Part shown: in pieces, positions 1 through 64,000 of the stretch | How the letters are laid out: each line of letters starts with the position of its first letter | How positions within the stretch are numbered: position 1 is the first letter of the stretch | Source: an uncultured Chloroflexia bacterium | GTDB taxonomy: Bacteria > Chloroflexota > Dehalococcoidia > Dehalococcoidales > RBG-16-60-22 | Direction: 5' to 3' | Assembly: GCA_963739515.1 (NCBI GenBank) | Contig: CAVUAO010000003.1 | Coordinates: 748,170-812,169, forward strand | DNA length: 64,000 nt | Notes under the pieces: model-generated | The model's input: the letters and a program-made list of their open reading frames with translations, nothing else | Told to the model about the DNA's origin: nothing | Database searches by the model: none | Translations under genes and position numbers: made by a program

Positions 1-160
1 CGCCCGTCCCCTTGAGACCGGAGGTGACGATAAGGGCATTTTTCATCCCGGCGGCCTTGCATTCGTTGCCGACTGTCTGGTAAGCGCCCCAGCCCAGGGC
101 AATCTTGGGGATGGGGTTGGTATAAACGATGGGGAACTCAAAAATTTCCTTGTTTATCAC
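1..160 (-). CDS. iron-containing alcohol dehydrogenase, N-terminal fragment (gene continues beyond left edge)
   Basis: Own translation of minus strand from GTG at 160: VINKEIFEFPIVYTNPIPKIALGWGAYQTVGNECKAAGMKNALIVTSGLKGTG, a typical Fe-ADH N-terminus. GGAGG (RC of 168-172) lies 7 nt upstream. Absent from the ORF track because truncated. Confidence 0.5.
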   Translation of the reverse strand, partial: MINKEIFEFPIVYTNPIPKIALGWGAYQTVGNECKAAGMKNALIVTSGLKGTG

Positions 161-216
161 GGCGGTTCCTCCTTACGCGGTACTCCGCCTATTTTAGGTC
201 AAGGCGAAGCAAATTA

Positions 217-1249
217 TCAAGGCACTTCGAGGAGGACCTTGATATTGGCTTCTTTATCGGTCAGCAGCGCCTCGAAGCCCAGTGCCACGGCTTTTTCCAG
301 AGGCACGCGAGAAGTTATCAGCGGAGTCGGGTCGATTTTCTTCTTTGCCAGAAGGTCGATAGCCTGACGGCCTTCGTCGATATAGATGGAGCTGCCCACC
401 ATCGTCCTTTCGGTAAAGGTCAGGGAGCTGAAGTCTATCACGCCGGGCCGGTCAAAGACGCCGACGAGGACAATCGTCCCGGCGCGGCGGGTCAGCCCTA
501 CGGTAAGCTGGGGGGTCTCCGGGTTGCCGACGCATTCAAAAGCGAAGTCGGCACCCGGGCCGTTCGTCAATTCCTGCAGGCGCCGGGCGGGGTCGGAACC
601 GTCGAGATAGATAACGTCGGTAGCGCCGAGTCGGCGGGCAAGCTCGCCGCGGCCTTGATGTTTGGAGACGAGATAGATTGCCCCGGCGCCCGCCGCCTTA
701 GCGGCCATGAGGACGCACAGCCCGATGGCGCCGTCGCCAAGAATAGCTACCGATATCGCCAGCCCGTACTTTGCCCTGCCGGACGGCGTGAAGTCCCACG
801 GCCAGAGGCTCGACGAGGGCGCCGGCTTCATCGGAAACGCTTTCCGGCAGGTGATAAACAGCGTAAGCCGGAATAACAAAATACTCCGCCAGGCAGCCGT
901 CGGTGAGGAGGCCGGTAAAGCCCTGGTTGACGCAGATATTATAGAGACCCTTTTTACAGCAGTAGCACTCGCCGCAGTACCAGTAGCCCACCCCGCTGAC
1001 CCTGTCCCCGACTGTAAAGTCCTTTACCCCTTTTCCCACCTCCGCCACGTTCCCCACGAACTCGTGCCCCAGCGTCAGGGGGACTTTAGCCGGGGGAATC
1101 ATCACGGGGCCCTTGGCGTATTCCTTGAGGTCCGTGCCGCAGATGCCGGCCAGGGAGACTTTAATCTTAAGCTGGCCGGGACCGGGCGAAGGCTCCGGGA
1201 CATCAACGTAACGCAGGTCTTTACGGGCGTACCAGCGCAGGGCTTTCAC
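217..1249 (-). pseudogene. zinc-dependent alcohol/butanediol-type dehydrogenase (MDR family) with one frameshift
   Basis: ORF 698..1249 has the catalytic-Zn (GHEFVG) and structural-Zn (CGECYCCKKG) motifs. ORF 217..879 has the Rossmann part (AILGDGAIGL). The frames join as ...VRAGDI/VAILGDGAIGL if one G is removed near 750-756. Confidence 0.8.
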
Positions 1250-1296
1250 AGAGGTAATTATTCAGAAGAGCCAGGAGATTGTCAAGAAGGAGCGAC

Positions 1297-2145
1297 TTAA
1301 AATTCGTCCAGCAGCTTCTCAATATTGAGCGGGTCGATGGGCTGTTTCACCAACGGCAGGTCTTTAAGTTGGGGCAAAGTCTCCTCATAAACGGTCCTTT
1401 CCTGTTTAAAAATAATGCCGATGGGGATTCTATCGCCCCACTCCTGCGCCTTCAGAAGGGCGGCGGCTTTATCGGCGGGGTTATAGCTTTCCTCCAGCTT
1501 ATAGACGCGCTGCTTGTACCACTGGAAGGTGTTAACGTGATTAAAGGACACGCAGGGCTGCAAAATATCTATTAAAGAAAAGCCGTGATGGGTTATGGCC
1601 GCCTTGATGAGCCCGGCCAGGTGGTCGGGGTCCCCGGCGAAGCCGCGCGCCAGGAAGCTGATATCCGAGGCCAGCGCCAGCATGAGAGGATTGAGCGGCT
1701 GGATAGCGCCCAGGGGCGTAGTTTTCGTAATAAATCCTAATTCGGAAGTGGGGGAAGCCTGTCCTTTGGTGAGTCCGTAGACCTGGTTGTTGTGGACGAG
1801 GTAGGTCATATTGATATTGCGGCGGGCTGTGGCCAGCAAATGCTGCACGCCCTCGCCATAAGCCCCGCCGTCGCCGTCAATGCCGATGACCACGAGGTCG
1901 CGGTTGGCGATTTTCGCGCCGGTGGCGGCGGGCAGAGTGCGGCCGTGAAGTCCGTTGAAAACGTTGCCCTTGGTATAGTGCGGCAGCTTGGGGGCCTGCC
2001 CGATGCCGGACACGAAGAGTACCTGTTGTGGCTCTAGATTCAACTCCACCAGGGCTTTTTTCACCGCCCGGAGGATGCCGAAGTTGCCGCAACCGGGACA
2101 CCAGGCGTTAGGGACTTTAGATTCATAGTCCTGGACGGTTACCAT
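1297..2145 (-). CDS. 2-oxoacid:ferredoxin oxidoreductase, beta (TPP-binding) subunit
   Basis: 282 aa. N-terminal WCPGCGNFGIL and TPP motif GIDGDGGAYGEG. Overlaps the alpha gene by 7 nt. Confidence 0.85.
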   Translation of the reverse strand: MVTVQDYESKVPNAWCPGCGNFGILRAVKKALVELNLEPQQVLFVSGIGQAPKLPHYTKGNVFNGLHGRTLPAATGAKIANRDLVVIGIDGDGGAYGEGVQHLLATARRNINMTYLVHNNQVYGLTKGQASPTSELGFITKTTPLGAIQPLNPLMLALASDISFLARGFAGDPDHLAGLIKAAITHHGFSLIDILQPCVSFNHVNTFQWYKQRVYKLEESYNPADKAAALLKAQEWGDRIPIGIIFKQERTVYEETLPQLKDLPLVKQPIDPLNIEKLLDEF

Positions 2146-3905
2146 GCTTTGACCTCTGTTTTAAGGCGGTCGACGATTTCCCGGGGGGAAAAGGGGCGGC
2201 CGTCATATTTTAAAATAGCGCCGTCAACCGACCGGCCGGTCTCGCGCCGGATAAGCGCGGACAGCTGTGAGGTGGCATTCCCCTCGACGACGATATTTTT
2301 CCTGCTCTGCTTAAGCGCCTCAGAGACCCCGTCCGCCGGGAAGGGCCAGAGCTGACTGAAATGCAGAGTATTGACCGCGCGGCCGTCCTTCTTAAGCATA
2401 TCCGCCGCCTCCCTGATGGCCCCGGAGGTGCTGCCCCAGCCAATTAACGTTACCTCCGCCCCATCAGCTTGGTGAAACTCCGGTACAGTTATTTCTTTTT
2501 TAAGTCCGTCCTGCTTGCGGAGTCGCTTTTCCACCTGGCTTTTCCGGGTGGCGGCGTCCTCGATCATATGGCCGTACTCGTCGTGTTCATCGGAGTCGGT
2601 GACGACCAACGCTTTACCCTGTCCCGGCAGGGCGCGGGGGGAAATGCCGGAATCGGTCACCAGATGCCGTTTATAGTCGGCGGCATCGCTGGAAATCAAA
2701 GAGCCGCGGTCGACTTTCACCTGAGACAGGTCGAACCTGTCCGTAGTGTAATAGGAGGTGGCCAGGTGGTTATCGGTAAGAATAATGACCGCCGTCTGGT
2801 ATTTCTCCGCCAGGTTAAAGGCCTTGACGGCGGCGTTGAAGGCACCCGCGGCGTCCGCCGGTGCGAATACGGCACGGGGAGCCTCGCCGTGACCGGCGTG
2901 CAGGGCGAAAAACAGCTCAGCCTGCTCGGTGCGGGTAGGTAGGCCGGTAGCCGGGCCGGGGCGCTGCCCCAGGACGACGACCACCGGGGTCTCGGTCATG
3001 CCGGCCAGCGCCAGCCCTTCGACCATCAGGGCGAAGCCGCCGCCGGAGGTCGCCACCATGGACCTCACCCCCGCGTAGCCCGCCCCCACGGCCATATTCA
3101 TGGCGGCGATTTCATCCTCGACGTGCATCATCACTACGCCGTACTCCCGCCCTTTGTCCGCGATATATTCCAGGATGGGACTGGACGGCGTCATGGGATA
3201 GCCGGCGACGAACTTACAGCCGGCGGCCATCGCGCCCAGGCACAGCGCCTCGTTGCCGTTTAAAAGAATTCTTCTATTTTGTCGAGAGTGGGGTTCGGGT
3301 AAAGATAGCTTTTTACCCTGCGACCGGACATAGTCATAGCCCGCCCGGGCGGCGGTGATATTGTCCCCGACGGTCTTTTCGCCGTGGCGGGCGAACTCCT
3401 TTTCCAGCACGCCTGACAGTATTTCAAAGTCATACCCGGTTAGCCCTAATACGGCGCCGACGGCCACCGTATTAGCCATGAGTTGGTTCTGAGCCTTCTC
3501 CAGGGCTAATTTCAGCAGAGGAACGTTTAAAAAATTCGCCTTATCCGAAGTGAATCTGGTCTGCGCCGCATCATAGATAACAATGCCCCCAGGTTTAAGT
3601 TCTTTCTCGTGGAGGTCGATGGTCTCTTTATTGAGCGCCACCAGTAAATCAAGGGCCGGCGACAGGGCATGAACATCGGCCGCCCGCGCCCGGACGCGGA
3701 AAAAGTTATGCCCGCCCCTTACGCGGCTTTCGTAGTCCTGGTCGGCAAAGACATTCAGACCCCCGCCCGCCAGCGTCTTGGCGAGTATCGCGCCGACGGA
3801 CTGGACGCCCTGCCCCGCCTCCCCGCCGACCATGATATTAAAATCGTCGCTCATAACAACATAAGTATGAAGCATGAAGCCGGATATTTCTGTAATTTTT
3901 GTCAC
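2139..3905 (-). CDS. 2-oxoacid:ferredoxin oxidoreductase, fused gamma-alpha subunit
   Basis: 588 aa. Gamma-like N-terminus (IMVGGEAGQGVQS) followed by an alpha domain (VAGYPMTPSSPILEYI). GTG at 3905; ATG at 3854 is an alternative start. Confidence 0.85.
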   Translation of the reverse strand: MTKITEISGFMLHTYVVMSDDFNIMVGGEAGQGVQSVGAILAKTLAGGGLNVFADQDYESRVRGGHNFFRVRARAADVHALSPALDLLVALNKETIDLHEKELKPGGIVIYDAAQTRFTSDKANFLNVPLLKLALEKAQNQLMANTVAVGAVLGLTGYDFEILSGVLEKEFARHGEKTVGDNITAARAGYDYVRSQGKKLSLPEPHSRQNRRILLNGNEALCLGAMAAGCKFVAGYPMTPSSPILEYIADKGREYGVVMMHVEDEIAAMNMAVGAGYAGVRSMVATSGGGFALMVEGLALAGMTETPVVVVLGQRPGPATGLPTRTEQAELFFALHAGHGEAPRAVFAPADAAGAFNAAVKAFNLAEKYQTAVIILTDNHLATSYYTTDRFDLSQVKVDRGSLISSDAADYKRHLVTDSGISPRALPGQGKALVVTDSDEHDEYGHMIEDAATRKSQVEKRLRKQDGLKKEITVPEFHQADGAEVTLIGWGSTSGAIREAADMLKKDGRAVNTLHFSQLWPFPADGVSEALKQSRKNIVVEGNATSQLSALIRRETGRSVDGAILKYDGRPFSPREIVDRLKTEVKAW

Positions 3906-3974
3906 ATGGTACTTAATAGTGATAATATCAAAGTAGTTAAACTGTTACAGCATTTTAAGAGAGAGCGATGCAAT

Positions 3975-4952
3975 ATGGATGAAAAAGTGGTGCAGAAAAT
4001 AAGAGACGCCGCCGCGAAGGTCAAGGAAAACGTCGAGCGCGTCATCGTCGGCAAGGGCGAGGTGGTCGAGATGGCCATCGTCGCGTTACTCTGCGAGGGG
4101 CATATCCTCCTCGAAGACGTCCCGGGTCTGGGCAAGACCGTCCTGGCGAAATCCCTGGCGAGGTCGCTGGGATGCAGCTTCCGGCGCATCCAGTGCACGC
4201 CCGACCTTTTGCCGACGGACATTACCGGCACCTACATTTTCAACCAGAAAACGTCGGACTTCGAGTTTCGTCCCGGCCCGATATTCTCTCAGATAGTGCT
4301 GGCGGACGAAATCAACCGCGCCACCCCGAGGACGCAGTCGGCCCTGCTGGAAGCCATGCAGGAGCGGCAGGTCACCGCCGAGGGCGAGACTAAACCTTTG
4401 CCCCGCCCCTTCCTGGTCCTGGCGACGCAGAACCCCATCGAATTGGAAGGCACCTTCCCGCTGCCGGAAGCGCAGCTCGACCGTTTCCTCATGAAAATAC
4501 AGATAGGCTACCCGAGCGCCGAAAACGACCGCCTGATACTCTCCCGCTTCCGCGCTGCCGACCCCCTGGAAGAGCTGAAGCCGGTGGTCTCAGCCGGCGA
4601 CCTGCTTAAAATGCAGAAAGAATGCCACGAAGTGCACGTCGCCGCGGACGTCGAGGACTATATCATCCGCCTGGTCCACGCCACCCGGGCCCACGCCGCG
4701 GTGGAGCTGGGGGCCAGTCCCAGGGCCATGCTGGCGCTCTACAATGCCTCGCAGGCCCTCGCCGCCATCCGGGGCAGGGCATTCGTTACCCCGGACGATG
4801 TTAAGTACCTGGTCACGCCGGTGCTCATTCACCGCCTTATCCCGAAGTCGGAGAGTCGGTTGCGCGGCCAGAAAGCCGAGCAGACCCTCAAAGAGATATT
4901 AGACTCCGTGTCCGTGCCGGTGGAAGAAACTCCCGTCCCCGGGGAAGGGTAA
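3975..4952 (+). CDS. MoxR-family AAA+ ATPase
   Basis: Start taken at ATG 3975 (MDEKVVQKIRD...), because the track ORF start at 3669 overlaps the upstream minus-strand gene. Walker A GLGKT and Walker B LADEINRA are present. Confidence 0.9.
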   Translation: MDEKVVQKIRDAAAKVKENVERVIVGKGEVVEMAIVALLCEGHILLEDVPGLGKTVLAKSLARSLGCSFRRIQCTPDLLPTDITGTYIFNQKTSDFEFRPGPIFSQIVLADEINRATPRTQSALLEAMQERQVTAEGETKPLPRPFLVLATQNPIELEGTFPLPEAQLDRFLMKIQIGYPSAENDRLILSRFRAADPLEELKPVVSAGDLLKMQKECHEVHVAADVEDYIIRLVHATRAHAAVELGASPRAMLALYNASQALAAIRGRAFVTPDDVKYLVTPVLIHRLIPKSESRLRGQKAEQTLKEILDSVSVPVEETPVPGEG

Positions 4953-4955
4953 GCG

Positions 4956-6206
4956 ATGCGGGGCGACGCCTGGCTCCTGCTCGGGGTGCTGATTCTGATT
5001 GTCAGCCTGATATTGCACCAGGTTGCCCTGGCCCTCATTTGCCTGCTGTTTTTGCTCACCGGCGGCGTGTCCAGATTATGGAACCGTTTTTGCCTGCACC
5101 GCATCGAATACCGGCGCCGCCTGAGCCATAACCAGGTATTTTTCGGCGAAGAAATCGTCTATGAGATAGAGGTCACCAACCGCAAGCCCCTGCCGCTGCC
5201 CTGGCTCCGCGTCGAGGACGAGCTCCCGGAGAAAGTAACCCTCCTCAAAGGCAAAACGGAAATGGCCACCGAGGAACGCGTCATTCTCACCAATATCTTT
5301 CCCATCAACATGTACCATCGGGTGAAGCGGCGCTTCCCGATGCGGTGTAAACAGCGCGGCGCCTTTATCTTCGGGCCGACCTATATACGCTCCGGCGACC
5401 TTTTCGGATTTTTCCGCCGGGAAATGAAGATTGAAAAACTGGACTATCTGCTGGTATATCCCCGGCTGGTGCCGCTGGAAAAGCTGGGCATCGCGTCCCG
5501 GCAGCTTTTCGGCGATATCCGCCTGAAAAGGCACCTTTTCCAGGACCCGGTGCTCACGGCCGGGGTACGCGACTACGTTACCGGGGACAGCCTGAAACGC
5601 ATACACTGGAAGACCACCGCCCGGCTCGGCAGGCTGCAGACCAAGGTCTACGAGCCGACGACCACGGTGGACATCAGCCTTTTCCTGGACGTACGCACCC
5701 TGAAAGCGCCTTTCTGGGGGAGCGTTTATCAGCTCCAGGAGCTGGGCATTATCGCCGCGGCGGCGATTTCCCAACAGGCCCTGAAAGAAGGCTTTCGCGT
5801 CGGCCTGAACGTCAATCAGATGACGCGTTTTTCCCAGGGTCTGCTGAAGGTGCCGCACAGCGGGCACCCCGACCAGCTGCGGCACATACTGGAGGCGCTG
5901 GCGCAACTGCACCAGTCGGAGACGACGTCCATGGCGAGTTTTATCCGGCAGGAAGCCCCGAACCTGCCCTGGGGCAGCACACTGTTGGTCGTCGCGGCGC
6001 AGCCCGGCGAAGACCTGCTGGCGACGCTGCTCGATTTGAAGCGGGTGGGGCGCAGCGTAGCGCTGGTCAAGGTGGGCGGTCCGCCCAAAGAAGCGCTGGA
6101 ACTGGGCGCCGGTGACCTGAAGGTTTACCACATCAGCGATGACGTTGCCTGGGAACTGGTCAAGGAAATACACCTGACCGAGAAATTGGATGACAGACGA
6201 AGTTAA
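4956..6206 (+). CDS. DUF58 domain protein (MoxR partner)
   Basis: 416 aa with two N-terminal TM helices and the signature VRDYVTGDSLKRIHWKTTARLGRLQTKVYE. Starts 4 nt after the MoxR stop. Confidence 0.85.
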   Translation: MRGDAWLLLGVLILIVSLILHQVALALICLLFLLTGGVSRLWNRFCLHRIEYRRRLSHNQVFFGEEIVYEIEVTNRKPLPLPWLRVEDELPEKVTLLKGKTEMATEERVILTNIFPINMYHRVKRRFPMRCKQRGAFIFGPTYIRSGDLFGFFRREMKIEKLDYLLVYPRLVPLEKLGIASRQLFGDIRLKRHLFQDPVLTAGVRDYVTGDSLKRIHWKTTARLGRLQTKVYEPTTTVDISLFLDVRTLKAPFWGSVYQLQELGIIAAAAISQQALKEGFRVGLNVNQMTRFSQGLLKVPHSGHPDQLRHILEALAQLHQSETTSMASFIRQEAPNLPWGSTLLVVAAQPGEDLLATLLDLKRVGRSVALVKVGGPPKEALELGAGDLKVYHISDDVAWELVKEIHLTEKLDDRRS

Positions 6207-7686
6207 AAACAGAGGCGGCTTCGACTGGCTGGCGACGGTGTTTTACCCGCTGGCGGTCGTGCTCATGGAGGTCTTCTGGGTCTATCCCTGGCTCGTGTGG
6301 CTGGGGAGCTGGCCGATGTATGCCGAGACGCGGCCGGTCCTGAACCTGGCATCGGTGATTATCACGCTGGCGTTATCGCTCCTGGTGACGCGGCTGGCCC
6401 TCAAACAGGAATGGTCTTTATCACGCATCCGCCTGGTCATTATCGGCGGGGGGCTGGTCGTCATTTTATTCGTGCTGGGGGCCGACTACAACGCGGGATA
6501 TGGTTTCCTGAGCGCGGGGTGGTTCGCCCATACCGGGCAGGCGCTGGGGACGACTTTTTCCCATCCCCATACCATCGTCCTGGCCATTCCGGCGCTGCTG
6601 TACCTCTGGTGGCGGGGCATCACGCTGGGGCAGACGACGTCAAATTTCCGGGACGTCTACCGCTCCTTCCTGCTCGGCATGGTCGCCTTAATTTTCCTGA
6701 TTATCTTCTGGCAAATCAGCGCCTCGTCGGGGCGTTTTACGGGGCCGGGCACCGAAATCGGCTGGTATGTCATGGCGTTTTTCTTCTTCGGCCTGATCGC
6801 CATAGCCCTCTACCATCTCTACGTGATGCGCGGCTCGATGCCCAAAGAAGAAGCCAGGCTGACATCGGTATGGCGCTGGGTGCCGATAATGCTCGGCGTC
6901 ATCGGCGGGATGGTGCTCATCGGGTTCGGGATAGCCAGCATCTTCTCGCCGGACCTTTACGCCAGTATCGGTCATGGTTTCAGCGACATCGGCGGCTTTT
7001 TGGGGAAGATACTCAGCTATATCCTGATACCGATTGTTTTTGTGTTCGAATGGTTGATGCGTATCTTTATGTATCTGATAAACCTGTTAAGGAGCAACCA
7101 GGCACTAACGGCGAACTCGACCGCTAATCAGTCCGGGCAGTTGTGGCCGGAGACCGTCGTTAAACAATTGCCGACGTGGGCGACGGAGACCATTAAGTGG
7201 TTCGTGGTGGCTTTAATTATCGGGCTGGTTTTATTCATTTTAATGAAAGCCGTCTCCCGCATCAGGGACCGGCGGCTGCGCAACGAAATCGAGGAAATCC
7301 ACGAATCGCTCTGGAGCTGGAAGGGGTTGCGCGACGATATGAAAGAGCTGTTGAAATCGCTCTTCAAAAGGAAAGAGGGACCGGTGAAAGTGTACCATTT
7401 CGACGAGAACGTTAAAGACGAGATGGACGTCCGGGAAATATACCGCCAGCTGCAGTGGGAAGGGGGACGTTCCGGGATACCACGGCGGCGCCACGAGACA
7501 GCCAGCGAGTATACCAGTCACCTGGGACGTGAATTGCCGGACAGCCACGCGCCGCTGGACGATATTACCAGAATGTATGAGAACGTCCGCTACGGGGAAA
7601 ACACCATCCCGCCAGAACACGTGCGTAAAGCCAACGGACTGTGGCTAACCATAAAGGGGATGCTGCGAAAGCTCAGAGGCGACTGA
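6190..7686 (+). CDS. polytopic membrane protein with C-terminal DUF4129-like domain
   Basis: 498 aa with multiple hydrophobic helices. The C-terminus (ETASEYTSHLGRELPDSHAPLDDITRMYENVRYGE) resembles DUF4129. Overlaps the DUF58 gene by 17 nt. No transglutaminase Cys-His-Asp core seen. Confidence 0.6.
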   Translation: MTDEVKNRGGFDWLATVFYPLAVVLMEVFWVYPWLVWLGSWPMYAETRPVLNLASVIITLALSLLVTRLALKQEWSLSRIRLVIIGGGLVVILFVLGADYNAGYGFLSAGWFAHTGQALGTTFSHPHTIVLAIPALLYLWWRGITLGQTTSNFRDVYRSFLLGMVALIFLIIFWQISASSGRFTGPGTEIGWYVMAFFFFGLIAIALYHLYVMRGSMPKEEARLTSVWRWVPIMLGVIGGMVLIGFGIASIFSPDLYASIGHGFSDIGGFLGKILSYILIPIVFVFEWLMRIFMYLINLLRSNQALTANSTANQSGQLWPETVVKQLPTWATETIKWFVVALIIGLVLFILMKAVSRIRDRRLRNEIEEIHESLWSWKGLRDDMKELLKSLFKRKEGPVKVYHFDENVKDEMDVREIYRQLQWEGGRSGIPRRRHETASEYTSHLGRELPDSHAPLDDITRMYENVRYGENTIPPEHVRKANGLWLTIKGMLRKLRGD

Positions 7687-7733
7687 TATAAACTATTGTT
7701 ATTCTTTTGATATAAACTATGGTTATTCTTTTT
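7684..7733 (+). repeat. 25-bp tandem direct repeat (2 units, 1 mismatch)
   Basis: tgatataaactattgttattctttt / tgatataaactatggttattctttt. The first unit begins with the TGA stop of the preceding gene. Confidence 0.85.
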
Positions 7734-7816
7734 ATAGTTAACCTCACCCATTGTATCCCCATCTCGCAGTTAACCGTTTAAAGTTAATAGGTCGTAAGAT
7801 TCCCCGACCAGCCAGT

Positions 7817-7990
7817 TTACCATTCATGCTTACAGTCGTCACAAATCCACCAGATGCCAGGCACTGACTTGAGTTTGGAACCGCCAGGACAGGAGGTAAT
7901 TTTCTTACTGCCACATTTAGGGCATGTTTCAGGCTTTACCGACGGCGTGCTGTCTATAACATATTTCCGTTCTTCTTCTTTGTCCGCCAT
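7817..7990 (-). CDS. small zinc-ribbon protein (57 aa)
   Basis: Own translation: MADKEEERKYVIDSTPSVKPETCPKCGSKKITSCPGGSKLKSVPGIWWICDDCKHEW. Has CxxC...CxxC pairs and GGAGG 6 nt upstream of the ATG. Below the ORF-track length cutoff. Confidence 0.55.
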   Translation of the reverse strand: MADKEEERKYVIDSTPSVKPETCPKCGSKKITSCPGGSKLKSVPGIWWICDDCKHEW

Positions 7991-8107
7991 CTCTAGCCTC
8001 CTTTACCCCTAACATTTGTTGTTTCTTAAGCGGAGCATAGTCTTATTTCAATAGCCTGTCAATGATAAAATGGTCAGGTCTATTAGCATTTGGCGGCAAA
8101 GTGATAG

Positions 8108-8215
8108 CCTCACCCCCTGACCCCCTCTCCAAACAGGAACATTATTGTGAACGAGAGGATATTGTTTGAAGAGGGGGAATAAAGAAAGAGGGGTTTCACC
8201 CCTCTTAAACACCCT
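8108..8215 (+). repeat. double-hairpin intergenic repeat, copy C (enlarged first hairpin)
   Basis: ccccctctccaaaca...tgtttgaagaggggg stem, then agaggggtttcacccctcttaaacaccc. Homologous to 19708-19787 and 32499-32577. The second hairpin plus the T-rich tract on the minus strand could terminate epmA. Confidence 0.7.
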
Positions 8216-8222
8216 GAATTAG

Positions 8223-9152
8223 TTACGCATCATCCACGGTAAAAGCCATCACGTCGTCGATGGAGGCGGCGTCACAAAAAAGCATGACCAGTCGGTCGAT
8301 GCCTAAAGCCACCCCGCCGCATGCGGGGAGGCGGGGGAGGGCAGTAAGGAATTTATCCGGCATGGGCATGTTTTGACCCCGCTCCTGGCGTATTCGTGCT
8401 ATCGCTTCCCGGAAACGTTTCTCCTGCTCACTAACATCTATAAGCTCGCTGTAGACATTGGCGAGCTCCAGACCACCGATAAAGACCTCGGTGCGTTCAG
8501 CGAGGAGAGGATTATCCGGCTTGAGGCGCGCTAAAGAAGCCATCGACGCGGGGTAATCGACCAGGACAGTGGGGCGTTGGGGGGAAAAGGAGGGGAGCAC
8601 TTTCGTGATAAAATCCATGTCAAATCGCAAAGAATCAGGTTCCGCCACGGGGTCCCAACCCACGGCTTTCATAAAAGCGTCCCTGACCGTGACCCGCGGC
8701 CAGGGGTGCCGGATGTCTATAATTTGACCCTGATACTTTATTTTATTTTTAAGACCGAGTCCGTCAGAGACCGCCATCACGAGTTTTTCGATATCTGAAA
8801 TAATCTCATTATAGTCGGCCCCGGCGCGGTACCATTCCAGTATGATGAACTCCGGATTATGCCAGCGGCCGCGCTCGCCTTTACGGAAAGAGTGACAGAA
8901 CTGGAAGATTTTTTCATAGCCGGCGGCGAGCAGCCGCTTCATATAAAGCTCGGGGGAGGCCGCCAGGAACCAGTCCTCGCTTTGAAAAGGGGTGATAAAC
9001 TCTTCCGGGGCAATGGCCGGGGAGCGGAGGGGGGTCTCTACCTCGAGGAAATCCTGCTCTTTGAAGAAAGCGCGGATGTATTCAAAGATTAAAGCCCGCC
9101 GCCGCAGGTTGGACTTCAGGCGGGCGAGTCGCTGAGGTTCGTCCTCAACCAT
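8223..9152 (-). CDS. epmA: EF-P-(R)-beta-lysine ligase (class II lysyl-tRNA-synthetase paralogue)
   Basis: 309 aa with a truncated LysRS-like catalytic core (FLEVETP, HNPEFIILEWY, GGVALGIDRLVM). Sits immediately downstream of efp. Confidence 0.85.
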   Translation of the reverse strand: MVEDEPQRLARLKSNLRRRALIFEYIRAFFKEQDFLEVETPLRSPAIAPEEFITPFQSEDWFLAASPELYMKRLLAAGYEKIFQFCHSFRKGERGRWHNPEFIILEWYRAGADYNEIISDIEKLVMAVSDGLGLKNKIKYQGQIIDIRHPWPRVTVRDAFMKAVGWDPVAEPDSLRFDMDFITKVLPSFSPQRPTVLVDYPASMASLARLKPDNPLLAERTEVFIGGLELANVYSELIDVSEQEKRFREAIARIRQERGQNMPMPDKFLTALPRLPACGGVALGIDRLVMLFCDAASIDDVMAFTVDDA

Positions 9153-9155
9153 GCG

Positions 9156-9722
9156 TCACTTTCCGGTGGAGACCCGCTCGATATAGTTGCCCGAGCGAGA
9201 GTCTATTTTGATGACATCGCCCACTTTAATGAAAGACGGGGTATCGACGCGGTAGCCGGTCTCCACGACGGAGGACTTCATCTGGGGGGTGATGGTGGCG
9301 GACTTGGTGGACACCTCGGTCTCGATGACCTTGAGGTCGATGGTGATGGGCAGGGTGACATCGATGGGCTCATCGCCGTGCATCAGCATGACGACCTCCA
9401 TGCCTTCTTTCAGGAAGTTCTTTTTTATGCCGAGCAGGTCTCCCGGGACGGGGTGCTGGTCGTAGGTCTTGACGTCCATGAAAATGTAATTGTCGCCTTC
9501 ACGGTAGAGATACTGCTCGTCCTGGGTATCGAGCCTGGCTTCATCGACCTTCTCGCCGGAGCGGTAGGTGCGGTCGATAACACCGCCGTCGCGCATGTTT
9601 TTCATCCTGAGGCGATAGATGGAACGCCCCTTGCCGGGCTTGGTAAAATCAACATCTTCAATGTTATAGAGAACGCCGTCAATGAGTATCTTGGTGTTCT
9701 TGCGTACATCCTCGATTTCCAT
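9156..9722 (-). CDS. efp: translation elongation factor P
   Basis: 188 aa with the KPGKG loop (FTKPGKGRSIYRLRMKN) and typical three-domain length. AAGGAG lies upstream. Confidence 0.95.
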   Translation of the reverse strand: MEIEDVRKNTKILIDGVLYNIEDVDFTKPGKGRSIYRLRMKNMRDGGVIDRTYRSGEKVDEARLDTQDEQYLYREGDNYIFMDVKTYDQHPVPGDLLGIKKNFLKEGMEVVMLMHGDEPIDVTLPITIDLKVIETEVSTKSATITPQMKSSVVETGYRVDTPSFIKVGDVIKIDSRSGNYIERVSTGK

Positions 9723-9801
9723 CTATACTTGACTCTCCTTCAGAGCTTCATCATATTATAACATTTATTTTCATTTAGAGAACAGATGGACAGTGACACC
9801 C

Positions 9802-10116
9802 TTAGGTTCCCGGAGAGATGATGTCACCGAGCATGAAAACGATAAACAACAACCCGATTGCCATTGCTAAGAAGACAAGAATAGCCCGTTCTTTCATGAA
9901 AATAATGCTGATGATGCCGGTGAAGAAAGCGGCGATGCTAGAAATCGCCGCCAGTACACCTGGAATTGCCAGTGCCGGATTGCTTAAAAAAGTATCGCCG
10001 CCGCGTTGCCCGGTAGCTGCCATGATCGAGAGTAAGGCGAAAAAGAAGATAAAACCAATGGCCAGTCCGATGGACCATTTCCCCAGGGCGGTTTTAGGTA
10101 AAATAGTGATTTTCAT
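9802..10116 (-). CDS. small membrane protein, unknown function
   Basis: 104 aa with three predicted hydrophobic helices. No recognisable motif. Confidence 0.45.
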   Translation of the reverse strand: MKITILPKTALGKWSIGLAIGFIFFFALLSIMAATGQRGGDTFLSNPALAIPGVLAAISSIAAFFTGIISIIFMKERAILVFLAMAIGLLFIVFMLGDIISPGT

Positions 10117-10351
10117 ATATTGGATATATTATATAACATTTTGGAATTTATTATTTGGACACGGTTATGGTATCATCTTCGATTATGAGGGTGCGTTTGC
10201 ACCGCTTTGGTCCCGAGGTATTGGAGAAGTTCAAGACGGAGCACCTCGCTAAAGTGGCGCCACTGCGTACCGATAAAGGCGTCTGGATGGACGTGCCGGT
10301 GCTCTACAGTATCGCCATTAAATAAGCCATCTTGTAAGCGCCCTGAGAAAA

Positions 10352-11254
10352 TTACTTGCTGTTAAAGGGTTTGCTGCCACCCAGCCAAGTGGTGTCGTGT
10401 TCGTGGGCAAGGCATATCGCGGTGAAACTATACGGCTTTTCCACCTTCCGCGTGATTAGCGGGCAGTGCACCAGTCCTTTGGGGGCGATGACGACGGTGG
10501 GTGTATCGAAGACGTGCACCTCGCGCTCCTCGCCGAATTGCATCTCTATTTCCGCCCCGAGATAGTCGGGGTTTTCCGGGTCCGTCCCCACGAAGACCAG
10601 GGCTTCATCGTTGGGATGGACGTGGGGGTCGTTTTCATGCCAGGGGCCGGTGCCGGTATGGAAAGCCCAGGTAAAATTAAGGTTGAAGCCCGGGGTGTTC
10701 TTGCCGCTCCAGAAACCGATGAAATCGGCGTTGCCGCCCTTTTTGCGGTGCATGTCGCGCAGCTCCAGGCGGGTAATCATTTCCCCGCATTTGTTGGCGA
10801 GGATAAACGCCGGTTTTCTTGCGGTCAGCTCGGTCGTCTTGTCTTCGGCGTCCACGGAAATCGCCAGGAAACCGTAGGGCTTCTCGACCTTTTTGGCGGT
10901 CATGGGCAAATGCGGCACGCCGGCGGGGATGGCGACGACCGACGGGCCGGCGATGATATGGTCTTCCGCCTCCTGGCCCAGCGCCAGCACCAGCTCCGCG
11001 TCCAGCTTATTGGGGTTATCGTAATCCAGACCCGTGAAAACGAAGACCTCGCCGTAGGGGTGGACATGCCCGTATTTCCCGCCGACGTCCCAGGGACCGA
11101 CCCGGTTATGATAGCCCCATACGAAGCTGACGTTAAGCCCTTCCAGGTCCGAGCCTTTCGGCCAGGTGATATACTCCGCCTTGCCCTTCGCCCCGCCCGG
11201 CAGCTTGTGATAGACCAGCTTTTTAAAGAAATGGCCGTATTTCGTTTTCGCCAT
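10352..11254 (-). CDS. bicupin protein (internally duplicated cupin), unknown function
   Basis: 300 aa. Both halves carry HVHP..E ... P.G..H.P cupin metal motifs (GHVHPYGE/PAGVPHLP and PHVHPNDE/PKGLVHCP). AAGGAG SD present. Paralogue of 11282..12181 and 62823..63905. Confidence 0.6.
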   Translation of the reverse strand: MAKTKYGHFFKKLVYHKLPGGAKGKAEYITWPKGSDLEGLNVSFVWGYHNRVGPWDVGGKYGHVHPYGEVFVFTGLDYDNPNKLDAELVLALGQEAEDHIIAGPSVVAIPAGVPHLPMTAKKVEKPYGFLAISVDAEDKTTELTARKPAFILANKCGEMITRLELRDMHRKKGGNADFIGFWSGKNTPGFNLNFTWAFHTGTGPWHENDPHVHPNDEALVFVGTDPENPDYLGAEIEMQFGEEREVHVFDTPTVVIAPKGLVHCPLITRKVEKPYSFTAICLAHEHDTTWLGGSKPFNSK

Positions 11255-11281
11255 TTTTCTTCTCCTTAAAATTAATCAGGT

Positions 11282-12181
11282 TTAAGTGATATACCCGTCT
11301 TTTCCCTTGCCGGTATGGCCCCAGGGACGGATGACCGCGAATATCCAGGGGCTGTCCTGCCGGGTGACGATGAGGGGACAGTGCGCATGCCCGGCGGGCT
11401 GAATGGCGACCGTCGGCGTAGTGATGACGTGTTTTTCCATTTCCTTGCCCATGTAAAGCTCACACTCTGCGGGCAAAACGCTGATATCGTCGGGGTCGGC
11501 GCCCATGAAAAGCAGGAACTCGGTATAAGGGTGGACGTGGGGCTTATCGGGGACGGGGCCGAACCGGTAAGGCGCACTGTTCATGCTTTCATAGGACATG
11601 TGGAACTCGAAGTCTTTACCGTGGATGTCCGTGATGGCGCCGTCGTGGGTATCCTGGTTAAGCGGGCCGTAGTGCCAGGGGCCGTTGCGGGTGAAAGCCA
11701 GGTGCTGGACGTTATCCCGGTATTTGGAGCGCATGAAATCGGCCGGTTTGCCCGGTTTATCGCTCAATTTCACTGTTTTAGAGGTCAGTTCCTTCGCCAG
11801 GGAAATCGTCATAAAGATAAACCGGTCGTCCATGCTCCCGATATTGGCCGGCATGTGCGGCATGCCTTTGGGTACGGCGACCGCCGTGGCGGTGGTAATC
11901 ATGTGGGTCTCTTTTTCCTCGCCGAGGGTCAACTCGACTTCCGCTCCCAGGTAGCCCTCGTCAAAAGTGTCCAGCCCCATCCATATCATGACCTGGTCGA
12001 AGTCGTGCACCTGCGCCTCATAGGGCGCCATTTTGCCGGCCGACCAGTAGGTCCCATACTGCACGTGAAGGTCGTACCCGAAGAAATCACCGTTCATTTC
12101 GGCGCCCTGCCGCCACCGGCCCGGCCCGTAATCTTTGAAGGTAAGGCTCTTGACCAGGTGCCCGTATTTCGTCTTGGCCAT
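11282..12181 (-). CDS. bicupin protein (internally duplicated cupin), unknown function
   Basis: 299 aa starting MAKTKYGH like its neighbour. The second half has PHVHPYTE/PAGHAHCP. GGAGG SD present. Confidence 0.6.
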   Translation of the reverse strand: MAKTKYGHLVKSLTFKDYGPGRWRQGAEMNGDFFGYDLHVQYGTYWSAGKMAPYEAQVHDFDQVMIWMGLDTFDEGYLGAEVELTLGEEKETHMITTATAVAVPKGMPHMPANIGSMDDRFIFMTISLAKELTSKTVKLSDKPGKPADFMRSKYRDNVQHLAFTRNGPWHYGPLNQDTHDGAITDIHGKDFEFHMSYESMNSAPYRFGPVPDKPHVHPYTEFLLFMGADPDDISVLPAECELYMGKEMEKHVITTPTVAIQPAGHAHCPLIVTRQDSPWIFAVIRPWGHTGKGKDGYIT

Positions 12182-12210
12182 TTCGTGCCTCCGTTTTGCT
12201 CAAAGTATCG

Positions 12211-13686
12211 TTAGACCAGCGCGCCGCCCTCGGGCGAGACGCCGTTGGGGTCGATAGCCCTCAAGAGCTTGCGCCACCATAAATGGTAGTTGGATACCGC
12301 CGGCCCGATTTCATCCTGGGGGCCCATGGTGCTGGCGAAGTAGCGCTCGTTAAAAGCCCGCGCCGTCTGCTCTTTTTGCCAGGCCTCCACGGCTTTCTTG
12401 GCCTCGGCGTTCTGGGGGTCGAACTTGCAGAATATCTCCGTTTTGCCGAGGTGCCCCTGCTCGACGCCCCAACCGAAAAACGCCCCGCCGTCATCCACGA
12501 TCAAGCCCTTTTTAATCAGGGGCTCTTTAGCTTTGCCGGCGCCGATCGCCCACTTGATGGTCAGGTCGCGCTGGCCCATGATGGGGATGGAGTTAAAGGC
12601 ACCGCCGGGGCGGAACGTCTCCCGGATAGAGGCGGAAATCCTGATGCACTGGCAAAGCAGGATACCTTCGATTTCGGGGTCTTCGACGGTCTTTAAAGAC
12701 TTGCCGTCGGCATCACCGACGATTTTTTCCAGCACTTTCTTTTTGTAGGCGAAGTCTTCCGGAGAGTTGCCGCCGATGATGACGAAGAAGCCGGGCCCCT
12801 GCACCTCTTTACTCAGGCGCTTGAACATCGCTTCGTCTTCTTCATTGCAGGTGGTGATATTGGCGGCGACCATGGCCGCGTTAAAGCCCATCAGCTCGTA
12901 GCAGACTTCGGCCTCGCCCAGCTTAATTTCCGCCTGCCACATTTTTTCCACCGACGGGAAGCTGTAATACCGCGCCATCAGATTGGACGGTATACCGCTC
13001 AAGGTATATTTCGGCGACCTGCCCACAATAGGAAAGGCGGCCGGTCCCGGCCAGTGATAAAGCTTGACGGCGCCTTTGGTGAATACGCCCGGCGTGACGC
13101 CCGGCGGCACGGCGCTGGTGAGGATGCTCCGCAGGGACGGGCCGGGCCCATCGCCGCAGAACCACTCGTCGGAAGAGCCCAGGGCGCCCGTCCGCACGAT
13201 ATTTCCTTCCGGGGTCACCCACTCTATCGCCAGGTGGTTGCGGTCGTCGCCGCTGGTGGTCTGGTCCATGTGGCCGTGGCCCCGGAGCAGCGCCGAGCAG
13301 TTGGTCCCGGCGCCCTTGATGCAAAAGTTCAGGCCCCGTTTCATCAGCTCGGCCTGCAGCTCCGACGATATCACGTAGGGCTCGACCACGGCGTACATAT
13401 TTTTCTCGTTGATTTCAATAATGTGGTTCATCCTCCGCAGGTCGAACAGGAGAATATCCTTGGGGAACATCCCGGACCAGCCGGTACATATCGGCCGGAA
13501 CTTTAGCTTGTGTTTATTGCAGAGCTTGACCAGCGCCTGGACCTCGGCGGTGTTGCCGGGAAGGATGACCGCCGCAAATTCCGTCCCGTAATACGAAGGC
13601 ATGATGGCGGGGTCGTCGCAGATGTTCTCCTCTCCCACCACATCTTCGAATTCTTTATAGACTTCCTTGCTCAGAGGCATGTGCAT
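12211..13686 (-). CDS. FAD-binding (PCMH/VAO-type, GlcE/GlcD-like) oxidoreductase subunit
   Basis: 491 aa. The N-terminal region resembles an FAD_binding_4 domain. Tightly linked to the Fe-S subunit gene. AAAGGGGGG SD present. Confidence 0.7.
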   Translation of the reverse strand: MHMPLSKEVYKEFEDVVGEENICDDPAIMPSYYGTEFAAVILPGNTAEVQALVKLCNKHKLKFRPICTGWSGMFPKDILLFDLRRMNHIIEINEKNMYAVVEPYVISSELQAELMKRGLNFCIKGAGTNCSALLRGHGHMDQTTSGDDRNHLAIEWVTPEGNIVRTGALGSSDEWFCGDGPGPSLRSILTSAVPPGVTPGVFTKGAVKLYHWPGPAAFPIVGRSPKYTLSGIPSNLMARYYSFPSVEKMWQAEIKLGEAEVCYELMGFNAAMVAANITTCNEEDEAMFKRLSKEVQGPGFFVIIGGNSPEDFAYKKKVLEKIVGDADGKSLKTVEDPEIEGILLCQCIRISASIRETFRPGGAFNSIPIMGQRDLTIKWAIGAGKAKEPLIKKGLIVDDGGAFFGWGVEQGHLGKTEIFCKFDPQNAEAKKAVEAWQKEQTARAFNERYFASTMGPQDEIGPAVSNYHLWWRKLLRAIDPNGVSPEGGALV

Positions 13687-13697
13687 ACCCCCCTTTC

Positions 13698-14963
13698 TTA
13701 TAACGCCTTTTCCACGAGTTCGACGATATCGTAAACTTTAAGGCTGCCGCCGCTGTCCTTGACGGCTTCCGTGAAGTTCTTCTCACACCAGGGACAGGCG
13801 CTGACAATGGCCTCGGCGCCGGTGGACACGGCTTCGTCTATCCTCTTTTGCGCGGTCCATTTATTGAAGTCCGGGTTGGACACGTTAACGCCGCCGCCGG
13901 CCCCGCAGCACCAGGAATATTCCCTGATACGTGTCATTTCCGTGAGTTTCACGCCGGGGATGCTCTTGAGGACATCGCGGGGTGGTTCATAGACGCCCCG
14001 GGTGCCCCGCCGGTACGGCTTAGGCGGGTCGAAAACAAACTTATCGCCCGGGATTTTTTTGCCTTCCCAGTGTATCCACGGCTCACCCAGCCGGCCGAGG
14101 TAGCACGGGTCGTGGTAAGTGACCGATAGGTTAACTCTTTTTTTCAGCTTCAGCTTGCCGGACTTTATCAGCTTAGCGATGTATTCCGAGACATGCAGCA
14201 CTTCGAGGTCGCCCTTAAGGCCGAACCTGTCATAAAGCACCTTGAAGGCCTGATAGCCGTCGGCACAGCCCGTCACCAACGTCTTAACGCCGGCTTTTTT
14301 AATCATCGCCATGTTCTTTTTGGCCTGTTTGAGGAAATCTTCCTGGTAGCCCATCTGGTAGGCGCGACCGCCGCAGCACGTCTCGGCGTCACCGGCGATG
14401 CCGAAATTGACGCCGGCTTTCTGTAATATCTTCGCGGTGGCTTTGGCCAGCTTCTGCATATCCTTATCGTAGCTGGTCAGGCAGCCGACGTGATAGAGGA
14501 CGTCCACCTTTTCTTTCGTGGCGTCCTTGATATTCAGTCCCGCCGCCCAGTCGCCCCGCTTGCCTTTAATCGGCACCATCGAGCCGGTCTTGCGCATGAG
14601 GTTGATCACCTTATCAAGCTCAGGATTGGTCTTGCCGTCCTGGACGCACCTTATCCGGAACTCGTTGATGGGCTGGAGGACTTCCATGTCCATAGCGTAA
14701 TTGCACGAGACGCCGCAGGCGCCGCACATCTGGCAGTTATAGACGATATGGAGGAGCCGGTCCGTATAGTTCATGCCGTTTTTCAGCATCGCCGACCCGA
14801 TATTAACCCGGCCGCCGCCCGAATAGGAATGGTAATTAAATCTCGCGATGCTGGGGCAGGCGTAGGAAAATTCGGACCCTTTCACCTTTTGCATGGGGAT
14901 GAATTTGCAGGCCGAACACCGGCAGCACATTGCCATATCGCCTCGGTAATCTTCTAATGCCAT
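13698..14963 (-). CDS. (Fe-S)-binding protein, GlcF/HdrD-like with CCG domains
   Basis: 421 aa. Two ferredoxin-type Cys clusters (CCRCSACKF, CQMCGACGVSC) and two Cys-rich CCG-type regions (CCGGRAY, CCGAGGG...CPWC). Confidence 0.8.
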   Translation of the reverse strand: MALEDYRGDMAMCCRCSACKFIPMQKVKGSEFSYACPSIARFNYHSYSGGGRVNIGSAMLKNGMNYTDRLLHIVYNCQMCGACGVSCNYAMDMEVLQPINEFRIRCVQDGKTNPELDKVINLMRKTGSMVPIKGKRGDWAAGLNIKDATKEKVDVLYHVGCLTSYDKDMQKLAKATAKILQKAGVNFGIAGDAETCCGGRAYQMGYQEDFLKQAKKNMAMIKKAGVKTLVTGCADGYQAFKVLYDRFGLKGDLEVLHVSEYIAKLIKSGKLKLKKRVNLSVTYHDPCYLGRLGEPWIHWEGKKIPGDKFVFDPPKPYRRGTRGVYEPPRDVLKSIPGVKLTEMTRIREYSWCCGAGGGVNVSNPDFNKWTAQKRIDEAVSTGAEAIVSACPWCEKNFTEAVKDSGGSLKVYDIVELVEKAL

Positions 14964-15007
14964 CTTCGCTCCCTCCTGACGAGTATTTAGTAACTAAATG
15001 CCGGTAA

Positions 15008-16474
15008 CTAGAACCCCACCTTCCCCGGGTTCATGATATAGTTGGGGTCGAAAATTTTCTTGAGCTTATTTAAGACTGCAATGGAGGCCGCGTCGCGGTT
15101 AATGATGATTCCGGCGTTTTCGCCGTAAGGCCGCGAGAAAAACCCACCGCAGGCCATTAAAGCTTTGACGGCGGCAGCGGATAACCCTTTCACTCGATTC
15201 ATCTCGCCGGCGTTGGCGGGGTCGTAAAAGAGGTTGAACTCGCAATGAACGCCGGTCCCCTGCACGATGGGCTGGATGTAAACGCCCATGTCCGGGGTGG
15301 GATAGCCGGCTTTTTCCGCCGCGCCGTTCATAACTACGATTTGCCCTTCGAGCTTATCGTTGATGGTCAGGAAGAACACGTCCTCGCAGGCGCCTTTAGA
15401 GCGGAGCTTCCAGTACGGCTCGGCGGAAGGCTGCTGCACCGTTTTCAGTATTTCGTTCGAGGAAATACCGCCTAAAGCCTTGACGGCTTCCACGCCCAGT
15501 CGCTGGGTAATATCGGTAATGCCTTTAATGTGAGAACTGACCCTCTCCTCCGGGAAATACTCATAGCCGGCGACGGTATAGAAGAGTATCCAAGGGGGCA
15601 GCGCGTCTTTAAGGTTCTGGTAGTCTTTAGGCCATTTCTTCGTAAAGATGGCCGCCAGGTTGGTGTTATTGAGGATAAAGCACTCGTTGGCCATCCTCAG
15701 CCTTACCAGCCAGGCAGCGAGGTCCATCAGCGGGGCGAGGCTGGCGGAACCGACCACGAAAGGCTCTTCAAGGGAGGGCAGGATTTCACAGCGCATGGAT
15801 GCCCAGGTGACGATGCCCAGCGTGCCCTGGGAACCCTGGATAAGCCGGTGCCAGGAAGCCACGCCGGGCCCGTAGGGCGCTTTTTGCACGCCCCCCACCG
15901 CCCACTGCTCCTTGACGGTGCCCGGTCCGGCGGCCTGCCCGGTCCGGAACTCGTCGCCGGTCCCGAAGATGACCTCGACACAGGCAAGGGGGTCGGAGAT
16001 GTCCCACTGGTACTTGGGCATGACGACCGGCTCTCTCTCCAGCAGGCTGCCGACGACGGTCTTCGAGCTTCGCGGCAGCAGCGGCAGGTTGAGTCGGAGC
16101 CCCTCCTTTTCCGCCGCGGCGATAAGCTCGCCGAAGGTCACCCCCGGCTCGACCATGGCGACCCGCCGCGCGCGGTCGACGAAGATGATTTTTTTCATTT
16201 TACTCAGGTCGACGATAACCGCCCCGCCGATGCTGGGGACGGTATCGCCCCGGAAATGCGGAGGGCCGGAGCTTACCGGCACGAGCGGCGTCAGCGTCTC
16301 GTTAGCCAGTTTCACAATCTGCTGCACGTCGCCGGCGTTTTTCGGCTTGACGACGCACACCGGTCTGACCGGGTTAACGAAGCTCATATCTCTGGCATAT
16401 TCGTCCAGCGCCGCCGGTTCGTAGCTGACGTTACGGGCCCCGACCACCTTTACCAGCTTCTCTTTTGCAATCAT
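15008..16474 (-). CDS. FAD-binding oxidoreductase, GlcD/D-lactate-dehydrogenase-like
   Basis: Start moved to ATG 16474 (MIAKEKLVKVVG...), which has AAGGGGG 6 nt upstream. Has an FAD_binding_4-like N-terminus and the conserved C-terminal IFDPNYIMNPGK. Confidence 0.8.
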   Translation of the reverse strand: MIAKEKLVKVVGARNVSYEPAALDEYARDMSFVNPVRPVCVVKPKNAGDVQQIVKLANETLTPLVPVSSGPPHFRGDTVPSIGGAVIVDLSKMKKIIFVDRARRVAMVEPGVTFGELIAAAEKEGLRLNLPLLPRSSKTVVGSLLEREPVVMPKYQWDISDPLACVEVIFGTGDEFRTGQAAGPGTVKEQWAVGGVQKAPYGPGVASWHRLIQGSQGTLGIVTWASMRCEILPSLEEPFVVGSASLAPLMDLAAWLVRLRMANECFILNNTNLAAIFTKKWPKDYQNLKDALPPWILFYTVAGYEYFPEERVSSHIKGITDITQRLGVEAVKALGGISSNEILKTVQQPSAEPYWKLRSKGACEDVFFLTINDKLEGQIVVMNGAAEKAGYPTPDMGVYIQPIVQGTGVHCEFNLFYDPANAGEMNRVKGLSAAAVKALMACGGFFSRPYGENAGIIINRDAASIAVLNKLKKIFDPNYIMNPGKVGF

Positions 16475-16705
16475 CGTTGCCCCCTTTCGCGGGATGGATA
16501 GTCCTATCTTAAAAGACACACCTGTATTCGGACTCAGGTTATATGAAAACGAGGGTATTCCGTCAACCCCGAGATTTTATCTTACCAGATACTAATCTAC
16601 CGGTAAGTACCCTGTCAAATAGTGATAAGACGGTCGGTTTGACTTATGAAGGCGTAAAGTGCTATACAGGAATAGCGTCCTTGCGTATCATTTTGGAGGA
16701 AAAAC

Positions 16706-17878
16706 ATGAAAATCACGAAGATCGAATGTATACCGGTCTCCATGCCATTCCGCAAACCTATCGTCATGTCCGGCGGTCCGGCTAAATGCGCCGACGCCGT
16801 CGTCCTGAAAATCCATACCGACGCCGGCGTCACAGGCGTGGCCGAGTCCGGCGATACCTCGCTGTGGTACATGGGGGAGAGCCAGGATTCCATTATCTCG
16901 AATATCGCCAACATCTTCGGGCCGCAGATACTCCTGGGCGAAAACCCCTTTAATATCGAGACCATCGTGGCCAGGATGGACAAAGCCGCCCGCGCCAATA
17001 ACCAGTCGAAAGCAGTGGTCGACTATGCCCTCCACGACCTCATGGGCAAGGCGCTGGGCGTGCCCGTTTACCAGCTCCTGGGCGGCCTCGCCAATGAAAA
17101 AATCGCGCTGGCTTTCGTGATGTCCTCGGGGACGGCGGCGGAGGTGGGGGCGGAAGCTAAAGCCCTGGTCAAGGCCGGATTCAAAGGGCTCAAGCTGAAA
17201 GTGGGCGCCCGCGCGCCCGAGGAGGACGTCGAGCTCATCGGCGCGCTGCGGGTAGCGGTGGGCAACAAGATAAAGATAATGATTGACGCCAACGGGGGCT
17301 GGGTCTATCACCAGGCGCTTTACGTCCTGAAAAAAGCGGCGAAATACGATATCTATGTCGCCGAGCAGCCCGTGCCGTGGTGGGACATCGACGGACTGGC
17401 GCGACTCCGCCGCAAGGTGGACGTGCCGGTCTTCCCCGACGAGTCCGCCGCCGAGCTCAGTCACGTTCTCCAGATAATCGAGAAAGAAGCCGCCGACGGG
17501 CTTTTCCTCAAGATACCTAAAGCCGGCGGCATACTGAAGGCGCAGAAATGGGTCGCCATAGCACAGGCAGCCAACCTGCCGGTCATGTGCGGCTGCATGA
17601 TAAACTCCGGACTCGGCGCCGCCGTCGAAGCGCATTTCCTGGCGGCTACGGCGTGGATGGGAAAAATCGAACAGGAAGCCATCGGGCCGCTGAATCTTTA
17701 TAACATCCCGGACACGGTCAGCCAGCCGCTGAAAAACGACCTCGCGGTAAAAGTCCCGCGCTACGAAAACGGCTTCCTCTATCCGCCCGACGGGCCGGGA
17801 CTGGGGGTGGAACTCAACGAGGCGGCCGTGAAAAAGCTGGCCACGCCCGGCAAAAAACCGGTGGTAATCGGGAAATGA
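16706..17878 (+). CDS. enolase-superfamily enzyme (mandelate racemase/muconate lactonizing family)
   Basis: 390 aa with KLKVG, MIDANGGW and the typical capping domain. GGAGG SD present. Confidence 0.8.
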   Translation: MKITKIECIPVSMPFRKPIVMSGGPAKCADAVVLKIHTDAGVTGVAESGDTSLWYMGESQDSIISNIANIFGPQILLGENPFNIETIVARMDKAARANNQSKAVVDYALHDLMGKALGVPVYQLLGGLANEKIALAFVMSSGTAAEVGAEAKALVKAGFKGLKLKVGARAPEEDVELIGALRVAVGNKIKIMIDANGGWVYHQALYVLKKAAKYDIYVAEQPVPWWDIDGLARLRRKVDVPVFPDESAAELSHVLQIIEKEAADGLFLKIPKAGGILKAQKWVAIAQAANLPVMCGCMINSGLGAAVEAHFLAATAWMGKIEQEAIGPLNLYNIPDTVSQPLKNDLAVKVPRYENGFLYPPDGPGLGVELNEAAVKKLATPGKKPVVIGK

Positions 17879-17891
17879 GGGGAGGTCGACG

Positions 17892-19271
17892 ATGAGCGAC
17901 ACGGCGATAGAAAGACTTATTCAAAACGCGCTGGAAACACGCTTTGAAAATATCGATAAAGATGCCCTGGAAACCACGAAATACCGTATCATCGATACGC
18001 TGGGCTGCCTGATCGGTGGCGCTACCGATACGGGAAACCCGGAACTCCTGAAACTCATTCGAGAAAACGACGGTAAAAAAGAGGCGACCATACTCGTGCA
18101 CGGCGGCAAAGCGCCGGCGGCTGACACCGCCTTGATTAATTGTATCATGGCGCGCTCCTTCGACTTCGGGCCGGTGAGTCCGCTGGTGGACGGCGTAAGC
18201 TGCCCGGGACATATCAGCGAGACGACGGTCCCGGCCGCGCTCACCCTCGCCGAAATGGCCAACGCCAGCGGCCAGGAGTTCATTGCCGCGCTGCTCGTCG
18301 GGGACGACATCGCGGCACGCTTACTCGCGGCCTCCGGCTTCGGGTTTTCGCTGGGATGGGACGGGGTGGGGACGGTCAACACCTTCGGCGTCACCGCTAT
18401 GGCGGGTCGACTCCTCGGTTTAAACAAATTACAGCTTCGAAATGCCTTCGGCATCGCTCTCAATCAAATCGGCACTACCTTCCAGTCGTTCTGGGACGGC
18501 ACCACCGCCTTCAAACTGCCGCAGGGGCTGGCCGCGCGGGGCGGAATAACGTCGGCGCAACTGGCTAAAGCCGGCTGGACCGGACCGGAAGATGCTTTGT
18601 TCGGTAAGTTCGGTTATTACCAGATGTTTACCGATGGCGCCCATAAACCGCAGGCGCTGACCGATAACCTCGGGGAGATTTACTATTATGACGGCACAAT
18701 AAAGCCCTATCCCTGCTGCCGCATCCCGCACGCCGCTATCGACGGCGCCCTGGCTTTATTAAAGAAAGGCAATTTCAAAGCCGACGATATTATCTCGGTC
18801 AATCTGGATATCGCGCCGGGGGGCATCGAACACGTTGTCGGGCACCCGTTTAAGATTGGGGCTTTCCCTCACGGCAACGCGGCCTTCAGCTACGAGTACG
18901 TGGTGGCGACGGCGTTCCTATTCGGCGGCGTCAAGCCGGAGCATTTTACGGAGAAAGCGATACGGAATCCGCAAATCCCGGAGTTCATCAAGAAAATAAA
19001 GCTGACGGCGGTCAATGACGTCGAGTTTGAAAAAGCGAGGATAACGGTAACGCTTAAAGACGGGCGGAAACTGACGGAGACCGTCACTAAAGTCAAGGGC
19101 GACCCGCAAAACAACCCCATGACTCACGAGGATATTATCGCCAAGTTCCGGGTAAACGTGGATTTTACGCAGAAGATAAGCCGCCAGAAAGCCCAAGAGC
19201 TTTTAGATAAGCTGCTGAACCTGGAAAAGCTGGACAGCGTCAGGAAGCTGATACCGCTGCTGGTCGCCTGA
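17892..19271 (+). CDS. MmgE/PrpD-family protein (2-methylcitrate-dehydratase-like)
   Basis: 459 aa. Length and overall pattern are typical of the MmgE/PrpD family. Follows the enolase-family gene by 13 nt. Confidence 0.8.
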   Translation: MSDTAIERLIQNALETRFENIDKDALETTKYRIIDTLGCLIGGATDTGNPELLKLIRENDGKKEATILVHGGKAPAADTALINCIMARSFDFGPVSPLVDGVSCPGHISETTVPAALTLAEMANASGQEFIAALLVGDDIAARLLAASGFGFSLGWDGVGTVNTFGVTAMAGRLLGLNKLQLRNAFGIALNQIGTTFQSFWDGTTAFKLPQGLAARGGITSAQLAKAGWTGPEDALFGKFGYYQMFTDGAHKPQALTDNLGEIYYYDGTIKPYPCCRIPHAAIDGALALLKKGNFKADDIISVNLDIAPGGIEHVVGHPFKIGAFPHGNAAFSYEYVVATAFLFGGVKPEHFTEKAIRNPQIPEFIKKIKLTAVNDVEFEKARITVTLKDGRKLTETVTKVKGDPQNNPMTHEDIIAKFRVNVDFTQKISRQKAQELLDKLLNLEKLDSVRKLIPLLVA

Positions 19272-19667
19272 TTACTTGCCTCTTTGCACCAGCTCGATGA
19301 GGACGTTCTCGGCGGCGGAGGGGTGGATAAAGGCTATCTTGGCGTCGGGCATTATCATAGGCTCTTCGTTCTGGAGCTTTCTGCCTTGAGCTTTCAGATT
19401 CTTCATTTCTTTGACGATATCGTCGGTGACATAGGAAATATGGTGCAGGCCGCCGCCCGTTTTTTCCAGGAACTTGCCAAAGCTATTGTCGGCATTCAAA
19501 GGCTGGAAAAATTCCATATTTATATCGCCCAGGGACGCAAACAGGGAAACGAACCCCGGTCCCTCCCTTTTTTCCCCAATCTTAAAGCCGAACATTTCAG
19601 CGTAGGCTTTCGCCGCCTTATCGATGTCCTTGACGACGACGGCAATATGGTCGAGTTTCTTTAACAT
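19272..19667 (-). CDS. VOC-family protein, methylmalonyl-CoA-epimerase-like
   Basis: 131 aa. LDHIAVVVKDIDKA start and HHISY/IAFIHP metal-ligand-like positions. Confidence 0.7.
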   Translation of the reverse strand: MLKKLDHIAVVVKDIDKAAKAYAEMFGFKIGEKREGPGFVSLFASLGDINMEFFQPLNADNSFGKFLEKTGGGLHHISYVTDDIVKEMKNLKAQGRKLQNEEPMIMPDAKIAFIHPSAAENVLIELVQRGK

Positions 19668-19707
19668 TTTAATCTCCTGTACATATTTAATATTTTTCTG
19701 AGGTGAC

Positions 19708-19787
19708 CTACCCCCTTTGTCCCCCTCCCTTCGAATTAAGGGAGGGGGAATTGAGGGAAGAGGGGCTTCACCCCTCTTAGACGCCCC
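19708..19787 (+). repeat. double-hairpin intergenic repeat, copy A
   Basis: tccccctccc-ttcgaattaa-gggaggggga perfect 10-bp stem, then agaggggcttcacccctcttagacgcccc. Confidence 0.75.
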
Positions 19788-19802
19788 TATTTAATTATTG
19801 TT

Positions 19803-20741
19803 TTAGAACGGGAAAATCGCTGGTAAATCGTGCTCTTTATTTTTCGCTAAAGTTGACGGCATGGTCTCGGCGAGCTCTTCCGGCGTCCAGCGGCCGTCCT
19901 TCCAGAGCACCTGCTCTAAAGGAGGAGGGTCGACATAGATGCCGATGTGTCCGTGCCATACCTCGAAGACGCAGCCGTTAATGTTATGGGCTTTTTCCGA
20001 GGCTAAATAGACCACCAGATTAGCGACGTCTTCCGGCTGGTTGAGCTCCAGCATCTGCTGGAGTCGGCGTTCGGCGAGCTCAGCGCCCCACATCTTGGTC
20101 CACGCCTCGCGGAGTCCTTTGCCTTCGACCATCTCGATAAAGCCGCGCGTACCGGCGACGGGCCGGATAACGTTACAGGTGACGCCGTAACGCTGCATGT
20201 CCCGCGCCACCGTGCGCGTCAGCCCTACGATGCCCTCCTTGGCGGCGCTGTAGTTGGCCTGCCCCATGTTGCCTAAACCGGCGTGGGAGGAGGTGCCGAT
20301 GATGCGACCGTAGTTCTGCTGGCGCATCACCCGGCAGGCCGCCCGCGTGCAGTAGAAAGTCCCGCTCAGGTTCACCTGAAGCACCGAATTCCACTCCTCA
20401 TCGGAAGTGTTGTAAATCATGCGGTCGCGGTTAAAACCGGCGTTATTGACCAGCACGTCGACGCGGCCGAAGCTAGCGACGGCCGTCTGGATAATGCTTT
20501 CAGCGCCTTCAACGGTGGCCACGCTGGCATAGCTGGGGACGGCTTTGCCGCCGGCCTGCTTGATCTCGGCGACGACCTCATCGGCGGGGCCTTTCGATAC
20601 CCCGCTGCCGTCGGTAGCGGCGCCCAGGTCGTTGACGACCACTTGCGCGCCCTGAGCGGCCAGTCCGATAGCCTCCGCCCTGCCCAGCCCTTTGCCGGCA
20701 CCCGTGACCACCGCCACCCTGCCCTTCAATAGCTCACCCAT
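19803..20741 (-). CDS. SDR-family oxidoreductase (MFE-2 dehydrogenase-domain-like)
   Basis: Start moved to ATG 20741 ([20 protein letters not shown]) with a GGGAGG SD. Has NNAG and the YSAAK catalytic motif. Confidence 0.8.
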   Translation of the reverse strand: MGELLKGRVAVVTGAGKGLGRAEAIGLAAQGAQVVVNDLGAATDGSGVSKGPADEVVAEIKQAGGKAVPSYASVATVEGAESIIQTAVASFGRVDVLVNNAGFNRDRMIYNTSDEEWNSVLQVNLSGTFYCTRAACRVMRQQNYGRIIGTSSHAGLGNMGQANYSAAKEGIVGLTRTVARDMQRYGVTCNVIRPVAGTRGFIEMVEGKGLREAWTKMWGAELAERRLQQMLELNQPEDVANLVVYLASEKAHNINGCVFEVWHGHIGIYVDPPPLEQVLWKDGRWTPEELAETMPSTLAKNKEHDLPAIFPF

Positions 20742-20749
20742 ATAACCTC

Positions 20750-20850
20750 CCGGGTTAATACTACAAATACTACCAATAAGTACCAATACTACCAATAATC
20801 TAAATATTGAAATATTTGCAGTATTGGACATTTGTAGTATTGGTAGTATT
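20750..20850. promoter_or_regulatory. array of TACCAATA / TATTGGTA repeats flanking an AT-rich core
   Basis: Perfect TACCAATA at 20771, 20781 and 20790. Perfect inverted TATTGGTA at 20838. Imperfect copies at 20763 and 20822. Core is aaatattgaaatattt. Lies between the CoA-transferase stop and the SDR start. Confidence 0.45.
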
Positions 20851-20854
20851 TTAC

Positions 20855-22069
20855 TCACGCTATTACGTTCTTTTCTTTCAAAGCGCTTATCTCGTCCCAG
20901 GTCATGCCGAGGGTCTCCGTGAGGACTTCTTCCGTGTGCTGGCTGAACTCCGGGGCGGTGCGACGGATGGTCGTCGGGGTCTTGCTGAACTGCCACGGTG
21001 GCATGATGACCTTGAGCTTTCTCCCCGCCGGGTGGTCGATTTCTCTAAAGTAGGTGTCCGCCCAGGGGGTGGGGTCGGTGGCGACCTCTCCCGGGGTTTT
21101 CACCACCGTCCAGATAATATTTTCTTTCGCCAATCTTTCCGCCCATTCCTTTTGGGTTTTAGACTTAAAAACTTTATCCAGAATAACGATAAGCTCTTTA
21201 TTGTTCTGCATGCGCTTTTCATGAGTGGAAAAACGGGGGTCGTTCTCGAGCTTGCCCAGCTCCAGTGCCTTGCAGATGCCCGTCCAGTAGCGGTCGCCCT
21301 GGATGCAGGCGAGCTGAATCCAGCGTCCGTCCGAGCATTCGTAGCTGTTAAAGATGGGGTTGCTCTGGTTGGTGCGGGAAATGCGACCGTACTCCAGGCC
21401 GGTGGCTAGAACGGAAGAGAGGACGATCCCCATCGACCATATCCCCCCGCCCACTAATGAAACGCAGACCTCCTGCCCTTCGCCGGTGCGCTCGCGGTGG
21501 AAAAGCGCCATCATGATGGCGCAGGCGGCGAACATGCCGGTGGTGTTGTCCCCGAAGCCCGGCACCTGGAAGGGCAAAGACGTGCCCGGCTCGCCCAGCG
21601 ACGCCATGACGCCGCTGCGTGCCCAGTAGCCGACGAAGTCGTAGGCGCCGGTGTCCTTTTCCGGTCCATGCAAACCGTAGCCGCTGAGATGAGTGTAAAT
21701 TATTTTGGGGTTAATTCTAGAAATATCTTTATATTCCAGCTTCAAGTCCACCAAAGCGTGGGGTCGGAAATTGCATACGAAGACGTCCGATTTCTCGACG
21801 AGTTTATAGAGGATTTCCCGTCCCTCTTTTTTCTTAAGGTCGAGGGTGATGCCCTTTTTATTGAGGTTGTAAAACTCGAGGACGTAGTTGATATCGTAAA
21901 TGGGGACGTTACCACTGATTTTCAGGATGCCGCGGGTCTGGTCGCCGCCTTCCGTGCGTTCCACTTTAATGACCTCGGCGCCCATGTCCGCCAGGATGCG
22001 GCAAGTTACCGGGGCCAGGCCGGCTTCGGAAACATCGAGAACACGGATTCCTTCAAGGGCCATTTTCAT
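20855..22069 (-). CDS. family III (CaiB/BaiF) CoA-transferase
   Basis: 404 aa. N-terminus LEGIRVLDVSEAGLAPVTCRILADMGAEVIKVE. Confidence 0.85.
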   Translation of the reverse strand: MKMALEGIRVLDVSEAGLAPVTCRILADMGAEVIKVERTEGGDQTRGILKISGNVPIYDINYVLEFYNLNKKGITLDLKKKEGREILYKLVEKSDVFVCNFRPHALVDLKLEYKDISRINPKIIYTHLSGYGLHGPEKDTGAYDFVGYWARSGVMASLGEPGTSLPFQVPGFGDNTTGMFAACAIMMALFHRERTGEGQEVCVSLVGGGIWSMGIVLSSVLATGLEYGRISRTNQSNPIFNSYECSDGRWIQLACIQGDRYWTGICKALELGKLENDPRFSTHEKRMQNNKELIVILDKVFKSKTQKEWAERLAKENIIWTVVKTPGEVATDPTPWADTYFREIDHPAGRKLKVIMPPWQFSKTPTTIRRTAPEFSQHTEEVLTETLGMTWDEISALKEKNVIA

Positions 22070-22094
22070 AGCAGAACCTCCTGGTTTTTGGAGT

Positions 22095-23285
22095 TTACTT
22101 CTCGTTCCCCACGATAAGACACGAACAAATCCCCGTCCCGGCGTTGCCGCCCAGGTTGTGCGTAAGGGCGAGATGCGGGTTCTTCACTTGTCTTGGTCCG
22201 GCCTTGCCCTGGAGCTGCTTATACATCTCGTACATCATGCGCAGGCCGCTGGCGCCCAGGGGGTGGCCGAAACACTTCAGGCCGCCGTCGGTGTTGACCG
22301 GCAGGTCGCCTTTAAGAGTAAATGTACCGGCCTCAATATCTTCCCTGGCGCGACCGAGCGGACTGAAACCCAGGTCTTCATAGACGATCATCTCGTGGAT
22401 GGAGAAGCAGTCATGGACTTCCGCCATACTGATTTCTTTACGGGGATTTTTCACGCCGGCTTCGGCGTAAGCCTTGCGCGAGCCTAACCGGTTCTCCTCG
22501 ATGTGGGTAAAATCGTAGTCCTGCCGCATGGCGCCCTGTCGCGCGCCCACGTTGACCTGCAAAGCTTTAATATAAATGGGGTCGGGGCGGAATTTTTTCG
22601 CCATATCCGCGCGGGTGACGACCGCCACCGCGGCGCCGTCGCTGACGCCACAGCAGTCGTAAAGTCCGAGGGGCCAGGCGATAATCGGGGCGTTGACCAC
22701 CTGGTCGATGGTCAGCTCGTTCTGAAAATGCGCCTTGGGGTTCAGGCTGCCGTTGTGATGGTTCTTCACCGCAATCTGTGCGAGTAGCCGCTTGCCCTCC
22801 TCCGGCTTGATATGGTAGTCGTGGAAATAGCGGGTCGCCATGTAGGCGAACGAGGCCGGGGCGCTGTAGCCCGGCCCGATGCCCGAGCTGCCGTCCTGGT
22901 TGTCCCCGACGATGCTCGGGCCCTTGACGCCCGTCGCGCCGGAGTCCTTGAGCTTTTCCACCCCGACCGCCAGGGCGATATCGCAAACGCCGGCGGCCAC
23001 GGCATAGCTCGCCGCTCTTAATGCCTCCGAGCCGGTGGCGCACATGTTTTCCACGCGCGTCATGGGGATATACTGCAGCTGTAAAGGGGACAGGGTGATG
23101 GCGGAGAGGCCGGAAAATACCGTGCCGATCCAGGCCGCCTGGATATCTTTAGGGCCAACGCCGGCATCCTCGAAAGCCTCATAGGCGGCTTCGACGATGA
23201 GGTCTTCCACCCCTTTATCCCAGCGCTCCCCGAACTTGGTGCAGCCCATGCCCACGATGGCGACTTTATCTTTAATGCTTTCCAT
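22095..23285 (-). CDS. thiolase, SCP-x/nsLTP type
   Basis: 396 aa. VAIVGMGCTKFGE, active-site Cys region ENMCATGS, C-terminal GGLKCFGHPLGASG. Confidence 0.85.
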   Translation of the reverse strand: MESIKDKVAIVGMGCTKFGERWDKGVEDLIVEAAYEAFEDAGVGPKDIQAAWIGTVFSGLSAITLSPLQLQYIPMTRVENMCATGSEALRAASYAVAAGVCDIALAVGVEKLKDSGATGVKGPSIVGDNQDGSSGIGPGYSAPASFAYMATRYFHDYHIKPEEGKRLLAQIAVKNHHNGSLNPKAHFQNELTIDQVVNAPIIAWPLGLYDCCGVSDGAAVAVVTRADMAKKFRPDPIYIKALQVNVGARQGAMRQDYDFTHIEENRLGSRKAYAEAGVKNPRKEISMAEVHDCFSIHEMIVYEDLGFSPLGRAREDIEAGTFTLKGDLPVNTDGGLKCFGHPLGASGLRMMYEMYKQLQGKAGPRQVKNPHLALTHNLGGNAGTGICSCLIVGNEK

Positions 23286-23394
23286 AAAATGCCTCCTGTT
23301 AATGTCATCCTGAGCGAAGCGAAGGATCCGTTTTGACCCGATTCAGAAGCGGATTCTTCGGTCGTTTCACTCCCTCAGAATGACAAGAATATTG

Positions 23395-24816
23395 TTACTC
23401 AACCGGCCTCGCCTTCCAGAAGTAGTTGTGAATGCCCCGGCTGGTGAACATCTTGCGGAAAGTCATTTCCAAAGGCATGCCGATTTTTACCTTATCGACA
23501 TCGCAATCGGTCAGCTCGACAATCATCCGACCGCCGCCTTCGAAATCAATGACACCGTTAACGCCGGGGGGATTAAGGGTCGGCTGGAGTTGGTCGATGC
23601 TATAAGCTGAAAAGCGTCGCTTTCTTATCAGCAAATTTATACGGCTCGAAATCGTCTTTAGTCTGGCAGTTGACGCAGACGCGCGGCGTCTGGCCGATTT
23701 GCACGAACTGCGGGGCGCCGCATTTCTTGCACTTTAAGCCGTAAAGGGGGCCGATCGCCCGCCGTTCCCGCCAGCGACTCTGCAAAGATAGCGGAGAACG
23801 CTCCGGAAGCGTGGAAGCCTCCACCGGCACGAGGTTTTTCCACGTCAGGTATTGCCCGTAGGTGATGGCCGTTTGGCCTGCCAGCTGCGAGGATATCACG
23901 GGCTTTTCCTGTAGCTTTTTATTTTCATCGGTGACGCGGAAGATAAAGGCATCCGCGCCGTCGCCGTATCCGGCGAAGAGAAGCGGTCGCCCGCTTTAGC
24001 TTTCTCCAGGGCCGCCGCCAGCATTAAAAACAGCGCCGCCGTCCCCGTGTTGCCGATATCATTATAAAGCGGGTCCTGCACCTGCGCTTTATCCAGCTTG
24101 AGTCGTCGCGCCAGGGCGGCGTGCTGGCGGGCGTCCGCGGCGTAATAGACAAAGCGGGAAAAATCGTTGGTGTTAAGCTTGTATTTTTTCATCAGGCCGG
24201 CAATGGCCGACTGCATCGTGGGGAGATAGCCCACCTCGTCGATGAAGCGGCCCTCGGCGGAGCGGGGGAATTTATCCTCATCGGTACGCCAGATATCGGT
24301 AAAATCATTAAAAACAGAGTAGCTGCCTTCGACCTCGGCGATGACCCCCTCAGAGCCTATCGTCAGAGCCGCCGCGCCGTCGCCCAGCGTCTGCTCCAGC
24401 GAGCCTTTGGCCGCCCCCATCCGGCTATCCGCCGCCGCGACCATGATATTTTTCGCCGAGCCCGCTTTAACCGAATCTATCGCCGCTTTGAGCGCCGCTG
24501 TCCCCGCCCGCAGCGAATCGGTAAAGTCGGCAGTGTGGCACTCTTCCGGCAGGTCGGCTACGCTGGCCACGATAGCCGCCGACAGCTTTTCTTTATAAGG
24601 GGCGGTCGTCGTCGCCAGGGACAGGCCGTCTACTTCAGCGTCACCGCGCTTCAGGCAGTCGAGGACCGCCGCCACCGCCATGGTGACCGTGTCTTCGTCA
24701 TAGCCGGCCACGGCTTTAGCTCCCCCACCGCTCCTGCCCCCCCACATCCGGGCTATCTCATCCCGGTTCAGGCGGTAGATAGGAACGTAAGCCCCTATTG
24801 ATGTTATGCCTATCAT
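23395..24816 (-). pseudogene. HMG-CoA-synthase-like condensing enzyme continuous with a DUF35 Zn-ribbon/OB-fold domain; two frameshifts
   Basis: Three track ORFs (23896..24816, 23600..23899, 23395..23634). Own retranslation gives ...AKAGD(R)LLFAGYGDGADAFIFRVTDENKKLQEKPVISSQLAGQ... with a 1-nt gap near 23985. It gives ...KKATLFS/YSIDQL... with one extra T/A at 23604-23605. The DUF35 part has CKKCG...CVNC. Confidence 0.7.
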
Positions 24817-24934
24817 CTTGCCATTTCCTTTCCCGAAAGATAATAACGAACGACCTGAAAAATTCCGCTGGAAGATAAAGAAAACGCCACTTTTATCTTA
24901 TTCTGTGGCATGAGCAGTGTCAAATTGGAGGGGA

Positions 24935-24963
24935 CAAAAAAGAGGGGGGCTGAACCCCCTCTT
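24935..24963 (-). terminator. rho-independent terminator (also a partial copy of the second hairpin of the dispersed repeat)
   Basis: Minus strand reads gagggggttcagcccccctc followed by TTTTTT, directly after the stop at 24962. Confidence 0.65.
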
Positions 24964-25471
24964 AAATAAACCGCTCGAAGCGGTCTTTTTTCGCTTTGCA
25001 GATGGGGCAGACTTCCGGCGGGCCGGCCCGCGCGCACAGATAGCCGCAGACCTTGCAGCGCCAGACCGGCAAAGGTAACGACGCCAGAGTCGACGGTTTC
25101 TTCTCGGATTTCATTTTAAGCCTCGCGGCGCGGGGAGGCCGTCGCTCCGGGATGGAGCCGATTTTTACCTTGCCCTCCGCCGCTGCCCCGGAGACATACA
25201 GGCTGCAATAGCAGGCATGATATTCGTCAAGGTCAGGGTCGCGGTAGTCACAGGGGCAAATGATGTCCAGGTCTTCATCTTTATTGCCGGAGGCCAGACG
25301 GCATGGGCAGGACCGGTAGCCATAGCGCTTTTCATTGGCCAGCAGGCCTTTTATGAGCTCGCGGGTCATGACCATATCCGGATTAAGATGGTAGCCGCCG
25401 GACTCGGCGTCGGCGCGTAACTCGCCATAGAGGCGTTCTATTTCCGGCGGAACATTGATATTGGTGGCCAT
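24962..25471 (-). CDS. ferredoxin:thioredoxin-reductase catalytic-subunit-like protein fused to a rubredoxin-like domain
   Basis: 169 aa. CPC...CPC...CYC cluster (SCPCRLA, ICPCDY, ACYCSLY) then a C-terminal WRCKVCGY...CPICKA. Confidence 0.75.
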
Positions 25472-25750
25472 TTAAGCAAACTCCTTGCGGATATCGTCCT
25501 CTCTAAAGCCCACGATGCACCGGCGGTTATCGATAACCATGGTCGGAAAATTGGTGTCGGGGTTGAACTTCATAATTTCGCCGACGGCCGCGGTCTGCTC
25601 TCCCCCCTGCAGCAGGTCGACATCCGTATAATCGTATTCCACACCCAGCTCGTTGAGCAGCGCCTTGGTCTTTTTACACCAGCCGCAGGTGCTCAGGGCG
25701 TAAAGCATTATCTTGGCCTTTTTCTTCCCGGCGACATGAGTAATATTCAT
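25472..25750 (-). CDS. glutaredoxin/NrdH-like thiol-disulfide protein
   Basis: 92 aa. CGWC active site and a Grx fold pattern (TMVIDNRRCIVGF). Abuts the FTR-like gene. Confidence 0.8.
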   Translation of the reverse strand: MNITHVAGKKKAKIMLYALSTCGWCKKTKALLNELGVEYDYTDVDLLQGGEQTAAVGEIMKFNPDTNFPTMVIDNRRCIVGFREDDIRKEFA

Positions 25751-25837
25751 GACTCCTCCTTTTACAGGGATTTTTCAATTATCATTCTACCAATATGAAA
25801 TAAGCCACAGTTAGGACTAAAGTCTCGTTTTCCAGTC

Positions 25838-25866
25838 TTGATATTACCCAGAAGATAGTATATAAT
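25838..25866 (+). promoter_or_regulatory. sigma-70-type promoter candidate for the marR-MATE operon
   Basis: TTGATA (25838-25843), a 17-nt spacer, then TATAAT (25861-25866). Followed by the 11-nt direct repeat taaactatata at 25868 and 25884. Confidence 0.5.
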
Positions 25867-25940
25867 ATAAACTATATAATATGTAAACTATATATATTAT
25901 ATACCAACTGCGTCTCGATTACACCAGGAGGGAAATAGAT

Positions 25941-26399
25941 ATGCGTGGTGAGATTCTGGGAAGAGTTGCCGCAGACTTGCTCTCAGTGCCGCCGCTGATT
26001 TTCCGACTTATCCGCCGCCGTCTGGTCATCGCGACCCTCGTGGAGACCGACGTGGACATTAAACTGCTCCATTTTGAAATCATGAAAGTGTTAAAAGAAG
26101 AAGGCACGCGTCACCCGGCGGCTATCGGCGAAAAGCTGATTATCGCTAAAGCCCAGATGACCCACCTCATCGATAAGCTGGTAGACCTGGGGCTAGTCAA
26201 ACGAGAGATAGAGCCCACCGACCGGCGCACGCTCAACATTACCCTGACCGAAAAAGGGAATAGAGTGCTGGAAGAACAGGACAGCCTGGTCTTCAACGCG
26301 GTGAGGGATAATATGACCTCCCTGACCGATAAAGAGCTGGAAACCCTATCGGCTTCTCTGAGGAACCTCAGCGATATCCTCTTCAAACTTCAGCAGTAA
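25941..26399 (+). CDS. MarR-family transcriptional regulator
   Basis: 152 aa. Winged-helix region (IAKAQMTHLIDKLVDLGLVKREIEPTDRRTLNITLTEKG). Confidence 0.85.
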   Translation: MRGEILGRVAADLLSVPPLIFRLIRRRLVIATLVETDVDIKLLHFEIMKVLKEEGTRHPAAIGEKLIIAKAQMTHLIDKLVDLGLVKREIEPTDRRTLNITLTEKGNRVLEEQDSLVFNAVRDNMTSLTDKELETLSASLRNLSDILFKLQQ

Positions 26400-26431
26400 G
26401 ATTTTATCTGTAAAAAGAGCGATTATACCAT

Positions 26432-27902
26432 ATGCAAAAAACCCCTGACATGACGGACACAAGCCGGGTGCGCAACGTCCTCGATACCGACCGCGTCGGG
26501 TCGTTGCTGGTAAAGCTGGCGACGCCCGCGTTCTTTGGAATGTTCGTGCAGACTCTTTACAACGTGGTAAATACCATCTTCATCGGCCATGCCGTCGATA
26601 AACTCGGCAATCCCATCGGCATGCCGGCCATCGCCGCTCTTTCCATTATTTTCCCTATCCAGATGATATTCATGGGCGTCGGCATGATGGTCGGCATGGG
26701 CGGGCACCTCGCTCATTTCCAGGTCCATCGGTTCGGGCGAACATGCCAAAGCGGAACGCACTCTGGGCAACGGCATAACCTGCATTACCATATTAGCGCT
26801 GGTAATAACCGCCGTCATCCTGCCTAATATCAATGGTTTCCTCAGGCTTATCGGCGCCTCGGAAGAGGTCCTCCCTTACGCCCGGGAATACCTGAGAATC
26901 ATCGTCAGCGCCACGGTCTTTAACCTCATCGGCATGGCCCTGCTGAACTTCGTCCGGGCCGAAGGCAACGCCCGCGTGGGCATGATTGCCAATATCATCG
27001 GGGCCGGACTGAATATTGTACTGGACTCTATTTTCATCTTCTGGCTCAAGATGGGCGTCACCGGTGCCGCCCTGGGCACGGTCATCGCGCAGATAACGGC
27101 GTTGATATACCTGAGCTCCTATTATCTTTCCGGGAGCAGCTACCTGAAGTTCCGCCGGGCCAATCTCCGGCTCGATGCCGCTATCCTGAAACCGATGTTT
27201 TCCATCGGCGCCTCGTCCTTCGTGCAGACGGTGGCCGGCAGCTTTTCCGCCATGTTCCTGATTAAAGAAGTGGTCAATCACGGCGGCGATGTTTACCTGT
27301 CCGCCTTCGGCATCATCCAGCGGGTGATGATGTTCGCCACGATGCCGGCCATGGTCACCGGCCAGGGCGTGCAGCCCATCATCGGGTTTAACTATGGCGC
27401 CAGGCGCTTTTCGCTCGCCCTGAAAGCTTTAAAAATAGCGACGATTGCCTCCTCGCTGATGAGCCTGGCATCGTTCGCCATACTCTATTCTATCCCGGGG
27501 CCGATCATCAAGATTTTCAACAGCGACCCTCAACTGGTGGCGGCCGGCATACGCGCTTCCCACCTGGTCTTCTGGAGCATGCCCCTGATGGGTCTGGTAA
27601 TGGTCGGCGCCACCTCTTTCATGTCGATAGGCAAGGCGGTGCAGGCGTTTATCCTGGCGGTCGCCAGGCCGGTCCTGTTCCTGATTCCGGCGGTGGCGGT
27701 GCTGCCGCACCTGCTGGGACTGAACGGCGTCTTTCTCTCCTTCCCCACCTCCGACGCCTTTACCCTCATCCTGACGGCGCTGCTTATCATCCCCGTCATA
27801 CGGCAGTTCCGCAAGGCGACCGCCGATGAGAAAGGAAAACCGGCCGGGGCGTTCAGTCCGCAGGGGCTGCTGGATACCGCCGAGGAAGGTCAGCGCCAAT
27901 AA
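26432..27902 (+). pseudogene. MATE-family efflux transporter with one frameshift
   Basis: ORFs 26432..26827 and 26934..27902. Removing one G from the GGG run at 26702-26704 restores GMGGTSLISRSIGSGEHAKAERTLGNGI..., which matches the paralogue's GLGGASLISRMLGRG. Confidence 0.8.
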
Positions 27903-27926
27903 ATAACTGGAAAGCATTTTTCTAAC

Positions 27927-29312
27927 ATGCAAGACCATAATGTGCTTGATACGGATAAAGTCGGCCGGCTGCTGATGAAGCTGACCGTCCCGATATTTTT
28001 AGGGATGACCGTCCAGGCGGTCTATAACGCCGTCGATACGATATTCATCGGCAAATTCGTGGTAAATCCCGAGCTGGCGATGGCCGGGCTTTCCATCTCC
28101 TTCCCGTTCCAGATGCTGACCATGGGGGTGGGGCAAATGGTGGGGCTGGGAGGGGCGTCACTGATTTCACGGATGCTGGGCCGCGGCGATAAGCCCGGGG
28201 CGGAACACACCCTGGGCAACGGTATTACTTTCGGCGTCGTCCTTTCACTGGTCTTAATGGCCGGTTTCCTGCCCTTTCTAAATTTCTGGCTGAGGCTGGT
28301 GGGCGCTTCCGACGCCGTCCTGCCTTATGCCAGGGACTATTTATCGATAATGATGGCCGGGGCCGGCTTCAATGTCATGTCCAATGCCGTCATCAGCTTC
28401 GTCAGGGCGGAGGGCAACGCGCGCGTAGCGATGACCGGGATGATTGTGGCGTCTCTCCTGAATATCCTTCTCGACTGGGTGTTTATCGTTCGCCTGCAGA
28501 TGGGCACCCGGGGCGCCGCGCTGTCTACCATGATATCCATGGGGGCCTCCACCGCCTACGTCCTTATTTACTATCTTAACGGGAACTCTTATCTGAAAAT
28601 GCGCGCCCGCAATCTCCTGCCTAATTTCAGCATCCTGAAGCAGATATTCGTCATCGGCATCGCCTCTTTTGTGCAGACCACCGCCGGCAGCCTGTCCGCT
28701 TCGATGATAATGAGAACGGCGGCCACCTACGGGGGCGACATCGCGATAGCCGCTTTCCTTGTCATCCAGCGCGTCATGTGGTTCTCCATGATGCCCAGCA
28801 TGGTGATAGGGCAGGGGATGCAGCCGATTCTCGGTTTTAACCATGGCGCCAAACGTTATAATCTAGTGGTCAAGACCATCACCACAGCTTCGTTTATCGC
28901 CATCGGGGTGGGGATACTGGGGTTCTTCGTGCTCTACTTTTTTCCGCAGCCGATATTCAGGATATTTACGTCAGATGAACTGCTGATAGCCAAGGGCGCC
29001 TATATCGCCAAACTAGTTTTCCTGGGCCTGCCGGTTTTCGGTTTTTACAACGTGGGTTCGATGGTATTCCCGTCGGTGGGCAAAGCGCTCCAGACGTTCA
29101 TCATAGCTGTTGCCCGGCCGATGGCTTTTATGATTCCGCTGTTGCTACTTTTACCCCGGTTATTAGGGGAGCGGGGGGTTTGGTACTCGTTTCCCGGCTC
29201 GGATGCACTTACCTTCCTTTTGGTGCTCGGGCTGCTCATACCCATGGTTAAAGGCTTGAACAGGGAGCATACGGAGTCGCTGCTGACTCAAAAAAGTCCG
29301 GCCGGGGTCTAG
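27927..29312 (+). CDS. MATE-family efflux transporter
   Basis: 461 aa with a 12-TM pattern. Paralogue of the preceding gene. Confidence 0.9.
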   Translation: MQDHNVLDTDKVGRLLMKLTVPIFLGMTVQAVYNAVDTIFIGKFVVNPELAMAGLSISFPFQMLTMGVGQMVGLGGASLISRMLGRGDKPGAEHTLGNGITFGVVLSLVLMAGFLPFLNFWLRLVGASDAVLPYARDYLSIMMAGAGFNVMSNAVISFVRAEGNARVAMTGMIVASLLNILLDWVFIVRLQMGTRGAALSTMISMGASTAYVLIYYLNGNSYLKMRARNLLPNFSILKQIFVIGIASFVQTTAGSLSASMIMRTAATYGGDIAIAAFLVIQRVMWFSMMPSMVIGQGMQPILGFNHGAKRYNLVVKTITTASFIAIGVGILGFFVLYFFPQPIFRIFTSDELLIAKGAYIAKLVFLGLPVFGFYNVGSMVFPSVGKALQTFIIAVARPMAFMIPLLLLLPRLLGERGVWYSFPGSDALTFLLVLGLLIPMVKGLNREHTESLLTQKSPAGV

Positions 29313-29393
29313 CGTTTCCCGGGTAAGATGCGGCCGCCTGAGTGAACTTTATTTTTTCGCGGCTGCGTTGTAACATCATACGGGGGAAGCGAC

Positions 29394-30398
29394 GTGGTAA
29401 AACAACCGAAAAGCGCTATCGACTGGCTGCTGGAACCCGAAGATATCGGCGTGAGGTACCTTGCCCTGCGCGACCTGGTCAAAGCTGACGCCGCAGAACT
29501 GGCTATTGCTAAAAAAGGGGCTCATACCAGCGGCCCGATTGCTGAAGTCCTCTCTAAAATGTACAAAGAGGGCTACTGGGTAACGCCGGGACCCGGATAT
29601 AACCCGAAATACACCGGCACCGTATGGTCGATCATTTTACTCGGGCAGCTTGGCGCTTCCATCGACCAGGACGAACGCATCGAGACCGCCTGTGCCTATG
29701 TCCTCGACCATGGCCTGACAGACAACGGCGTATTTACTGCAACCGGTTCGCCGTCCGGTACCCTGGATTGTTTACAGGGCAATCTTTGCTATTCACTTCT
29801 CGATATGGGTTGCACCGACCCCCGCCTGGATAAAGCCTACGATTGGATGGCGCGCAGCGTTACGGGGGAAGGCATCGCCCCCGTGACCGACAAGCAGGCG
29901 AAAATCCGTTATTATGCGGGGAAATGCGGGCCGGTCTTCGCCTGCAGCGGGACCTATCAAAAGCCCTGCGCCTGGGGAGCGGTGGACGTAATGCTCGCGT
30001 TCGGCAAGCTACCCGTAGAGAAAAGGACACCCCTGATAAATAGAGCGATTAAAACGGGGGTAGACTTTCTTTTCAGCAAGGACCCCGCCACGGCCGATTA
30101 CCCGCGCGGCTTCCCGAATACGAGCGGCAAGTCAAGCGGCAACTGGTGGAAGTTCGGCTTCCCCAATTTTTATGTTTCGGATATTCTGCAAATCGCCGAA
30201 GCTATGGTGAGGCTAGGCTACGGCAAAGACCCGCGCCTGTCCAACGCATTAAAACTCATACGGGAAAAACAGGATGAACAGGGGCGCTGGCTTTTGGAAT
30301 ACGATTATTCAGGTAAAACTTGGGTGGACTTTGGACCTAAAAAACAGCCTAACAAGTGGGTAACATTGCGCGCTCTGCGCGTGCTAAACATGGTCTAA
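29394..30398 (+). CDS. uncharacterised protein, possibly prenyltransferase/terpene-cyclase-like alpha/alpha-toroid fold
   Basis: 334 aa, soluble. Repeated aromatic/Gly-rich segments (KYTGTVWSIILLGQLG, GNWWKFGFPNFYVSDILQIAEAM) are reminiscent of the repeats. Assignment is tentative. Confidence 0.35.
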   Translation: MVKQPKSAIDWLLEPEDIGVRYLALRDLVKADAAELAIAKKGAHTSGPIAEVLSKMYKEGYWVTPGPGYNPKYTGTVWSIILLGQLGASIDQDERIETACAYVLDHGLTDNGVFTATGSPSGTLDCLQGNLCYSLLDMGCTDPRLDKAYDWMARSVTGEGIAPVTDKQAKIRYYAGKCGPVFACSGTYQKPCAWGAVDVMLAFGKLPVEKRTPLINRAIKTGVDFLFSKDPATADYPRGFPNTSGKSSGNWWKFGFPNFYVSDILQIAEAMVRLGYGKDPRLSNALKLIREKQDEQGRWLLEYDYSGKTWVDFGPKKQPNKWVTLRALRVLNMV

Positions 30399-30418
30399 TA
30401 ATTCAGGAATTATATTTC

Positions 30419-31744
30419 ATGAATTCCAGATACAATTTTACAGAAGACTATTACGAAAAATCGCGCGAGGCGCTGGAGACGGCGCTCAATCTCGGCGCCT
30501 ATCAGTCGTGGCGGACCTGCGACCCCGGCCCGGAGTCCGCTATCGATAAACGCTACGCCGCCCTGCCGGCATTAACGAAAAAGGATATCCGCGAGCATTT
30601 CCCGGACGGTTTTGTGCCGCCGGGCCAGGACTTGAAAAAAGGACTGGAAAACGGCGAGATAAATTTCGTCCAGACCAGCGGTTCCGCCGACGCCGTCCGG
30701 GTGACCAATATCTGGAACCAGCAGTGGTGGGACGCCTCGGAGAGGGCTTCCTGGAAGCTGAACTCCCACGCGGCGCGCCTCGCCGTCGGCGACCACCCGG
30801 AAGCGATATTAGCCAACGCGCGCAACGTGGGTTTCATCTCGGACGACGGCGACCTACCCTTTGAAAAGCGTCGTTTGGCGCGCTTCCTCTATCTCAACGA
30901 AAAGACCGACCCCTCCCGCTGGACGGACAAAATCATGGACCGGATGATTTTAGAGCTGGATATCTTTAAGCCGGCCGTGCTGGAAGCCAATCCTTCGCTC
31001 CTGGCGAAGCTCTGCCGCTACGCGGCAGCCACCGGGAAGCGGGTCTACCAGCCGGGACTGATCACTTTCACCTACGAGTATCCTTCCAGTCTGCACCTGC
31101 GGCAAATCCGCCGCGTCTTTAAATCGCCGCTGGCGAGCTCCTACGGCACTACCGAGACCGGCTATATCTTCATGCAGTGCGAAGCCGGCAAATTCCACCA
31201 GAACACCGATTCCTGCCGGGTGGACATCCAGCCTCTGAAAAACGAGCATGGCGGACCGGACATCGGCAGAATCCTGGTGACGACCTTCGATAACCCGTGG
31301 TATTCGATGTTCCGCTTCGACGTCGGCGACCTCGCCCGCATTGACAAAGAACAAAGGTGCCCCTGCGGCAGGGATAACGGCATAATCCTCTCCGCCATCG
31401 AAGGCCGGTTCGTCAACGCCACTCTCGACGGTGCCGGCCGGCTGGTCACGTTGCGCCGCGTCGATGAAACGATGGGCCGGATTAAAGACCTCGACGAATA
31501 CCGTTTGGAGCAGTCGGCCCCGGGCACCTATGTGCTGCATCTTTCCACCCGGCGCCCGGATAAGGACAGTTTGAACCGGGAAGTGACGGAAAAGCTGCAT
31601 AAAATCTACGGAAAGGCCGCCGTCATATCTATCGTTTACGAGGACTTTCTCTGCCCGGAGGACTCCGGTAAATACTGCCTGGCCAAGCCGCTTTTCCCGT
31701 TAAAAATAGAGGACTACCTCGATGCCGGGCAGGTTTGCCCGTAA
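30419..31744 (+). CDS. adenylate-forming enzyme, PaaK / coenzyme-F390-synthetase-like
   Basis: Start at ATG 30419 (MNSRYNF...), 21 nt after the previous stop. TSGS (P-loop-like) and YGTTETG motifs present. Confidence 0.65.
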   Translation: MNSRYNFTEDYYEKSREALETALNLGAYQSWRTCDPGPESAIDKRYAALPALTKKDIREHFPDGFVPPGQDLKKGLENGEINFVQTSGSADAVRVTNIWNQQWWDASERASWKLNSHAARLAVGDHPEAILANARNVGFISDDGDLPFEKRRLARFLYLNEKTDPSRWTDKIMDRMILELDIFKPAVLEANPSLLAKLCRYAAATGKRVYQPGLITFTYEYPSSLHLRQIRRVFKSPLASSYGTTETGYIFMQCEAGKFHQNTDSCRVDIQPLKNEHGGPDIGRILVTTFDNPWYSMFRFDVGDLARIDKEQRCPCGRDNGIILSAIEGRFVNATLDGAGRLVTLRRVDETMGRIKDLDEYRLEQSAPGTYVLHLSTRRPDKDSLNREVTEKLHKIYGKAAVISIVYEDFLCPEDSGKYCLAKPLFPLKIEDYLDAGQVCP

Positions 31745-31772
31745 AAAAATATTTAAATGGAAGGTTGCCAAA

Positions 31773-32486
31773 ATGACGCAGGATATCAAGCCGGTCTATC
31801 TCTTCGCCGGAGGACGGTCGGGGAACCGTAAAAAGCAGGGCGTCCTGCTGGAGAGGATGTTCCGCGAGTTCGGCATCGCCTCGCCGAAGGTAGCCTACAG
31901 CGGCACCGCCAGTGGCGACGATAAAGGCTTTTTCCGCTTTATCGCCGGAGAGCTGACGGAGGCGGGGGCGGACCAGGTGACCCACGCCGTTATCGTACCC
32001 GCTAACGCCGACCTCAAAAAAGCTCGGGACGTCCTCGAAGGCGCCGATATCGTTTTCGTCAGCGGCGGGGACGTGGAAGCCGGCATGGACGTTTTACGCG
32101 AAAAGAACATGCTCGACTTCCTCGTTGGGTTGTACCGGCAGGGCAAACCTTTCTTCGGTATCTCCGCCGGGGCGATCATGCTGGCGGACCGGTGGGTGCG
32201 CTGGCGCGACCCCGATGACGATAGTTCCGCCGAGCTTTTCCACTGCCTCGGGTTCGCGCCGGTTATCTGCGATACTCACGACGAAGAGGGAGGCTGGGAG
32301 GAGTTGCAGGCGGCCCTGAAACTGGCCGAAGAGGGCGTCCGCGGCTATGGCCTGGCAACGGGGTCGGGCATTAAAGTTTTCCCCGATGGTAAAGTGCAGG
32401 CGCTGGGCGGCGAAGTCTACCAGTATATCAGCCGCGGCGGCAAGGTCAAGCGTATCGATAATCTGCTGCCCGTTAGCCCGGACTAA
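31773..32486 (+). CDS. peptidase S51 family (PepE/cyanophycinase-like) protein
   Basis: Start at ATG 31773 (MTQDIKPVYLFAGG). Has the nucleophile-elbow GISAGA plus VFVSGGD. Confidence 0.65.
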   Translation: MTQDIKPVYLFAGGRSGNRKKQGVLLERMFREFGIASPKVAYSGTASGDDKGFFRFIAGELTEAGADQVTHAVIVPANADLKKARDVLEGADIVFVSGGDVEAGMDVLREKNMLDFLVGLYRQGKPFFGISAGAIMLADRWVRWRDPDDDSSAELFHCLGFAPVICDTHDEEGGWEELQAALKLAEEGVRGYGLATGSGIKVFPDGKVQALGGEVYQYISRGGKVKRIDNLLPVSPD

Positions 32487-32498
32487 CTGTTTAAAAAT

Positions 32499-32577
32499 CC
32501 ACCCTCTTTGTCCCCCTCCTTAACAAAGGGAGGGCGAGTAGTTAGAAAGAGGGCTTACGCCCTTCTTAGACACCCCC
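32499..32577 (+). repeat. double-hairpin intergenic repeat, copy B
   Basis: caccctctttgtccccctccttaacaaagggagggcg...agagggcttacgcccttcttagacaccccc. Aligns with copy A over its whole length. Confidence 0.75.
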
Positions 32578-32664
32578 GCGTTCGTACTATTGCCTCACTT
32601 GTCATAAAGGGTGTAGAATGAATCTAGACGCCGTTGAGCAAATCGATGGCTGTGGGAGCAAAAA

Positions 32665-33933
32665 ATGGAAATAGTTTTCGATAAGAACGCCGCCGCCGAC
32701 AAAGCGGTCGAAAAGACCGTCAAGGAATTTTTGGGCACTACCGATACTCTCGAAAAATCGAGGAACGTGCCGATATTTATTTTTCAGGACGGCGTGAAAA
32801 AGAGCTACTATATCCGCTGCGCCATCACGGGCAAGACCATGGCCGATACCGTTAGCCTGGATGCCCGACTCAACCCCGAGAGCGGCGAAACCTACCGGGG
32901 CAACCGCGAAATACTGGAATCCCATAATACCTTCCGCCGCATGAGGGCCGACGCCGAAAACGAACGCGAATTCAATGACATCATCGCCGAATACATTACT
33001 TTATACGAACCCAAAAAGCCTTTAAAAATCTGGGGAGGCCAGCACCGCTCCCGCGCCATCATCGACGCCTATCACGAGAAAAAAGTGTCCCGCTATCACG
33101 GGTTCCGCGTTTACTTTAATCTCTCCAAAGAGCAGAGAATCGAGCTCGCCATGATATCCAACACCAGCATCGCCGTCTCCAACGACCTGTTCGACCGGCA
33201 GATGGAAGAGACCTACATGGGCCCGCATCTGAGAAAATGGTGTGTCAAGGTCGGACTGCTGAAGCAGGGCGAGGACTTCCCGGACGTGGGCTCCCACGCC
33301 GAAAAGATTACCACTCAGGGCGCCCGCAGCTTTATCGTCAACTATTTCAAAGGCAAGCAGGCCGGCGCGCAGGTCATCGATGTGGAACTGGACCGGAACG
33401 TCTACGAGCCCTACCTGTGCCAGACCGGTATCTTCCTGGACGAGGAATACCAGCAGCTTACCGAAAAGATGGGGCCCGATTTATGGACGGACAAGGGACT
33501 CATCGAAGCGGCTAAAGACTTCGCGAAGCTGCACAAGGCGCAATACGACGCGATTAGAAAGAGCAAGGTGAACTTCAAAGTTTTCCGGATGAAAGCCATG
33601 GCGCCTTCGGTACTGACGGCCTGGAGCTTCGTCGCGGGGCTGCTGCAAGTGCATCCCGCCCGGCTGGCCGTCCATCTCGCGGTTCCCCCGCCGCCGAAAG
33701 ACGTCCCCGACCCGCTTAATGCCGAGGAGATGAACCAGTTCCGCTATTACCAGGACATCGAGACCTACCGCGGCCTGGGCACCCGGGCGATTATGAAAGA
33801 CCGCCAGAGGATGGCGCAGGTGTTCCTGGCGCGTAGCATCGACCCCGCCGCCACGCTGGATAAAAAGCTGCTCAACCAGGCGGTCAACCAGGCCACGGCT
33901 TTGAAATTCTTCCGCAAAGGCTATACGACGTAG
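32665..33933 (+). CDS. ParB/sulfiredoxin-fold (DGQHR-like motif) protein, unknown function
   Basis: 422 aa. PLKIWGGQHRSRAII at aa 119-133 resembles the ParB-N/DGQHR core. The rest is unrecognised. Confidence 0.4.
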   Translation: MEIVFDKNAAADKAVEKTVKEFLGTTDTLEKSRNVPIFIFQDGVKKSYYIRCAITGKTMADTVSLDARLNPESGETYRGNREILESHNTFRRMRADAENEREFNDIIAEYITLYEPKKPLKIWGGQHRSRAIIDAYHEKKVSRYHGFRVYFNLSKEQRIELAMISNTSIAVSNDLFDRQMEETYMGPHLRKWCVKVGLLKQGEDFPDVGSHAEKITTQGARSFIVNYFKGKQAGAQVIDVELDRNVYEPYLCQTGIFLDEEYQQLTEKMGPDLWTDKGLIEAAKDFAKLHKAQYDAIRKSKVNFKVFRMKAMAPSVLTAWSFVAGLLQVHPARLAVHLAVPPPPKDVPDPLNAEEMNQFRYYQDIETYRGLGTRAIMKDRQRMAQVFLARSIDPAATLDKKLLNQAVNQATALKFFRKGYTT

Positions 33934-33963
33934 GCTTCGGTAAATTACTCGGGAAGAAATGAT

Positions 33964-33992
33964 GAGAGGGGGCGCAGCCCCCTCTCGTTTTT
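33964..33992. terminator. bidirectional terminator hairpin between convergent genes
   Basis: gagagggggc-gca-gccccctctc followed by gtttttgtt on the plus strand. Lies between the stop at 33933 (+) and the stop at 33994 (-). Confidence 0.6.
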
Positions 33993-33993
33993 G

Positions 33994-34857
33994 TTATACA
34001 ACCGCGTAATTAGCTATCAGGAACCCGATGACACAGAAAAAGGCAATCGGCGGCAAAGCGGGCATCGGCTTGCCCTTGAGCCAGACCAGCTGAATCAAGA
34101 ACGCGCTCAATAGTCCCACCAGGGCAAACGCACCCACCACTATAGCAGGGTTCAGGCCGTCGATGAAATAAACCGAAGATGTCAGCATGAGCGGGAAGCC
34201 GATATCGCCGCCGCCCAGCAGCGAGTACTCGCGTTCCTCGGCCGGTTTCGCCGCCAGTTCGTTCACCCGCACCATTTTCAGGCTCAACACCCATTCTTTT
34301 ATTTTCTTGGGGTAGATAAAGGCGGGCAGGGTGACCGTCTGCGAAAGCCGGTCCACCATCCAGACCATGAAGCCGAAACGCACTGCCAGGAAATCGTAGA
34401 CGGCGATAACGCCCATGAGGATTAAAAACGCCCATGGAGAAAAAAGAGAGCCGAATACCGAGCCGGCGCTGGCCAGGGCGATAAGCAGGACGAGGTTATG
34501 CAGCCAGACCCTCGTCCAGAGCAGCCAGGCGACGCCGGCGATAATCGCCAGGGGGTAAGCCGCGGGGTAGGGCAGCGTTAAAAAGGTAAGGATGAATACC
34601 CCCCAGGCGAACATCAGGGCAAAGAGAAATTGAAAGACCAGCTTGAGCTTGCTCAAGGGGATGAGGAAAAGCACCAGAGCCATCACGGCCACCGCGGCGA
34701 AGAAATAGGCGATGCCGAACCCGCTGGAAACGGTCGGCGGGGTGATATTATTATCGATGATATATTGCTGCTGGCGGGGCGCGATGGCCAGCGTCAGCGC
34801 CAGGCCGGCGATAATGGTCAGGCCTCCCCAGAGAAACGGGTTGAGTTTAGATTTCAT
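33994..34857 (-). CDS. presenilin/signal-peptide-peptidase-type intramembrane aspartyl protease (A22, GxGD) homologue
   Basis: 287 aa, polytopic. Ordered motifs are YD (aa 154-155, IAVYDFLAV), GGGD (215-218, LLGGGDIGFPL) and PAL (266-268, KPMPALPP). Confidence 0.7.
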   Translation of the reverse strand: MKSKLNPFLWGGLTIIAGLALTLAIAPRQQQYIIDNNITPPTVSSGFGIAYFFAAVAVMALVLFLIPLSKLKLVFQFLFALMFAWGVFILTFLTLPYPAAYPLAIIAGVAWLLWTRVWLHNLVLLIALASAGSVFGSLFSPWAFLILMGVIAVYDFLAVRFGFMVWMVDRLSQTVTLPAFIYPKKIKEWVLSLKMVRVNELAAKPAEEREYSLLGGGDIGFPLMLTSSVYFIDGLNPAIVVGAFALVGLLSAFLIQLVWLKGKPMPALPPIAFFCVIGFLIANYAVV

Positions 34858-35068
34858 GACGGTATCAAGACGCGATGTTTTAATTCATTATAAGTAAGAG
34901 CGCGCGGTGAATGCAATCTGAAATCTCAATCTTCACAGGGCCTGGGCGGCAGTTGTATCACGTTAATCCGGAAAATTGAAGCTGGAAAATCTGACCAATC
35001 AAATCGGGGTTATCGGCGGGATACTGATGGCAAAAAACAGTTCGCACTGAGGAAATAACGAGGTATGA

Positions 35069-35728
35069 TTATAGTTTGGGCTTTACCATGCCGCCCATCT
35101 CAGCCAGGTAGTAGCCTTCGACGTGACGGTTCCGGTAAAAATCAGAAAAAGCCTCATTAGAGTCGATATTGTGGGCGAGCAAAAGCCCACCGGCCTTTAA
35201 ATATTTCCAGGATGTCTGAAATTCCCACGCCATGTTCCGGTAAGAATGGTCGCTGTCATGCAGGAAAATATCGATTTCTTTTACTTTCCTCAGGAGCGGT
35301 TCCAGCTCCTGTGAGCTTCGGCCGATAGTTAAGTGCCACCTGTCCCTCAGGTAGTCGGGTATCAGCCAGCCGCTCTGGTCCTCGTCCCCCCAGGGCGCGT
35401 CTATCGAATAAAGCCCGCCGCGACGGTTCCGCTCGAAGGCGGCAAGGATGTGCGATGATGAAACGCCGCTGGATACGCCGGTCTCCACGACGATATCCGG
35501 TTTTTGAATACGGCAGATAATGTAAAGGACCAGGCCCAATTCCGGGCCGATGCCGTAACCATAGGAAAAGCGCCGCGCTTTAGCCTGGGCACGCCGTTTT
35601 TCCTCGATGCCGTTCTGGAACTCCCGGTCCAGTGCGAATTCAGCAGCGTATTCCCCGACCTCACTCGTATCAGCTCGGGTTAGGCCAATAATAAAGTCCG
35701 CCGCAGCCCTGGAAAGTTTTGCGTCCAT
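35069..35728 (-). CDS. class I SAM-dependent methyltransferase (Methyltransf_24-like)
   Basis: 219 aa. The VVETGVSSGVSS glycine-rich motif plus LHDSDHSY are typical of this subgroup. Confidence 0.65.
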   Translation of the reverse strand: MDAKLSRAAADFIIGLTRADTSEVGEYAAEFALDREFQNGIEEKRRAQAKARRFSYGYGIGPELGLVLYIICRIQKPDIVVETGVSSGVSSSHILAAFERNRRGGLYSIDAPWGDEDQSGWLIPDYLRDRWHLTIGRSSQELEPLLRKVKEIDIFLHDSDHSYRNMAWEFQTSWKYLKAGGLLLAHNIDSNEAFSDFYRNRHVEGYYLAEMGGMVKPKL

Positions 35729-35781
35729 CTCTTTTAATTTTAATTAACCGGCTTCCAAAGCACAATGCGTATAGCTTTGAA

Positions 35782-35817
35782 AAGAAAAAGAGAGAGGAGG
35801 CACGCCTCCCCTCTCTT
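35782..35817 (-). terminator. rho-independent terminator
   Basis: Minus strand reads agagaggggaggcgtgcctcctctct followed by ttttcttttc, 43 nt after the ferredoxin stop. Confidence 0.6.
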
Positions 35818-35859
35818 TAGTGCGCTAGTATTCAGGCCGCCAAACCGGAATCCGACTCT

Positions 35860-36153
35860 CTAAATCTGGCCGACTTTTCCGGTAGCCTTGTTTTTCCAGT
35901 ACCCGCGCAGTTCCAGCGGCCATTTGAACTCCATGGCCCCGGGGCGGGGGCAATCGTTGGCGCAGCAACCGCAGTACCAGCACTCCTCCGGGTGCAGGAC
36001 AATCGGCGGTTTGCCTTTCTGGGGGTGGGGTATATAAACATCTACCTGGCAGACCTCCACGCAGTGGTTGCACCCGTTGCAGATATCCGTAAAAACCACC
36101 GGACTGCTCGGCGTGATAACGTTAGGCATGGCGATTACTTTTTTCTGAGCCAT
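35860..36153 (-). CDS. 4Fe-4S ferredoxin-type small subunit (AprB-like partner of the flavoprotein)
   Basis: Start at ATG 36153 (MAQKKVIAMPNV) with GGAGG 5 nt upstream. Cys clusters CNGCNHCVEVC and CWYCGCCANDCP. Confidence 0.8.
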   Translation of the reverse strand: MAQKKVIAMPNVITPSSPVVFTDICNGCNHCVEVCQVDVYIPHPQKGKPPIVLHPEECWYCGCCANDCPRPGAMEFKWPLELRGYWKNKATGKVGQI

Positions 36154-36186
36154 ATTATCCTCCAAAAAACATTCGCGAAAATTCTA

Positions 36187-38130
36187 TTATTTCTCTTTAT
36201 AGACGCCGGCGTAGTCTTTATTACGGGCTTCGTACTCTTTTTTCATGTCGCCCCAGAAAGCCAGCGGTAAATCCCCGGTCTTGACCTTGCCGTTTTCCAG
36301 TTTAATCGTCAGGAACTTGCGCCACTCCGGCGGGTCGAGGGTGGGGTAATCTATCCGGCGGAAATTCAGCGGCACGCTGCTGGCTTTCCGCGCCAGCATC
36401 GCCTGGATAATGATCTGGGCGTAGGTTAACAGGCTCGTGTCTTCCAGGCTGCGCATGAGCTTATGCGGGTCCAGCGCGAATAGCTGGGGCACCGATTCCT
36501 TTTCGATTTTACTGAGTGTACCAAGACCCATGTTAAGCAGCGATTCGGTCTTGAACTCGCTGACATAATATTGCATTGCCCGGGCGATGCCGGCGTGCAG
36601 CTCTTTCCACTCCATGCCGTCAGTCCGCTTGACCGGGGCATAGACGCGGGCTTTCTCACGGTCGATTTGTTCGCGGGAGACTTTAGACGGGCCGACCTGC
36701 CGGGCATACGCCGCCGCTTTACGGCCGGCATACCTGCCCGTGGACGCGGCATGGCTATGGTCTTCCGGACAGAACATCTGCATCCCGGCGGCATACAGTC
36801 CGTCGAGGGTGGTCTTCAGGTCCCAATCGACCACCACGCCGCCGCTGGCCTCGCCCCACTGCGGCAGGCTGTTTCCCTCAATGAACTTATAGCTCTGGAG
36901 CAGGTCGCGGCTTTCATCGTAACCGGCTTTATTTAAAGTATCCATGATGATTTTCGTCGTGGACTCTTCTCCGAGCATCAGTTTCCAGGTCGCCCTTCTT
37001 TCGACATCGGGCATTCCCGGGAAATCGCCATAGAAAGGCAGCGCATATTCGCCGCTGAGGATACCCTTGCGGATAGCCTCCTCGACCTGGGGCGAGGGCA
37101 CCATGGCACCGGCGTCTTCCCAGCCCTGTATCGGGTAGGGCAACCTCTTACCGTTGGCATCGACGAGGGGGACGTTTTCGTAGCTGGCGTCGCCCGCCCC
37201 GGAATACCACTTGTGCTTGAGTCCGGTGGCGATGCGCAGGACGCCGGTGCTTTCCATCATGGTCAGCGCCGCCCCGGCTCGCCAGGCCATCACCGAACCG
37301 TCGCCGGTAGTGGTGCGGGACATCATATTGGAATAGCCGCCCAGCTCCATGCTCATCAGCCATATCGACCCGGCCCCGGCGGTGGCAATAATGGCGGCTT
37401 TAGATTTAAAGATTATGAACTCGCCGGTGCGGTTGTTCACGCCGGTAGCCCCGACGACCCGCCCACCCTGGACTCCGTTCTCGGTCAGGAGACTGGTACC
37501 CATCACGCGGTCGAAGATTTTGACCCCCAGGCGCTTGCATTCCTTTTTCAGAGCGGGCTTAAAGGTGCTCCCCCAGACCCTTATCACCACGTTGTTCAGT
37601 TTGCCTTCCGGATTGCTTTTAAAAAAGACCGGCTTCATCATGTTGGGGACATAGCTGTGCACTTTGGTATAGCGCGGGGATATCATGAACTTGGTCTTAT
37701 CATCCCGGCCCTCGGCGCCGATATATTCGTCTTTGGTGTCCCTGATTTTGCCGCCCATCTGCTCCATTTCGAGCAGGGTATCGTAATCCTCCCGGCACTG
37801 TATCTGGAGGCCGATGCCGTTGCAGTAGGGGCGGTCGGCCATGTGCTGCGCCCACTCGTCTGGAGATACGTTGGATAGAGGATTAGCGGGGACATCGCAC
37901 CAGTGGTCGCACCCCGGACCTCCGGCGCCGCTCCTGACGGTATCGCCCTTTTCCACGAGCGCCACGCTTAAGCCCTGCCTGGCGGCGTTGATCGCCGCCC
38001 AGCATCCTGCTATACCGCCGCCAATCACCAGGACATCCACATCGATTTCCTGCTCCCGGTCGTAGCGTACGGGATACGGCCAGTCCGGCGCATGGCCCTC
38101 TTCTTTCAGGTAATCATGCCAGGTGCTCAT
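36187..38130 (-). CDS. FAD-dependent oxidoreductase, fumarate-reductase/AprA-like flavoprotein
   Basis: 647 aa with the dinucleotide fold VLVIGGGIAGCWAAINAA. Length and C-terminal capping region are AprA-like. No sat/qmo/dsr genes nearby, so not called APS reductase. Confidence 0.7.
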   Translation of the reverse strand: MSTWHDYLKEEGHAPDWPYPVRYDREQEIDVDVLVIGGGIAGCWAAINAARQGLSVALVEKGDTVRSGAGGPGCDHWCDVPANPLSNVSPDEWAQHMADRPYCNGIGLQIQCREDYDTLLEMEQMGGKIRDTKDEYIGAEGRDDKTKFMISPRYTKVHSYVPNMMKPVFFKSNPEGKLNNVVIRVWGSTFKPALKKECKRLGVKIFDRVMGTSLLTENGVQGGRVVGATGVNNRTGEFIIFKSKAAIIATAGAGSIWLMSMELGGYSNMMSRTTTGDGSVMAWRAGAALTMMESTGVLRIATGLKHKWYSGAGDASYENVPLVDANGKRLPYPIQGWEDAGAMVPSPQVEEAIRKGILSGEYALPFYGDFPGMPDVERRATWKLMLGEESTTKIIMDTLNKAGYDESRDLLQSYKFIEGNSLPQWGEASGGVVVDWDLKTTLDGLYAAGMQMFCPEDHSHAASTGRYAGRKAAAYARQVGPSKVSREQIDREKARVYAPVKRTDGMEWKELHAGIARAMQYYVSEFKTESLLNMGLGTLSKIEKESVPQLFALDPHKLMRSLEDTSLLTYAQIIIQAMLARKASSVPLNFRRIDYPTLDPPEWRKFLTIKLENGKVKTGDLPLAFWGDMKKEYEARNKDYAGVYKEK

Positions 38131-38261
38131 ATTTGATTCTCCTTTCTAGTATTTTTTATAGCAAAGATATTTCTATCCGGACAGACAATTCTAACCATAT
38201 ACCCGATGGAATTGGAAGCACCATCTTTGGTATATATATTAATACCATTCAGGTTTTTTAG

Positions 38262-39158
38262 CTAGAGTAAACCTCTGAGTCTGGGGTCGAGCGCGTCCCT
38301 CAGCCCGTCGCCCACCATGTTAAAAGCAAAAACTACGAGCATGATGGCCAAGCCGGGTGCAAAGGATAATATGGGGTTATTTATTAAATACTGATATCCT
38401 TCATTCACCATGGCGCCCCAAGCCGCGCCGGGGGGTTTAATGCCGATACCCAGGAAACTTAACCCGGCTTCCGCCAGGATGAGGCCGCCAAGCTGCATGG
38501 TGACGATGACGATCAGGGGAGGAAAGGCGTTCGGCAGGATATGGGCAAACATGGTGCGCGAGCTACCTGAACCCAGAGACTTTTGTGCTAGAATATAATC
38601 ATTTTCCTTGATACTTAACGTCAGCCCATAAGCCACACGGGCATAAAGGGGTATCGAGGAAATACTCAAGGCGATGATTACGTTAACGATACCGTTGCCC
38701 AGCAGCGCCGCGATAACCAGGGAAAGGATTAACATCGGGAAACACATCATCGCATCCATAGCTCTCATGATGATGGCACTAACAATTCCCCTGGAAAACC
38801 CTGCCACGATTCCAAAAGTAATACCGATCGCAGAACCTATGGCTACAGCAATAAAACCTACCATCAATGCCGTCCTGGAACCGTAAATCAAACGGCTTAG
38901 TGTATCCCTGCCCAATAAATCAGCTCCAAGCCAGTGCTGGGCACTGGGTTTCGCCAAAGACGGCGCCACACCGGGAATGTAAGGATTGTAAGGGGCGATA
39001 TAGGGAGCGAAGATAGCTACCGTGAACAGCACCAATAATATTATGAGTCCTGCTATTACCGCGCCGCGGGCGAAAAACACCCGCCGGAACCGCTTCCATT
39101 CGCTGGCTCGGCCTTTGCTTTCAGAGAATTCCATAGTTTGAGAGTTTTCTTCTGCCAT
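38262..39158 (-). CDS. ABC transporter permease (peptide/nickel Dpp/Opp C-type)
   Basis: 298 aa with 6 TM helices and an EAA-like loop (AQKSLGSGSSRTMFAHILPNA). Confidence 0.9.
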   Translation of the reverse strand: MAEENSQTMEFSESKGRASEWKRFRRVFFARGAVIAGLIILLVLFTVAIFAPYIAPYNPYIPGVAPSLAKPSAQHWLGADLLGRDTLSRLIYGSRTALMVGFIAVAIGSAIGITFGIVAGFSRGIVSAIIMRAMDAMMCFPMLILSLVIAALLGNGIVNVIIALSISSIPLYARVAYGLTLSIKENDYILAQKSLGSGSSRTMFAHILPNAFPPLIVIVTMQLGGLILAEAGLSFLGIGIKPPGAAWGAMVNEGYQYLINNPILSFAPGLAIMLVVFAFNMVGDGLRDALDPRLRGLL

Positions 39159-39166
39159 AGCTCTAC

Positions 39167-40126
39167 CTATCCATATCTAATTCTGGGGTCGAGCCAAGCG
39201 TAGGATAAATCTACCAATAGATTCATTAATAAAATTGCGACGGAAATAACGAAAGTAATCGCCTGAACAACGACATAGTCCTGGCCGAAAATACTGCTAA
39301 CCATCAAACGGCCGACGCCCGGGATAGCAAATACGGTCTCGACAAGAACCGACCCGCCAAGTATTCCGCCAATCCCCATCCCCACCAGGGTAATGACAGG
39401 TATCAGACTGTTCTTTAAAGCGTGTTTCAGCACGACGACACGTTCGCTCAACCCTTTAGCCCAGGCTGTCCTGATATAATCCTGACCGATGGTCTCCAGC
39501 ATGCTGGAACGCATTTGCCGCGCATTGGCCGCAATAGCAAAGAGCGCGGAACAGATGACCGGCATAACGAGCTGGCGGGTACTGAGCCAGAAATCTTTGA
39601 ACGGTGAAGTATAACCGGAGATGGGCAGCCAGTGTAATTTAAGGCCGAATAAATATATCATCAAGATGCCCAGCCAGAATACCGGAATGGTGATACCGAC
39701 ATAAGTAAGCGGAGTAATTACCTTATCCGGCCATTTACTTCTTCTTACGCCGGCCCAGATACCAATAAGAATACCGGCTAATGCTCCGAAAACAAGAGCC
39801 AGAGCCCCGATATATATAGTTTTGGGCAAGCGCTCCGCTAAAAGCGTGCTTACTCTTTCATGGTAATAAATAGAGGTCCCGAAATTACCCCGGAAGATAC
39901 CGCCAATCCAATGAAAATACTGAGCCGCAAGATTTTCATCCAGGCCGAACTCATGCCGGAGTGCTTCAACCTGTTCCGGCGGCATAGCCTGAACCCCAGA
40001 TTGCTGACCGACATAAATCAATAAAGGGTCTCCGGGTAGCAACCGCATCAGGAAGAAGACGATTAATGTAACTATGACGAGTACTATAAGTGCCTGAAAT
40101 ATTCTACGTATGATGTAGGTTGTCAC
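39167..40126 (-). CDS. ABC transporter permease (peptide/nickel Dpp/Opp B-type)
   Basis: 319 aa. Has an MTTYIIRRIFQALIVL start and the loop YIRTAWAKGLSERVVVLKHALKNS. Confidence 0.9.
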   Translation of the reverse strand: MTTYIIRRIFQALIVLVIVTLIVFFLMRLLPGDPLLIYVGQQSGVQAMPPEQVEALRHEFGLDENLAAQYFHWIGGIFRGNFGTSIYYHERVSTLLAERLPKTIYIGALALVFGALAGILIGIWAGVRRSKWPDKVITPLTYVGITIPVFWLGILMIYLFGLKLHWLPISGYTSPFKDFWLSTRQLVMPVICSALFAIAANARQMRSSMLETIGQDYIRTAWAKGLSERVVVLKHALKNSLIPVITLVGMGIGGILGGSVLVETVFAIPGVGRLMVSSIFGQDYVVVQAITFVISVAILLMNLLVDLSYAWLDPRIRYG

Positions 40127-40282
40127 TTTTTATACCTTGGTGTTAGGCTGATAAAGTATATTCCTTATCTAGCTGTAATGCCAGCAACGCGGTAGACAGT
40201 TATTAGTATGGCCGACTGGCCCTCCGGCGGCTTTGCCATTCCAGCAGGCCAGTCGGCCCAGGTTAACCCTGATATCTAGGTA

Positions 40283-41896
40283 TTAGTGTGCTTCCATCCA
40301 GTCATCAGCCGAACTCCAGATAATGCCGTGTATCTTAGGATAGTCGGTATGGACATAAGGATACACAATGGTAGCTTCATAGCTCCTCCAGAGCGGGATG
40401 AACAAGCAGTCTTCACCAGCCTGTTGGATGGCTGCCTTTATCTTGGGCATGGCTTCCGCAGAACTAGTGTATTTGGGGTCTATTGCTTCATTGCATAACT
40501 TTACAAAGGCGTCGGATTTCCAGATGTTGGGGGTGGCAAACGTCATCGGGTTCGGGCCATAATGAACGAATAGGTCCGAAGCGTCCGGGTTGATGCCGGA
40601 AGCCGTATAACAAAGGCCCTCCCAGCCGCCTTTAGCACCACCGAATAGCGCGCCAAAGTAACGGCCCAGATCGGCGATGTCAGGCTCTACAGTAATGCCC
40701 GCCAGGCCGAGGTCGTACACAAACAGAGCCATTACATCGTTGGTATTTCCACCGGATGCTCCCAGAATCTTAATCGTGAAGCCATTGGGAAGTCCGGCCT
40801 CTTTCAGAAGGTCTTTTGCTTTCTGGGTGTTAAATGGCCGCGGGTTATAACCCGGGACATATCCCGGCCAGGTGTTGGAAGCCATCTGTGTTAACGGCTC
40901 AAAGAGGCCCTGCCCTATTGTCTGGGCTATCGTCGGCCGGTCAATCGCATACTCAATTGCCTCACGTACTTTTATATTGTTAAGCGGGCTGTTTGGATCG
41001 ACATCGCTAAAAAGCATTACGTTGAACATGCCGGGGCCCTGTACGAGTTTGAAACCCTTTGCCTGAAGTGCCAGGATATTAGTCATAGAAGAGGTATCCA
41101 TCCACTCATCTGCTTCGCCGGCCTGTAATGAAGCGGAGGCGACCGTCGGGTCGGTAATCGCGCGCATGATGATTTTATCAAGGTACGGCTTGCCCGGCTG
41201 CCAGTAGTTGGGGTTCTTCACAAAGGTGATATGGTCGTCTCTGACCCATTCACTGACGGTGAAAGGACCGGTCCCGACGGCGTTAGCGCGCGCCCATTCT
41301 TTACTCTTATCATTATTGCTGCCTGACGGAATCGTGCCGCCGGCAGTCAAATAAGATGTCGGGGAAATACACTGCGTTAATCCTAAGTTTTGTACCGTCT
41401 GCCAGTCAAATGACTTCATATGCATAATGAGAGTATTGTCGTCTTTGACTTCGAGCGAATCAATAAGATTGGTGCCGGTCCCACTCCTATTGTCTATCGC
41501 CAGTTGTACGTTCCAGCGGACTGCCTCGGCGTTGAACGGTGTGTTGTCCGTAAATTTTACGCCCTTCCGTAAGTGCCAGGTTATAGTTTTAGCAGTCTGG
41601 GAAGTTTCCCATGATGTAGCCAGAACGGGAACCAGGGTCCCGCCATTTGGGCCCCATTCGCAAAGGTGCTCGAGAACCGGAAGCATCAGGAAGGAATCGG
41701 AGGGGGCTTTTTCCGGCCCATAGCCGAGGTCTTTAGGGATGGCGCCGGCAATGATTCTTAATGTGCCGCCTTGCACCGGCTTGCCGGCGGTAGGTGTAGC
41801 CGACGCTCCGGGTGTCGTCGTTGTCTTACCGCAGCCTGACAGGATTAGAGTTCCGATTAATGTTAGCGCCAGTAAGAAAAATAAAAGCTTCTTCAT
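40283..41896 (-). CDS. ABC transporter substrate-binding lipoprotein, family 5 (peptide/nickel type)
   Basis: 537 aa. Has a lipobox LILSGC and an SBP_bac_5-like pattern. Confidence 0.9.
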   Translation of the reverse strand: MKKLLFFLLALTLIGTLILSGCGKTTTTPGASATPTAGKPVQGGTLRIIAGAIPKDLGYGPEKAPSDSFLMLPVLEHLCEWGPNGGTLVPVLATSWETSQTAKTITWHLRKGVKFTDNTPFNAEAVRWNVQLAIDNRSGTGTNLIDSLEVKDDNTLIMHMKSFDWQTVQNLGLTQCISPTSYLTAGGTIPSGSNNDKSKEWARANAVGTGPFTVSEWVRDDHITFVKNPNYWQPGKPYLDKIIMRAITDPTVASASLQAGEADEWMDTSSMTNILALQAKGFKLVQGPGMFNVMLFSDVDPNSPLNNIKVREAIEYAIDRPTIAQTIGQGLFEPLTQMASNTWPGYVPGYNPRPFNTQKAKDLLKEAGLPNGFTIKILGASGGNTNDVMALFVYDLGLAGITVEPDIADLGRYFGALFGGAKGGWEGLCYTASGINPDASDLFVHYGPNPMTFATPNIWKSDAFVKLCNEAIDPKYTSSAEAMPKIKAAIQQAGEDCLFIPLWRSYEATIVYPYVHTDYPKIHGIIWSSADDWMEAH

Positions 41897-41954
41897 TTCT
41901 CTTAAATATCTCCTTTAATTTTTTTATATGACCAACGAGGAATGGTCTGCTCAT

Positions 41955-42785
41955 TCAGACATGCACCACCTCCTTTTGATTAAAGGCCCCGGCGATAATG
42001 CGGGAAATATGCCCGGCGCTGGCCTTCAACTCTTCGATAACCTCATTGACTCTCGGCCTGAGACGGCTTTCCACGCCGACGACGTGTAAACTGGCCGGGC
42101 AGAGGTAATTTTTCACGGGAGCGGATATGCAGACGGCCCCGGGAATCCTCTCCCCGTAGGTAACGCAATATCCCACTCTCCGGATTTCCATCAGCTGCTC
42201 TAACAACAATTCCTTATCGGTGACGGTGTTCTCGGTGACACGGCGGATTTCCAGGTGTTTCAAAACCGTTTTTAATTCCCGGTCGTCCAGCTGGGAGAGC
42301 ATTACCTTGGCCGTGGCGCCGGCGTATAAAGTCCCCAGTCTCTTGCCCTCGGCGGTAATTCTCAGGTCGTGTTTGCTGGGGATTTCATATAAAAGCATGT
42401 AGTGCAGCTGCATCATGATACTCAGGCTTATCGTCTCCTCGGTAATGTCGGACAGGCGCATCATTTCGCGCAGGGCCAGCATAATGAGATACCGGTGGGC
42501 GATGGTCTCGTTCGAGGAAAGCTGCGTCACCAGGGGGCCGAGATAATATTTATGGCTGTTTTCGTCCTGGGTTGCCCAGTTGAGTTCTTTCAGAGACTGG
42601 AGCAGGCGGTGCACGGTCGAGGTGCTGTAATTACTATAGCTGGCGATATCGGTGATGGTATTGATATCGTTGCTCAGGCAGGACATGATGACGGTGGCGC
42701 GGTTAAGGGACGTGGAGATAGTTGTTGATTTAACCGGTGGTATGTTATATTTCCGTATATCGGAATTATTTTCTCGTTGTAACAT
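41955..42785 (-). CDS. IclR-family transcriptional regulator
   Basis: 276 aa with an N-terminal wHTH (ITDIASYSNYSTSTVHRLLQSLKELNW) and an IclR effector domain. Confidence 0.85.
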   Translation of the reverse strand: MLQRENNSDIRKYNIPPVKSTTISTSLNRATVIMSCLSNDINTITDIASYSNYSTSTVHRLLQSLKELNWATQDENSHKYYLGPLVTQLSSNETIAHRYLIMLALREMMRLSDITEETISLSIMMQLHYMLLYEIPSKHDLRITAEGKRLGTLYAGATAKVMLSQLDDRELKTVLKHLEIRRVTENTVTDKELLLEQLMEIRRVGYCVTYGERIPGAVCISAPVKNYLCPASLHVVGVESRLRPRVNEVIEELKASAGHISRIIAGAFNQKEVVHV

Positions 42786-42893
42786 CGCCCCATTATATCA
42801 CGGCGCGTCAAGATATGATAATCGAGAAAAAACAGCTTCAATTTTAGATTTTTAAAACGGTGGGAAGCATAAAAAATATTATTCTGGAGTTGA

Positions 42894-44231
42894 ATGAGAA
42901 TGGCAAAGAAATGGCAGGAATTAACACCGGGCGAAAAACGCGAGGAAAGGTTTAAACGCTGGCTTGCACCGGACGGCGTCAAGTTCTCCGGCGCCAAGGC
43001 CCAGGAAGGGTATCAAAAGAGGGTCACCAGGTTCATCAAGGTCCTCAAACTGGAAGAGCCCGACCGCGTGCCGGTGATCCTGCCGGCGGGCACTTTCCCG
43101 CTTTATTACGCCGGTCTGACGCTGAAAGAGGCCATGTACGATAACGCCAGGCTGCTTAAAGCCTACCGCAAGTTCTTTAACGACTTCGAGTCGGACACTT
43201 TTTCCGGTTCCGGCATGGTGCCCCCGGGAAAGGTGATGGAAATTATCGGCAGCGTCACTTCAAGATGGCCGGGACACGGCCTGCCCGACGATGCCAGCAT
43301 GATGAATTTCGTCGAGGGGGAGTATATGAAGGCGGACGAGTACGATTTGTTGCTCAATGACATGTCTGACTATATTCTCCGCTATTACTTACCGCGTTCG
43401 CTGGGAGCACTGGCGCCTCTGGCGAAGTTCACGCCTTTACCCCATATCCTGGGCATGCCCAATCGTTTCATCGCCCCGGCGGTGATGCCGGAAGTGCGGG
43501 CAATGTTCCAATCGATTATCGCTTACGGGGAGGAGACGGAGAGATGGCAGCGGCCGCTTTTAGGGTTCGACCGTGAAGCGCTGGCAGCGGGCTATCCGAT
43601 GTTCTCCGGCGGCCAGTCCCACGCCCCGTTCGATATCCTCGCCGATACCCTGCGGGGGACGAGGGGAATCGTCATGGACATGTACCGCCAGCCGGACAAG
43701 CTCCTGCAAGCCACGGAAATGCTGACGCCGGTAAACATCGAAATCGGCCGGCAAATGGCCGATGCCTCCGGCCGGCCGGTCGTGTTTTTTGCGCTCCACA
43801 AAGGCGATGATACCTTTATGTCCGATAAGCAGTTCGAAAAGTTCTACTGGCCGACGCTCCGGAAGGTAATTTCAGGGCTCATCGAAGAGGGCTGCGTGCC
43901 GATGCTTTTCGCCGAGGGACGGTATGACCACCGCCTGGAAATCATTAAAGACCTGCCCGCGGGCAAAGCGATGTGGCATTTCGACCAGACGGATATGGCC
44001 AGGGCGAAGAAAATCCTCGGCGATAACGCCTGCATCGCCGGGAACGTGCCTTCCTCCCTGCTGTGCACGGGCACGCCTAAGGCGGTTAAAGAGTACTGCC
44101 GCCGGCTCATCGAGGTCTGCGGCCAGGGCGGCGGCTTTATACTGACCGGCGGCGCCAGTATCGATAAGGGCAACCCGGCGAACCTGCGCGCCATGATGGA
44201 AGCCGCCCTGGAGTACGGTGTCTATAAATAG
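42894..44231 (+). CDS. uroporphyrinogen-decarboxylase (URO-D) family protein, function unknown (decarboxylase or methyltransferase-like)
   Basis: 445 aa. Resembles the long-form URO-D family proteins common in anaerobes (my recollection, not searched). ATG 42900 is an alternative start. Confidence 0.65.
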   Translation: MRMAKKWQELTPGEKREERFKRWLAPDGVKFSGAKAQEGYQKRVTRFIKVLKLEEPDRVPVILPAGTFPLYYAGLTLKEAMYDNARLLKAYRKFFNDFESDTFSGSGMVPPGKVMEIIGSVTSRWPGHGLPDDASMMNFVEGEYMKADEYDLLLNDMSDYILRYYLPRSLGALAPLAKFTPLPHILGMPNRFIAPAVMPEVRAMFQSIIAYGEETERWQRPLLGFDREALAAGYPMFSGGQSHAPFDILADTLRGTRGIVMDMYRQPDKLLQATEMLTPVNIEIGRQMADASGRPVVFFALHKGDDTFMSDKQFEKFYWPTLRKVISGLIEEGCVPMLFAEGRYDHRLEIIKDLPAGKAMWHFDQTDMARAKKILGDNACIAGNVPSSLLCTGTPKAVKEYCRRLIEVCGQGGGFILTGGASIDKGNPANLRAMMEAALEYGVYK

Positions 44232-44482
44232 GGCATGAGGATATTTTTAAAGTGATTTGGTGGAGCCGGGGGTACAATAGGCAGAACTTTTTCTATCTCA
44301 TTTAAGCTCAACATTTAGATCATAAGAAGATTCGTTGTACAAAACAAGCTTATGTACCCAACAAAATACTAGATTGTTGAGCGTATCGAGTATTTAAAGA
44401 CATTGAGTTTGAAGTGGAGATATTTTAAGTATGTAGGAGGAGATGCGGATATTTAAACTACCGACCTTTTAAACTCCGTGTA

Positions 44483-44517
44483 GCTAGGAAAAAAGGCGGA
44501 GACCGCGTGCCTCCTTT
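44483..44517 (-). terminator. possible terminator downstream of marR-like gene
   Basis: Minus strand reads aaaaggaggcacgcggtctccgcc followed by tttttt. The stem is imperfect. Confidence 0.35.
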
Positions 44518-44528
44518 TCTTGGGGAAT

Positions 44529-45032
44529 TTAAGGTAAAAACGGCGGTCGGTAGTCCATCCCAAGTAGGTCGCGCGCGGTATCACGCAGCTTCATCAAAGT
44601 AGACTCCAATCGTTTCTTTTCTTCGAATGATAATTTTTCGAATATCAGGTGTATAGAACGTTCAGTGACCTTTTTATGATATAACTCAATACCTTTTTCC
44701 GTTAAAGTAATATATGTCTTGAGGTCGCCCAAGTTTTTGGTCTTTTTAATCAACCCCTTTTTCTCCATACGGTTAACCAGGGTTGATACCGAATTAAACA
44801 CCTTTAATGTCCAGTTTGCCAGTTCTTCAATTGTTACTGGCCTGTTTTCTCTTGAAAGCATCGCCAATATTCTAGCCTGCGGTTGGGTCATATGGAGATG
44901 CTTTAGCTCAAGTTCCACGGTGTTGGTAATGATGCTATCAGCTTGGTCGAGTAGGATATAAAGGTTGATATCCGGGTCATTCTTTTTCGACGTTCTTATG
45001 TTTTCAATATCATTTTGGTTTTTTTTCATCAT
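44529..45032 (-). CDS. MarR-family transcriptional regulator
   Basis: 167 aa. Winged-helix region LTQPQARILAMLSRENRPVTIEELANWTLKVFNSVSTLVNRMEKKGLIKK. Confidence 0.85.
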   Translation of the reverse strand: MMKKNQNDIENIRTSKKNDPDINLYILLDQADSIITNTVELELKHLHMTQPQARILAMLSRENRPVTIEELANWTLKVFNSVSTLVNRMEKKGLIKKTKNLGDLKTYITLTEKGIELYHKKVTERSIHLIFEKLSFEEKKRLESTLMKLRDTARDLLGMDYRPPFLP

Positions 45033-45175
45033 GATGAACCTGCTATTTCAATATTGGTTTCGGTTATTTCCTTTAGCTTAGAATAAATATAACACAGTGT
45101 CAATTTAAGATAAAAAGGAGGAAATTATTGCTAATTATCCTCCCTCTTTTCCAAAATTCAGGATGGCTATAATTG

Positions 45176-46869
45176 TTAAGCGGGTTTAATCTTATACTTA
45201 CCTACCGGGACCGGTTGTGTCGTAAGTTTCATCTTGCCATTATCCTGTTTTATGATTATCCACTTAAGCCAATTCTTATCGTCAGGTGCCGGAAAATCTT
45301 CGCGGAAATGGAACCCCCGACTTTCCTCTCTCATTAAGGCTGCCCTGTATGTTAACTCGGCGCATAAAACCATGCTCTTAACTTCATGGCATTTACTGAG
45401 GTAATGGGGATCCTTTGCCTTTAAACCTGATATTTTCTCCTTTAAATCATCAAGCCTTACCAAAGCTTCATTCAAGCGTTCTTTACTTCGGCGAAGATTA
45501 TACTTCATTGGAGCCATAACATCTTGTAATACCAATATTGCATCCCCCGGTAAGAAATTCTTGCCTTTATGTAGTGGGGCGAAAATATTATCTTTCAAAG
45601 TCTTTATTTCGGTATAACTAATACCACTGAAAGACGAATCTTCAATATCACGGGAAGCTGAAGGGCCAGCCCACCCTGCACTAATAACCGCAAACATGAT
45701 CCCCGATCCGGTGTTATACCGGGAGGTGAAGCCACAGCTCCAGCCACTGCTGAACCTGCATAACTGGTATCGCCAATAGCCCATAATCCCTTAAGGCTGG
45801 TCTTCATTTCATGGTCTACTTTAATACATGAGGTTTCACCATGTAACGGCACGCCTATCTCCCGCCTGACATTCGGCGGAAACCCGTATTTTATTTCTTT
45901 TTCAGCCATGTGCCGTTGCCAGTCATTCAATTTGGGTAAGTCAGTATGCACTACATACGGGGGATTTGAAGGCGGTGGGGCAAAATATATTGGCCCTCTC
46001 CCCTCGGCAACTTCTTTTTCTAAACCAACGGCTAATTCCACAGGCAAAAACACACCCGTTGGGCCTTCACCGGGCAAATATTTCTTAGATAAATTTTCAC
46101 CGAGCGCATTAACAAGGAATTGATGGCCTACCATACCACTATCTGTATCCTGCCATACAGTATGACCGTAGAGATTGCCATATTCGACATTTCTCATCTC
46201 TGCCCCGGCACGATAAGCTGCGGCAATTCCATCGCCGGTACCGGCAATCCAGAACCTTCTCACTTTATAACCGCAACTGCCATTTGCTAATACAGTTGCT
46301 TTAGCTCTAAAGATGTAAAATTTGCCGGTAATAATATCAAAACCGACTGCGCCAATGACTTTATTTGATTTTGTTAATAAATCAACAACATGTATTTTAT
46401 TTAAGAACTTTGTACCCATTTTACGGGCTTTACTCTTGATAGGTAGCATCAAATCAATATCAATATAGGTCGTTGACCACTCAGGAGCCCAGAATGCGGG
46501 AGTGATGATTAGCTGGCCGTCCGGGGTCTTAGCCAGGTTTGAGCCCCACTCATCAAATTCCTCAATTGCTTTATACGAACGCGCGACATATTTAGCAAGT
46601 AACTCCTGGTCGTTTAAATAGAACCCGGATGTACGTACCTGAAAGTCCATAAACTTGTCCGGGTTATTCCCAGGCCCCAGAAATGCCAGAATCCCGCCGA
46701 TTTTGGTTGCTTTGCCCGCCCAGCCAGCGGTCTGTTTTTCAACGACTAAAACATCAGCGTCTGGGTTTTTTTCTTTTGCTTTCACGGCTGTGACCAGACC
46801 GCCGATACCGCCGCCGATAATCAATACATCGGAAGAAATCACTTCACCTAAATCTTCTGTATTAGCCAT
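45176..46869 (-). pseudogene. FAD-dependent oxidoreductase (fumarate-reductase/AprA-like flavoprotein) with one frameshift
   Basis: ORFs 45604..46869 (VLIIGGGIGGLVTAVKA) and 45176..45784 (LMREESRGFHFREDFP). The frames join as ...ASPPGITPGSGIMFAVISAGW... if one nt is added near 45706-45712. Confidence 0.75.
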
Positions 46870-46918
46870 ATTAGGACCTCCTTCATTCCGGTTAGCTCCT
46901 GACTTTAATACAAAATAA

Positions 46919-47158
46919 TTAGTATGATGAGCGTAAGGGCGCAGGGATATTGGGAATTACTTCAATGCATTGAGCTGTGCATCCAGCTTCACAGGCCAGG
47001 CACCAGACACAGTCTTCAGGGTAGGCAACAACCGGTTTCTTATCGGCATCATTCCAGCGGATGACGTCTGCAAAGCAGGCATTCATACACGTTTTACAAC
47101 CTTTGCAGTTATTAAAATCAATCTTTATCTCTTTTACCCATGTTTTAGGTATATTCAT
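46919..47158 (-). CDS. 4Fe-4S ferredoxin-type small subunit
   Basis: 79 aa. CKGCKTCMNAC and CVWCLACEAGC clusters. AGAGGTG SD present. Confidence 0.8.
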   Translation of the reverse strand: MNIPKTWVKEIKIDFNNCKGCKTCMNACFADVIRWNDADKKPVVAYPEDCVWCLACEAGCTAQCIEVIPNIPAPLRSSY

Positions 47159-47168
47159 TATTCACCTC

Positions 47169-47828
47169 TTATTTAACGTAAATAATCTTGGAACCCTGTT
47201 TTATTATTTTCAGGGAAGCTTGGCGGTTAATGGTCGGGTCTGAGACCGCCTGCCATATTCCCCAGAGCGTCGGCAGGAAAGCTTTGAATGTGCTCACTTC
47301 AGCAATGTTATGGGTGCGCCAGCCGCCTCCTGTCGGTTTCTTCCCGCTGGGGTGCGGCGGCATCAGACCGGCTGGTGCGCCTCCGGGAGGTCCTCCCGGG
47401 ATACCATGCATGCAGGAACGCATCTTGCATCCGCCGGGGATTGGTTCCCACTGGTGAGAAAGCACGACATGGGATTTATTTCCGGACTGGGGGTCGGTTG
47501 GCCCTGCGGCGGTAAGAAGGTGTTCATATGTCCAGAACTTTTTTTGTTCCTCCGTCCCCAGATTAGGATCGACCCATTCGATACGAATAGGCATGACCGG
47601 GCCATAATCGATACTTTCGGTGGCAATCTGGACGGCTCCGATATGCCCACCCAAAGGCGGCTTAATCTTCCATCTAAAACCCTTGTGCTCGTCGGGACAC
47701 CATAACTCATAGCCTTTTTCCATGTTGACCCACCACCAATCGAGCATTTCGGCGGTCACTCCGGGAATTACATGGTCGACAACTATCCATGCTGCCGGAA
47801 ACTTTTCTTCTTGCATCTTAGATATCAT
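47169..47828 (-). CDS. PhlG / phloretin-hydrolase-like C-C bond hydrolase (DAPG-hydrolase domain), short form
   Basis: 219 aa. PGVTAEMLDWWWVNM...LWCPDEH matches my recollection of PhlG/Phy (MPGVTxEMFDWWFAWH...IWDPEDH). C-terminal HNIAE matches the HxxxE Zn-ligand pair. ATG 47816 is an alternative start. Confidence 0.5.
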   Translation of the reverse strand: MISKMQEEKFPAAWIVVDHVIPGVTAEMLDWWWVNMEKGYELWCPDEHKGFRWKIKPPLGGHIGAVQIATESIDYGPVMPIRIEWVDPNLGTEEQKKFWTYEHLLTAAGPTDPQSGNKSHVVLSHQWEPIPGGCKMRSCMHGIPGGPPGGAPAGLMPPHPSGKKPTGGGWRTHNIAEVSTFKAFLPTLWGIWQAVSDPTINRQASLKIIKQGSKIIYVK

Positions 47829-47899
47829 CCTCCTTTTAATATCGCTTTTCTAATAATTAGGTAGTTAATTTTCCTTTAACGTTACCAAAGATTTTTTCC

Positions 47900-47928
47900 T
47901 TGACAAAATACTTGAAAGGTAATATTAT
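47900..47928 (+). promoter_or_regulatory. sigma-70-type promoter candidate
   Basis: TTGACA (47900-47905), a 17-nt spacer, then TATTAT (47923-47928). The nearest downstream plus-strand gene starts at 48502. Confidence 0.35.
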
Positions 47929-48501
47929 TATCGTTAATCATAAATGATATTATATATGAAGTCAACTATTATGTGTAATATGATGTTGATATTTTGAATA
48001 TCGAATATTATCATCTATAACCAGGTACATCCTGATAGAGCCGGTGATTATTGCCCATCAACTCCTGAGACCATTCTAGCTATGGTAACTACTCTATAAC
48101 TGGTACAACTACCGGGGGGCAGGTCACCACTATATCAATATGCCTAAGCTCTATTATGGAAACACAACGGTAGGCACTTCTATATTCAGTTTCGGAAACT
48201 ATGTGGCGCGGCAGATCAAGCAGAACGAGACCATCGTACAGTGTTGCAGGCTTTGCGAGTTTAGATTAAGTGTAGCGACATCGAGATGGAGCTAACAAAA
48301 TCTAGTACACTCCATTGTTTTTCTTAATTTAGTAGACTATAATCACAAATAATTCGATGTATTGCCCTCAAATATAAGCTCCCAGTTCTTGAGGCTATCT
48401 TTAATCTAGCAATAAGTAAGAACTGATAATCACTGTTTAAGGTAGGTTACCTCCAATTACGAATTGTGCCCGTGAAAATAAGCATTTAAACGGAGAATAC
48501 A

Positions 48502-49143
48502 ATGAGGATGACTATGAAACAAATAGAGGCTGAAATTAACAGTCTCAAGAAACAGGTTGCAGCCGGGCAACGCGCTAAGGACGAACTCGATATTTGCAAA
48601 GTGCAGTCGCTCTACTCACACCACTACCAAGTCGGGAAGCGAGCTGAAGTGTCAACGCTTTTCGCGCAGCATACACCTGGAGTGACATTAGAAATCGAGG
48701 ACAGTGGCATTTACGAAGGTATTGAGAGTATTACCCGATTTTGGAACACGGTTTTCGGTGGCAATAAGCCTTTCCCACCGGGATGGATGGCTGTCCACAT
48801 GACCTGCAACCCGGTCATTGAATTCAACAAAGACAGTACCCAGGCAAAAGGCGTCTGGCACTCGCATGGTTTCTGTACGATTGGTCGTATCCCGTTCATC
48901 TGCTCCGGTAAATATGACATGGAGTACGTCAAAGAAGATGGTGAGTGGAGAATATTCACCTTTATTTACCGGCAGATTTTCATGTCGCCCTACCATCAAG
49001 GCTGGGTAGAGGCACCTTCTGTGGGTAGCATCGCAGCAAATCCACAAAATAAACCGGATAGAGCTTCTTCTTTTCATGCACCTTACACCCCCGGCGAGAT
49101 CTATTATCCTCAGCCCCCAGCGCCACAGCCTTACAATGATTAA
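48502..49143 (+). CDS. NTF2-like (SnoaL_4-type) protein
   Basis: 213 aa. Has an N-terminal helix, then a cone-like pattern (ICKVQSLYSHHY...GKYDMEYVKEDGEWRI). GGAG lies 8 nt upstream. Confidence 0.5.
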   Translation: MRMTMKQIEAEINSLKKQVAAGQRAKDELDICKVQSLYSHHYQVGKRAEVSTLFAQHTPGVTLEIEDSGIYEGIESITRFWNTVFGGNKPFPPGWMAVHMTCNPVIEFNKDSTQAKGVWHSHGFCTIGRIPFICSGKYDMEYVKEDGEWRIFTFIYRQIFMSPYHQGWVEAPSVGSIAANPQNKPDRASSFHAPYTPGEIYYPQPPAPQPYND

Positions 49144-49328
49144 CTACGAGAGGCATGATTGGCAGTACTCAAACAACGTATTCAAAAAATAATAAGGCAA
49201 AACACAGCTTTAGGAAACTACCAGAACTGATAAAACGGCATCAGATCAAACCTCTGAAAAAGAGAAATAAACGCTTATAATAGGCTAGACACAGAAATAA
49301 ACCAGGTAAGCCAGTTAATGATATATCG

Positions 49329-49349
49329 TGTTTCAGGTGGAGTTCGACT
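49329..49349 (+). repeat. 21-nt direct repeat, upstream copy
   Basis: tgtttcaggtggagttcgact. Matches 50273-50293 with 1 mismatch. Flanking bases are also partly similar (gccagttaatg / gccaatcaagc). Confidence 0.8.
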
Positions 49350-49405
49350 ATCATGGGAGAAATAATTGAAGAAAAAGAATATTCGTGAAAATACGGAGGG
49401 ATTCC

Positions 49406-50137
49406 ATGGAAAAAGTAGCCTTGGTTACCGGCTCGACACATAACATGGGCAAGGCAATCGCCGAAACTTTATCCCGGGACGGGTACCTGGTTATCATAAC
49501 TTCGCGGCATGAAGAGGAAGCCAGAGCGGTGGCGGAGGATCTACCGAAGAAGGGCATTTATTATAAGGTCGACTTTTCCGACGCAAAGCAAATAGAGGGG
49601 CTTTTCTCGTTTATAAAAAAGAAATTCGCACGGCTCGATGTGCTCGTTAATAGCCTCGCATACACGAAAAATGAGTCCATTCTGGACTGCACGCTGGAAA
49701 TTTGGGAGAAGACCATCAACACCAACCTTAGGAGCTATTTCCTATGTACCAAGTATGCGGCGGAGATGATGAAAGAGCTGGGGGGAGGTAATATTGTAAA
49801 TATTACTATATCCGGCAAGCGTGGGACGAAGGACAAGTTTTCCTACGTGGTAAGCAAGGGAGGAGTTGGGTTTCTTACCATGAGCGCCGCTCTCGACCTG
49901 GCGCCATTCAATATCCGCGTCAACTCAGTAGGTTCCGGTCTGGTAGGTACACCGGTAGGGACCAAGGAATTTCCAGAGAGAAATAACCGACCATACGAAA
50001 TCCCTGGCATACCGGCGGGGCACATCGGCGAACCTCAGGATATTGCCAATGCCGTGTCATTCCTACTATCCGATAAAGCCAAATACATTTACGGTGCGAT
50101 GCTATCCGTAGACGGTGGTATGAATTCCTCGCTGTAA
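49406..50137 (+). CDS. SDR-family oxidoreductase
   Basis: Start at ATG 49406 (MEKVALVTGSTHNMGKAIA) with GGAGGG 5 nt upstream. Has a YVVSK catalytic motif. Confidence 0.85.
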   Translation: MEKVALVTGSTHNMGKAIAETLSRDGYLVIITSRHEEEARAVAEDLPKKGIYYKVDFSDAKQIEGLFSFIKKKFARLDVLVNSLAYTKNESILDCTLEIWEKTINTNLRSYFLCTKYAAEMMKELGGGNIVNITISGKRGTKDKFSYVVSKGGVGFLTMSAALDLAPFNIRVNSVGSGLVGTPVGTKEFPERNNRPYEIPGIPAGHIGEPQDIANAVSFLLSDKAKYIYGAMLSVDGGMNSSL

Positions 50138-50272
50138 AGATTGAAAAAACCAGAATCTCAAAGTGTTGAGAGGTCTTCAATGAAAGCTTATGCCGTTCTA
50201 CAGCAAAACTAAAATTTATACCGGTAAAGGGATTAGGTGGTAATTGCTAGAATCAGAGAGCCAATCAAGCAT

Positions 50273-50293
50273 TGTTTCAGGTGGAGTCCGACT
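50273..50293 (+). repeat. 21-nt direct repeat, downstream copy
   Basis: tgtttcaggtggagtccgact. Here it is embedded in a GGTGGAG...CTCCACC inverted repeat. Confidence 0.8.
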
Positions 50294-50453
50294 CTCCCCC
50301 GTCTCCACCAAACACAGAAGAGCTATTTATAGGCTCATTTACGATACGGATTTTAGACTCTTTTCGAGAAACAGTCACTTGAAAGACAGGCTTGAAGGGT
50401 GGTTTTGGCTTTATAGCGATGACTGACTTGTTCTTCTTAGCATCGATAATATT

Positions 50454-51314
50454 CTAAGCCCAATGTTTATCTCCAACGGGGAATCGGCAATGTGGGACTG
50501 AACAATCACTACAGTTAGACAGACGCAACGAAGGCAGTTTGGCTCCCTTCGATTGTTCAATAAATTCTATTGCGTCTCTAACTTGTCCGCTAGTTCCCTT
50601 TATGATTAGTGTCGTTGCTCCCTCTGCACCACCTAAACCGCCAGAGGCTATAGGTACAGCAGTGGCACGGCTCAATATTTTAACAGCTTCTATTTCAGTT
50701 ATTGTTTTTCCATCCGGATAAGGAAATAGTCCGGCAGGTAACCCCATACCGTATTCGTACTTAGCTTGCTTCGCCTCCATCGCCGCCTGGCGTACCGGAA
50801 TAGGTATCAATTTCTCTAGCCCTGCCGGGAAGACCAATGTGAACTTCTTTTTCTTCCATGCCGATAGTATTACGCCCAGACCTCCACGTTCGCCAACTAA
50901 AATGCCCACATTGCCTTGGGGGTCCAGCGCGTTTACCCCTTTTATGTACACATCCTTAGCTGTCATCTGCTCCATTAATTCAGCAGTAGTGTTTTCGGTT
51001 AACACCTTTCCATTCTTTATAGCCCACAAACCCCGGAGCTCTCCTGGATCATATTTCATACTTGGAGGAGAATACCCTCCAAGCACCATTGCCATCTCGA
51101 CACACATTCCTCTTGGAGTAACCACACCGCAAACCCAATGGTTGGTCTTCGGTTTTGCTCCAACTAGTTCCTCGAAAACAAAGTAAGTACTGCTGCTCGG
51201 ATGCATCACAACCATACCCTCCGTGGCAGCCTGTCTCACCACATCTAGTTTGGCAATCGCTTTAGCAATCAATTTTTTGGACTCCGTAGGTGTTAAGACA
51301 ACTTGGGCTAACAT
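50454..51314 (-). CDS. uncharacterised protein (paralogue pair, C-terminal Cys/His motif)
   Basis: 286 aa. Shares TESKKLIAKAI, MHPSSST, YIKGVNALDP, PAGLEKLIPIP and a C-terminal CSDCSVPHC...KHW with its neighbour. Confidence 0.5.
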   Translation of the reverse strand: MLAQVVLTPTESKKLIAKAIAKLDVVRQAATEGMVVMHPSSSTYFVFEELVGAKPKTNHWVCGVVTPRGMCVEMAMVLGGYSPPSMKYDPGELRGLWAIKNGKVLTENTTAELMEQMTAKDVYIKGVNALDPQGNVGILVGERGGLGVILSAWKKKKFTLVFPAGLEKLIPIPVRQAAMEAKQAKYEYGMGLPAGLFPYPDGKTITEIEAVKILSRATAVPIASGGLGGAEGATTLIIKGTSGQVRDAIEFIEQSKGAKLPSLRLSNCSDCSVPHCRFPVGDKHWA

Positions 51315-51348
51315 ATACTCCTCCCTTGATTTCTAACGATAAATCCCC

Positions 51349-52236
51349 TCATTTGTTTTTCAACCAGTGCTTATTTCCACCATACAAGGAACAATGCTGA
51401 TCGTTACATTTGGTACAGTCAGTCTGGCGGAACCGGCGAGAAATTTTAGCGCCTTTAACATCTTCAACATAGGTGATGGCTTTCTTAACTTGATTATCTT
51501 CACCGGAGATTATTAGCGTGATTGCTCCTTCTGCCCCATCTACCCCACCAGCACTGATAGGAATAGCTGTTGCTCCGGTCAGGAATTCAATCGCTTTAAG
51601 CTCGGTAACTACTTTCCCTTCGCATTGTAGAAGCGAACACCGTGCACCCATGGAATAAGACAAGGTCAGTCTGTGTTTGGCTGCTTCAACTGCTTCTTCA
51701 ATTGGTATAGGTATCAATTTTTCCAACCCGACCGGATAAATAATGGTAAATCCCTTTTCCCTTTGGGTACCTATAACCCGACCGATGGTTCCTCCTTCAA
51801 CATCATTACCAATAAGCACGCCTACTTTACCCCGCGGATCGATAGCATTCACACCCTTTACATAGACATCTTTCGGTCCCATCCGTGTGAAAAGACTTAA
51901 AAGGGTTTCGCCTTGGCTCAATTTCTCTTTCTCAATAACCCAGGAGAAAGGAAACGCCTCTGGGCCACCTTTTCCTATAGCCTCGGGATCTGTCGTCATC
52001 CAGACCTTGACCGCATCATCACCGCAAGCCGCCCTGGGCGTAATTGCACCGCACATCCAGACATCGGTTCTTGGGGTTTTCCCTAGGATTTCTTCCGCCA
52101 GGAATAGAGTACTGCTACTGGGGTGCATCACCAGTATTCCTTCTTTAAGAGCTGTCTTAACTTCATACATATTAACCAGCGCTTTAGCAATTAATTTTTT
52201 AGATTCATTGGGTATAAGCGATACCTGAGCGCGCAT
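51349..52236 (-). CDS. uncharacterised protein (paralogue pair, C-terminal Cys/His motif)
   Basis: 295 aa. Has NESKKLIAKAL, MHPSSST, YVKGVNAIDP, PVGLEKLIPIP and a C-terminal CTKCNDQHC...KHW. Confidence 0.5.
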   Translation of the reverse strand: MRAQVSLIPNESKKLIAKALVNMYEVKTALKEGILVMHPSSSTLFLAEEILGKTPRTDVWMCGAITPRAACGDDAVKVWMTTDPEAIGKGGPEAFPFSWVIEKEKLSQGETLLSLFTRMGPKDVYVKGVNAIDPRGKVGVLIGNDVEGGTIGRVIGTQREKGFTIIYPVGLEKLIPIPIEEAVEAAKHRLTLSYSMGARCSLLQCEGKVVTELKAIEFLTGATAIPISAGGVDGAEGAITLIISGEDNQVKKAITYVEDVKGAKISRRFRQTDCTKCNDQHCSLYGGNKHWLKNK

Positions 52237-52533
52237 GTTTCCTCCTGATTCTCCTTGGTATCAAAGGAATATGTAGGATTAAAAAATATTATAGCCTTTT
52301 TCTTATCGCGGTACGAATTTAAAGAGACAATGGGGGGTGATAGATGCATTCAATTCAAATTTGAGTTAACAGTTGTAGTGACCTGACCCCAGAAAACCAT
52401 TGTGTAAATAGATTAACAACACAGTAGATAAAAGTTTATTTCAGAGAGATCATTTTTCGTATAATAACGGTATGGAACAAATAGATATCTATATTCCCAT
52501 AAAAAACTTAACCATGTATGACTAAATAAAAAC

Positions 52534-52572
52534 CTCCGGATAATAATATTATAATTCGGAGTTATTTTGTTT
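52534..52572. terminator. orphan bidirectional terminator-like hairpin
   Basis: Stem 52534-52541 / 52554-52561 (ctccggat...attcggag, one G-U pair) with an AT loop. Flanked by aaataaaaa on the left and ttattttgttt on the right. No annotated gene ends nearby. Confidence 0.35.
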
Positions 52573-53104
52573 AGGGAAAATCGCTATCTAGTAAATAAAA
52601 ATGGTAGCAACGAGTAGATTCGGCCTACGAACCAAAGTGTTTAATGAGGTTCGCTCTCGAAAGGCTGGCAACCCCTTGCCTCCTTTCTGACTTATATAAG
52701 CGTACCAGCAGGATTGATGTATGTTAACATGGGTAAAACTAGACGGAAGTAATATATTATTTTCACCCTCATCGGAAGTGTCTTTTAACCTGAATTAGGT
52801 TTTACCAAAGCTACCTGGGTTTATTTTACGATGGCTGCTATATTACACAAAACAAGCGATTGTGACTCTCATTAAACAATCTGGACAAATATTACGCCGC
52901 TACAGGATTTACCTATTTGTTTCGTGAAGTAATAAAACAATCTTCAGTTTTTCATGTCCATATGAAATATAATCACAACAATACCTATATGATTCACGAT
53001 TACATAACTCTTTAAAATATGCTAAACTTTTTCTCGACTCTACCATGATGTTTTGGCGGATGACTATATTAGAGTACGACTAAAAAAAATTTAAGGAGAC
53101 CCTG

Positions 53105-53794
53105 ATGAATAATGTTAATCAATATGATTGTCTTTTAAACCTAGTTAAAAAAAGACGCACGATACGCCAGTTTAGGTCTGATCCGGTGCCTGACGAATAC
53201 ATTACCAAGATCATCGAAGTGGCGCGCTGGGCTCCATCGGCTTTTCATACGCAACCCTGGGAATTTGTTATCATCAAGAACCAACATATAAAAAACAAAA
53301 TAGTAGCCGCACTCGAACAACATGGGCCACCCATAAAAGACCCACTCAAGGAGTCCTTGCCCAGAAAGAGCTTCAAGGATGCGCCTGTCTTTATATTACT
53401 ATTATGCGATTGGAGAGCCAGTATTGGGCTGCCTGGTCGCACCCCTGAAAACAAAGCGCAGGTAGCCAATCTTTATTGCTCCAGCTTGGCTAATGCCTTT
53501 TTATATATGCACCTGGCGGCCACTGCACTGGGACTGGCATCACAATGGTATACCGCCACGTCTCGTCCGGAAGCCGAGCGTTCCATAAAAGAGATAATCG
53601 GCATTCCTGAAGTCCTAACAATTTATGACATGATGGTAGTTGGTTACGCCGCTAATCCACCTGATCCCAAAATCGTCAGAGATATCGATGAAATAGCGCA
53701 TTACGATAATTGTGGCGAGCAAGATTTCAGGACCGATGAGGAAGTGACAAATTATGCTAAGAAAACCAAAGCCTGGTGCATGTCACAGCATTGA
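53105..53794 (+). CDS. nitroreductase-family protein
   Basis: 229 aa. KRRTIRQFRSDPVP, ARWAPSAFHTQPWEFVII. AAGGAG SD present. Confidence 0.85.
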   Translation: MNNVNQYDCLLNLVKKRRTIRQFRSDPVPDEYITKIIEVARWAPSAFHTQPWEFVIIKNQHIKNKIVAALEQHGPPIKDPLKESLPRKSFKDAPVFILLLCDWRASIGLPGRTPENKAQVANLYCSSLANAFLYMHLAATALGLASQWYTATSRPEAERSIKEIIGIPEVLTIYDMMVVGYAANPPDPKIVRDIDEIAHYDNCGEQDFRTDEEVTNYAKKTKAWCMSQH

Positions 53795-54166
53795 TAATAA
53801 CCCGACCTCAAGTGACACCTTTTTCACTTAGTTAAAGTTCTTGGCTTGTTTCGTAAATAGTAAAAGAAAATGGGATTGAAGCTGGTGAAGAACTCTGGTC
53901 AAATCCGTAGTCTATCCTTTCTCTGAAAACGCGCCAAGCCATATGAAAAGAGTGTATTAGTTCTAGCTGGTTTTGTCAGTAGATTTGCTATCGCCCTTCT
54001 TCAAATGTACCAAATTAGCATTTTGTTTCTTTACCCTCAGCAAACAGGAATGCCTAACAGAAATTGAGGCTGTGTATACGGTAAAAATCACCGCCATATT
54101 TCGCTCCCAGCAAACGCGATGGGAATCCCGTCCATGGCGAAGTTATTCTCCATATGTGATGACTGA

Positions 54167-54364
54167 TCACTGCCGTTCTTTCTCATCATAGCAGAGACAA
54201 AACTTTTTGTTATCCCTGGAACGGATTTGAAAATATCTCTTTCCGGGCTCTAGCCAAGCTTTTTCTATTCGCTCAACCTCAAAGTCTCTGCCTTCCCATC
54301 GGAAAGACTGCGGTCTTTCGGCATAGGTATGACCTGAATAGCAACTTACCTGAAGATCATTCAC
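54167..54364 (-). CDS. small hypothetical protein (65 aa)
   Basis: SYSGHTYAERPQSFRWEGRDFEVERIEKAWLEPGKRYFQIRS resembles a small conserved family I recall from anaerobes but cannot name. Ends at TGA. Confidence 0.35.
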   Translation of the reverse strand: MNDLQVSCYSGHTYAERPQSFRWEGRDFEVERIEKAWLEPGKRYFQIRSRDNKKFCLCYDEKERQ

Positions 54365-54706
54365 TTCGTCCCTTTTCTTTCTACCATATCCTAGAAATCA
54401 CAACTTGGACTAATGTTACCCTTTGTTCCATTAGCTTGGTTTAATAGCAGAAACCTTGGCGCTTATAACTGAGTTAGCAGTATCCTTGGCCACATCCGGC
54501 GTTATTGCTGTGCCCTCAATAATTGTCATATTATTGCGGACCCGCTGCCACCTCCTATCCCGCTCTTCTTTGCCGAACTCAAATATCTCAAACAATTTGC
54601 TTTCCCTCCGCAAAATAAGGTTCCGGTTATTTAAATATTACTCCGGTCATTTTCGGAAAAATCGATAATACCGAAACGATATATTAAATGTTAGCTTTCC
54701 TAAATG

Positions 54707-55507
54707 TTAACCTGGAATTCGCCTAGATTTTGCCAGCCAGGACTCAAGATAACCGTATGCCGACCAGCCCCCGTCTACAACAATAGTTTGCCCTTCCATG
54801 TATTTGGATTCCTCCGAGGCGAGAAAGACAACCGCATCGGCGATTTCAACAGGCTCGGCCAACCTGCCCAACGGCGTTCTATTGGCCAGTTCCGAAACAT
54901 CGAGCACTCCTTTACTTGCCAGGTCTTCAACCAGGTAGGTGTTAACGTAGCCGGGGGCAACCGCGTTAACGTTGATTTTATACCTGGCCCATTCGCAGCC
55001 CAGAACTTTCGTTAGTTGCATCAGTCCTGCCTTGGCACAGCTGTAGCTTACCCGCTCCGGGAAGGCGCCGATGCCGTTAACTGAGGCTATATTGATGATT
55101 TTGCCACCTTTTTGCTTGATCATCTCCCGGCCGGCCGCCTGGCTGCAGAGGAAAGGGCCGGTCAACATTACATCGATGCCGCGCCTCCAACCATTTTCCT
55201 CCAGTTCCTCGGACGGTCCCAGCACAGACATCCCGGCATTATTTACCAGTATGTTGATTTTGCCGAACTCCCCTTTGACCCTTTTTACCATCGCATCGAC
55301 TTCTGATTTATTGGCTACATCGGCCCTGATAGTTATCGCCGGTTGTCCAAGTTCCTGTATTTCCTTCACCACTTCCTCGGCTGCCTCCACCGACTTCGAA
55401 TAGTTTATCGCGACAACAGCCCCCTCCCTGCCAAGGCCAGCGCAATAGCCCTGCCGATACCGCGACTGCCTCCGGTGACCAGCGATACTTTGTCCTTCAA
55501 TCTCATT
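54707..55507 (-). pseudogene. SDR-family oxidoreductase (FabG-like) with one frameshift
   Basis: Own translation from ATG 55507 (GGAGG SD) gives MRLKDKVSLVTGGSRGIGRAIALAL, then a stop. The track ORF continues REGAVVAINY...NNAG...YSCAK. The frames join if one nt is added near 55428-55434. Confidence 0.8.
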
Positions 55508-55541
55508 TGCCGCCTCCGCTTTAATTAAAACGTTCCCGAAT

Positions 55542-56762
55542 TTATGGAATAACGCCTTTTTCCTTAAAGTGTTCCATGTCCTCCCAGGAATAGCCATATT
55601 CCAGCAGCACTTCCTCGGTATGTTCCCCGATCTGTGGGGCTACGTGCGTGATTTTAGCGGGTGTATCGCTGAACTGGACGGGGCTGTTCAACAGCCGCGC
55701 TTTCCCTACCAAAGGATGCTCGATGTCCGTGAAGAAATTATTTACGATAGCTTGCTCATCCCTTAGGATTTCCGGTATTGTCTGGTTGCCGCTGACTATC
55801 AGGTCGTTTGCCTTGAATTCCTTCTCCCATTCCGGCCAGGTACGGGTAACGAAGAGTTTATCCAGTTCCTTAATCATCGCTTCGGCGTTTTGCTCGCGGC
55901 TTTCCATAGTAGCATAGCGCACGTCATTTATCCATTCCAGCTTGCCGATTGCTTTGCAGAATGGCTCCCAGTAGTCCTGGTTGGGATGGACCATCATCAT
56001 CCATTTGCCGTCTTTGGCTTTATAGGAGTTGTACATCGGGTTCGGGTTACACCTTCGGTCCCATATCTTTGGCGGGTACCCGTACAGGCAGACCTGCGTA
56101 TCCAGGCCCAGTGTCCATGTCGCTACGTGGTACAGGGATACTTCCAGCCCCTGCCCCTTGCCCGTCTTTTGTTTGTGGTATAAAGCCGCCAGTATCCCGC
56201 TGGTAATATGGGCGGATGTTACCATGTCCATCATGCCCGGGCGCTGTATAGCAGGGGGACTCGTCGGGTCTGCTGTTACCAGGCTCATCAGCCCGCCGTA
56301 CGACCAGGCCGCGATATAATCGTAACCCCGGTCTCTCGCTTTCGGGCCTTTTGTACCGAACCCGGTAAGCAGGCAGTGTACCAGCCCCGGGTACCTGTCC
56401 TTCAGGCTGGCATAGTCCAGCCCGAAACGCTCCAGTACGTCGATGGAGTAGTTGGTGGCAAAAACGTCGGCGTCCTTGAGGAGCCGGTGAATTATTGCCC
56501 TGCCCTCTTCTGTCCGTAGGTTTATGGCCACGCTTCTCTTGCTGCGGTTTAAGAATTCGAAGTGAAGCTCGATTTGTCCTTTATCCAGATTGAGCAGAAG
56601 CGGCGTCCTATTAAAGCTGACCAGGCTTCTCTGCCAGTCCCCCCATATCGGCTCGATCTTGATGACATCGGCGCCCCAGTCCGCCATAACGGCTGTAGCC
56701 GCCGGCACGCCGACAACTTGCTCAAACCCGATAATTTTTAATCCATCTAGTAGTCCAGCCAT
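55542..56762 (-). CDS. family III (CaiB/BaiF) CoA-transferase
   Basis: 406 aa. LDGLKIIGFEQVVGVPAATAVMADWGADVIKIE. Confidence 0.85.
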   Translation of the reverse strand: MAGLLDGLKIIGFEQVVGVPAATAVMADWGADVIKIEPIWGDWQRSLVSFNRTPLLLNLDKGQIELHFEFLNRSKRSVAINLRTEEGRAIIHRLLKDADVFATNYSIDVLERFGLDYASLKDRYPGLVHCLLTGFGTKGPKARDRGYDYIAAWSYGGLMSLVTADPTSPPAIQRPGMMDMVTSAHITSGILAALYHKQKTGKGQGLEVSLYHVATWTLGLDTQVCLYGYPPKIWDRRCNPNPMYNSYKAKDGKWMMMVHPNQDYWEPFCKAIGKLEWINDVRYATMESREQNAEAMIKELDKLFVTRTWPEWEKEFKANDLIVSGNQTIPEILRDEQAIVNNFFTDIEHPLVGKARLLNSPVQFSDTPAKITHVAPQIGEHTEEVLLEYGYSWEDMEHFKEKGVIP

Positions 56763-56927
56763 ATTTTTTCATTCCTTTAGAATAATCTCTCGGGGATACC
56801 CATATTGACAGACGGGCATCCAGAAATCTCTGAAAAGCAGACAAGCGAACGGATTCATCAATCTATTCTCACATTTTTGCGAGCATGTTAAGGGACTCTA
56901 TTTCAAGCCCGAGGGAAACCCGAAACA

Positions 56928-56981
56928 AGAGCCGCTATCTGCTGATGACAAATCGGCTGTCCTGCCGGATATAGCGGCTCT
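56928..56981 (-). terminator. long-loop hairpin downstream of cupin gene (possible terminator)
   Basis: Perfect 11-bp arms agagccgctat (56928-56938) and atagcggctct (56971-56981). On the minus strand it is followed by tgtttcgggttt. Confidence 0.4.
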
Positions 56982-57030
56982 TTATCACGGTGCGATGAGT
57001 CGTTCCCGGGCTGCCCCAGGCAGGTCCGCT

Positions 57031-57372
57031 TTAGTCGTAACTTATAGCTACCAGCATGGTTACTGGTTTATTGGTTTTATTGATAATTTCCCTTCCCTCG
57101 TTAGGAGCCAGGAAAAGCAGGTCCATGGGTTTCAGGGTAAATTCATCCTTCTTGGTCTTAACGGTGAGTTCTCCGTCCAGTACGACGTATACTTTTTCCG
57201 TAGGTGAGTCTTCGTAAGCATATTTTGCCCCGCCGCCGGGCAGGAAATAGGAAAGCCCCACCCAGAACTTTTTAGCGCCCGTTTCATCCTTGCCGCTCAG
57301 CCTGAGGGCAGTCACATCGAAGTGGCCCGGCGCGGCATACGGTTTAACCTGGTTCAGACTAATTTTTTTCAT
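57031..57372 (-). CDS. cupin-domain protein
   Basis: 113 aa. Single small beta-barrel pattern (VYVVLDGELTV...LLFLAPNEGREIIN). Confidence 0.65.
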   Translation of the reverse strand: MKKISLNQVKPYAAPGHFDVTALRLSGKDETGAKKFWVGLSYFLPGGGAKYAYEDSPTEKVYVVLDGELTVKTKKDEFTLKPMDLLFLAPNEGREIINKTNKPVTMLVAISYD

Positions 57373-57418
57373 AGCTCCCCCTATATATTACGAATCATAA
57401 CTAATATTGATAGTTATT

Positions 57419-58225
57419 TTATTGTGTGCCGTACTTGTAGACCCGGTCTGGGACACGGTTGATATTTTCTTCATCAATGAAGGCGACCATGCGGACGATA
57501 GAGCCGTCGCCCATATACCAGCGAATAGGAAAGCCGGATATCTTACACCGCTTGCCCACAACTTTGGCGATATCGCCGCCGACATTCTCCCAGCCTAGGA
57601 GGCCGTTTCTCATAAGCAGGTTATGGCACGGCTCCCATTCCGGGAAATCTTGGAGCACATCGTGACCTGTCAGCTGCTTGTACTCTTCGCAAACATCTTT
57701 TCTCAGGGGTCCCGGGCCATGAGGGCCGATGGCGGTATGCAGCGGGTGGTCCAGTGCCTGCTGGTCCACGCCGACAGCTTTAGCTTTGTGGGAAACGAAC
57801 CATTCCCCGGCCTCTTTGCCCAGGCCGGGTGAGTAGCAGAAATAGGTGGTGTTATCGCCCCAGTATTTATTCCAGCCGGTATGGACAATAATGATATCGC
57901 CGGCTTTCATCGGCAGCTTCTTGTTGGCGGCGTCGAGGTCCTTGGCGGTAATAAGTTCCCATTTCTTCTTGGGAATATCCCAGACGACGGCATCGCCATA
58001 ATAGCAGGTCAGGGGAATTTCATGGGTAAAACGTCCTCCCTCGAAGACATGGGCCGGCGAATCGGCATGAGTTGTACAATGCATTACGGTGGTTACCGTC
58101 TGAGAAAGCACGCCGGATTTAGCCATATAATGCATTCTCTCAATCTTAACATCCGCAAAATACGGCCAGAGCGGTGAACCGTTACCGAATGGATGGCTTA
58201 AATCAACCAGTATTTCTTTTCCCAT
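57419..58225 (-). CDS. cyclase-family (kynurenine-formamidase-like) metal hydrolase
   Basis: 268 aa. Motif HCTTHADSPAH equals HxGTHxDxPxH with G replaced by T. Confidence 0.8.
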   Translation of the reverse strand: MGKEILVDLSHPFGNGSPLWPYFADVKIERMHYMAKSGVLSQTVTTVMHCTTHADSPAHVFEGGRFTHEIPLTCYYGDAVVWDIPKKKWELITAKDLDAANKKLPMKAGDIIIVHTGWNKYWGDNTTYFCYSPGLGKEAGEWFVSHKAKAVGVDQQALDHPLHTAIGPHGPGPLRKDVCEEYKQLTGHDVLQDFPEWEPCHNLLMRNGLLGWENVGGDIAKVVGKRCKISGFPIRWYMGDGSIVRMVAFIDEENINRVPDRVYKYGTQ

Positions 58226-58264
58226 AATGGATACCTCCTTGAATTATTACTATCAAGTATTGTA

Positions 58265-59035
58265 TTAGCAGGTAGTCACGCCGCCGTCGATATAGAGTAT
58301 TTGTCCGGTGATAAAATTGGAAGCTGCTGACGCAAAAAATATGGTAGCCCCGACGATGTCCTCCGGTAGAGCCCAGCGGCCCATGGGGATGCGGCTCTTC
58401 ATATACTTGGCATAATCCGGATTAAGCAAAGCCTCAGGAGTCAGTGTCAAAGGGGTCTCCACAATAGTGGGGGCCACCGCATTTACCAGCACGTTATGTT
58501 TCGCCCACTCGCAGGCGAGCGTACGCGTCAGGGTGTCCACCGCTCCCTTGCTGGCACAGTAGGCGGCATAGTTAGCTGGCAGGCCATATCTGCCCCGCAC
58601 CGACGAAAGGTTGATAATCCGGCCGCTTTTTTGCTTAATCATGACCCGGCCCACTGCCTGGCAACACAGGAACGTCCCGCGGGTATTGATATCCATCACC
58701 TGTTGCCATTCGTCAATGGGGAAAGTTTCGGCAGGTTTGCGAATAGATATCCCATGAGCATTTACCAGGATATCGATGTGAGAAAATTTTTTCATGACGG
58801 TGTCTACCATGGCTGCCACGGATTTTTCTTGAGAGACATCAACGGCGACCGCCAGGGACTTCCTCCCTTTGCCCTGTATTTCTTTAACTACCGGCTCGAG
58901 GTGCTCCAATTTCCGACTGGTTATAATAACATCCGCGCCAGCATCGGCTAAACCCAGAGCTTGAGCATGTCCAATGCCACCCCCGCCACCGGCCACGACC
59001 GCCACTTTACCCGTAAGATCAAATAAATTAGTCAT
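58265..59035 (-). CDS. SDR-family oxidoreductase (candidate phloroglucinol-reductase-like)
   Basis: 256 aa. Has VAGGGGGIG, an NAHG variant and YCASK. The substrate is inferred only from gene context. Confidence 0.8.
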   Translation of the reverse strand: MTNLFDLTGKVAVVAGGGGGIGHAQALGLADAGADVIITSRKLEHLEPVVKEIQGKGRKSLAVAVDVSQEKSVAAMVDTVMKKFSHIDILVNAHGISIRKPAETFPIDEWQQVMDINTRGTFLCCQAVGRVMIKQKSGRIINLSSVRGRYGLPANYAAYCASKGAVDTLTRTLACEWAKHNVLVNAVAPTIVETPLTLTPEALLNPDYAKYMKSRIPMGRWALPEDIVGATIFFASAASNFITGQILYIDGGVTTC

Positions 59036-59072
59036 TTTAGTTATCCCCCTTAAACTCTAAACGCGCAACTAT

Positions 59073-59909
59073 TTAAGCCTTCGCCAAAAATATATCGCCA
59101 AGGTATTTGTCGGTTTTCAGATCAACACTGACTGCCTTTGGGTTATAGCCGGTAAATTCCAGGTTTAACTTGTATTTCCCGGCGTCAAGACCATCGAATT
59201 CAAAATCGCCGTAGTTGTTGGTCGTTGTCTTGAAAGACTTTCCATCGACCGTCAGAGTTGCTTTGACCCCATCGGCGCATTCATCTGTGTCCCCGAATAC
59301 CACCGTGCCGGCGATGAAGCTCCTGGTTATTTTGTAAAGGTCGATATAGTATACGCTGGGGCCGGTGTTCCATTCAGGGTGGAAAACCTCGGCCCTGGAT
59401 GATTTTAACAGTTTGGATGCCTCACTCTTCGGGTCGTCCAGATCGCCGAAAGTCAAAGCTCCGGTCGGGCAGGCCTGAACACACCGGGGAATCCCGCCTT
59501 CTTCCAGCCGGTGGACACAGAAGGTGCATTTCTGGGGGAGCTTCTTGTCTTCATTCCAGTAGATCACCCCGTAAGGACAGGACTTAACTACCTGGGACTG
59601 CCCGACGGCCTTCTGCGGGTCGATGACCACGATACCGTCAGGTCTCTGATAGAGAGCACCGTTCTTGGCTGCCTTAATGCACGGCGCATCCTCGCACTGC
59701 ATACAGGGCAAAGGCATATAGGCAACTTTGATAAAGGGATGTTTACCGCGTTCGTTCTTGGGAAGATTCATCCAGAACTGCCCGTGCCTCGGCTGGGCGG
59801 CAGTGTAGGGAGGATAATCGTTATCCCAGTATTCGTCTTTACAGGCAATAAAACAGCAATAGCAGGCATTGCATTTTGATATATCGACTACTAAACCCCA
59901 CTTAGTCAT
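59073..59909 (-). CDS. 4Fe-4S subunit of a DMSO-reductase-family enzyme, pyrogallol-phloroglucinol transhydroxylase small-subunit (BthL)-like
   Basis: Start preferred at ATG 59909 (MTKWGLVVDISKCNACYCC), where GGAGGA lies within the codons of the alternative ATG 59924. Has Cys clusters and a C-terminal beta-sandwich-like tail (YGDFEFDGLDAGKYKLNLEF). Both resemble my recollection of Pelobacter BthL. Confidence 0.8.
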   Translation of the reverse strand: MTKWGLVVDISKCNACYCCFIACKDEYWDNDYPPYTAAQPRHGQFWMNLPKNERGKHPFIKVAYMPLPCMQCEDAPCIKAAKNGALYQRPDGIVVIDPQKAVGQSQVVKSCPYGVIYWNEDKKLPQKCTFCVHRLEEGGIPRCVQACPTGALTFGDLDDPKSEASKLLKSSRAEVFHPEWNTGPSVYYIDLYKITRSFIAGTVVFGDTDECADGVKATLTVDGKSFKTTTNNYGDFEFDGLDAGKYKLNLEFTGYNPKAVSVDLKTDKYLGDIFLAKA

Positions 59910-59928
59910 ATTTTTATCCTCCATTACT

Positions 59929-62526
59929 CTACTTCCATTTTTCTATTTCGACCAGGCATGAGTTTGGAGCCATGCCGCAGGCATTTTTGGAAATGAAGCG
60001 ATGATTGGTCAGCAGGTTAATGCATCCGCCCTTATCCGGCTGATTCACCGGGCTTGCCGATAGGCTCATAGATGGCGCAGGACTCATAGGAATGAACGAC
60101 TCCCGGCGGCACGCGTCCGGTGACCTGGGCGGCCAGTAACACTTCACCCCGGTCATTAAAGGCTTTGACGATGTCGCCTTCTTTAATACCCCTCTTTTTG
60201 GCGTCGTCCGGGTTGATACGGATCACCCAGTAATAATACCCGTCCGCCATCTTGACCCTGTGTTCCGGTATCTCGTTCACCCAACATTCCTTGCCATCAT
60301 ACATGGTATGGAAGCTGTAAGCTGGGATGGGGTGAAATTAGTTGCAGCGGATATTTTGTATACAAGCTCCGTGGTATGATGCCCTTCCCATGAAGGGATA
60401 TATTTGGTGACGGGCGGTCTCTCCTTGATCGTTGGGGTCAAAGCGCTTGAGACTCTGCGATTCAAATTCAATTTTGCCCGATCTGGGTATCGACGTGACC
60501 TACGGCATCAGGCAAGTCCCTGGGTAGCGCCGCCGACAGGGCCCCAGTCGATGTCATCCTTTTTCCTGTTTTCGGCAAACCATCTGAGGGCCGGGGTTGG
60601 TTTATAGTTTTTCGGCAGCGGTACGACGAAGTAGCCCTTCTTCTCGAATTCTTCCCAGGAAATATATTTCGGCAGGTCGCTGGCTTGAACACGCTCTTTA
60701 CCCAGTCCAGTTCGTTCAGTGCCGCCTTCGGTGAATTTCTCGTAGAACCCGAGTCTCTTGGCGACCATGGCGAATATCTCATAGTCAGACTTGGACTCAC
60801 CGAGCGGCTCGATGCATTTCTTCTGGAAGACGATCATCCGGCGGTTGCACCCGTAAGACGAATGGGGGATATAGCCTGAGCAGTTGGCCCACTCGCCGAT
60901 GTCCCACCTCTCGAAGTTGGAGCAGGCGGGCAGTATCAGGTCGGCGAATTTAGCTTCACCTTCCAGGTAAATAGACTGGTTGACGACAAATTCCAGCTTG
61001 GGGCTCTGGTACATCTTAACCCAGCGGTTGGTATTGTTCATGGTGCCGATATAGGCCCCGCCATAACGCCAGAACATCTTCAGATCTGAGAATACCCGTC
61101 TTCAGGGTATTTATATTTCTTGAACTGGGTCTCGGTGGAATCGCCGCAGAAGCCCTTGCCCCGCCATTCCTGGGGTGGGTCCATGATGCATTCCGGCACC
61201 AGGATCCTGGGTATATGCTGCCCGCCGGGATTGTTCAACGTTGAACTCGTCGGGTGGGCGGTGATGCCGCGAGGTATCAACTGGTAAGCGGCAGCAGTGT
61301 TGGCAGGATCGCCGGATATACCGCCTTCAGCGTATCCCGGGAAAAAGAAATCGCCATTGTAGGGGGCGCCGCCGGTGGTCGACCAGATGTTGCTGCCCGG
61401 TTTGCCCAACCCCTGCATGGCGGCCAGCAGCACCATCATCCTCGCCCATTCCGTGCCGTAGGCGGTGCGGCAGGCGCCTCCCCACCCTCCGAGCCCCCCG
61501 GCTGCCAGCATGGTCTTCTTTTTGCCCCATTCCCTGGCCAGGGCTCTAATTTCACGGGCCGGTATCCGCGATTCCTTCTCGCGCCCATTCCGGAGTCTTG
61601 GGAATGCCGTCATCCTTGCCCAAAATATAATCGCACCATTTATCAAAGCCATAGGTATGCGTCTTGACATATTCTTTATCGTAGAGGTTTTCGGTTAGCC
61701 AGACATAAGCGATAGCAGCGGCGAAAGCCGTATCGGTACCCGGCCTGGGAGCGAACCATTTATCGGAGTAGTTGATGGCGGTGAAGTTGAAGAAGGGGTC
61801 GATAAAGACCATTTTAATTCCCAGTTCTTTCAGCCAGAAACGCCTTATCGCCGATTCCTGTCCGGCGTAGATGCCGCTGGTGGTTGAAGGGTCGCTCGAC
61901 CAGTAGACGATCATCTCGGTGTGTTTCAGCGCATCATCCAGGAGGTCGTACTGTCCGGGTATGCCGAGCCTCCAGGAAAAACCCCAGTTATGCATGGCGC
62001 CCCAGTGCCAGCCTTCCCAGCTGTCCGGGTTATGGTCGGCATAGGTGTAGCCCAGGATATTCATAAACCTGAAATAGGTACTGTGACGATAACCGACATT
62101 GCCCCAGTTGTGGTGAGAATCCGTCGTGCTCAACATTGCGCCGGGACCGTAAGTTGTACGTACTCGAATTATTTCATCACAGAGGATATCCAGGGCTTTT
62201 TCCCAACTTATCTCCTTGTAGCCCGATTTGCCCCTGTTCGCCTGCTTCCTGTCTCCCTTGAGACTGAAGTCTTCTCTTAAAAGGGGATGAAGAATACGGC
62301 TGGTGCCATATATCCTCGACCTTTCCGCCAGGGCGTATGAGGAGACCCTCGCCCTGTTTTCCGGAGAGAATTTCTTGCCGCGCGCCTCGATGACCCAGGT
62401 TGCGTCATCTTTGTCGAGTTCCAGTGGCTCGATGCGTGTTATCCTCCCCTCCTTCACATAAACATTGACCGGCCCTCCTGTAGTGCAGCTGGTAAGGACC
62501 TGCTCGTATTTTTTCGTATTTATCAT
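59929..62526 (-). pseudogene. molybdopterin subunit, pyrogallol-phloroglucinol transhydroxylase large-subunit (AthL)-like, about eight frame disruptions
   Basis: Pieces are 61552..62526, 61080..61670, 60508..61077, 60468..60800 (tail), 60277..60471, 60032..60304 and 59929..60156. Diagnostic strings include HHNWGNVGYRHSTYFRFMNILGYTYADHNPDSWEGWHWG, AAGGLGGWGGACR, LPACSNFERWDI and GGCINLLT...LVEIEKW. No Tat signal. Own retranslation places the shifts near 61580, 61081, 60515, 60478, 60420, 60355, 60320 and 60037. Confidence 0.85.
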
Positions 62527-62822
62527 ATTTTATTACCTCCCGCTTCGTTTTCGATTGGCCATGATTGCGTCAGGATTCTTGATAATGACGCATCAAGAGC
62601 TATTGCATGTTGCCATCATCCTTTACTTACAGGTCTCATTCACTTTTCGAGTTTTTTTGTTCCGATGCCGGGCTGGATCCGGAAAGGCAAAATGTCAAGT
62701 TCATTTTATTGCCTGAAACATACCATATCGTCTATCGCTGATCAATCTGAGTAGACCGGCCAAATTTTTCCTGAAACTCGCCGGACTTAAAACCGTTATT
62801 AAAAATCCTTTATCTCGTTAAA

Positions 62823-63905
62823 CTACAGTTTAAAACCTGGTGGCAATGGCGTGAAACGCATATCGCCAAAGTCATATTTCGGCGTCATGGCGATAACTAC
62901 CATCAGGAAAGGCCTGTCAACCCTCTTGAAATAATGTGGATTATGTGCCAGGCCCGCCGGCACCCACTCAGCCGTCGCTTTGGTGGTGACGAATTTCTCT
63001 GCCTCGTTTCCCTCACCCAGCCAGAACTCGACTTCTCCGCCTAGATTCAGCGTGTCGTGCGGGTCAAGCCCGACGAAAAGGAAAAGTTCATCGAAGTTGT
63101 GCGCATGGCCACCTCCTTCGGTGCCCTCTGCCGCACCACCCTTGAGGATAGTTGGCTCCAGGGAGGGGAGTCCTATTCCGGTTCCCGCGGCATATACATG
63201 GAAAATTTCAACCCAGATGGTAGCGTCAGGATAAGTGGTCTTATCGAACATCAGTGTCGGTACGGCTACCATGCCGCGTTGATAAGGAAATAAACGGTCC
63301 GTGGCAAATTTCACTTCATTAACATATTTCGTGTATAGCCCTTTACCCTTTTGCTCCTGCCCCACTTTTTCAAAGGAAAAGGCCGGCGGAAGCGGAATCG
63401 AGCGAGAAGCGCCGGGATCGAGGCTGTACGTAGGTGTCATGGCAATAGCCATTTCAATGATAGGTCTATCGCGGCTAGCGACCTTGGTAAAATAATGCGG
63501 ATTATGTGCCACGTTCCGCGGGACCCATTCGGCCGTCGGTGTTTTAGCGATAAATTTCTGCGCATCTTTTCCTTCGCCCAGCCAGAACTCGACCTCACCC
63601 CCTAGAGATAAGACATCATGCGGATTACTCCCGAAAAACAAAAAGAGTTCGTCGAAGTCGGGGTGCGCGTGCTGTCCGCCGTCGCCCGGCATCTCTCTAC
63701 CTTCGATTATCATCGGCAATTCGCCAGGGATCATAACTCCGGACCCTGGCGCGTAGATATGGAACGTTTCGACCCAGATTTTGGCCCCCGGGAAGACTTT
63801 TTGGTCGAAAATCAGCGAAAAATCCGCAATCTTGCCCCGGTAGGCTGGGCGTATCAACTCCGTCCATAGCCTTAAGTCGTGAACATATTTTGTATATTTT
63901 CCCAT
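62823..63905 (-). CDS. bicupin protein (internally duplicated cupin), unknown function
   Basis: 360 aa. The halves share HAHP(N)FDELFLF.G..PHD.L.LGGEVEFWLGEG...TAEWVP...AHNPHYF. AAGGAGGG SD present. Confidence 0.6.
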   Translation of the reverse strand: MGKYTKYVHDLRLWTELIRPAYRGKIADFSLIFDQKVFPGAKIWVETFHIYAPGSGVMIPGELPMIIEGREMPGDGGQHAHPDFDELFLFFGSNPHDVLSLGGEVEFWLGEGKDAQKFIAKTPTAEWVPRNVAHNPHYFTKVASRDRPIIEMAIAMTPTYSLDPGASRSIPLPPAFSFEKVGQEQKGKGLYTKYVNEVKFATDRLFPYQRGMVAVPTLMFDKTTYPDATIWVEIFHVYAAGTGIGLPSLEPTILKGGAAEGTEGGGHAHNFDELFLFVGLDPHDTLNLGGEVEFWLGEGNEAEKFVTTKATAEWVPAGLAHNPHYFKRVDRPFLMVVIAMTPKYDFGDMRFTPLPPGFKL

Positions 63906-64000
63906 TTAACCATGCCCTCCTTTTAAAATTTCTGATTTTCTATTTTTCTTTTGCTTTGAGCTATTATCTTATTTGATGCTGCGATCGCATATCTTTTTCG

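Follow-up and report, generated by a model that had tools for sequence, protein, structure and literature searches.

Nine elements lie on the minus strand between positions 54707 and 63905 of the window, by which is meant the whole 64,000-nucleotide stretch of DNA that was analyzed. All nine had been listed in the earlier note in the order confirmed here, although the ten frame breaks in one gene and the single break in another had been missed. In gene order, the elements are a bicupin (62823-63905), an AthL-like molybdopterin (MopB) large subunit (alpha, 59929-62526), a BthL-like Fe-S small subunit (beta, 59073-59924), a first SDR that is a candidate phloroglucinol reductase of non-clostridial lineage (SDR1, 58265-59035), and a compact cyclase-family hydrolase that is a candidate dihydrophloroglucinol cyclohydrolase (cyc268, 57419-58225; PF04199). 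These are followed by a small cupin (57031-57372; Cupin_2), a hairpin in the cupin-CoAT spacer (56927-56982), a family III CoA-transferase (CoAT, 55542-56762), and a FabG/BbsD-like SDR that is a candidate 3-hydroxyacyl(-CoA) dehydrogenase (SDR2, 54707-55506). The six genes other than alpha and SDR2 were found to be intact by comparison with orthologues. Further along the same strand are a gene of the DAPG/phloretin-hydrolase family (47169-47828; PF18089) and an FAD flavoprotein (45176-46869; FAD_binding_2 and Succ_DH_flav_C on two overlapping ORFs, with one frame break at ~45708).

The conserved module (SDR1)-cyclase-cupin-CoAT-SDR2 was recovered from ~25 metagenome loci, with alpha-beta in front in 10 and a divergent gene of the phloretin/DAPG-hydrolase family (PhlG-type) in front in 6 (four distinct sequences). 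The pair of hydrolase and flavoprotein adjoins the module in L097, L099-L102, and L109, and the occurrence of the module beside a hydrolase of this family instead of alpha/beta provides an independent link to phloroglucinol. Beside alpha-beta, L002 and L007 carry SDR1 (83% and 79% identity), a canonical dihydrophloroglucinol cyclohydrolase (DPGC; 80% identical to the characterized CsDPGC), the cupin, 3HCDH, and BKACE, a set that is the cluster of Zhou et al. (2023; PMC10470551). L003 is an operon of this same type, with flanking genes 93-97% identical, but holds the compact cyclase, and L122 has the operon of the window (SDR1 92% identical) but with canonical DPGC. The alpha clade of the window is attached to the phloroglucinol module in Dehalococcoidia, and the AthL clade holds the same place in Clostridia and Actinomycetota.

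The AthL/BthL-like molybdenum enzyme

Pfam domains PF21423 (AhtL-like_1st), PF00384, and PF01568 were found on ORF fragments of alpha, the N-terminal 324 amino acids of which matched PDB 4v4c_A with an E value of 4.5e-125. Frameshift-aware alignment yielded an 863-amino acid product with zero in-frame stops. Over 845 positions, this product shares 59% identity with AthL (1148 bits, covering AthL residues 7-867); DMSO reductase, another solved molybdenum enzyme, was far behind at 248 bits. The corrected product is 80% identical to alpha of L001 and 90% identical to the intact, 862-amino acid orthologue of L083. In beta, which is intact against L083, Fer4_11 (residues 66-161) is followed by a CarboxypepD_reg-like tail (residues 204-273), and residues 8-262 matched 4v4c_B (E value 2.6e-66). 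In line with the AthL-like and BthL-like labels of the earlier note, AthL/BthL of Pelobacter acidigallici (PDB 4V4C/4V4D/4V4E) are the best solved relatives of alpha/beta by a wide margin.

The two systems share the two-subunit architecture, the AhtL-like first domain, the lack of a Tat signal, and, in the small subunit, ferredoxin-type clusters and a C-terminal beta-sandwich. Alpha is also without an N-terminal Fe-S motif, and its N-terminus (MINTKKYEQV...), as read from the sequence, is without a twin-arginine (RR) motif. Alpha is identical to AthL at H144, Y152, R153, D174, S175, W176, W354, Y404, and Y560. We take S175 to be the Ser ligand of molybdenum and the remaining eight to be substrate/cosubstrate residues, roles that were reportedly described by Messerschmidt in 2004. 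Four of these positions vary between paralogue clades (of 100 sequences, 78 have R153, 59 have W354, 89 have Y404, and 87 have Y560), though all four are AthL-like in the alpha clade of the window.

AthL is the nearest solved relative, but alpha does not belong to the tight AthL orthologue clade, which spans phyla, includes Holophaga foetida, and is 72-86% identical within. A neighbor-joining (NJ) tree placed alpha apart from it in a Dehalococcoidia/Bathyarchaeia clade; unlike AthL, alpha is also frame-broken as deposited. Given this placement and an identity to AthL of only 59%, the substrate could differ. Alpha/beta might represent a paralogue clade that transhydroxylates or hydroxylates hydroxyhydroquinone, a tetrahydroxybenzene, or another phenol, comparable to resorcinol hydroxylase or to the transhydroxylations that Pelobacter massiliensis carries out in sequence, while the downstream genes still degrade phloroglucinol. 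The 49 positions fixed differently between the two clades and the several paralogues per locus in related genomes (L002, L021, L027) are in keeping with such a shift, to which we give a modest chance. It is opposed by the residues taken to line the pyrogallol/cosubstrate site, which are all identical to AthL, including those changed elsewhere, and by the joining of the phloroglucinol module to alpha of this very clade in Dehalococcoidia. The 49 clade-specific changes all lie more than 4 residues away from R153, W354, Y404, and Y560.

The CoA-transferase and the second SDR

CoAT is a full-length CoA_transf_3 protein (E value 1.9e-100, profile positions 1-366) for which no NCBIfam equivalog reached its cutoff. 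The structures closest to it are those of YfdW/formyl-CoA transferase, SUGCT, and, further down the list, benzylsuccinate CoA-transferase. The best PDB matches of the corrected SDR2 are 3-oxoacyl-ACP reductases and BbsD. A second CoAT/SDR copy, which includes an SCP-x-type thiolase, is located at 19.8-23.3 kb in the window.

The FabG/BbsD-like character of SDR2 and the benzylsuccinate relative of CoAT suggest the logic of a beta-oxidation-type module. The pairing of a family III CoA-transferase with a FabG/BbsD-like SDR is shared with the Bbs module (CoA-transferase BbsEF, SDR BbsCD, thiolase BbsAB). The similarity is only distant, however, and the transferase of the window is single-subunit and is not accompanied by a thiolase, hydratase, or acyl-CoA dehydrogenase.

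CoAT is always followed by SDR2 and preceded by cyclase-cupin in the ~25 metagenome loci. CoAT-SDR2 and TfD-TAL occupy the same place after SDR-cyclase-cupin and never occur together in one locus: neither TfD nor TAL was present in any CoAT-type locus, and tblastn gave no match to BKACE (TAL) or 3HCDH (TfD) anywhere in the 64-kb window. The CoA-transferase route that had been proposed in place of a BKACE lyase fits this synteny, and CoAT is a candidate 3-hydroxy-5-oxohexanoate (or triacetate) CoA-transferase. The two modules are not strict alternatives at the genome level, since a TfD/TAL operon (L003) coexists with a CoAT-SDR2 pair (L005) in MAG CSMAG_2721.

This coexistence would also fit a reading in which CoAT-SDR2 served a different acid (e.g., an aryl or hydroxy acid such as phloretate that is freed with phloroglucinol) and the ring-opened product passed to TfD/TAL encoded elsewhere. 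Consistent with this are the lack of an equivalog-level match for CoAT, the frequency of aryl or dicarboxylic acids among family III substrates, and the lack of a nearby thiolase, none being found in the operon itself or, in any of the related loci, at a distance of up to 10 kb. We nonetheless regard this reading as unlikely, because the pair stands directly behind cyclase-cupin in ~25 loci whichever feeder (alpha/beta or PhlG) is present, because the acyl-CoA dehydrogenase and hydratase needed for arylpropionate beta-oxidation do not accompany it, and because BKACE and 3HCDH genes are absent from the 64-kb window.

Frame breaks in the deposited sequence

As deposited, alpha is not one ORF and is untranslatable as it stands. 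Ten single-base frame breaks were mapped at approximately 61581, 61094, 60720, 60695/60683, 60516, 60482, 60424, 60372, 60320, and 60037; an extra base causes eight of them and a missing base the other two. In SDR2, one missing base at ~55431, mapped with the L009 and L083 orthologues, puts the Rossmann motif out of frame, and the start of this gene lies at 55506 rather than 55597. The break sites are insertion-biased and lie outside homopolymers.

All of these breaks, ten in alpha and one in SDR2, most likely stem from long-read assembly errors and not from gene decay, given zero in-frame stops, an intact orthologue at 90% identity, and a dN/dS like that of intact neighbors. The identical bicupin sequence is on record in a contig whose size of 1.11 Mb suggests a long-read assembly. 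The operon of L083, a short-read contig, is intact. The sister contig L122, a long-read contig, has 13 frame breaks at positions unlike those of the window, and some of these fall in beta, SDR1, the cyclase, and CoAT. Between the window and L122, dN/dS was 0.059 for alpha and 0.047-0.112 for the neighboring genes.

Were alpha a true pseudogene, the cluster would be a decaying remnant in an organism unable to use pyrogallol. The breaks in the deposited alpha and SDR2 could be taken in this way, as could their concentration in alpha, which holds 10 of the 12 found within ~11 kb of checked coding sequence, and the same concentration in L122. Decay is nevertheless very unlikely: alpha has no in-frame stops and is uninterrupted in short-read assemblies at 90% identity; its dN/dS equals that of intact neighbors even though both copies carry ~10 breaks at different sites; the breaks of L122 also hit four other genes; and bacterial genes that decay do not typically show a bias toward insertions.

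Reductase, cyclase, and predicted pathway

SDR1 matched adh_short_C2 (Pfam; E value 1.7e-63) and contains the Gly-rich GGGGGIG and YCASK (YxxxK) motifs. It is 34% identical to 5G4K, which we take to be the Clostridium phloroglucinol reductase, and 32% identical to the SDR of the clostridial cluster, which is itself 67% identical to 5G4K. SDR1 has no specific affiliation to the 5G4K/CsPGR-type reductases; 5G4K ranks about 28th among its PDB SDR matches and is no nearer to it than many unrelated SDRs. The role of phloroglucinol reductase that had been ascribed to this gene is thus not borne out by similarity, which is generic, but agrees with its position. SDR1 stands directly before DPGC or the cyclase in the window, L002, L003, L007, L009, L122, and ~20 metagenome loci; orthologues (77-96% identity) precede the cyclase in every Dehalococcoidia operon, and homologues (47-52%) fill the reductase slot in reductase-TfD-DPGC clusters of Actinomycetota and Desulfobacterales.

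The cyclase, with the motif HCTTHADSPAH from residue 49, is 268 amino acids long compared with 312 for CsDPGC, ~45 residues shorter than canonical DPGC. It is 51% identical to CsDPGC and falls outside the canonical clade of the Mn-dependent DPGC enzymes, in which identity is 80-89% across phyla. All of the metal and substrate residues flagged for the biochemically characterized CsDPGC (Zhou et al. 2023; PMC10470551) are kept (W20, P21, H49, H53, D55, H201, and E213). Compact cyclase and canonical DPGC interchange in the same operon slot (18 and 6 metagenome loci, respectively), and the pairs L002/L003 and window/L122 differ essentially in cyclase type only, in line with the earlier assignment of this gene as DPGC. 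Both types occur in tandem in L027, so different functions are possible. That SDR1 and the cyclase would act on another cyclic 1,3-dione (e.g., in a resorcinol or 1,3-cyclohexanedione route) rather than on dihydrophloroglucinol is very unlikely. In its favor are the lack of any specific resemblance between SDR1 and the clostridial-type 5G4K and the divergence and shortening of the cyclase paralogue. Against it, the same slot beside SDR1 orthologues of 80-92% identity is taken by canonical DPGC, which shares 80-84% identity with the characterized enzyme, and phloroglucinol is the expected product of both feeder-gene types.

The locus probably serves a Dehalococcoidia-type anaerobe as an operon for trihydroxybenzene catabolism via phloroglucinol, including the CoAT-SDR2 route, with the breaks being errors. 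The pathway suggested in the earlier note is supported by comparative genomics, with most of the refutation tests set out there decided in its favor, and the PhlG-type feeder loci form part of that support. The substrates are most likely tannin- and flavonoid-derived trihydroxybenzenes that are broken down without oxygen. The analysis establishes the gene content, homology, residue conservation, synteny, and selection signature, whereas we infer the substrates, the reactions, and the order of CoA transfer versus oxidation. Cytoplasmic alpha/beta, of a Dehalococcoidia sister clade of AthL, would convert pyrogallol or a close polyhydroxybenzene to phloroglucinol, which SDR1 would reduce to dihydrophloroglucinol. 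The compact cyclase would then open the ring to 3-hydroxy-5-oxohexanoate. CoAT and the FabG-like SDR2, instead of TfD and the BKACE lyase, would turn this acid into 3,5-dioxohexanoyl-CoA, and a thiolase encoded elsewhere would cleave the latter to acetoacetyl-CoA and acetyl-CoA.

A CoA-dependent branch of the phloroglucinol pathway was reportedly seen in cell extracts of Eubacterium oxidoreducens by Krumholz in 1987 and of P. acidigallici by Brune and Schink in 1992. Its course (hydroxy-oxo-hexanoate, dehydrogenase, CoA activation, thiolysis) equals the sequence predicted for the window, although the operon has no thiolase. To our knowledge, the genes for this branch have never been assigned. 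The first half of the operon resembles known enzymes, and its CoA-dependent second half is previously undescribed. The CoA-dependent branch is partly summarized by Zhou et al. (PMC10470551), whose phloroglucinol cluster of Clostridium scatologenes has the order PGR-DPGC-TfD-TAL. As in the window, a reductase is followed there by a cyclase-family ring-opening hydrolase with the DPGC ligands, and the four-gene set is complete in the Dehalococcoidia relatives L002, L003, and L007. Unlike that cluster, the window has CoAT and SDR2 for TfD/TAL, an added conserved small cupin, a reductase of another SDR lineage, and a compact cyclase paralogue.

Two conserved proteins have putative accessory roles: the bicupin, which goes with alpha/beta, and the small cupin, which goes with the reductase/cyclase pair. 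The bicupin had no Pfam or NCBIfam match, but its AlphaFold (AF2) model (pLDDT 93) was identified as a bicupin by Foldseek, with oxalate decarboxylase, MncA, and quercetinase as best matches (TM ~0.5, ~10% identity). H79, H81, E86, and H134 are invariant among 42 homologues. The gene lies immediately upstream of alpha in L001, L083, L085, L088, L114, L122, and L123 and is absent from the PhlG-type loci examined. In loci of Dehalococcoidia, Desulfobacterales, Actinomycetota, and Clostridia, the small cupin comes after the cyclase. It is without the canonical His triad and has invariant Y12, H17, Y62, E92, and R94; its AF2 model is poor (pLDDT 66), with TM1459 as nearest fold. Rv1717, the type of NCBIfam NF050094 (113 amino acids), presumably lies within the DPGC cluster of Mycobacterium tuberculosis. 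The window cupin is of the same size and clearly matches this profile (82 bits, E value 3.5e-23), but it remains below the family cutoff of 175 and sits in a phloroglucinol operon. Rv1717 has been reported as a beta-galactosidase (PMC7873859), and the text of PMC10470551 gives no role for the small cupin. The hairpin consists of a perfect 12-bp inverted repeat (56927-56938 and 56971-56982) with a 32-nt loop, and the 268-nt spacer that contains it has a folding z of −3.7 relative to shuffles.

Gene content of the operon

The operon forms one tight minus-strand string from 63905 to 54707 with all elements in place, so that the gene inventory of the earlier note was correct. The string opens with a bicupin (62823-63905; a 360-aa ORF with no match in Pfam or NCBIfam), followed by the AthL-like large subunit, alpha, which has an AhtL-like first domain and matches chain A of the Pelobacter acidigallici transhydroxylase AthL/BthL (PDB 4V4C) over its first 324 residues (E 4.5e-125). 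The beta subunit (59073-59924) carries Fer4_11 and a CarboxypepD_reg-like tail and matches 4V4C chain B (E 2.6e-66). Downstream lie a first SDR (SDR1, 58265-59035), a compact cyclase (57419-58225; PF04199, motif HCTTHADSPAH), a small Cupin_2 protein of 113 aa (57031-57372), a full-length family III CoA-transferase (CoAT, 55542-56762) and, as the last gene, a second SDR (SDR2, start 55506).

None of the operon genes, CoAT included, gave an equivalog-level match in NCBIfam. The closest relatives of all operon genes were found in Dehalococcoidia MAGs, and the named matches of the bicupin and cupin carry the labels Dehalococcoidia or Dehalococcoidales. The alpha N-terminal fragment was 74-77% identical to the related genome loci L001, L002, L003 and L009; a protein search with this fragment gave only proteins of 243-560 aa, and full-length references were taken from genome loci. 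Rfam and tRNA scans gave no matches, and a promoter/terminator scan returned counts at or below shuffled expectation. In the cupin-CoAT spacer (56763-57030, 268 nt), a T-rich stretch comes after a perfect 12-bp inverted repeat, and the spacer folds with unusual stability (z = -3.7); this hairpin may be an internal attenuator or processing site.

Transhydroxylase subunits and frame breaks in alpha

Compared with solved proteins, frame-corrected alpha aligned with AthL residues 7-867 at 1148 bits and with the next protein, DMSO reductase, at 248 bits; with the chain B match of beta, this bears out the proposed likeness to AthL/BthL. Identity between alpha and AthL was 59% over 845 positions. In a neighbour-joining tree of 100 alpha sequences, AthL fell in a tight clade (72-86% identity) with Holophaga foetida, Sporobacter, Flavonifractor, Gaiellales and Desulfofustis, and the window alpha was placed in a separate Dehalococcoidia/Bathyarchaeia clade. 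Because of this placement, alpha is regarded as a member of the AthL family but not as an AthL orthologue in the narrow sense.

Alpha is identical to AthL at H144, Y152, R153, D174, S175, W176, W354, Y404 and Y560, which we take to be the Mo, pyrogallol and cosubstrate site of that enzyme. Four of these residues (R153, W354, Y404 and Y560) vary in other paralogue clades and are AthL-like throughout the window clade, and none of 49 clade-specific substitutions falls within four residues of the presumed site. Among Dehalococcoidia, the window alpha clade is the one fused to phloroglucinol genes; in Clostridia and Actinomycetota loci the AthL clade occupies that same position. Since the site residues are kept and the clade is fused to phloroglucinol genes, pyrogallol-type transhydroxylation is the favoured prediction for alpha/beta. 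Activity on a different hydroxybenzene substrate would fit the level of identity to AthL and the position outside its tight clade, but is unlikely given the AthL-like residues at every presumed site position and the operon slot shared with the AthL clade elsewhere.

As deposited, the alpha gene is not a single ORF, which the earlier note had missed. When intact orthologues from loci L001 and L083 were aligned to the DNA by a frameshift-aware dynamic programme, the reading frame of alpha shifted ten times by a single base, eight times through an extra base and twice through a missing one, at about 61581, 61094, 60720, 60695/60683, 60516, 60482, 60424, 60372, 60320 and 60037. The frame-corrected product is 863 aa long and free of in-frame stops. 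An apparent stop at 61080, which might have been a selenocysteine codon, proved on three-frame translation to be a frameshift. In SDR2 a missing base near 55431 hides the Rossmann motif, and a flavoprotein gene outside the operon (45176-46869) has one break at about 45708; the remaining six operon genes have none. Breaks in the window are insertion-biased and lie outside homopolymers.

Several lines of evidence indicate that these breaks are assembly errors and not real. Corrected alpha shares 90% identity with an intact 862-aa gene on L083, a 136-kb metagenome contig taken to be short-read assembled, on which the whole operon is uninterrupted. A 1.11-Mb contig is on record with a protein that matches the bicupin at 100% identity, and the size of this contig suggests a long-read assembly. 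The sister contig L122 (ERZ25039512 contig_34116, 224 kb) carries the same operon with 13 frame breaks and one stop; their positions differ from those in the window, and they fall in alpha, beta, SDR1, cyclase and CoAT. Between the frame-corrected window and L122, dN/dS was 0.059 for alpha and 0.047-0.112 for intact neighbours, with dS about 0.8. Decay is unlikely because two copies, each with about ten frameshifts, would not keep undiminished purifying selection. That alpha is a true pseudogene, as the concentration of breaks in it (10 of 12 in the window, about 11 kb checked) might be taken to mean, is thus very improbable, its dN/dS lying within the range of intact neighbours and its L083 orthologue being intact.

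This concentration has a probability of roughly 2e-5 under uniformity by our own arithmetic, and of the 13 breaks in L122 (11300-18400), 9 also fall in alpha. With the window and L122 treated as two independent, presumably long-read contigs, the pile-up in both suggests a systematic consensus problem for a multi-paralogue gene, which may have arisen by consensus polishing with reads of many alpha paralogues or related strains. In long-read MAGs, indel errors of this kind shred the key gene, and automated annotation would report the pathway as absent or decayed.

Reduction, ring opening and the CoA-transferase module

The PGR-DPGC-TfD-TAL cluster, in which DPGC is the dihydrophloroglucinol cyclohydrolase, TfD a dehydrogenase and TAL a BKACE lyase, was defined in 2023, and no Chloroflexi are among the organisms that its summary table lists (Data set S4; PMC10470551). 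Relative to that cluster, the window operon has another reductase lineage, a shortened cyclase, and CoAT and an SDR in place of the dehydrogenase and lyase.

The best solved relatives of SDR1 are gluconate-5-dehydrogenase-like enzymes. SDR1 is 34% identical to 5G4K, presumably the phloroglucinol reductase from Clostridium reported by Conradt et al. (2016), whereas the SDR in L019, a clostridial locus with the order alpha-beta-cupin-SDR-TfD-DPGC-TAL, shares 67% identity with it, and SDR1 is therefore placed in another SDR lineage. Orthologues of SDR1 (77-96%) precede the cyclase in every Dehalococcoidia operon, and homologues (47-52%) do so in Actinomycetota and Desulfobacterales clusters with canonical DPGC and TfD, most of which also have a BKACE-like gene. 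The proposal that SDR1 is a phloroglucinol reductase was supported by operon position but not by specific affinity to 5G4K; it is a candidate on the strength of its position.

A sequence for the characterised, Mn-dependent Clostridium scatologenes enzyme (CsDPGC), with ligands marked, is given in the supplement of Zhou et al. 2023 (PMC10470551). Canonical DPGC is extremely conserved, the copies in Dehalococcoidia, Actinomycetota and Sporobacter being 80-84% identical to that of C. scatologenes. The compact cyclase is 51% identical to CsDPGC and about 45 residues shorter, and retains W20, P21, H49, H53, D55, H201 and E213; the suspected affinity to DPGC was thus found, with the marked ligands kept. 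A PDB sequence search with the cyclase returned nothing beyond weak kynurenine-formamidase matches. Loci L002 and L003 share 93-97% identity across SDR, cupin, TfD and TAL, yet one has the canonical DPGC and the other the compact cyclase; the window and L122 show the same difference (compact and canonical, respectively), and among metagenome loci the same slot holds the compact type in 18 and the canonical type in 6. That the cassette is exchanged while its slot stays fixed argues for a shared function of the two types. Against this counts an Actinomycetes locus (L027, 7597-9682) with canonical DPGC and a compact-type cyclase (59% identical to that of the window) in tandem, followed by three alpha paralogues.

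True AthL orthologues (L020, L019, L021, L026, L033-L037, L043, L045 and L046) share 72-86% identity across Acidobacteriota, Actinomycetota, Bacillota and Desulfobacterota. The tight cross-phylum clades of AthL and of canonical DPGC (80-89%) suggest lateral spread of the pathway.

In L002, L003 and L007 the cupin is followed by a 3-hydroxyacyl-CoA-dehydrogenase-family gene and a BKACE gene, which are the TfD and TAL of the published pathway. In the window, L009, L122 and about 25 metagenome loci, CoAT and SDR2 follow instead, and TfD/TAL were found in no CoAT-SDR2 locus nor anywhere in the 64-kb window, in agreement with the earlier expectation of a CoA-transferase route rather than a BKACE lyase. 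One MAG has both module types, on different contigs. Among CoAT-SDR2 loci, alpha-beta lies upstream in 10, and a DAPG/phloretin-hydrolase-family gene with a flavoprotein in 6 (four distinct sequences, with the hydrolase divergent). These hydrolase-fed loci are a second, independent link of the module to phloroglucinol, and a hydrolase-flavoprotein pair is also present in the window at 45.2-47.8 kb.

SDR2 is FabG/BbsD-like, and the nearest structures to CoAT are YfdW/formyl-CoA transferase and SUGCT, with benzylsuccinate CoA-transferase ranking lower. In the simplest reading of these sequences, the pair would activate and oxidise 3-hydroxy-5-oxohexanoate: CoAT would form its CoA ester and SDR2 would oxidise this to 3,5-dioxohexanoyl-CoA (the order may be reversed), which would then be cleaved by thiolysis. 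No thiolase was found in any related locus by a signature regex, a weak negative given its strict pattern. A CoA-dependent route was reportedly observed in cell extracts of E. oxidoreducens and P. acidigallici in 1987-1992, and to our knowledge this phloroglucinol branch has never been assigned to genes. The proposed CoAT-SDR2-thiolysis sequence would be the same route, which is partly summarised in PMC10470551. We tentatively propose, at somewhat less than an even chance, that CoAT-SDR2, the non-clostridial SDR1 and the compact cyclase are the genes of this branch in subsurface Dehalococcoidia, with the bicupin as a transhydroxylase helper.

On comparative evidence, the operon represents a variant of a known pathway rather than a system of a new kind. 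Much plant carbon is held in tannins and flavonoids, and their anaerobic fate bears on carbon storage in sediment and peat. This form of the operon is widespread in metagenomes, and searches designed around the clostridial cluster would probably overlook it. It supplies candidate genes for the CoA-dependent branch known from the early extract studies, draws attention to two conserved cupins, and ties abundant subsurface Dehalococcoidia to polyphenol mineralisation. Metagenome studies from 2013 and 2016 had already reported AthL/BthL homologues in Chloroflexi (PMC3971608, PMC4959651); our literature search found no description of the CoA-transferase form, the compact cyclase or the non-clostridial reductase lineage.

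Cupins and the wider window

The AlphaFold model of the bicupin (pLDDT 93, with 42 homologues) has oxalate decarboxylase, MncA and quercetinase as its nearest solved folds, all generic bicupin matches (TM about 0.5, about 10% identity). H79, H81, E86 and H134 are invariant. The bicupin travels with alpha-beta in at least seven loci, though not in all alpha-beta loci, and in no hydrolase-fed loci. It might help the transhydroxylase, for example by supplying pyrogallol or a tetrahydroxybenzene cosubstrate. The bicupin has two paralogues of 300 aa (25-33% identity, no Pfam match) at 10352-12181, adjoining FAD_binding_4 oxidase-like and CCG-domain genes (12211-16519), and four single-cupin relatives lie upstream of the bicupin in L083.

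In most Dehalococcoidia loci, and in several from Desulfobacterales, Actinomycetota and Clostridia, the gene after the cyclase is that of the small cupin. This protein is without the usual His triad and has invariant Y12, H17, Y62, E92 and R94; its model is of low confidence (pLDDT 66), and a fold search returned TM1459-like cupins only. A match to NCBIfam NF050094, the family of the M. tuberculosis 113-aa cupin, fell below the cutoff. That cupin is of the Rv1717 type, and Rv1717 is presumably located in the mycobacterial DPGC cluster. NCBI names it beta-D-galactosidase (PMC7873859). Given the constant placement of the small cupin in phloroglucinol operons, this name may not describe its main role. 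Some operon versions (L009, 1885-2331 and 3712-4575; L090; L092; L110) contain two further genes that the window lacks, one of the RidA/L-PSP family downstream of SDR1 and one for a 287-aa Cupin_2 protein upstream of CoAT.

Around the operon is a polyphenol-type neighbourhood (45176-47828, 48502-50137, 53105-53794, 44529-45032 and 42894-44231) with genes of the DAPG/phloretin-hydrolase, FAD flavoprotein, SnoaL_4, SDR, nitroreductase, MarR regulator and URO-D families; in other loci the hydrolase-flavoprotein pair lies directly beside SDR1-cyclase-cupin-CoAT-SDR2. Tandem paralogous ORFs of about 290 aa (50454-51314 and 51349-52236) have Cys-rich C-termini and no Pfam family. At 19803-23285 on the minus strand, a second, distantly related CoA-transferase (36%) and SDR (34%) pair occurs with an SCP-x-type thiolase, together a complete module like that of the Bbs system. 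The G+C content falls from about 0.55-0.61 (1-38000) to about 0.40-0.55 (38000-64000), and this drop near 38 kb could reflect horizontal acquisition of a catabolic island or else a join made in assembly.

Follow-up and report, generated by a model that had tools for sequence, protein, structure and literature searches.

A gene that stands in an otherwise intact operon and cannot be translated in a single frame may be decaying, or its sequence may be wrong. The large-subunit (alpha) gene of a putative transhydroxylase, located near the end of the 64,000-nucleotide stretch of DNA analyzed here (the window), raises this question because its coding sequence is spread over three frames. We sought to establish what the gene encodes, where exactly its frame changes lie, and whether the changes resemble those of a pseudogene or those of a faulty consensus.

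Identity of the interrupted gene and its operon

Read from position 62526 to position 59929, the alpha gene spans 2598 nt and falls into open reading frame fragments of 324, 196, 189, 110, 64, 90 and 75 aa. The first 324 aa match the large subunit of pyrogallol hydroxytransferase (4v4c_A, E=4.5e-125). When the indels are removed, the corrected protein aligns end to end with this subunit, residues 11-861 corresponding to residues 7-867 of 4v4c_A (1161 bits, E=0), and the runner-up PDB matches, which are DMSO/TMAO reductases, reach ~248 bits. Six positions of 4v4c, His144, Arg153, Asp174, Ser175, Tyr404 and Tyr560, were inspected, which we take to be active-site or substrate-binding residues together with the serine that ligates Mo; the list reportedly goes back to Messerschmidt et al. 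2004. All six are identical in the corrected alpha subunit according to the 4v4c_A alignment (motifs SHHNWGNVGYRH, NPDSWEGW, FPGYAEGG and NCSGYIP). A search with the full-length corrected query returned 4462 family proteins at E<=1e-100. The homology to 4v4c_A and the alignments to orthologues described below confirm what a preliminary description of this DNA had proposed, namely a transhydroxylase-like alpha gene with frame changes. As judged by homology, the gene is the large-subunit orthologue of a pyrogallol-phloroglucinol transhydroxylase of the DMSO-reductase family, with predicted activity on pyrogallol.

As in the solved enzyme 4V4C, a beta subunit with a 4Fe-4S dicluster and a C-terminal Ig-like domain is encoded next to alpha. 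The two systems differ in their hosts, which are Dehalococcoidia-like here and a deltaproteobacterium there. They also differ in that the alpha DNA as written has ten frame changes where an uninterrupted frame of ~860 aa would stand. We judge this interruption to be a fault of the sequence and not of the gene.

The beta gene lies directly after alpha and contains no frame-breaking indel relative to loci L001 and L005. The operon genes that follow beta (55542..59035, minus strand) are unbroken, as is a 360-aa gene upstream of alpha. Phloroglucinol reductase and dihydrophloroglucinol cyclohydrolase are part of the known anaerobic pathway (PMC10470551), and the operon likewise goes on with short-chain dehydrogenase/reductase (SDR) and cyclase-family genes, which by analogy with that pathway may fill these two roles. 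The predicted operon for pyrogallol/phloroglucinol breakdown is thus intact in a Dehalococcoidia-like genome. The earlier statement that the neighbors of alpha are intact holds for the operon (beta, SDR, cyclase, cupin, CoA-transferase and the 360-aa gene) and does not extend to the whole window, in which an alcohol dehydrogenase (ADH) gene, a MatE transporter gene and a flavoprotein gene are also frameshifted (Table 1).

Table 1. Genes and frame changes in the window. Bracketed bases stand side by side in the sequence and can be read as alternatives at one codon position.
Feature	Coordinates	Strand	Remarks
Transhydroxylase large subunit (alpha, AthL-like, Mo-bisPGD)	59929..62526	-	three frames as written; 862 aa with indels removed
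Event 1, +1	61581..61582	-	Ala codon GC[G][C], then GAG AAG GAA as in L019
Event 2, +2	61087..61089	-	Ser codon TC[T][C][A]; all three bases found at this column among orthologues
Event 3, +1	60720..60721	-	GG[C][A] (Gly) or, equally, [A][C]TG (Met/Leu, both in orthologues)
Event 4, -1	60684..60685	-	third base of Asn codon absent (AAC/AAT in orthologues)
Event 5, +1	60513..60514	-	Leu codon CT[T][G]
Event 6, +1	60482..60483	-	Gln codon CA[G][A]; both alleles among orthologues
Event 7, +1	60427..60428	-	Asp codon GA[T][C]; both alleles among orthologues
Event 8, +1	60365..60372	-	Leu [C][T]TG at 60365-66 or Thr AC[C][A] at ~60372; placement ambiguous within 8 nt
Event 9, +1	60326..60327	-	His codon CA[T][C]; both alleles among orthologues
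Event 10, +1	60037..60041	-	Ser TC[A][G] (60040-41) or Ala GC[C][G] (60037-38)
Beta subunit, intact, 283 aa	59073..59924	-	Fer4_11 (E=1e-29), 4Fe-4S dicluster; C-terminal CarbopepD_reg_2/CarboxypepD_reg, Ig-like
SDR, phloroglucinol-reductase-like, intact	58265-59035	-	downstream operon gene
Cyclase family, dihydrophloroglucinol-cyclohydrolase-like, intact	57419-58225	-	downstream operon gene
Cupin, intact	57031-57372	-	downstream operon gene
Family III CoA-transferase, intact	55542-56762	-	downstream operon gene
ADH frameshift, +1 near 754-757	747..787	-	zinc alcohol dehydrogenase gene ~217-1290; stitched protein has full ADH_N and ADH_zinc_N
MatE frameshift, +1	26704..26705	+	transporter gene 26432-27902; Gly codon GG[G][C]; first MatE domain of stitched protein spans junction
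Flavoprotein frameshift, -1	45709..45710	-	fumarate-reductase-like gene 45176-46869; third base of Pro CCN apparently absent

Ten indels in the alpha gene

Indels were called by nucleotide alignment of the alpha gene to the intact 862-aa orthologues L001, L002 and L003, which come from related Dehalococcoidia MAGs, and then to 11 orthologues. We observed ten events, comprising eight +1 insertions, one +2 insertion and one -1 deletion. Together they add up to +9 nt (2598 vs 2589), a multiple of three, as had been noticed before. The preliminary description had counted about eight frame changes, seven of them single-nucleotide insertions, and had overlooked a +1/-1 pair (60720 and 60685) in which the shift caused by event 3 is undone by event 4 35 nt further on. 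The frame path, given as coordinate modulo 3, is 0>2>0>2>0>2>1>0>2>1>0; the path traced earlier is the same overall and lacks the 35-nt excursion between these two sites. Several other observations in that description are borne out by the alignments. Five events are tightly clustered, lying within 190 nt (60326-60514), and the junction near 61081, which had been read as either a 1-nt deletion or a 2-nt insertion, is a 2-nt insertion (61087-61089). No large deletion is seen in the orthologue alignments, similarity is high on either side of each junction, and the reported bias towards insertions is evident in the ratio of nine insertions to one deletion.

The ten events lie mostly outside homopolymer runs of >=3 bases. 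Homopolymer slippage is therefore ruled out as the main cause, and a homopolymer-prone platform, which had been put forward as one source of error, is not the best explanation. Each of the nine insertions is compatible with two (once three) synonymous alleles standing next to each other at a single degenerate codon position. The deletion takes out a third base. For eight of the nine insertions, both bases are present at the corresponding column among the 11 orthologues. At random, an insertion would form a synonymous doublet with a probability of 0.42 and match orthologue alleles with a probability of 0.35, which gives p values of ~1e-3 and ~2e-4, respectively, both approximate because gap placement leaves some freedom. 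Orthologue variation serves here as a proxy for read alleles.

Selective constraint on the corrected frame

The corrected alpha gene contains 0 internal stops, and its product shares 92% aa identity with that of the nearest orthologue, L001. At 397 columns that are invariant in 12 orthologues, the corrected alpha carries 1 private change, compared with 1-3 in intact close relatives, and across the close set (650 columns) it carries 8, compared with 3-9 in L001, L002, L003 and L013. The dN/dS ratio is 0.05-0.07 for the corrected alpha vs 0.03-0.05 among the same four relatives, and dN is slightly elevated on the window branch (0.041-0.050 vs 0.025-0.040). Of random substitutions in the alpha coding sequence, 74% are expected to be nonsynonymous and 4.6% to be nonsense. 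Given this spectrum and the small number of private changes, at most ~14 neutral substitutions could have accumulated alongside the ten indels. Thus, by dN/dS, nonsense mutations and changes at conserved positions, the corrected alpha does not show the relaxed selection of a decaying pseudogene.

Clustering of events and other frameshifts in the window

The 2.6-kb alpha gene holds ten events, while the other 61.4 kb of the window hold at least three; at the background rate, ~0.13 would be expected in alpha. The local enrichment of indels in alpha is real. The same kind of error does occur elsewhere in the assembly, in the ADH, MatE and flavoprotein genes, whose stitched proteins regain full domains, and two of these three frameshifts have the same third-position pattern as the events in alpha. 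We also searched for a second alpha copy that could have been the source of collapsed reads and found none within the 64-kb window. Sliding-window identity along alpha gave no clear pattern of a mosaic of nearest neighbors.

Orthologues in other assemblies

The comparison with orthologues that the preliminary description had proposed was carried out on loci from two collections. One open frame is present in 79 of 80 JGI metagenome loci and in 11 of 12 testable GTDB loci, or 90 of 92 together. The exception examined is the GTDB locus L012. It is a Microflora Danica MAG, and these data are Nanopore-only, assembled with Flye and given one round of Medaka. In L012, the alpha gene contains 8 insertions and a single deletion, and further +1 insertions are found in its beta, SDR, cyclase and CoA-transferase genes; 10 of 12 insertions in L012 are of the doublet type. 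Two further loci with a broken alpha gene, L094 and L095, lie on long Flye-style contigs, each with a second alpha paralogue nearby, and L094 is broken throughout. Short-read assemblies thus have intact orthologues, and it is the long-read-only ones in which they are broken.

A near-identical intact copy from the same population was not found in GTDB representative genomes, in JGI metagenome contigs, or in protein searches with the N-terminal fragment and the full corrected query. The best relatives of the corrected alpha have 91-92% aa and 88% nt identity, which is too distant for a base-by-base test of the indel sites. Exact look-ups with the proteins of three window genes gave no match to a source contig. 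The protein search with the N-terminal fragment returned only matches of <=560 aa, which might suggest widespread truncation of orthologues. We rejected this idea because the full-length query returned thousands of proteins of ~860 aa, so that the short matches are mostly an effect of query length. Among the short matches, however, some that lie on very long contigs are genuinely broken.

Origin of the frame changes

From these comparisons, it is very probable that alpha is a normal orthologue that was functional until very recently, and that its ten indels arose as consensus errors when long metagenome reads were assembled, and are absent from the DNA of the organism. We favor this reading because the corrected frame shows neither stops nor relaxed constraint, because the insertions lie at synonymous variable sites, because unrelated genes of the window contain similar lone frameshifts, and because the same pattern is present in a Nanopore-only MAG while the orthologue is intact in short-read assemblies. 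The preliminary description, on account of the insertion bias, had preferred an artefact over recent pseudogenisation, and this preference is supported by the evidence just listed. The platform used for the window would presumably have been of the Nanopore or PacBio type.

The likely cause is that reads of two close haplotypes or paralogues were polished together. Reads from at least two very similar haplotypes, either co-occurring strains or a near-identical paralogue, would pile up on alpha during consensus building or polishing, where an error model in which indels are cheaper than substitutions would act on near-balanced SNP sites. At some of these sites both alleles would be kept side by side, producing +1 and once +2, and at one site a base would be dropped, producing -1. 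The location of the events at synonymous variable sites suggests mixed haplotypes and not classical homopolymer error. The events resemble the frameshift errors known from long-read-only metagenomes, which are the subject of IDEEL checks and proovframe-type correction, in that small indels truncate a conserved gene and have no counterpart in short-read assemblies of orthologues; such errors are also seen in L012 and in Flye-style contigs. They differ from these errors in being clustered in one gene, biased towards insertions and located outside homopolymers. The strong clustering counts against an artefact insofar as it requires the extra assumption that mixed reads were present at alpha only.

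The clustering could have another cause within an artefact if coverage was locally low and random long-read consensus noise from one haplotype was left in place. The sporadic single frameshifts elsewhere in the window and other Flye-style contigs that are broken throughout, such as L094, are compatible with such noise, and soil Nanopore assemblies have been reported to contain more frameshift errors (PMC13087279). However, random noise gives no reason for the insertions to fall without exception on degenerate positions and match orthologue alleles, or for a density 50-80x higher to be confined to one gene with clean genes adjacent to it, and we regard it as rather unlikely. Programmed recoding, in which ribosomal frameshifting or transcriptional slippage would restore the protein, is practically inconceivable: although alpha starts and ends in frame 0 and the shifts sum to a multiple of three, such a sum would come about by chance in one case out of three, ten separate shifts without a common slippery motif would be needed, and no shift is conserved in any of the 90 open-frame orthologues.

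It is improbable that alpha is a genuine, very recent pseudogene that acquired small insertions in vivo, for example through an indel-prone replication or repair defect, before the rest of the operon began to decay. In favor of this reading, the indels are present in the given sequence, the window branch has a slightly higher dN, the other frameshifted genes of the window could also be pseudogenes, and L012, an independent lineage, has a broken copy too. Alpha also resembles decaying bacterial pseudogenes in that its reading frame is interrupted within an otherwise intact operon. It differs from them in lacking nonsense mutations, a raised substitution load, a deletion bias and larger deletions, and there are essentially no neutral substitutions beside the ten indels (no stop, and a single private change at the invariant columns). 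In bacteria, indels that arise spontaneously are ~10x rarer than substitutions, biased towards deletions and concentrated in homopolymers, a spectrum that does not fit a gene in which 9 of 10 events are insertions located mostly outside runs. Moreover, a mutational process would have no reason to aim at synonymous variable positions, and the broken relatives examined, L012, L094 and L095, are all of the long-read style, against one open frame in 90 of 92 loci. Very improbable as well is that the insertions are real both in the window and in L012 and stem from a hitherto unknown process of mutation or gene silencing that is specific for insertions and acts on the operon. If that were true, two separate Dehalococcoidia lineages would carry alpha genes riddled with +1 insertions at degenerate positions and otherwise unmutated.

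Consequences for annotation

With consensus error as the preferred reading, the organism is predicted most likely to have a working transhydroxylase. Annotation of alpha as a pseudogene would wrongly delete the first reaction from a pathway that is otherwise complete in a Dehalococcoidia genome and serves the breakdown of pyrogallol/phloroglucinol, phenols derived from tannins. The finding is an ordinary one, in that the ten-fold interruption looks like an assembly error and not like real gene decay, and its biological import is small; its value lies in quality control. The error leaves a recognizable signature, consisting of extra bases at synonymous variable sites, alleles standing side by side, and a bias towards insertions outside homopolymers, by which mixed-haplotype consensus errors could be told from true gene decay without reads. 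This signature recurs in the same gene family in public Nanopore-only MAGs.

Two minor observations concern the sequence around individual events. A GATC arises through two of the alpha insertions, and another two events are found 1 nt away from such a motif. A link to methylation-motif error was considered and set aside, as it is post hoc, unproven and absent in L012, and as transition doublets beside TC or GA account for most of it. In L012, the Pro codon adjoining the site of event 2 has a +1 insertion of its own, CC[G][T].

Indels in the alpha gene

A single minus-strand gene lies in 59929-62526, where it is broken into ORF fragments of 324, 196, 189, 110, 64, 90 and 75 aa that are spread over three frames, and its N-terminal 324 aa match the pyrogallol-phloroglucinol transhydroxylase large subunit (PDB 4V4C chain A) with E=4.5e-125. 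A scan of GTDB representative genomes yielded 13 related loci, the nearest of which belong to uncultured Dehalococcoidaceae MAGs and show 94-90% identity across the N-terminal 317 aa. The preliminary description had proposed a comparison with orthologues; when this was carried out, ~862 aa were found in one open frame at 11 of the 12 testable GTDB loci. Synteny with these MAGs extends from 55.4 to 63.9 kb (~8.5 kb), where nucleotide identity is 82-85%, and conservation within the syntenic locus is highest in the alpha gene, with 88% nucleotide identity to L001, an orthologous locus in a Dehalococcoidia MAG.

Indels were called by MAFFT nucleotide alignment against L001 and two other such loci (L002 and L003), and later against 11 orthologues. 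We observed ten indel events with a net change of +9 nt, so that the first and last segments are in a common frame. The alignments confirm the multiple frame changes that had been noted in this gene, together with a net shift that is a multiple of three and a tight cluster of five events, all of them within 190 nt. The frame path traced in the preliminary description was reproduced exactly, except that it had missed a 35-nt excursion between the +1 at 60720 and the -1 at 60685. Nine of the ten events are insertions, and the majority are not in homopolymer runs. As had been described, the immediate neighbours are unbroken: the beta subunit, SDR, cyclase-family protein, cupin, family III CoA-transferase and upstream 360-aa protein carry no frame-breaking indel relative to orthologues.

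When the extra bases are deleted and the one missing base is filled in, the frame encodes an 862-aa protein that has no internal stops, is 92% identical to that of L001 and aligns end to end with 4v4c_A (1161 bits). In the same alignment His144, Arg153, Asp174, Ser175, Tyr404 and Tyr560 of 4v4c_A, which we take to be its Mo ligand and substrate contacts, are all kept. In sequence-based tests the gene behaves as a transhydroxylase-family member in every respect but its open reading frame, a failure that we attribute to the assembly.

Indels of the alpha gene, frameshifts in other genes and further features of the window
Feature	Position	Strand	Detail
Alpha gene, +1	61581-82	-	Ala GC[G][C]
Alpha gene, +2	61087-89	-	Ser TC[T][C][A]
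Alpha gene, +1	60720-21	-	Gly GG[C][A]
Alpha gene, -1	60685/84	-	Asn codon without third base; AAC or AAT in relatives
Alpha gene, +1	60513-14	-	Leu CT[T][G]
Alpha gene, +1	60482-83	-	Gln CA[G][A]
Alpha gene, +1	60427-28	-	Asp GA[T][C]
Alpha gene, +1	60365-72	-	Leu [C][T]TG
Alpha gene, +1	60326-27	-	His CA[T][C]
Alpha gene, +1	60037-41	-	Ser TC[A][G]
Zinc alcohol dehydrogenase	217-1290	-	One frameshift, ~755
MatE transporter	26432-27902	+	Frameshift 26704-05, GG[G][C]
Fumarate-reductase-like flavoprotein	45176-46869	-	45709/10, Pro codon without third base
Intact flavoprotein paralogue	36187-38130		
GATC at or near indels	60427-60430, 60480-60483, 61083-61086, 45705-45708		
360-aa protein	62823-63905	-	No Pfam match
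DAPG-hydrolase (PhlG)-like gene	47169-47828	-	In low-GC segment

Putative allele doublets

When the events are set in the codon frame of the orthologues, each insertion can be read as a pair of adjacent, differing bases that occupy a single degenerate position (three bases for the +2 event), that is, as a doublet of synonymous alleles. Both inserted-site bases are present at the same column among the 11 orthologues in eight of the nine insertions. Among simulated random insertions, 42% give a synonymous doublet by chance and 35% match an orthologue allele of an adjoining column, so that all-hit outcomes have p ~1e-3 and ~2e-4, respectively, values that are approximate because there is some freedom in gap placement. 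Two inserted bases create GATC, and at two other indel sites this motif is 1 nt away. Such proximity could hint at motif-linked basecalling errors, a post hoc reading of a pattern absent in L012, a broken GTDB locus.

Frameshifts elsewhere in the window and in independent assemblies

A census combining Pfam annotation of all long ORFs with three-frame inspection, and covering ORFs with a Pfam match, revealed at least three further single frameshifts in the 64-kb window, each in an unrelated gene. Two-frame stitching regains full domains, which span or flank the junction, in the alcohol dehydrogenase and the MatE transporter; in the flavoprotein it only unites the FAD-binding and C-terminal domains in one polypeptide, as is likewise seen in the intact paralogue. 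These three scattered frameshifts indicate an assembly with sporadic indels at ~1 per 20 kb, whereas the density in the alpha gene is ~1 per 260 nt.

A single open frame spans the whole match at 79 of 80 related loci on JGI metagenome contigs; L080:3001-4965 alone has a stop codon in the matched stretch. L012, the sole broken GTDB locus, comes from the Microflora Danica MAG set, which was built from Nanopore reads only with Flye assembly and one Medaka polishing round (PMC12313526). Its alpha gene contains eight +1 insertions and one deletion, and more +1 insertions are found in its beta, SDR, cyclase and CoA-transferase genes; 10 of 12 insertions are doublets of the kind seen in the window. 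The error-dense stretch (L012:6000-12900) begins at alpha and extends through these four genes. The L012 cyclase gene also has odd 12-20-nt insertions, and the upstream 360-aa gene is without an indel. Fragmented alpha genes also occur on L094 (245 kb) and L095 (1.14 Mb), contigs with Flye-style names that each carry a second alpha paralogue a few kb away. L094:2557-8505 has both alpha copies in pieces, along with several neighbours (SDR, BKACE, permease), and in L095:1-8605 one copy, split into 405 + 467 aa, adjoins an intact 866-aa copy. Frameshift errors are known from published long-read metagenomics and are reported to be commoner in soil Nanopore data (PMC13087279).

Origin of the indels

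Constraint on the alpha gene looks normal. Of 854 aligned columns, 397 show no variation among 12 orthologues; the window deviates at 1 of these and intact close relatives at 1-3. At 650 columns invariant in the close set there are 8 private changes in the window, 9 in L001, 9 in L002 and 6 in L003. Pairwise dN/dS is 0.05-0.07 for the window versus 0.03-0.05 among the four closest intact relatives (L001, L002, L003 and L013). Random substitutions in the alpha CDS change an amino acid in 74% of cases and create a stop in 4.6%; given these expectations and the observed changes, at most ~14 neutral substitutions accompany the ten indels. Spontaneous indels in bacteria are about one order of magnitude rarer than substitutions and favour deletions and homopolymer runs. 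Normal pseudogene decay does not fit so few neutral substitutions per ten indels or a spectrum dominated by insertions mostly outside runs.

The ten indels very probably arose as consensus errors in the assembly of a long-read metagenome. The preliminary description had leaned towards an artefact, and this is supported by the normal constraint, the insertion bias, the doublets, the frameshifts elsewhere and the broken, Nanopore-only L012. Because the events are clustered and can be read as doublets, they suggest that two haplotypes were polished together, and mixed haplotypes are the somewhat favoured cause if the indels are indeed artefactual. Reads of two close haplotypes, derived from strains or a near-identical paralogue, would have been polished together over the well-conserved alpha gene. 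Under an error model that penalises indels less than substitutions, we infer that both alleles would be kept at a balanced SNP as the best fit to both read groups. A real, very recent inactivation is improbable, and it retains a small probability because no near-identical intact alpha copy was found in GTDB representative genomes, a full-length protein search or JGI metagenome contigs. Programmed recoding is in practice excluded. The frame of the alpha gene needs correction before any pathway inference, and allele doublets at synonymous sites provide a clue to mixed-haplotype consensus errors when reads are not at hand.

Operon and wider locus

The operon runs from alpha through beta, SDR, cyclase-family protein and cupin to CoA-transferase, and it agrees with the known anaerobic pathway from pyrogallol through phloroglucinol and dihydrophloroglucinol to 3-hydroxy-5-oxohexanoate (PMC10470551), in which the SDR and cyclase-family protein have putative roles assigned by family membership. 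Directly 5' of alpha, the 360-aa protein consists of two similar halves, an internal duplication, with the motifs HAH...DELFLF...GGEVEFWLGEG, and it is conserved in L001, L002, L012 and two further orthologous loci (L006 and L007).

GATC is 4.4-fold depleted in the window (64 sites versus 279 +/- 15 expected from shuffles), and its density is uneven, 0.57 per kb in 1-44 kb as against 3.3 per kb in 60-64 kb. At ~44 kb the GC content drops from ~0.56-0.58 to ~0.44-0.45, and the compositionally distinct last 20 kb, which include the transhydroxylase operon, may represent either an acquired island or a chimeric join. Besides the PhlG-like gene, the 44-55 kb region holds a SnoaL-like protein, two SDRs, a nitroreductase and a MarR regulator, a gene set that may serve further phloroglucinol-related metabolism. 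The same region contains two adjoining proteins (286 and 295 aa) that lack a Pfam match, and three gaps of 0.7-0.9 kb that are nearly devoid of ORFs.
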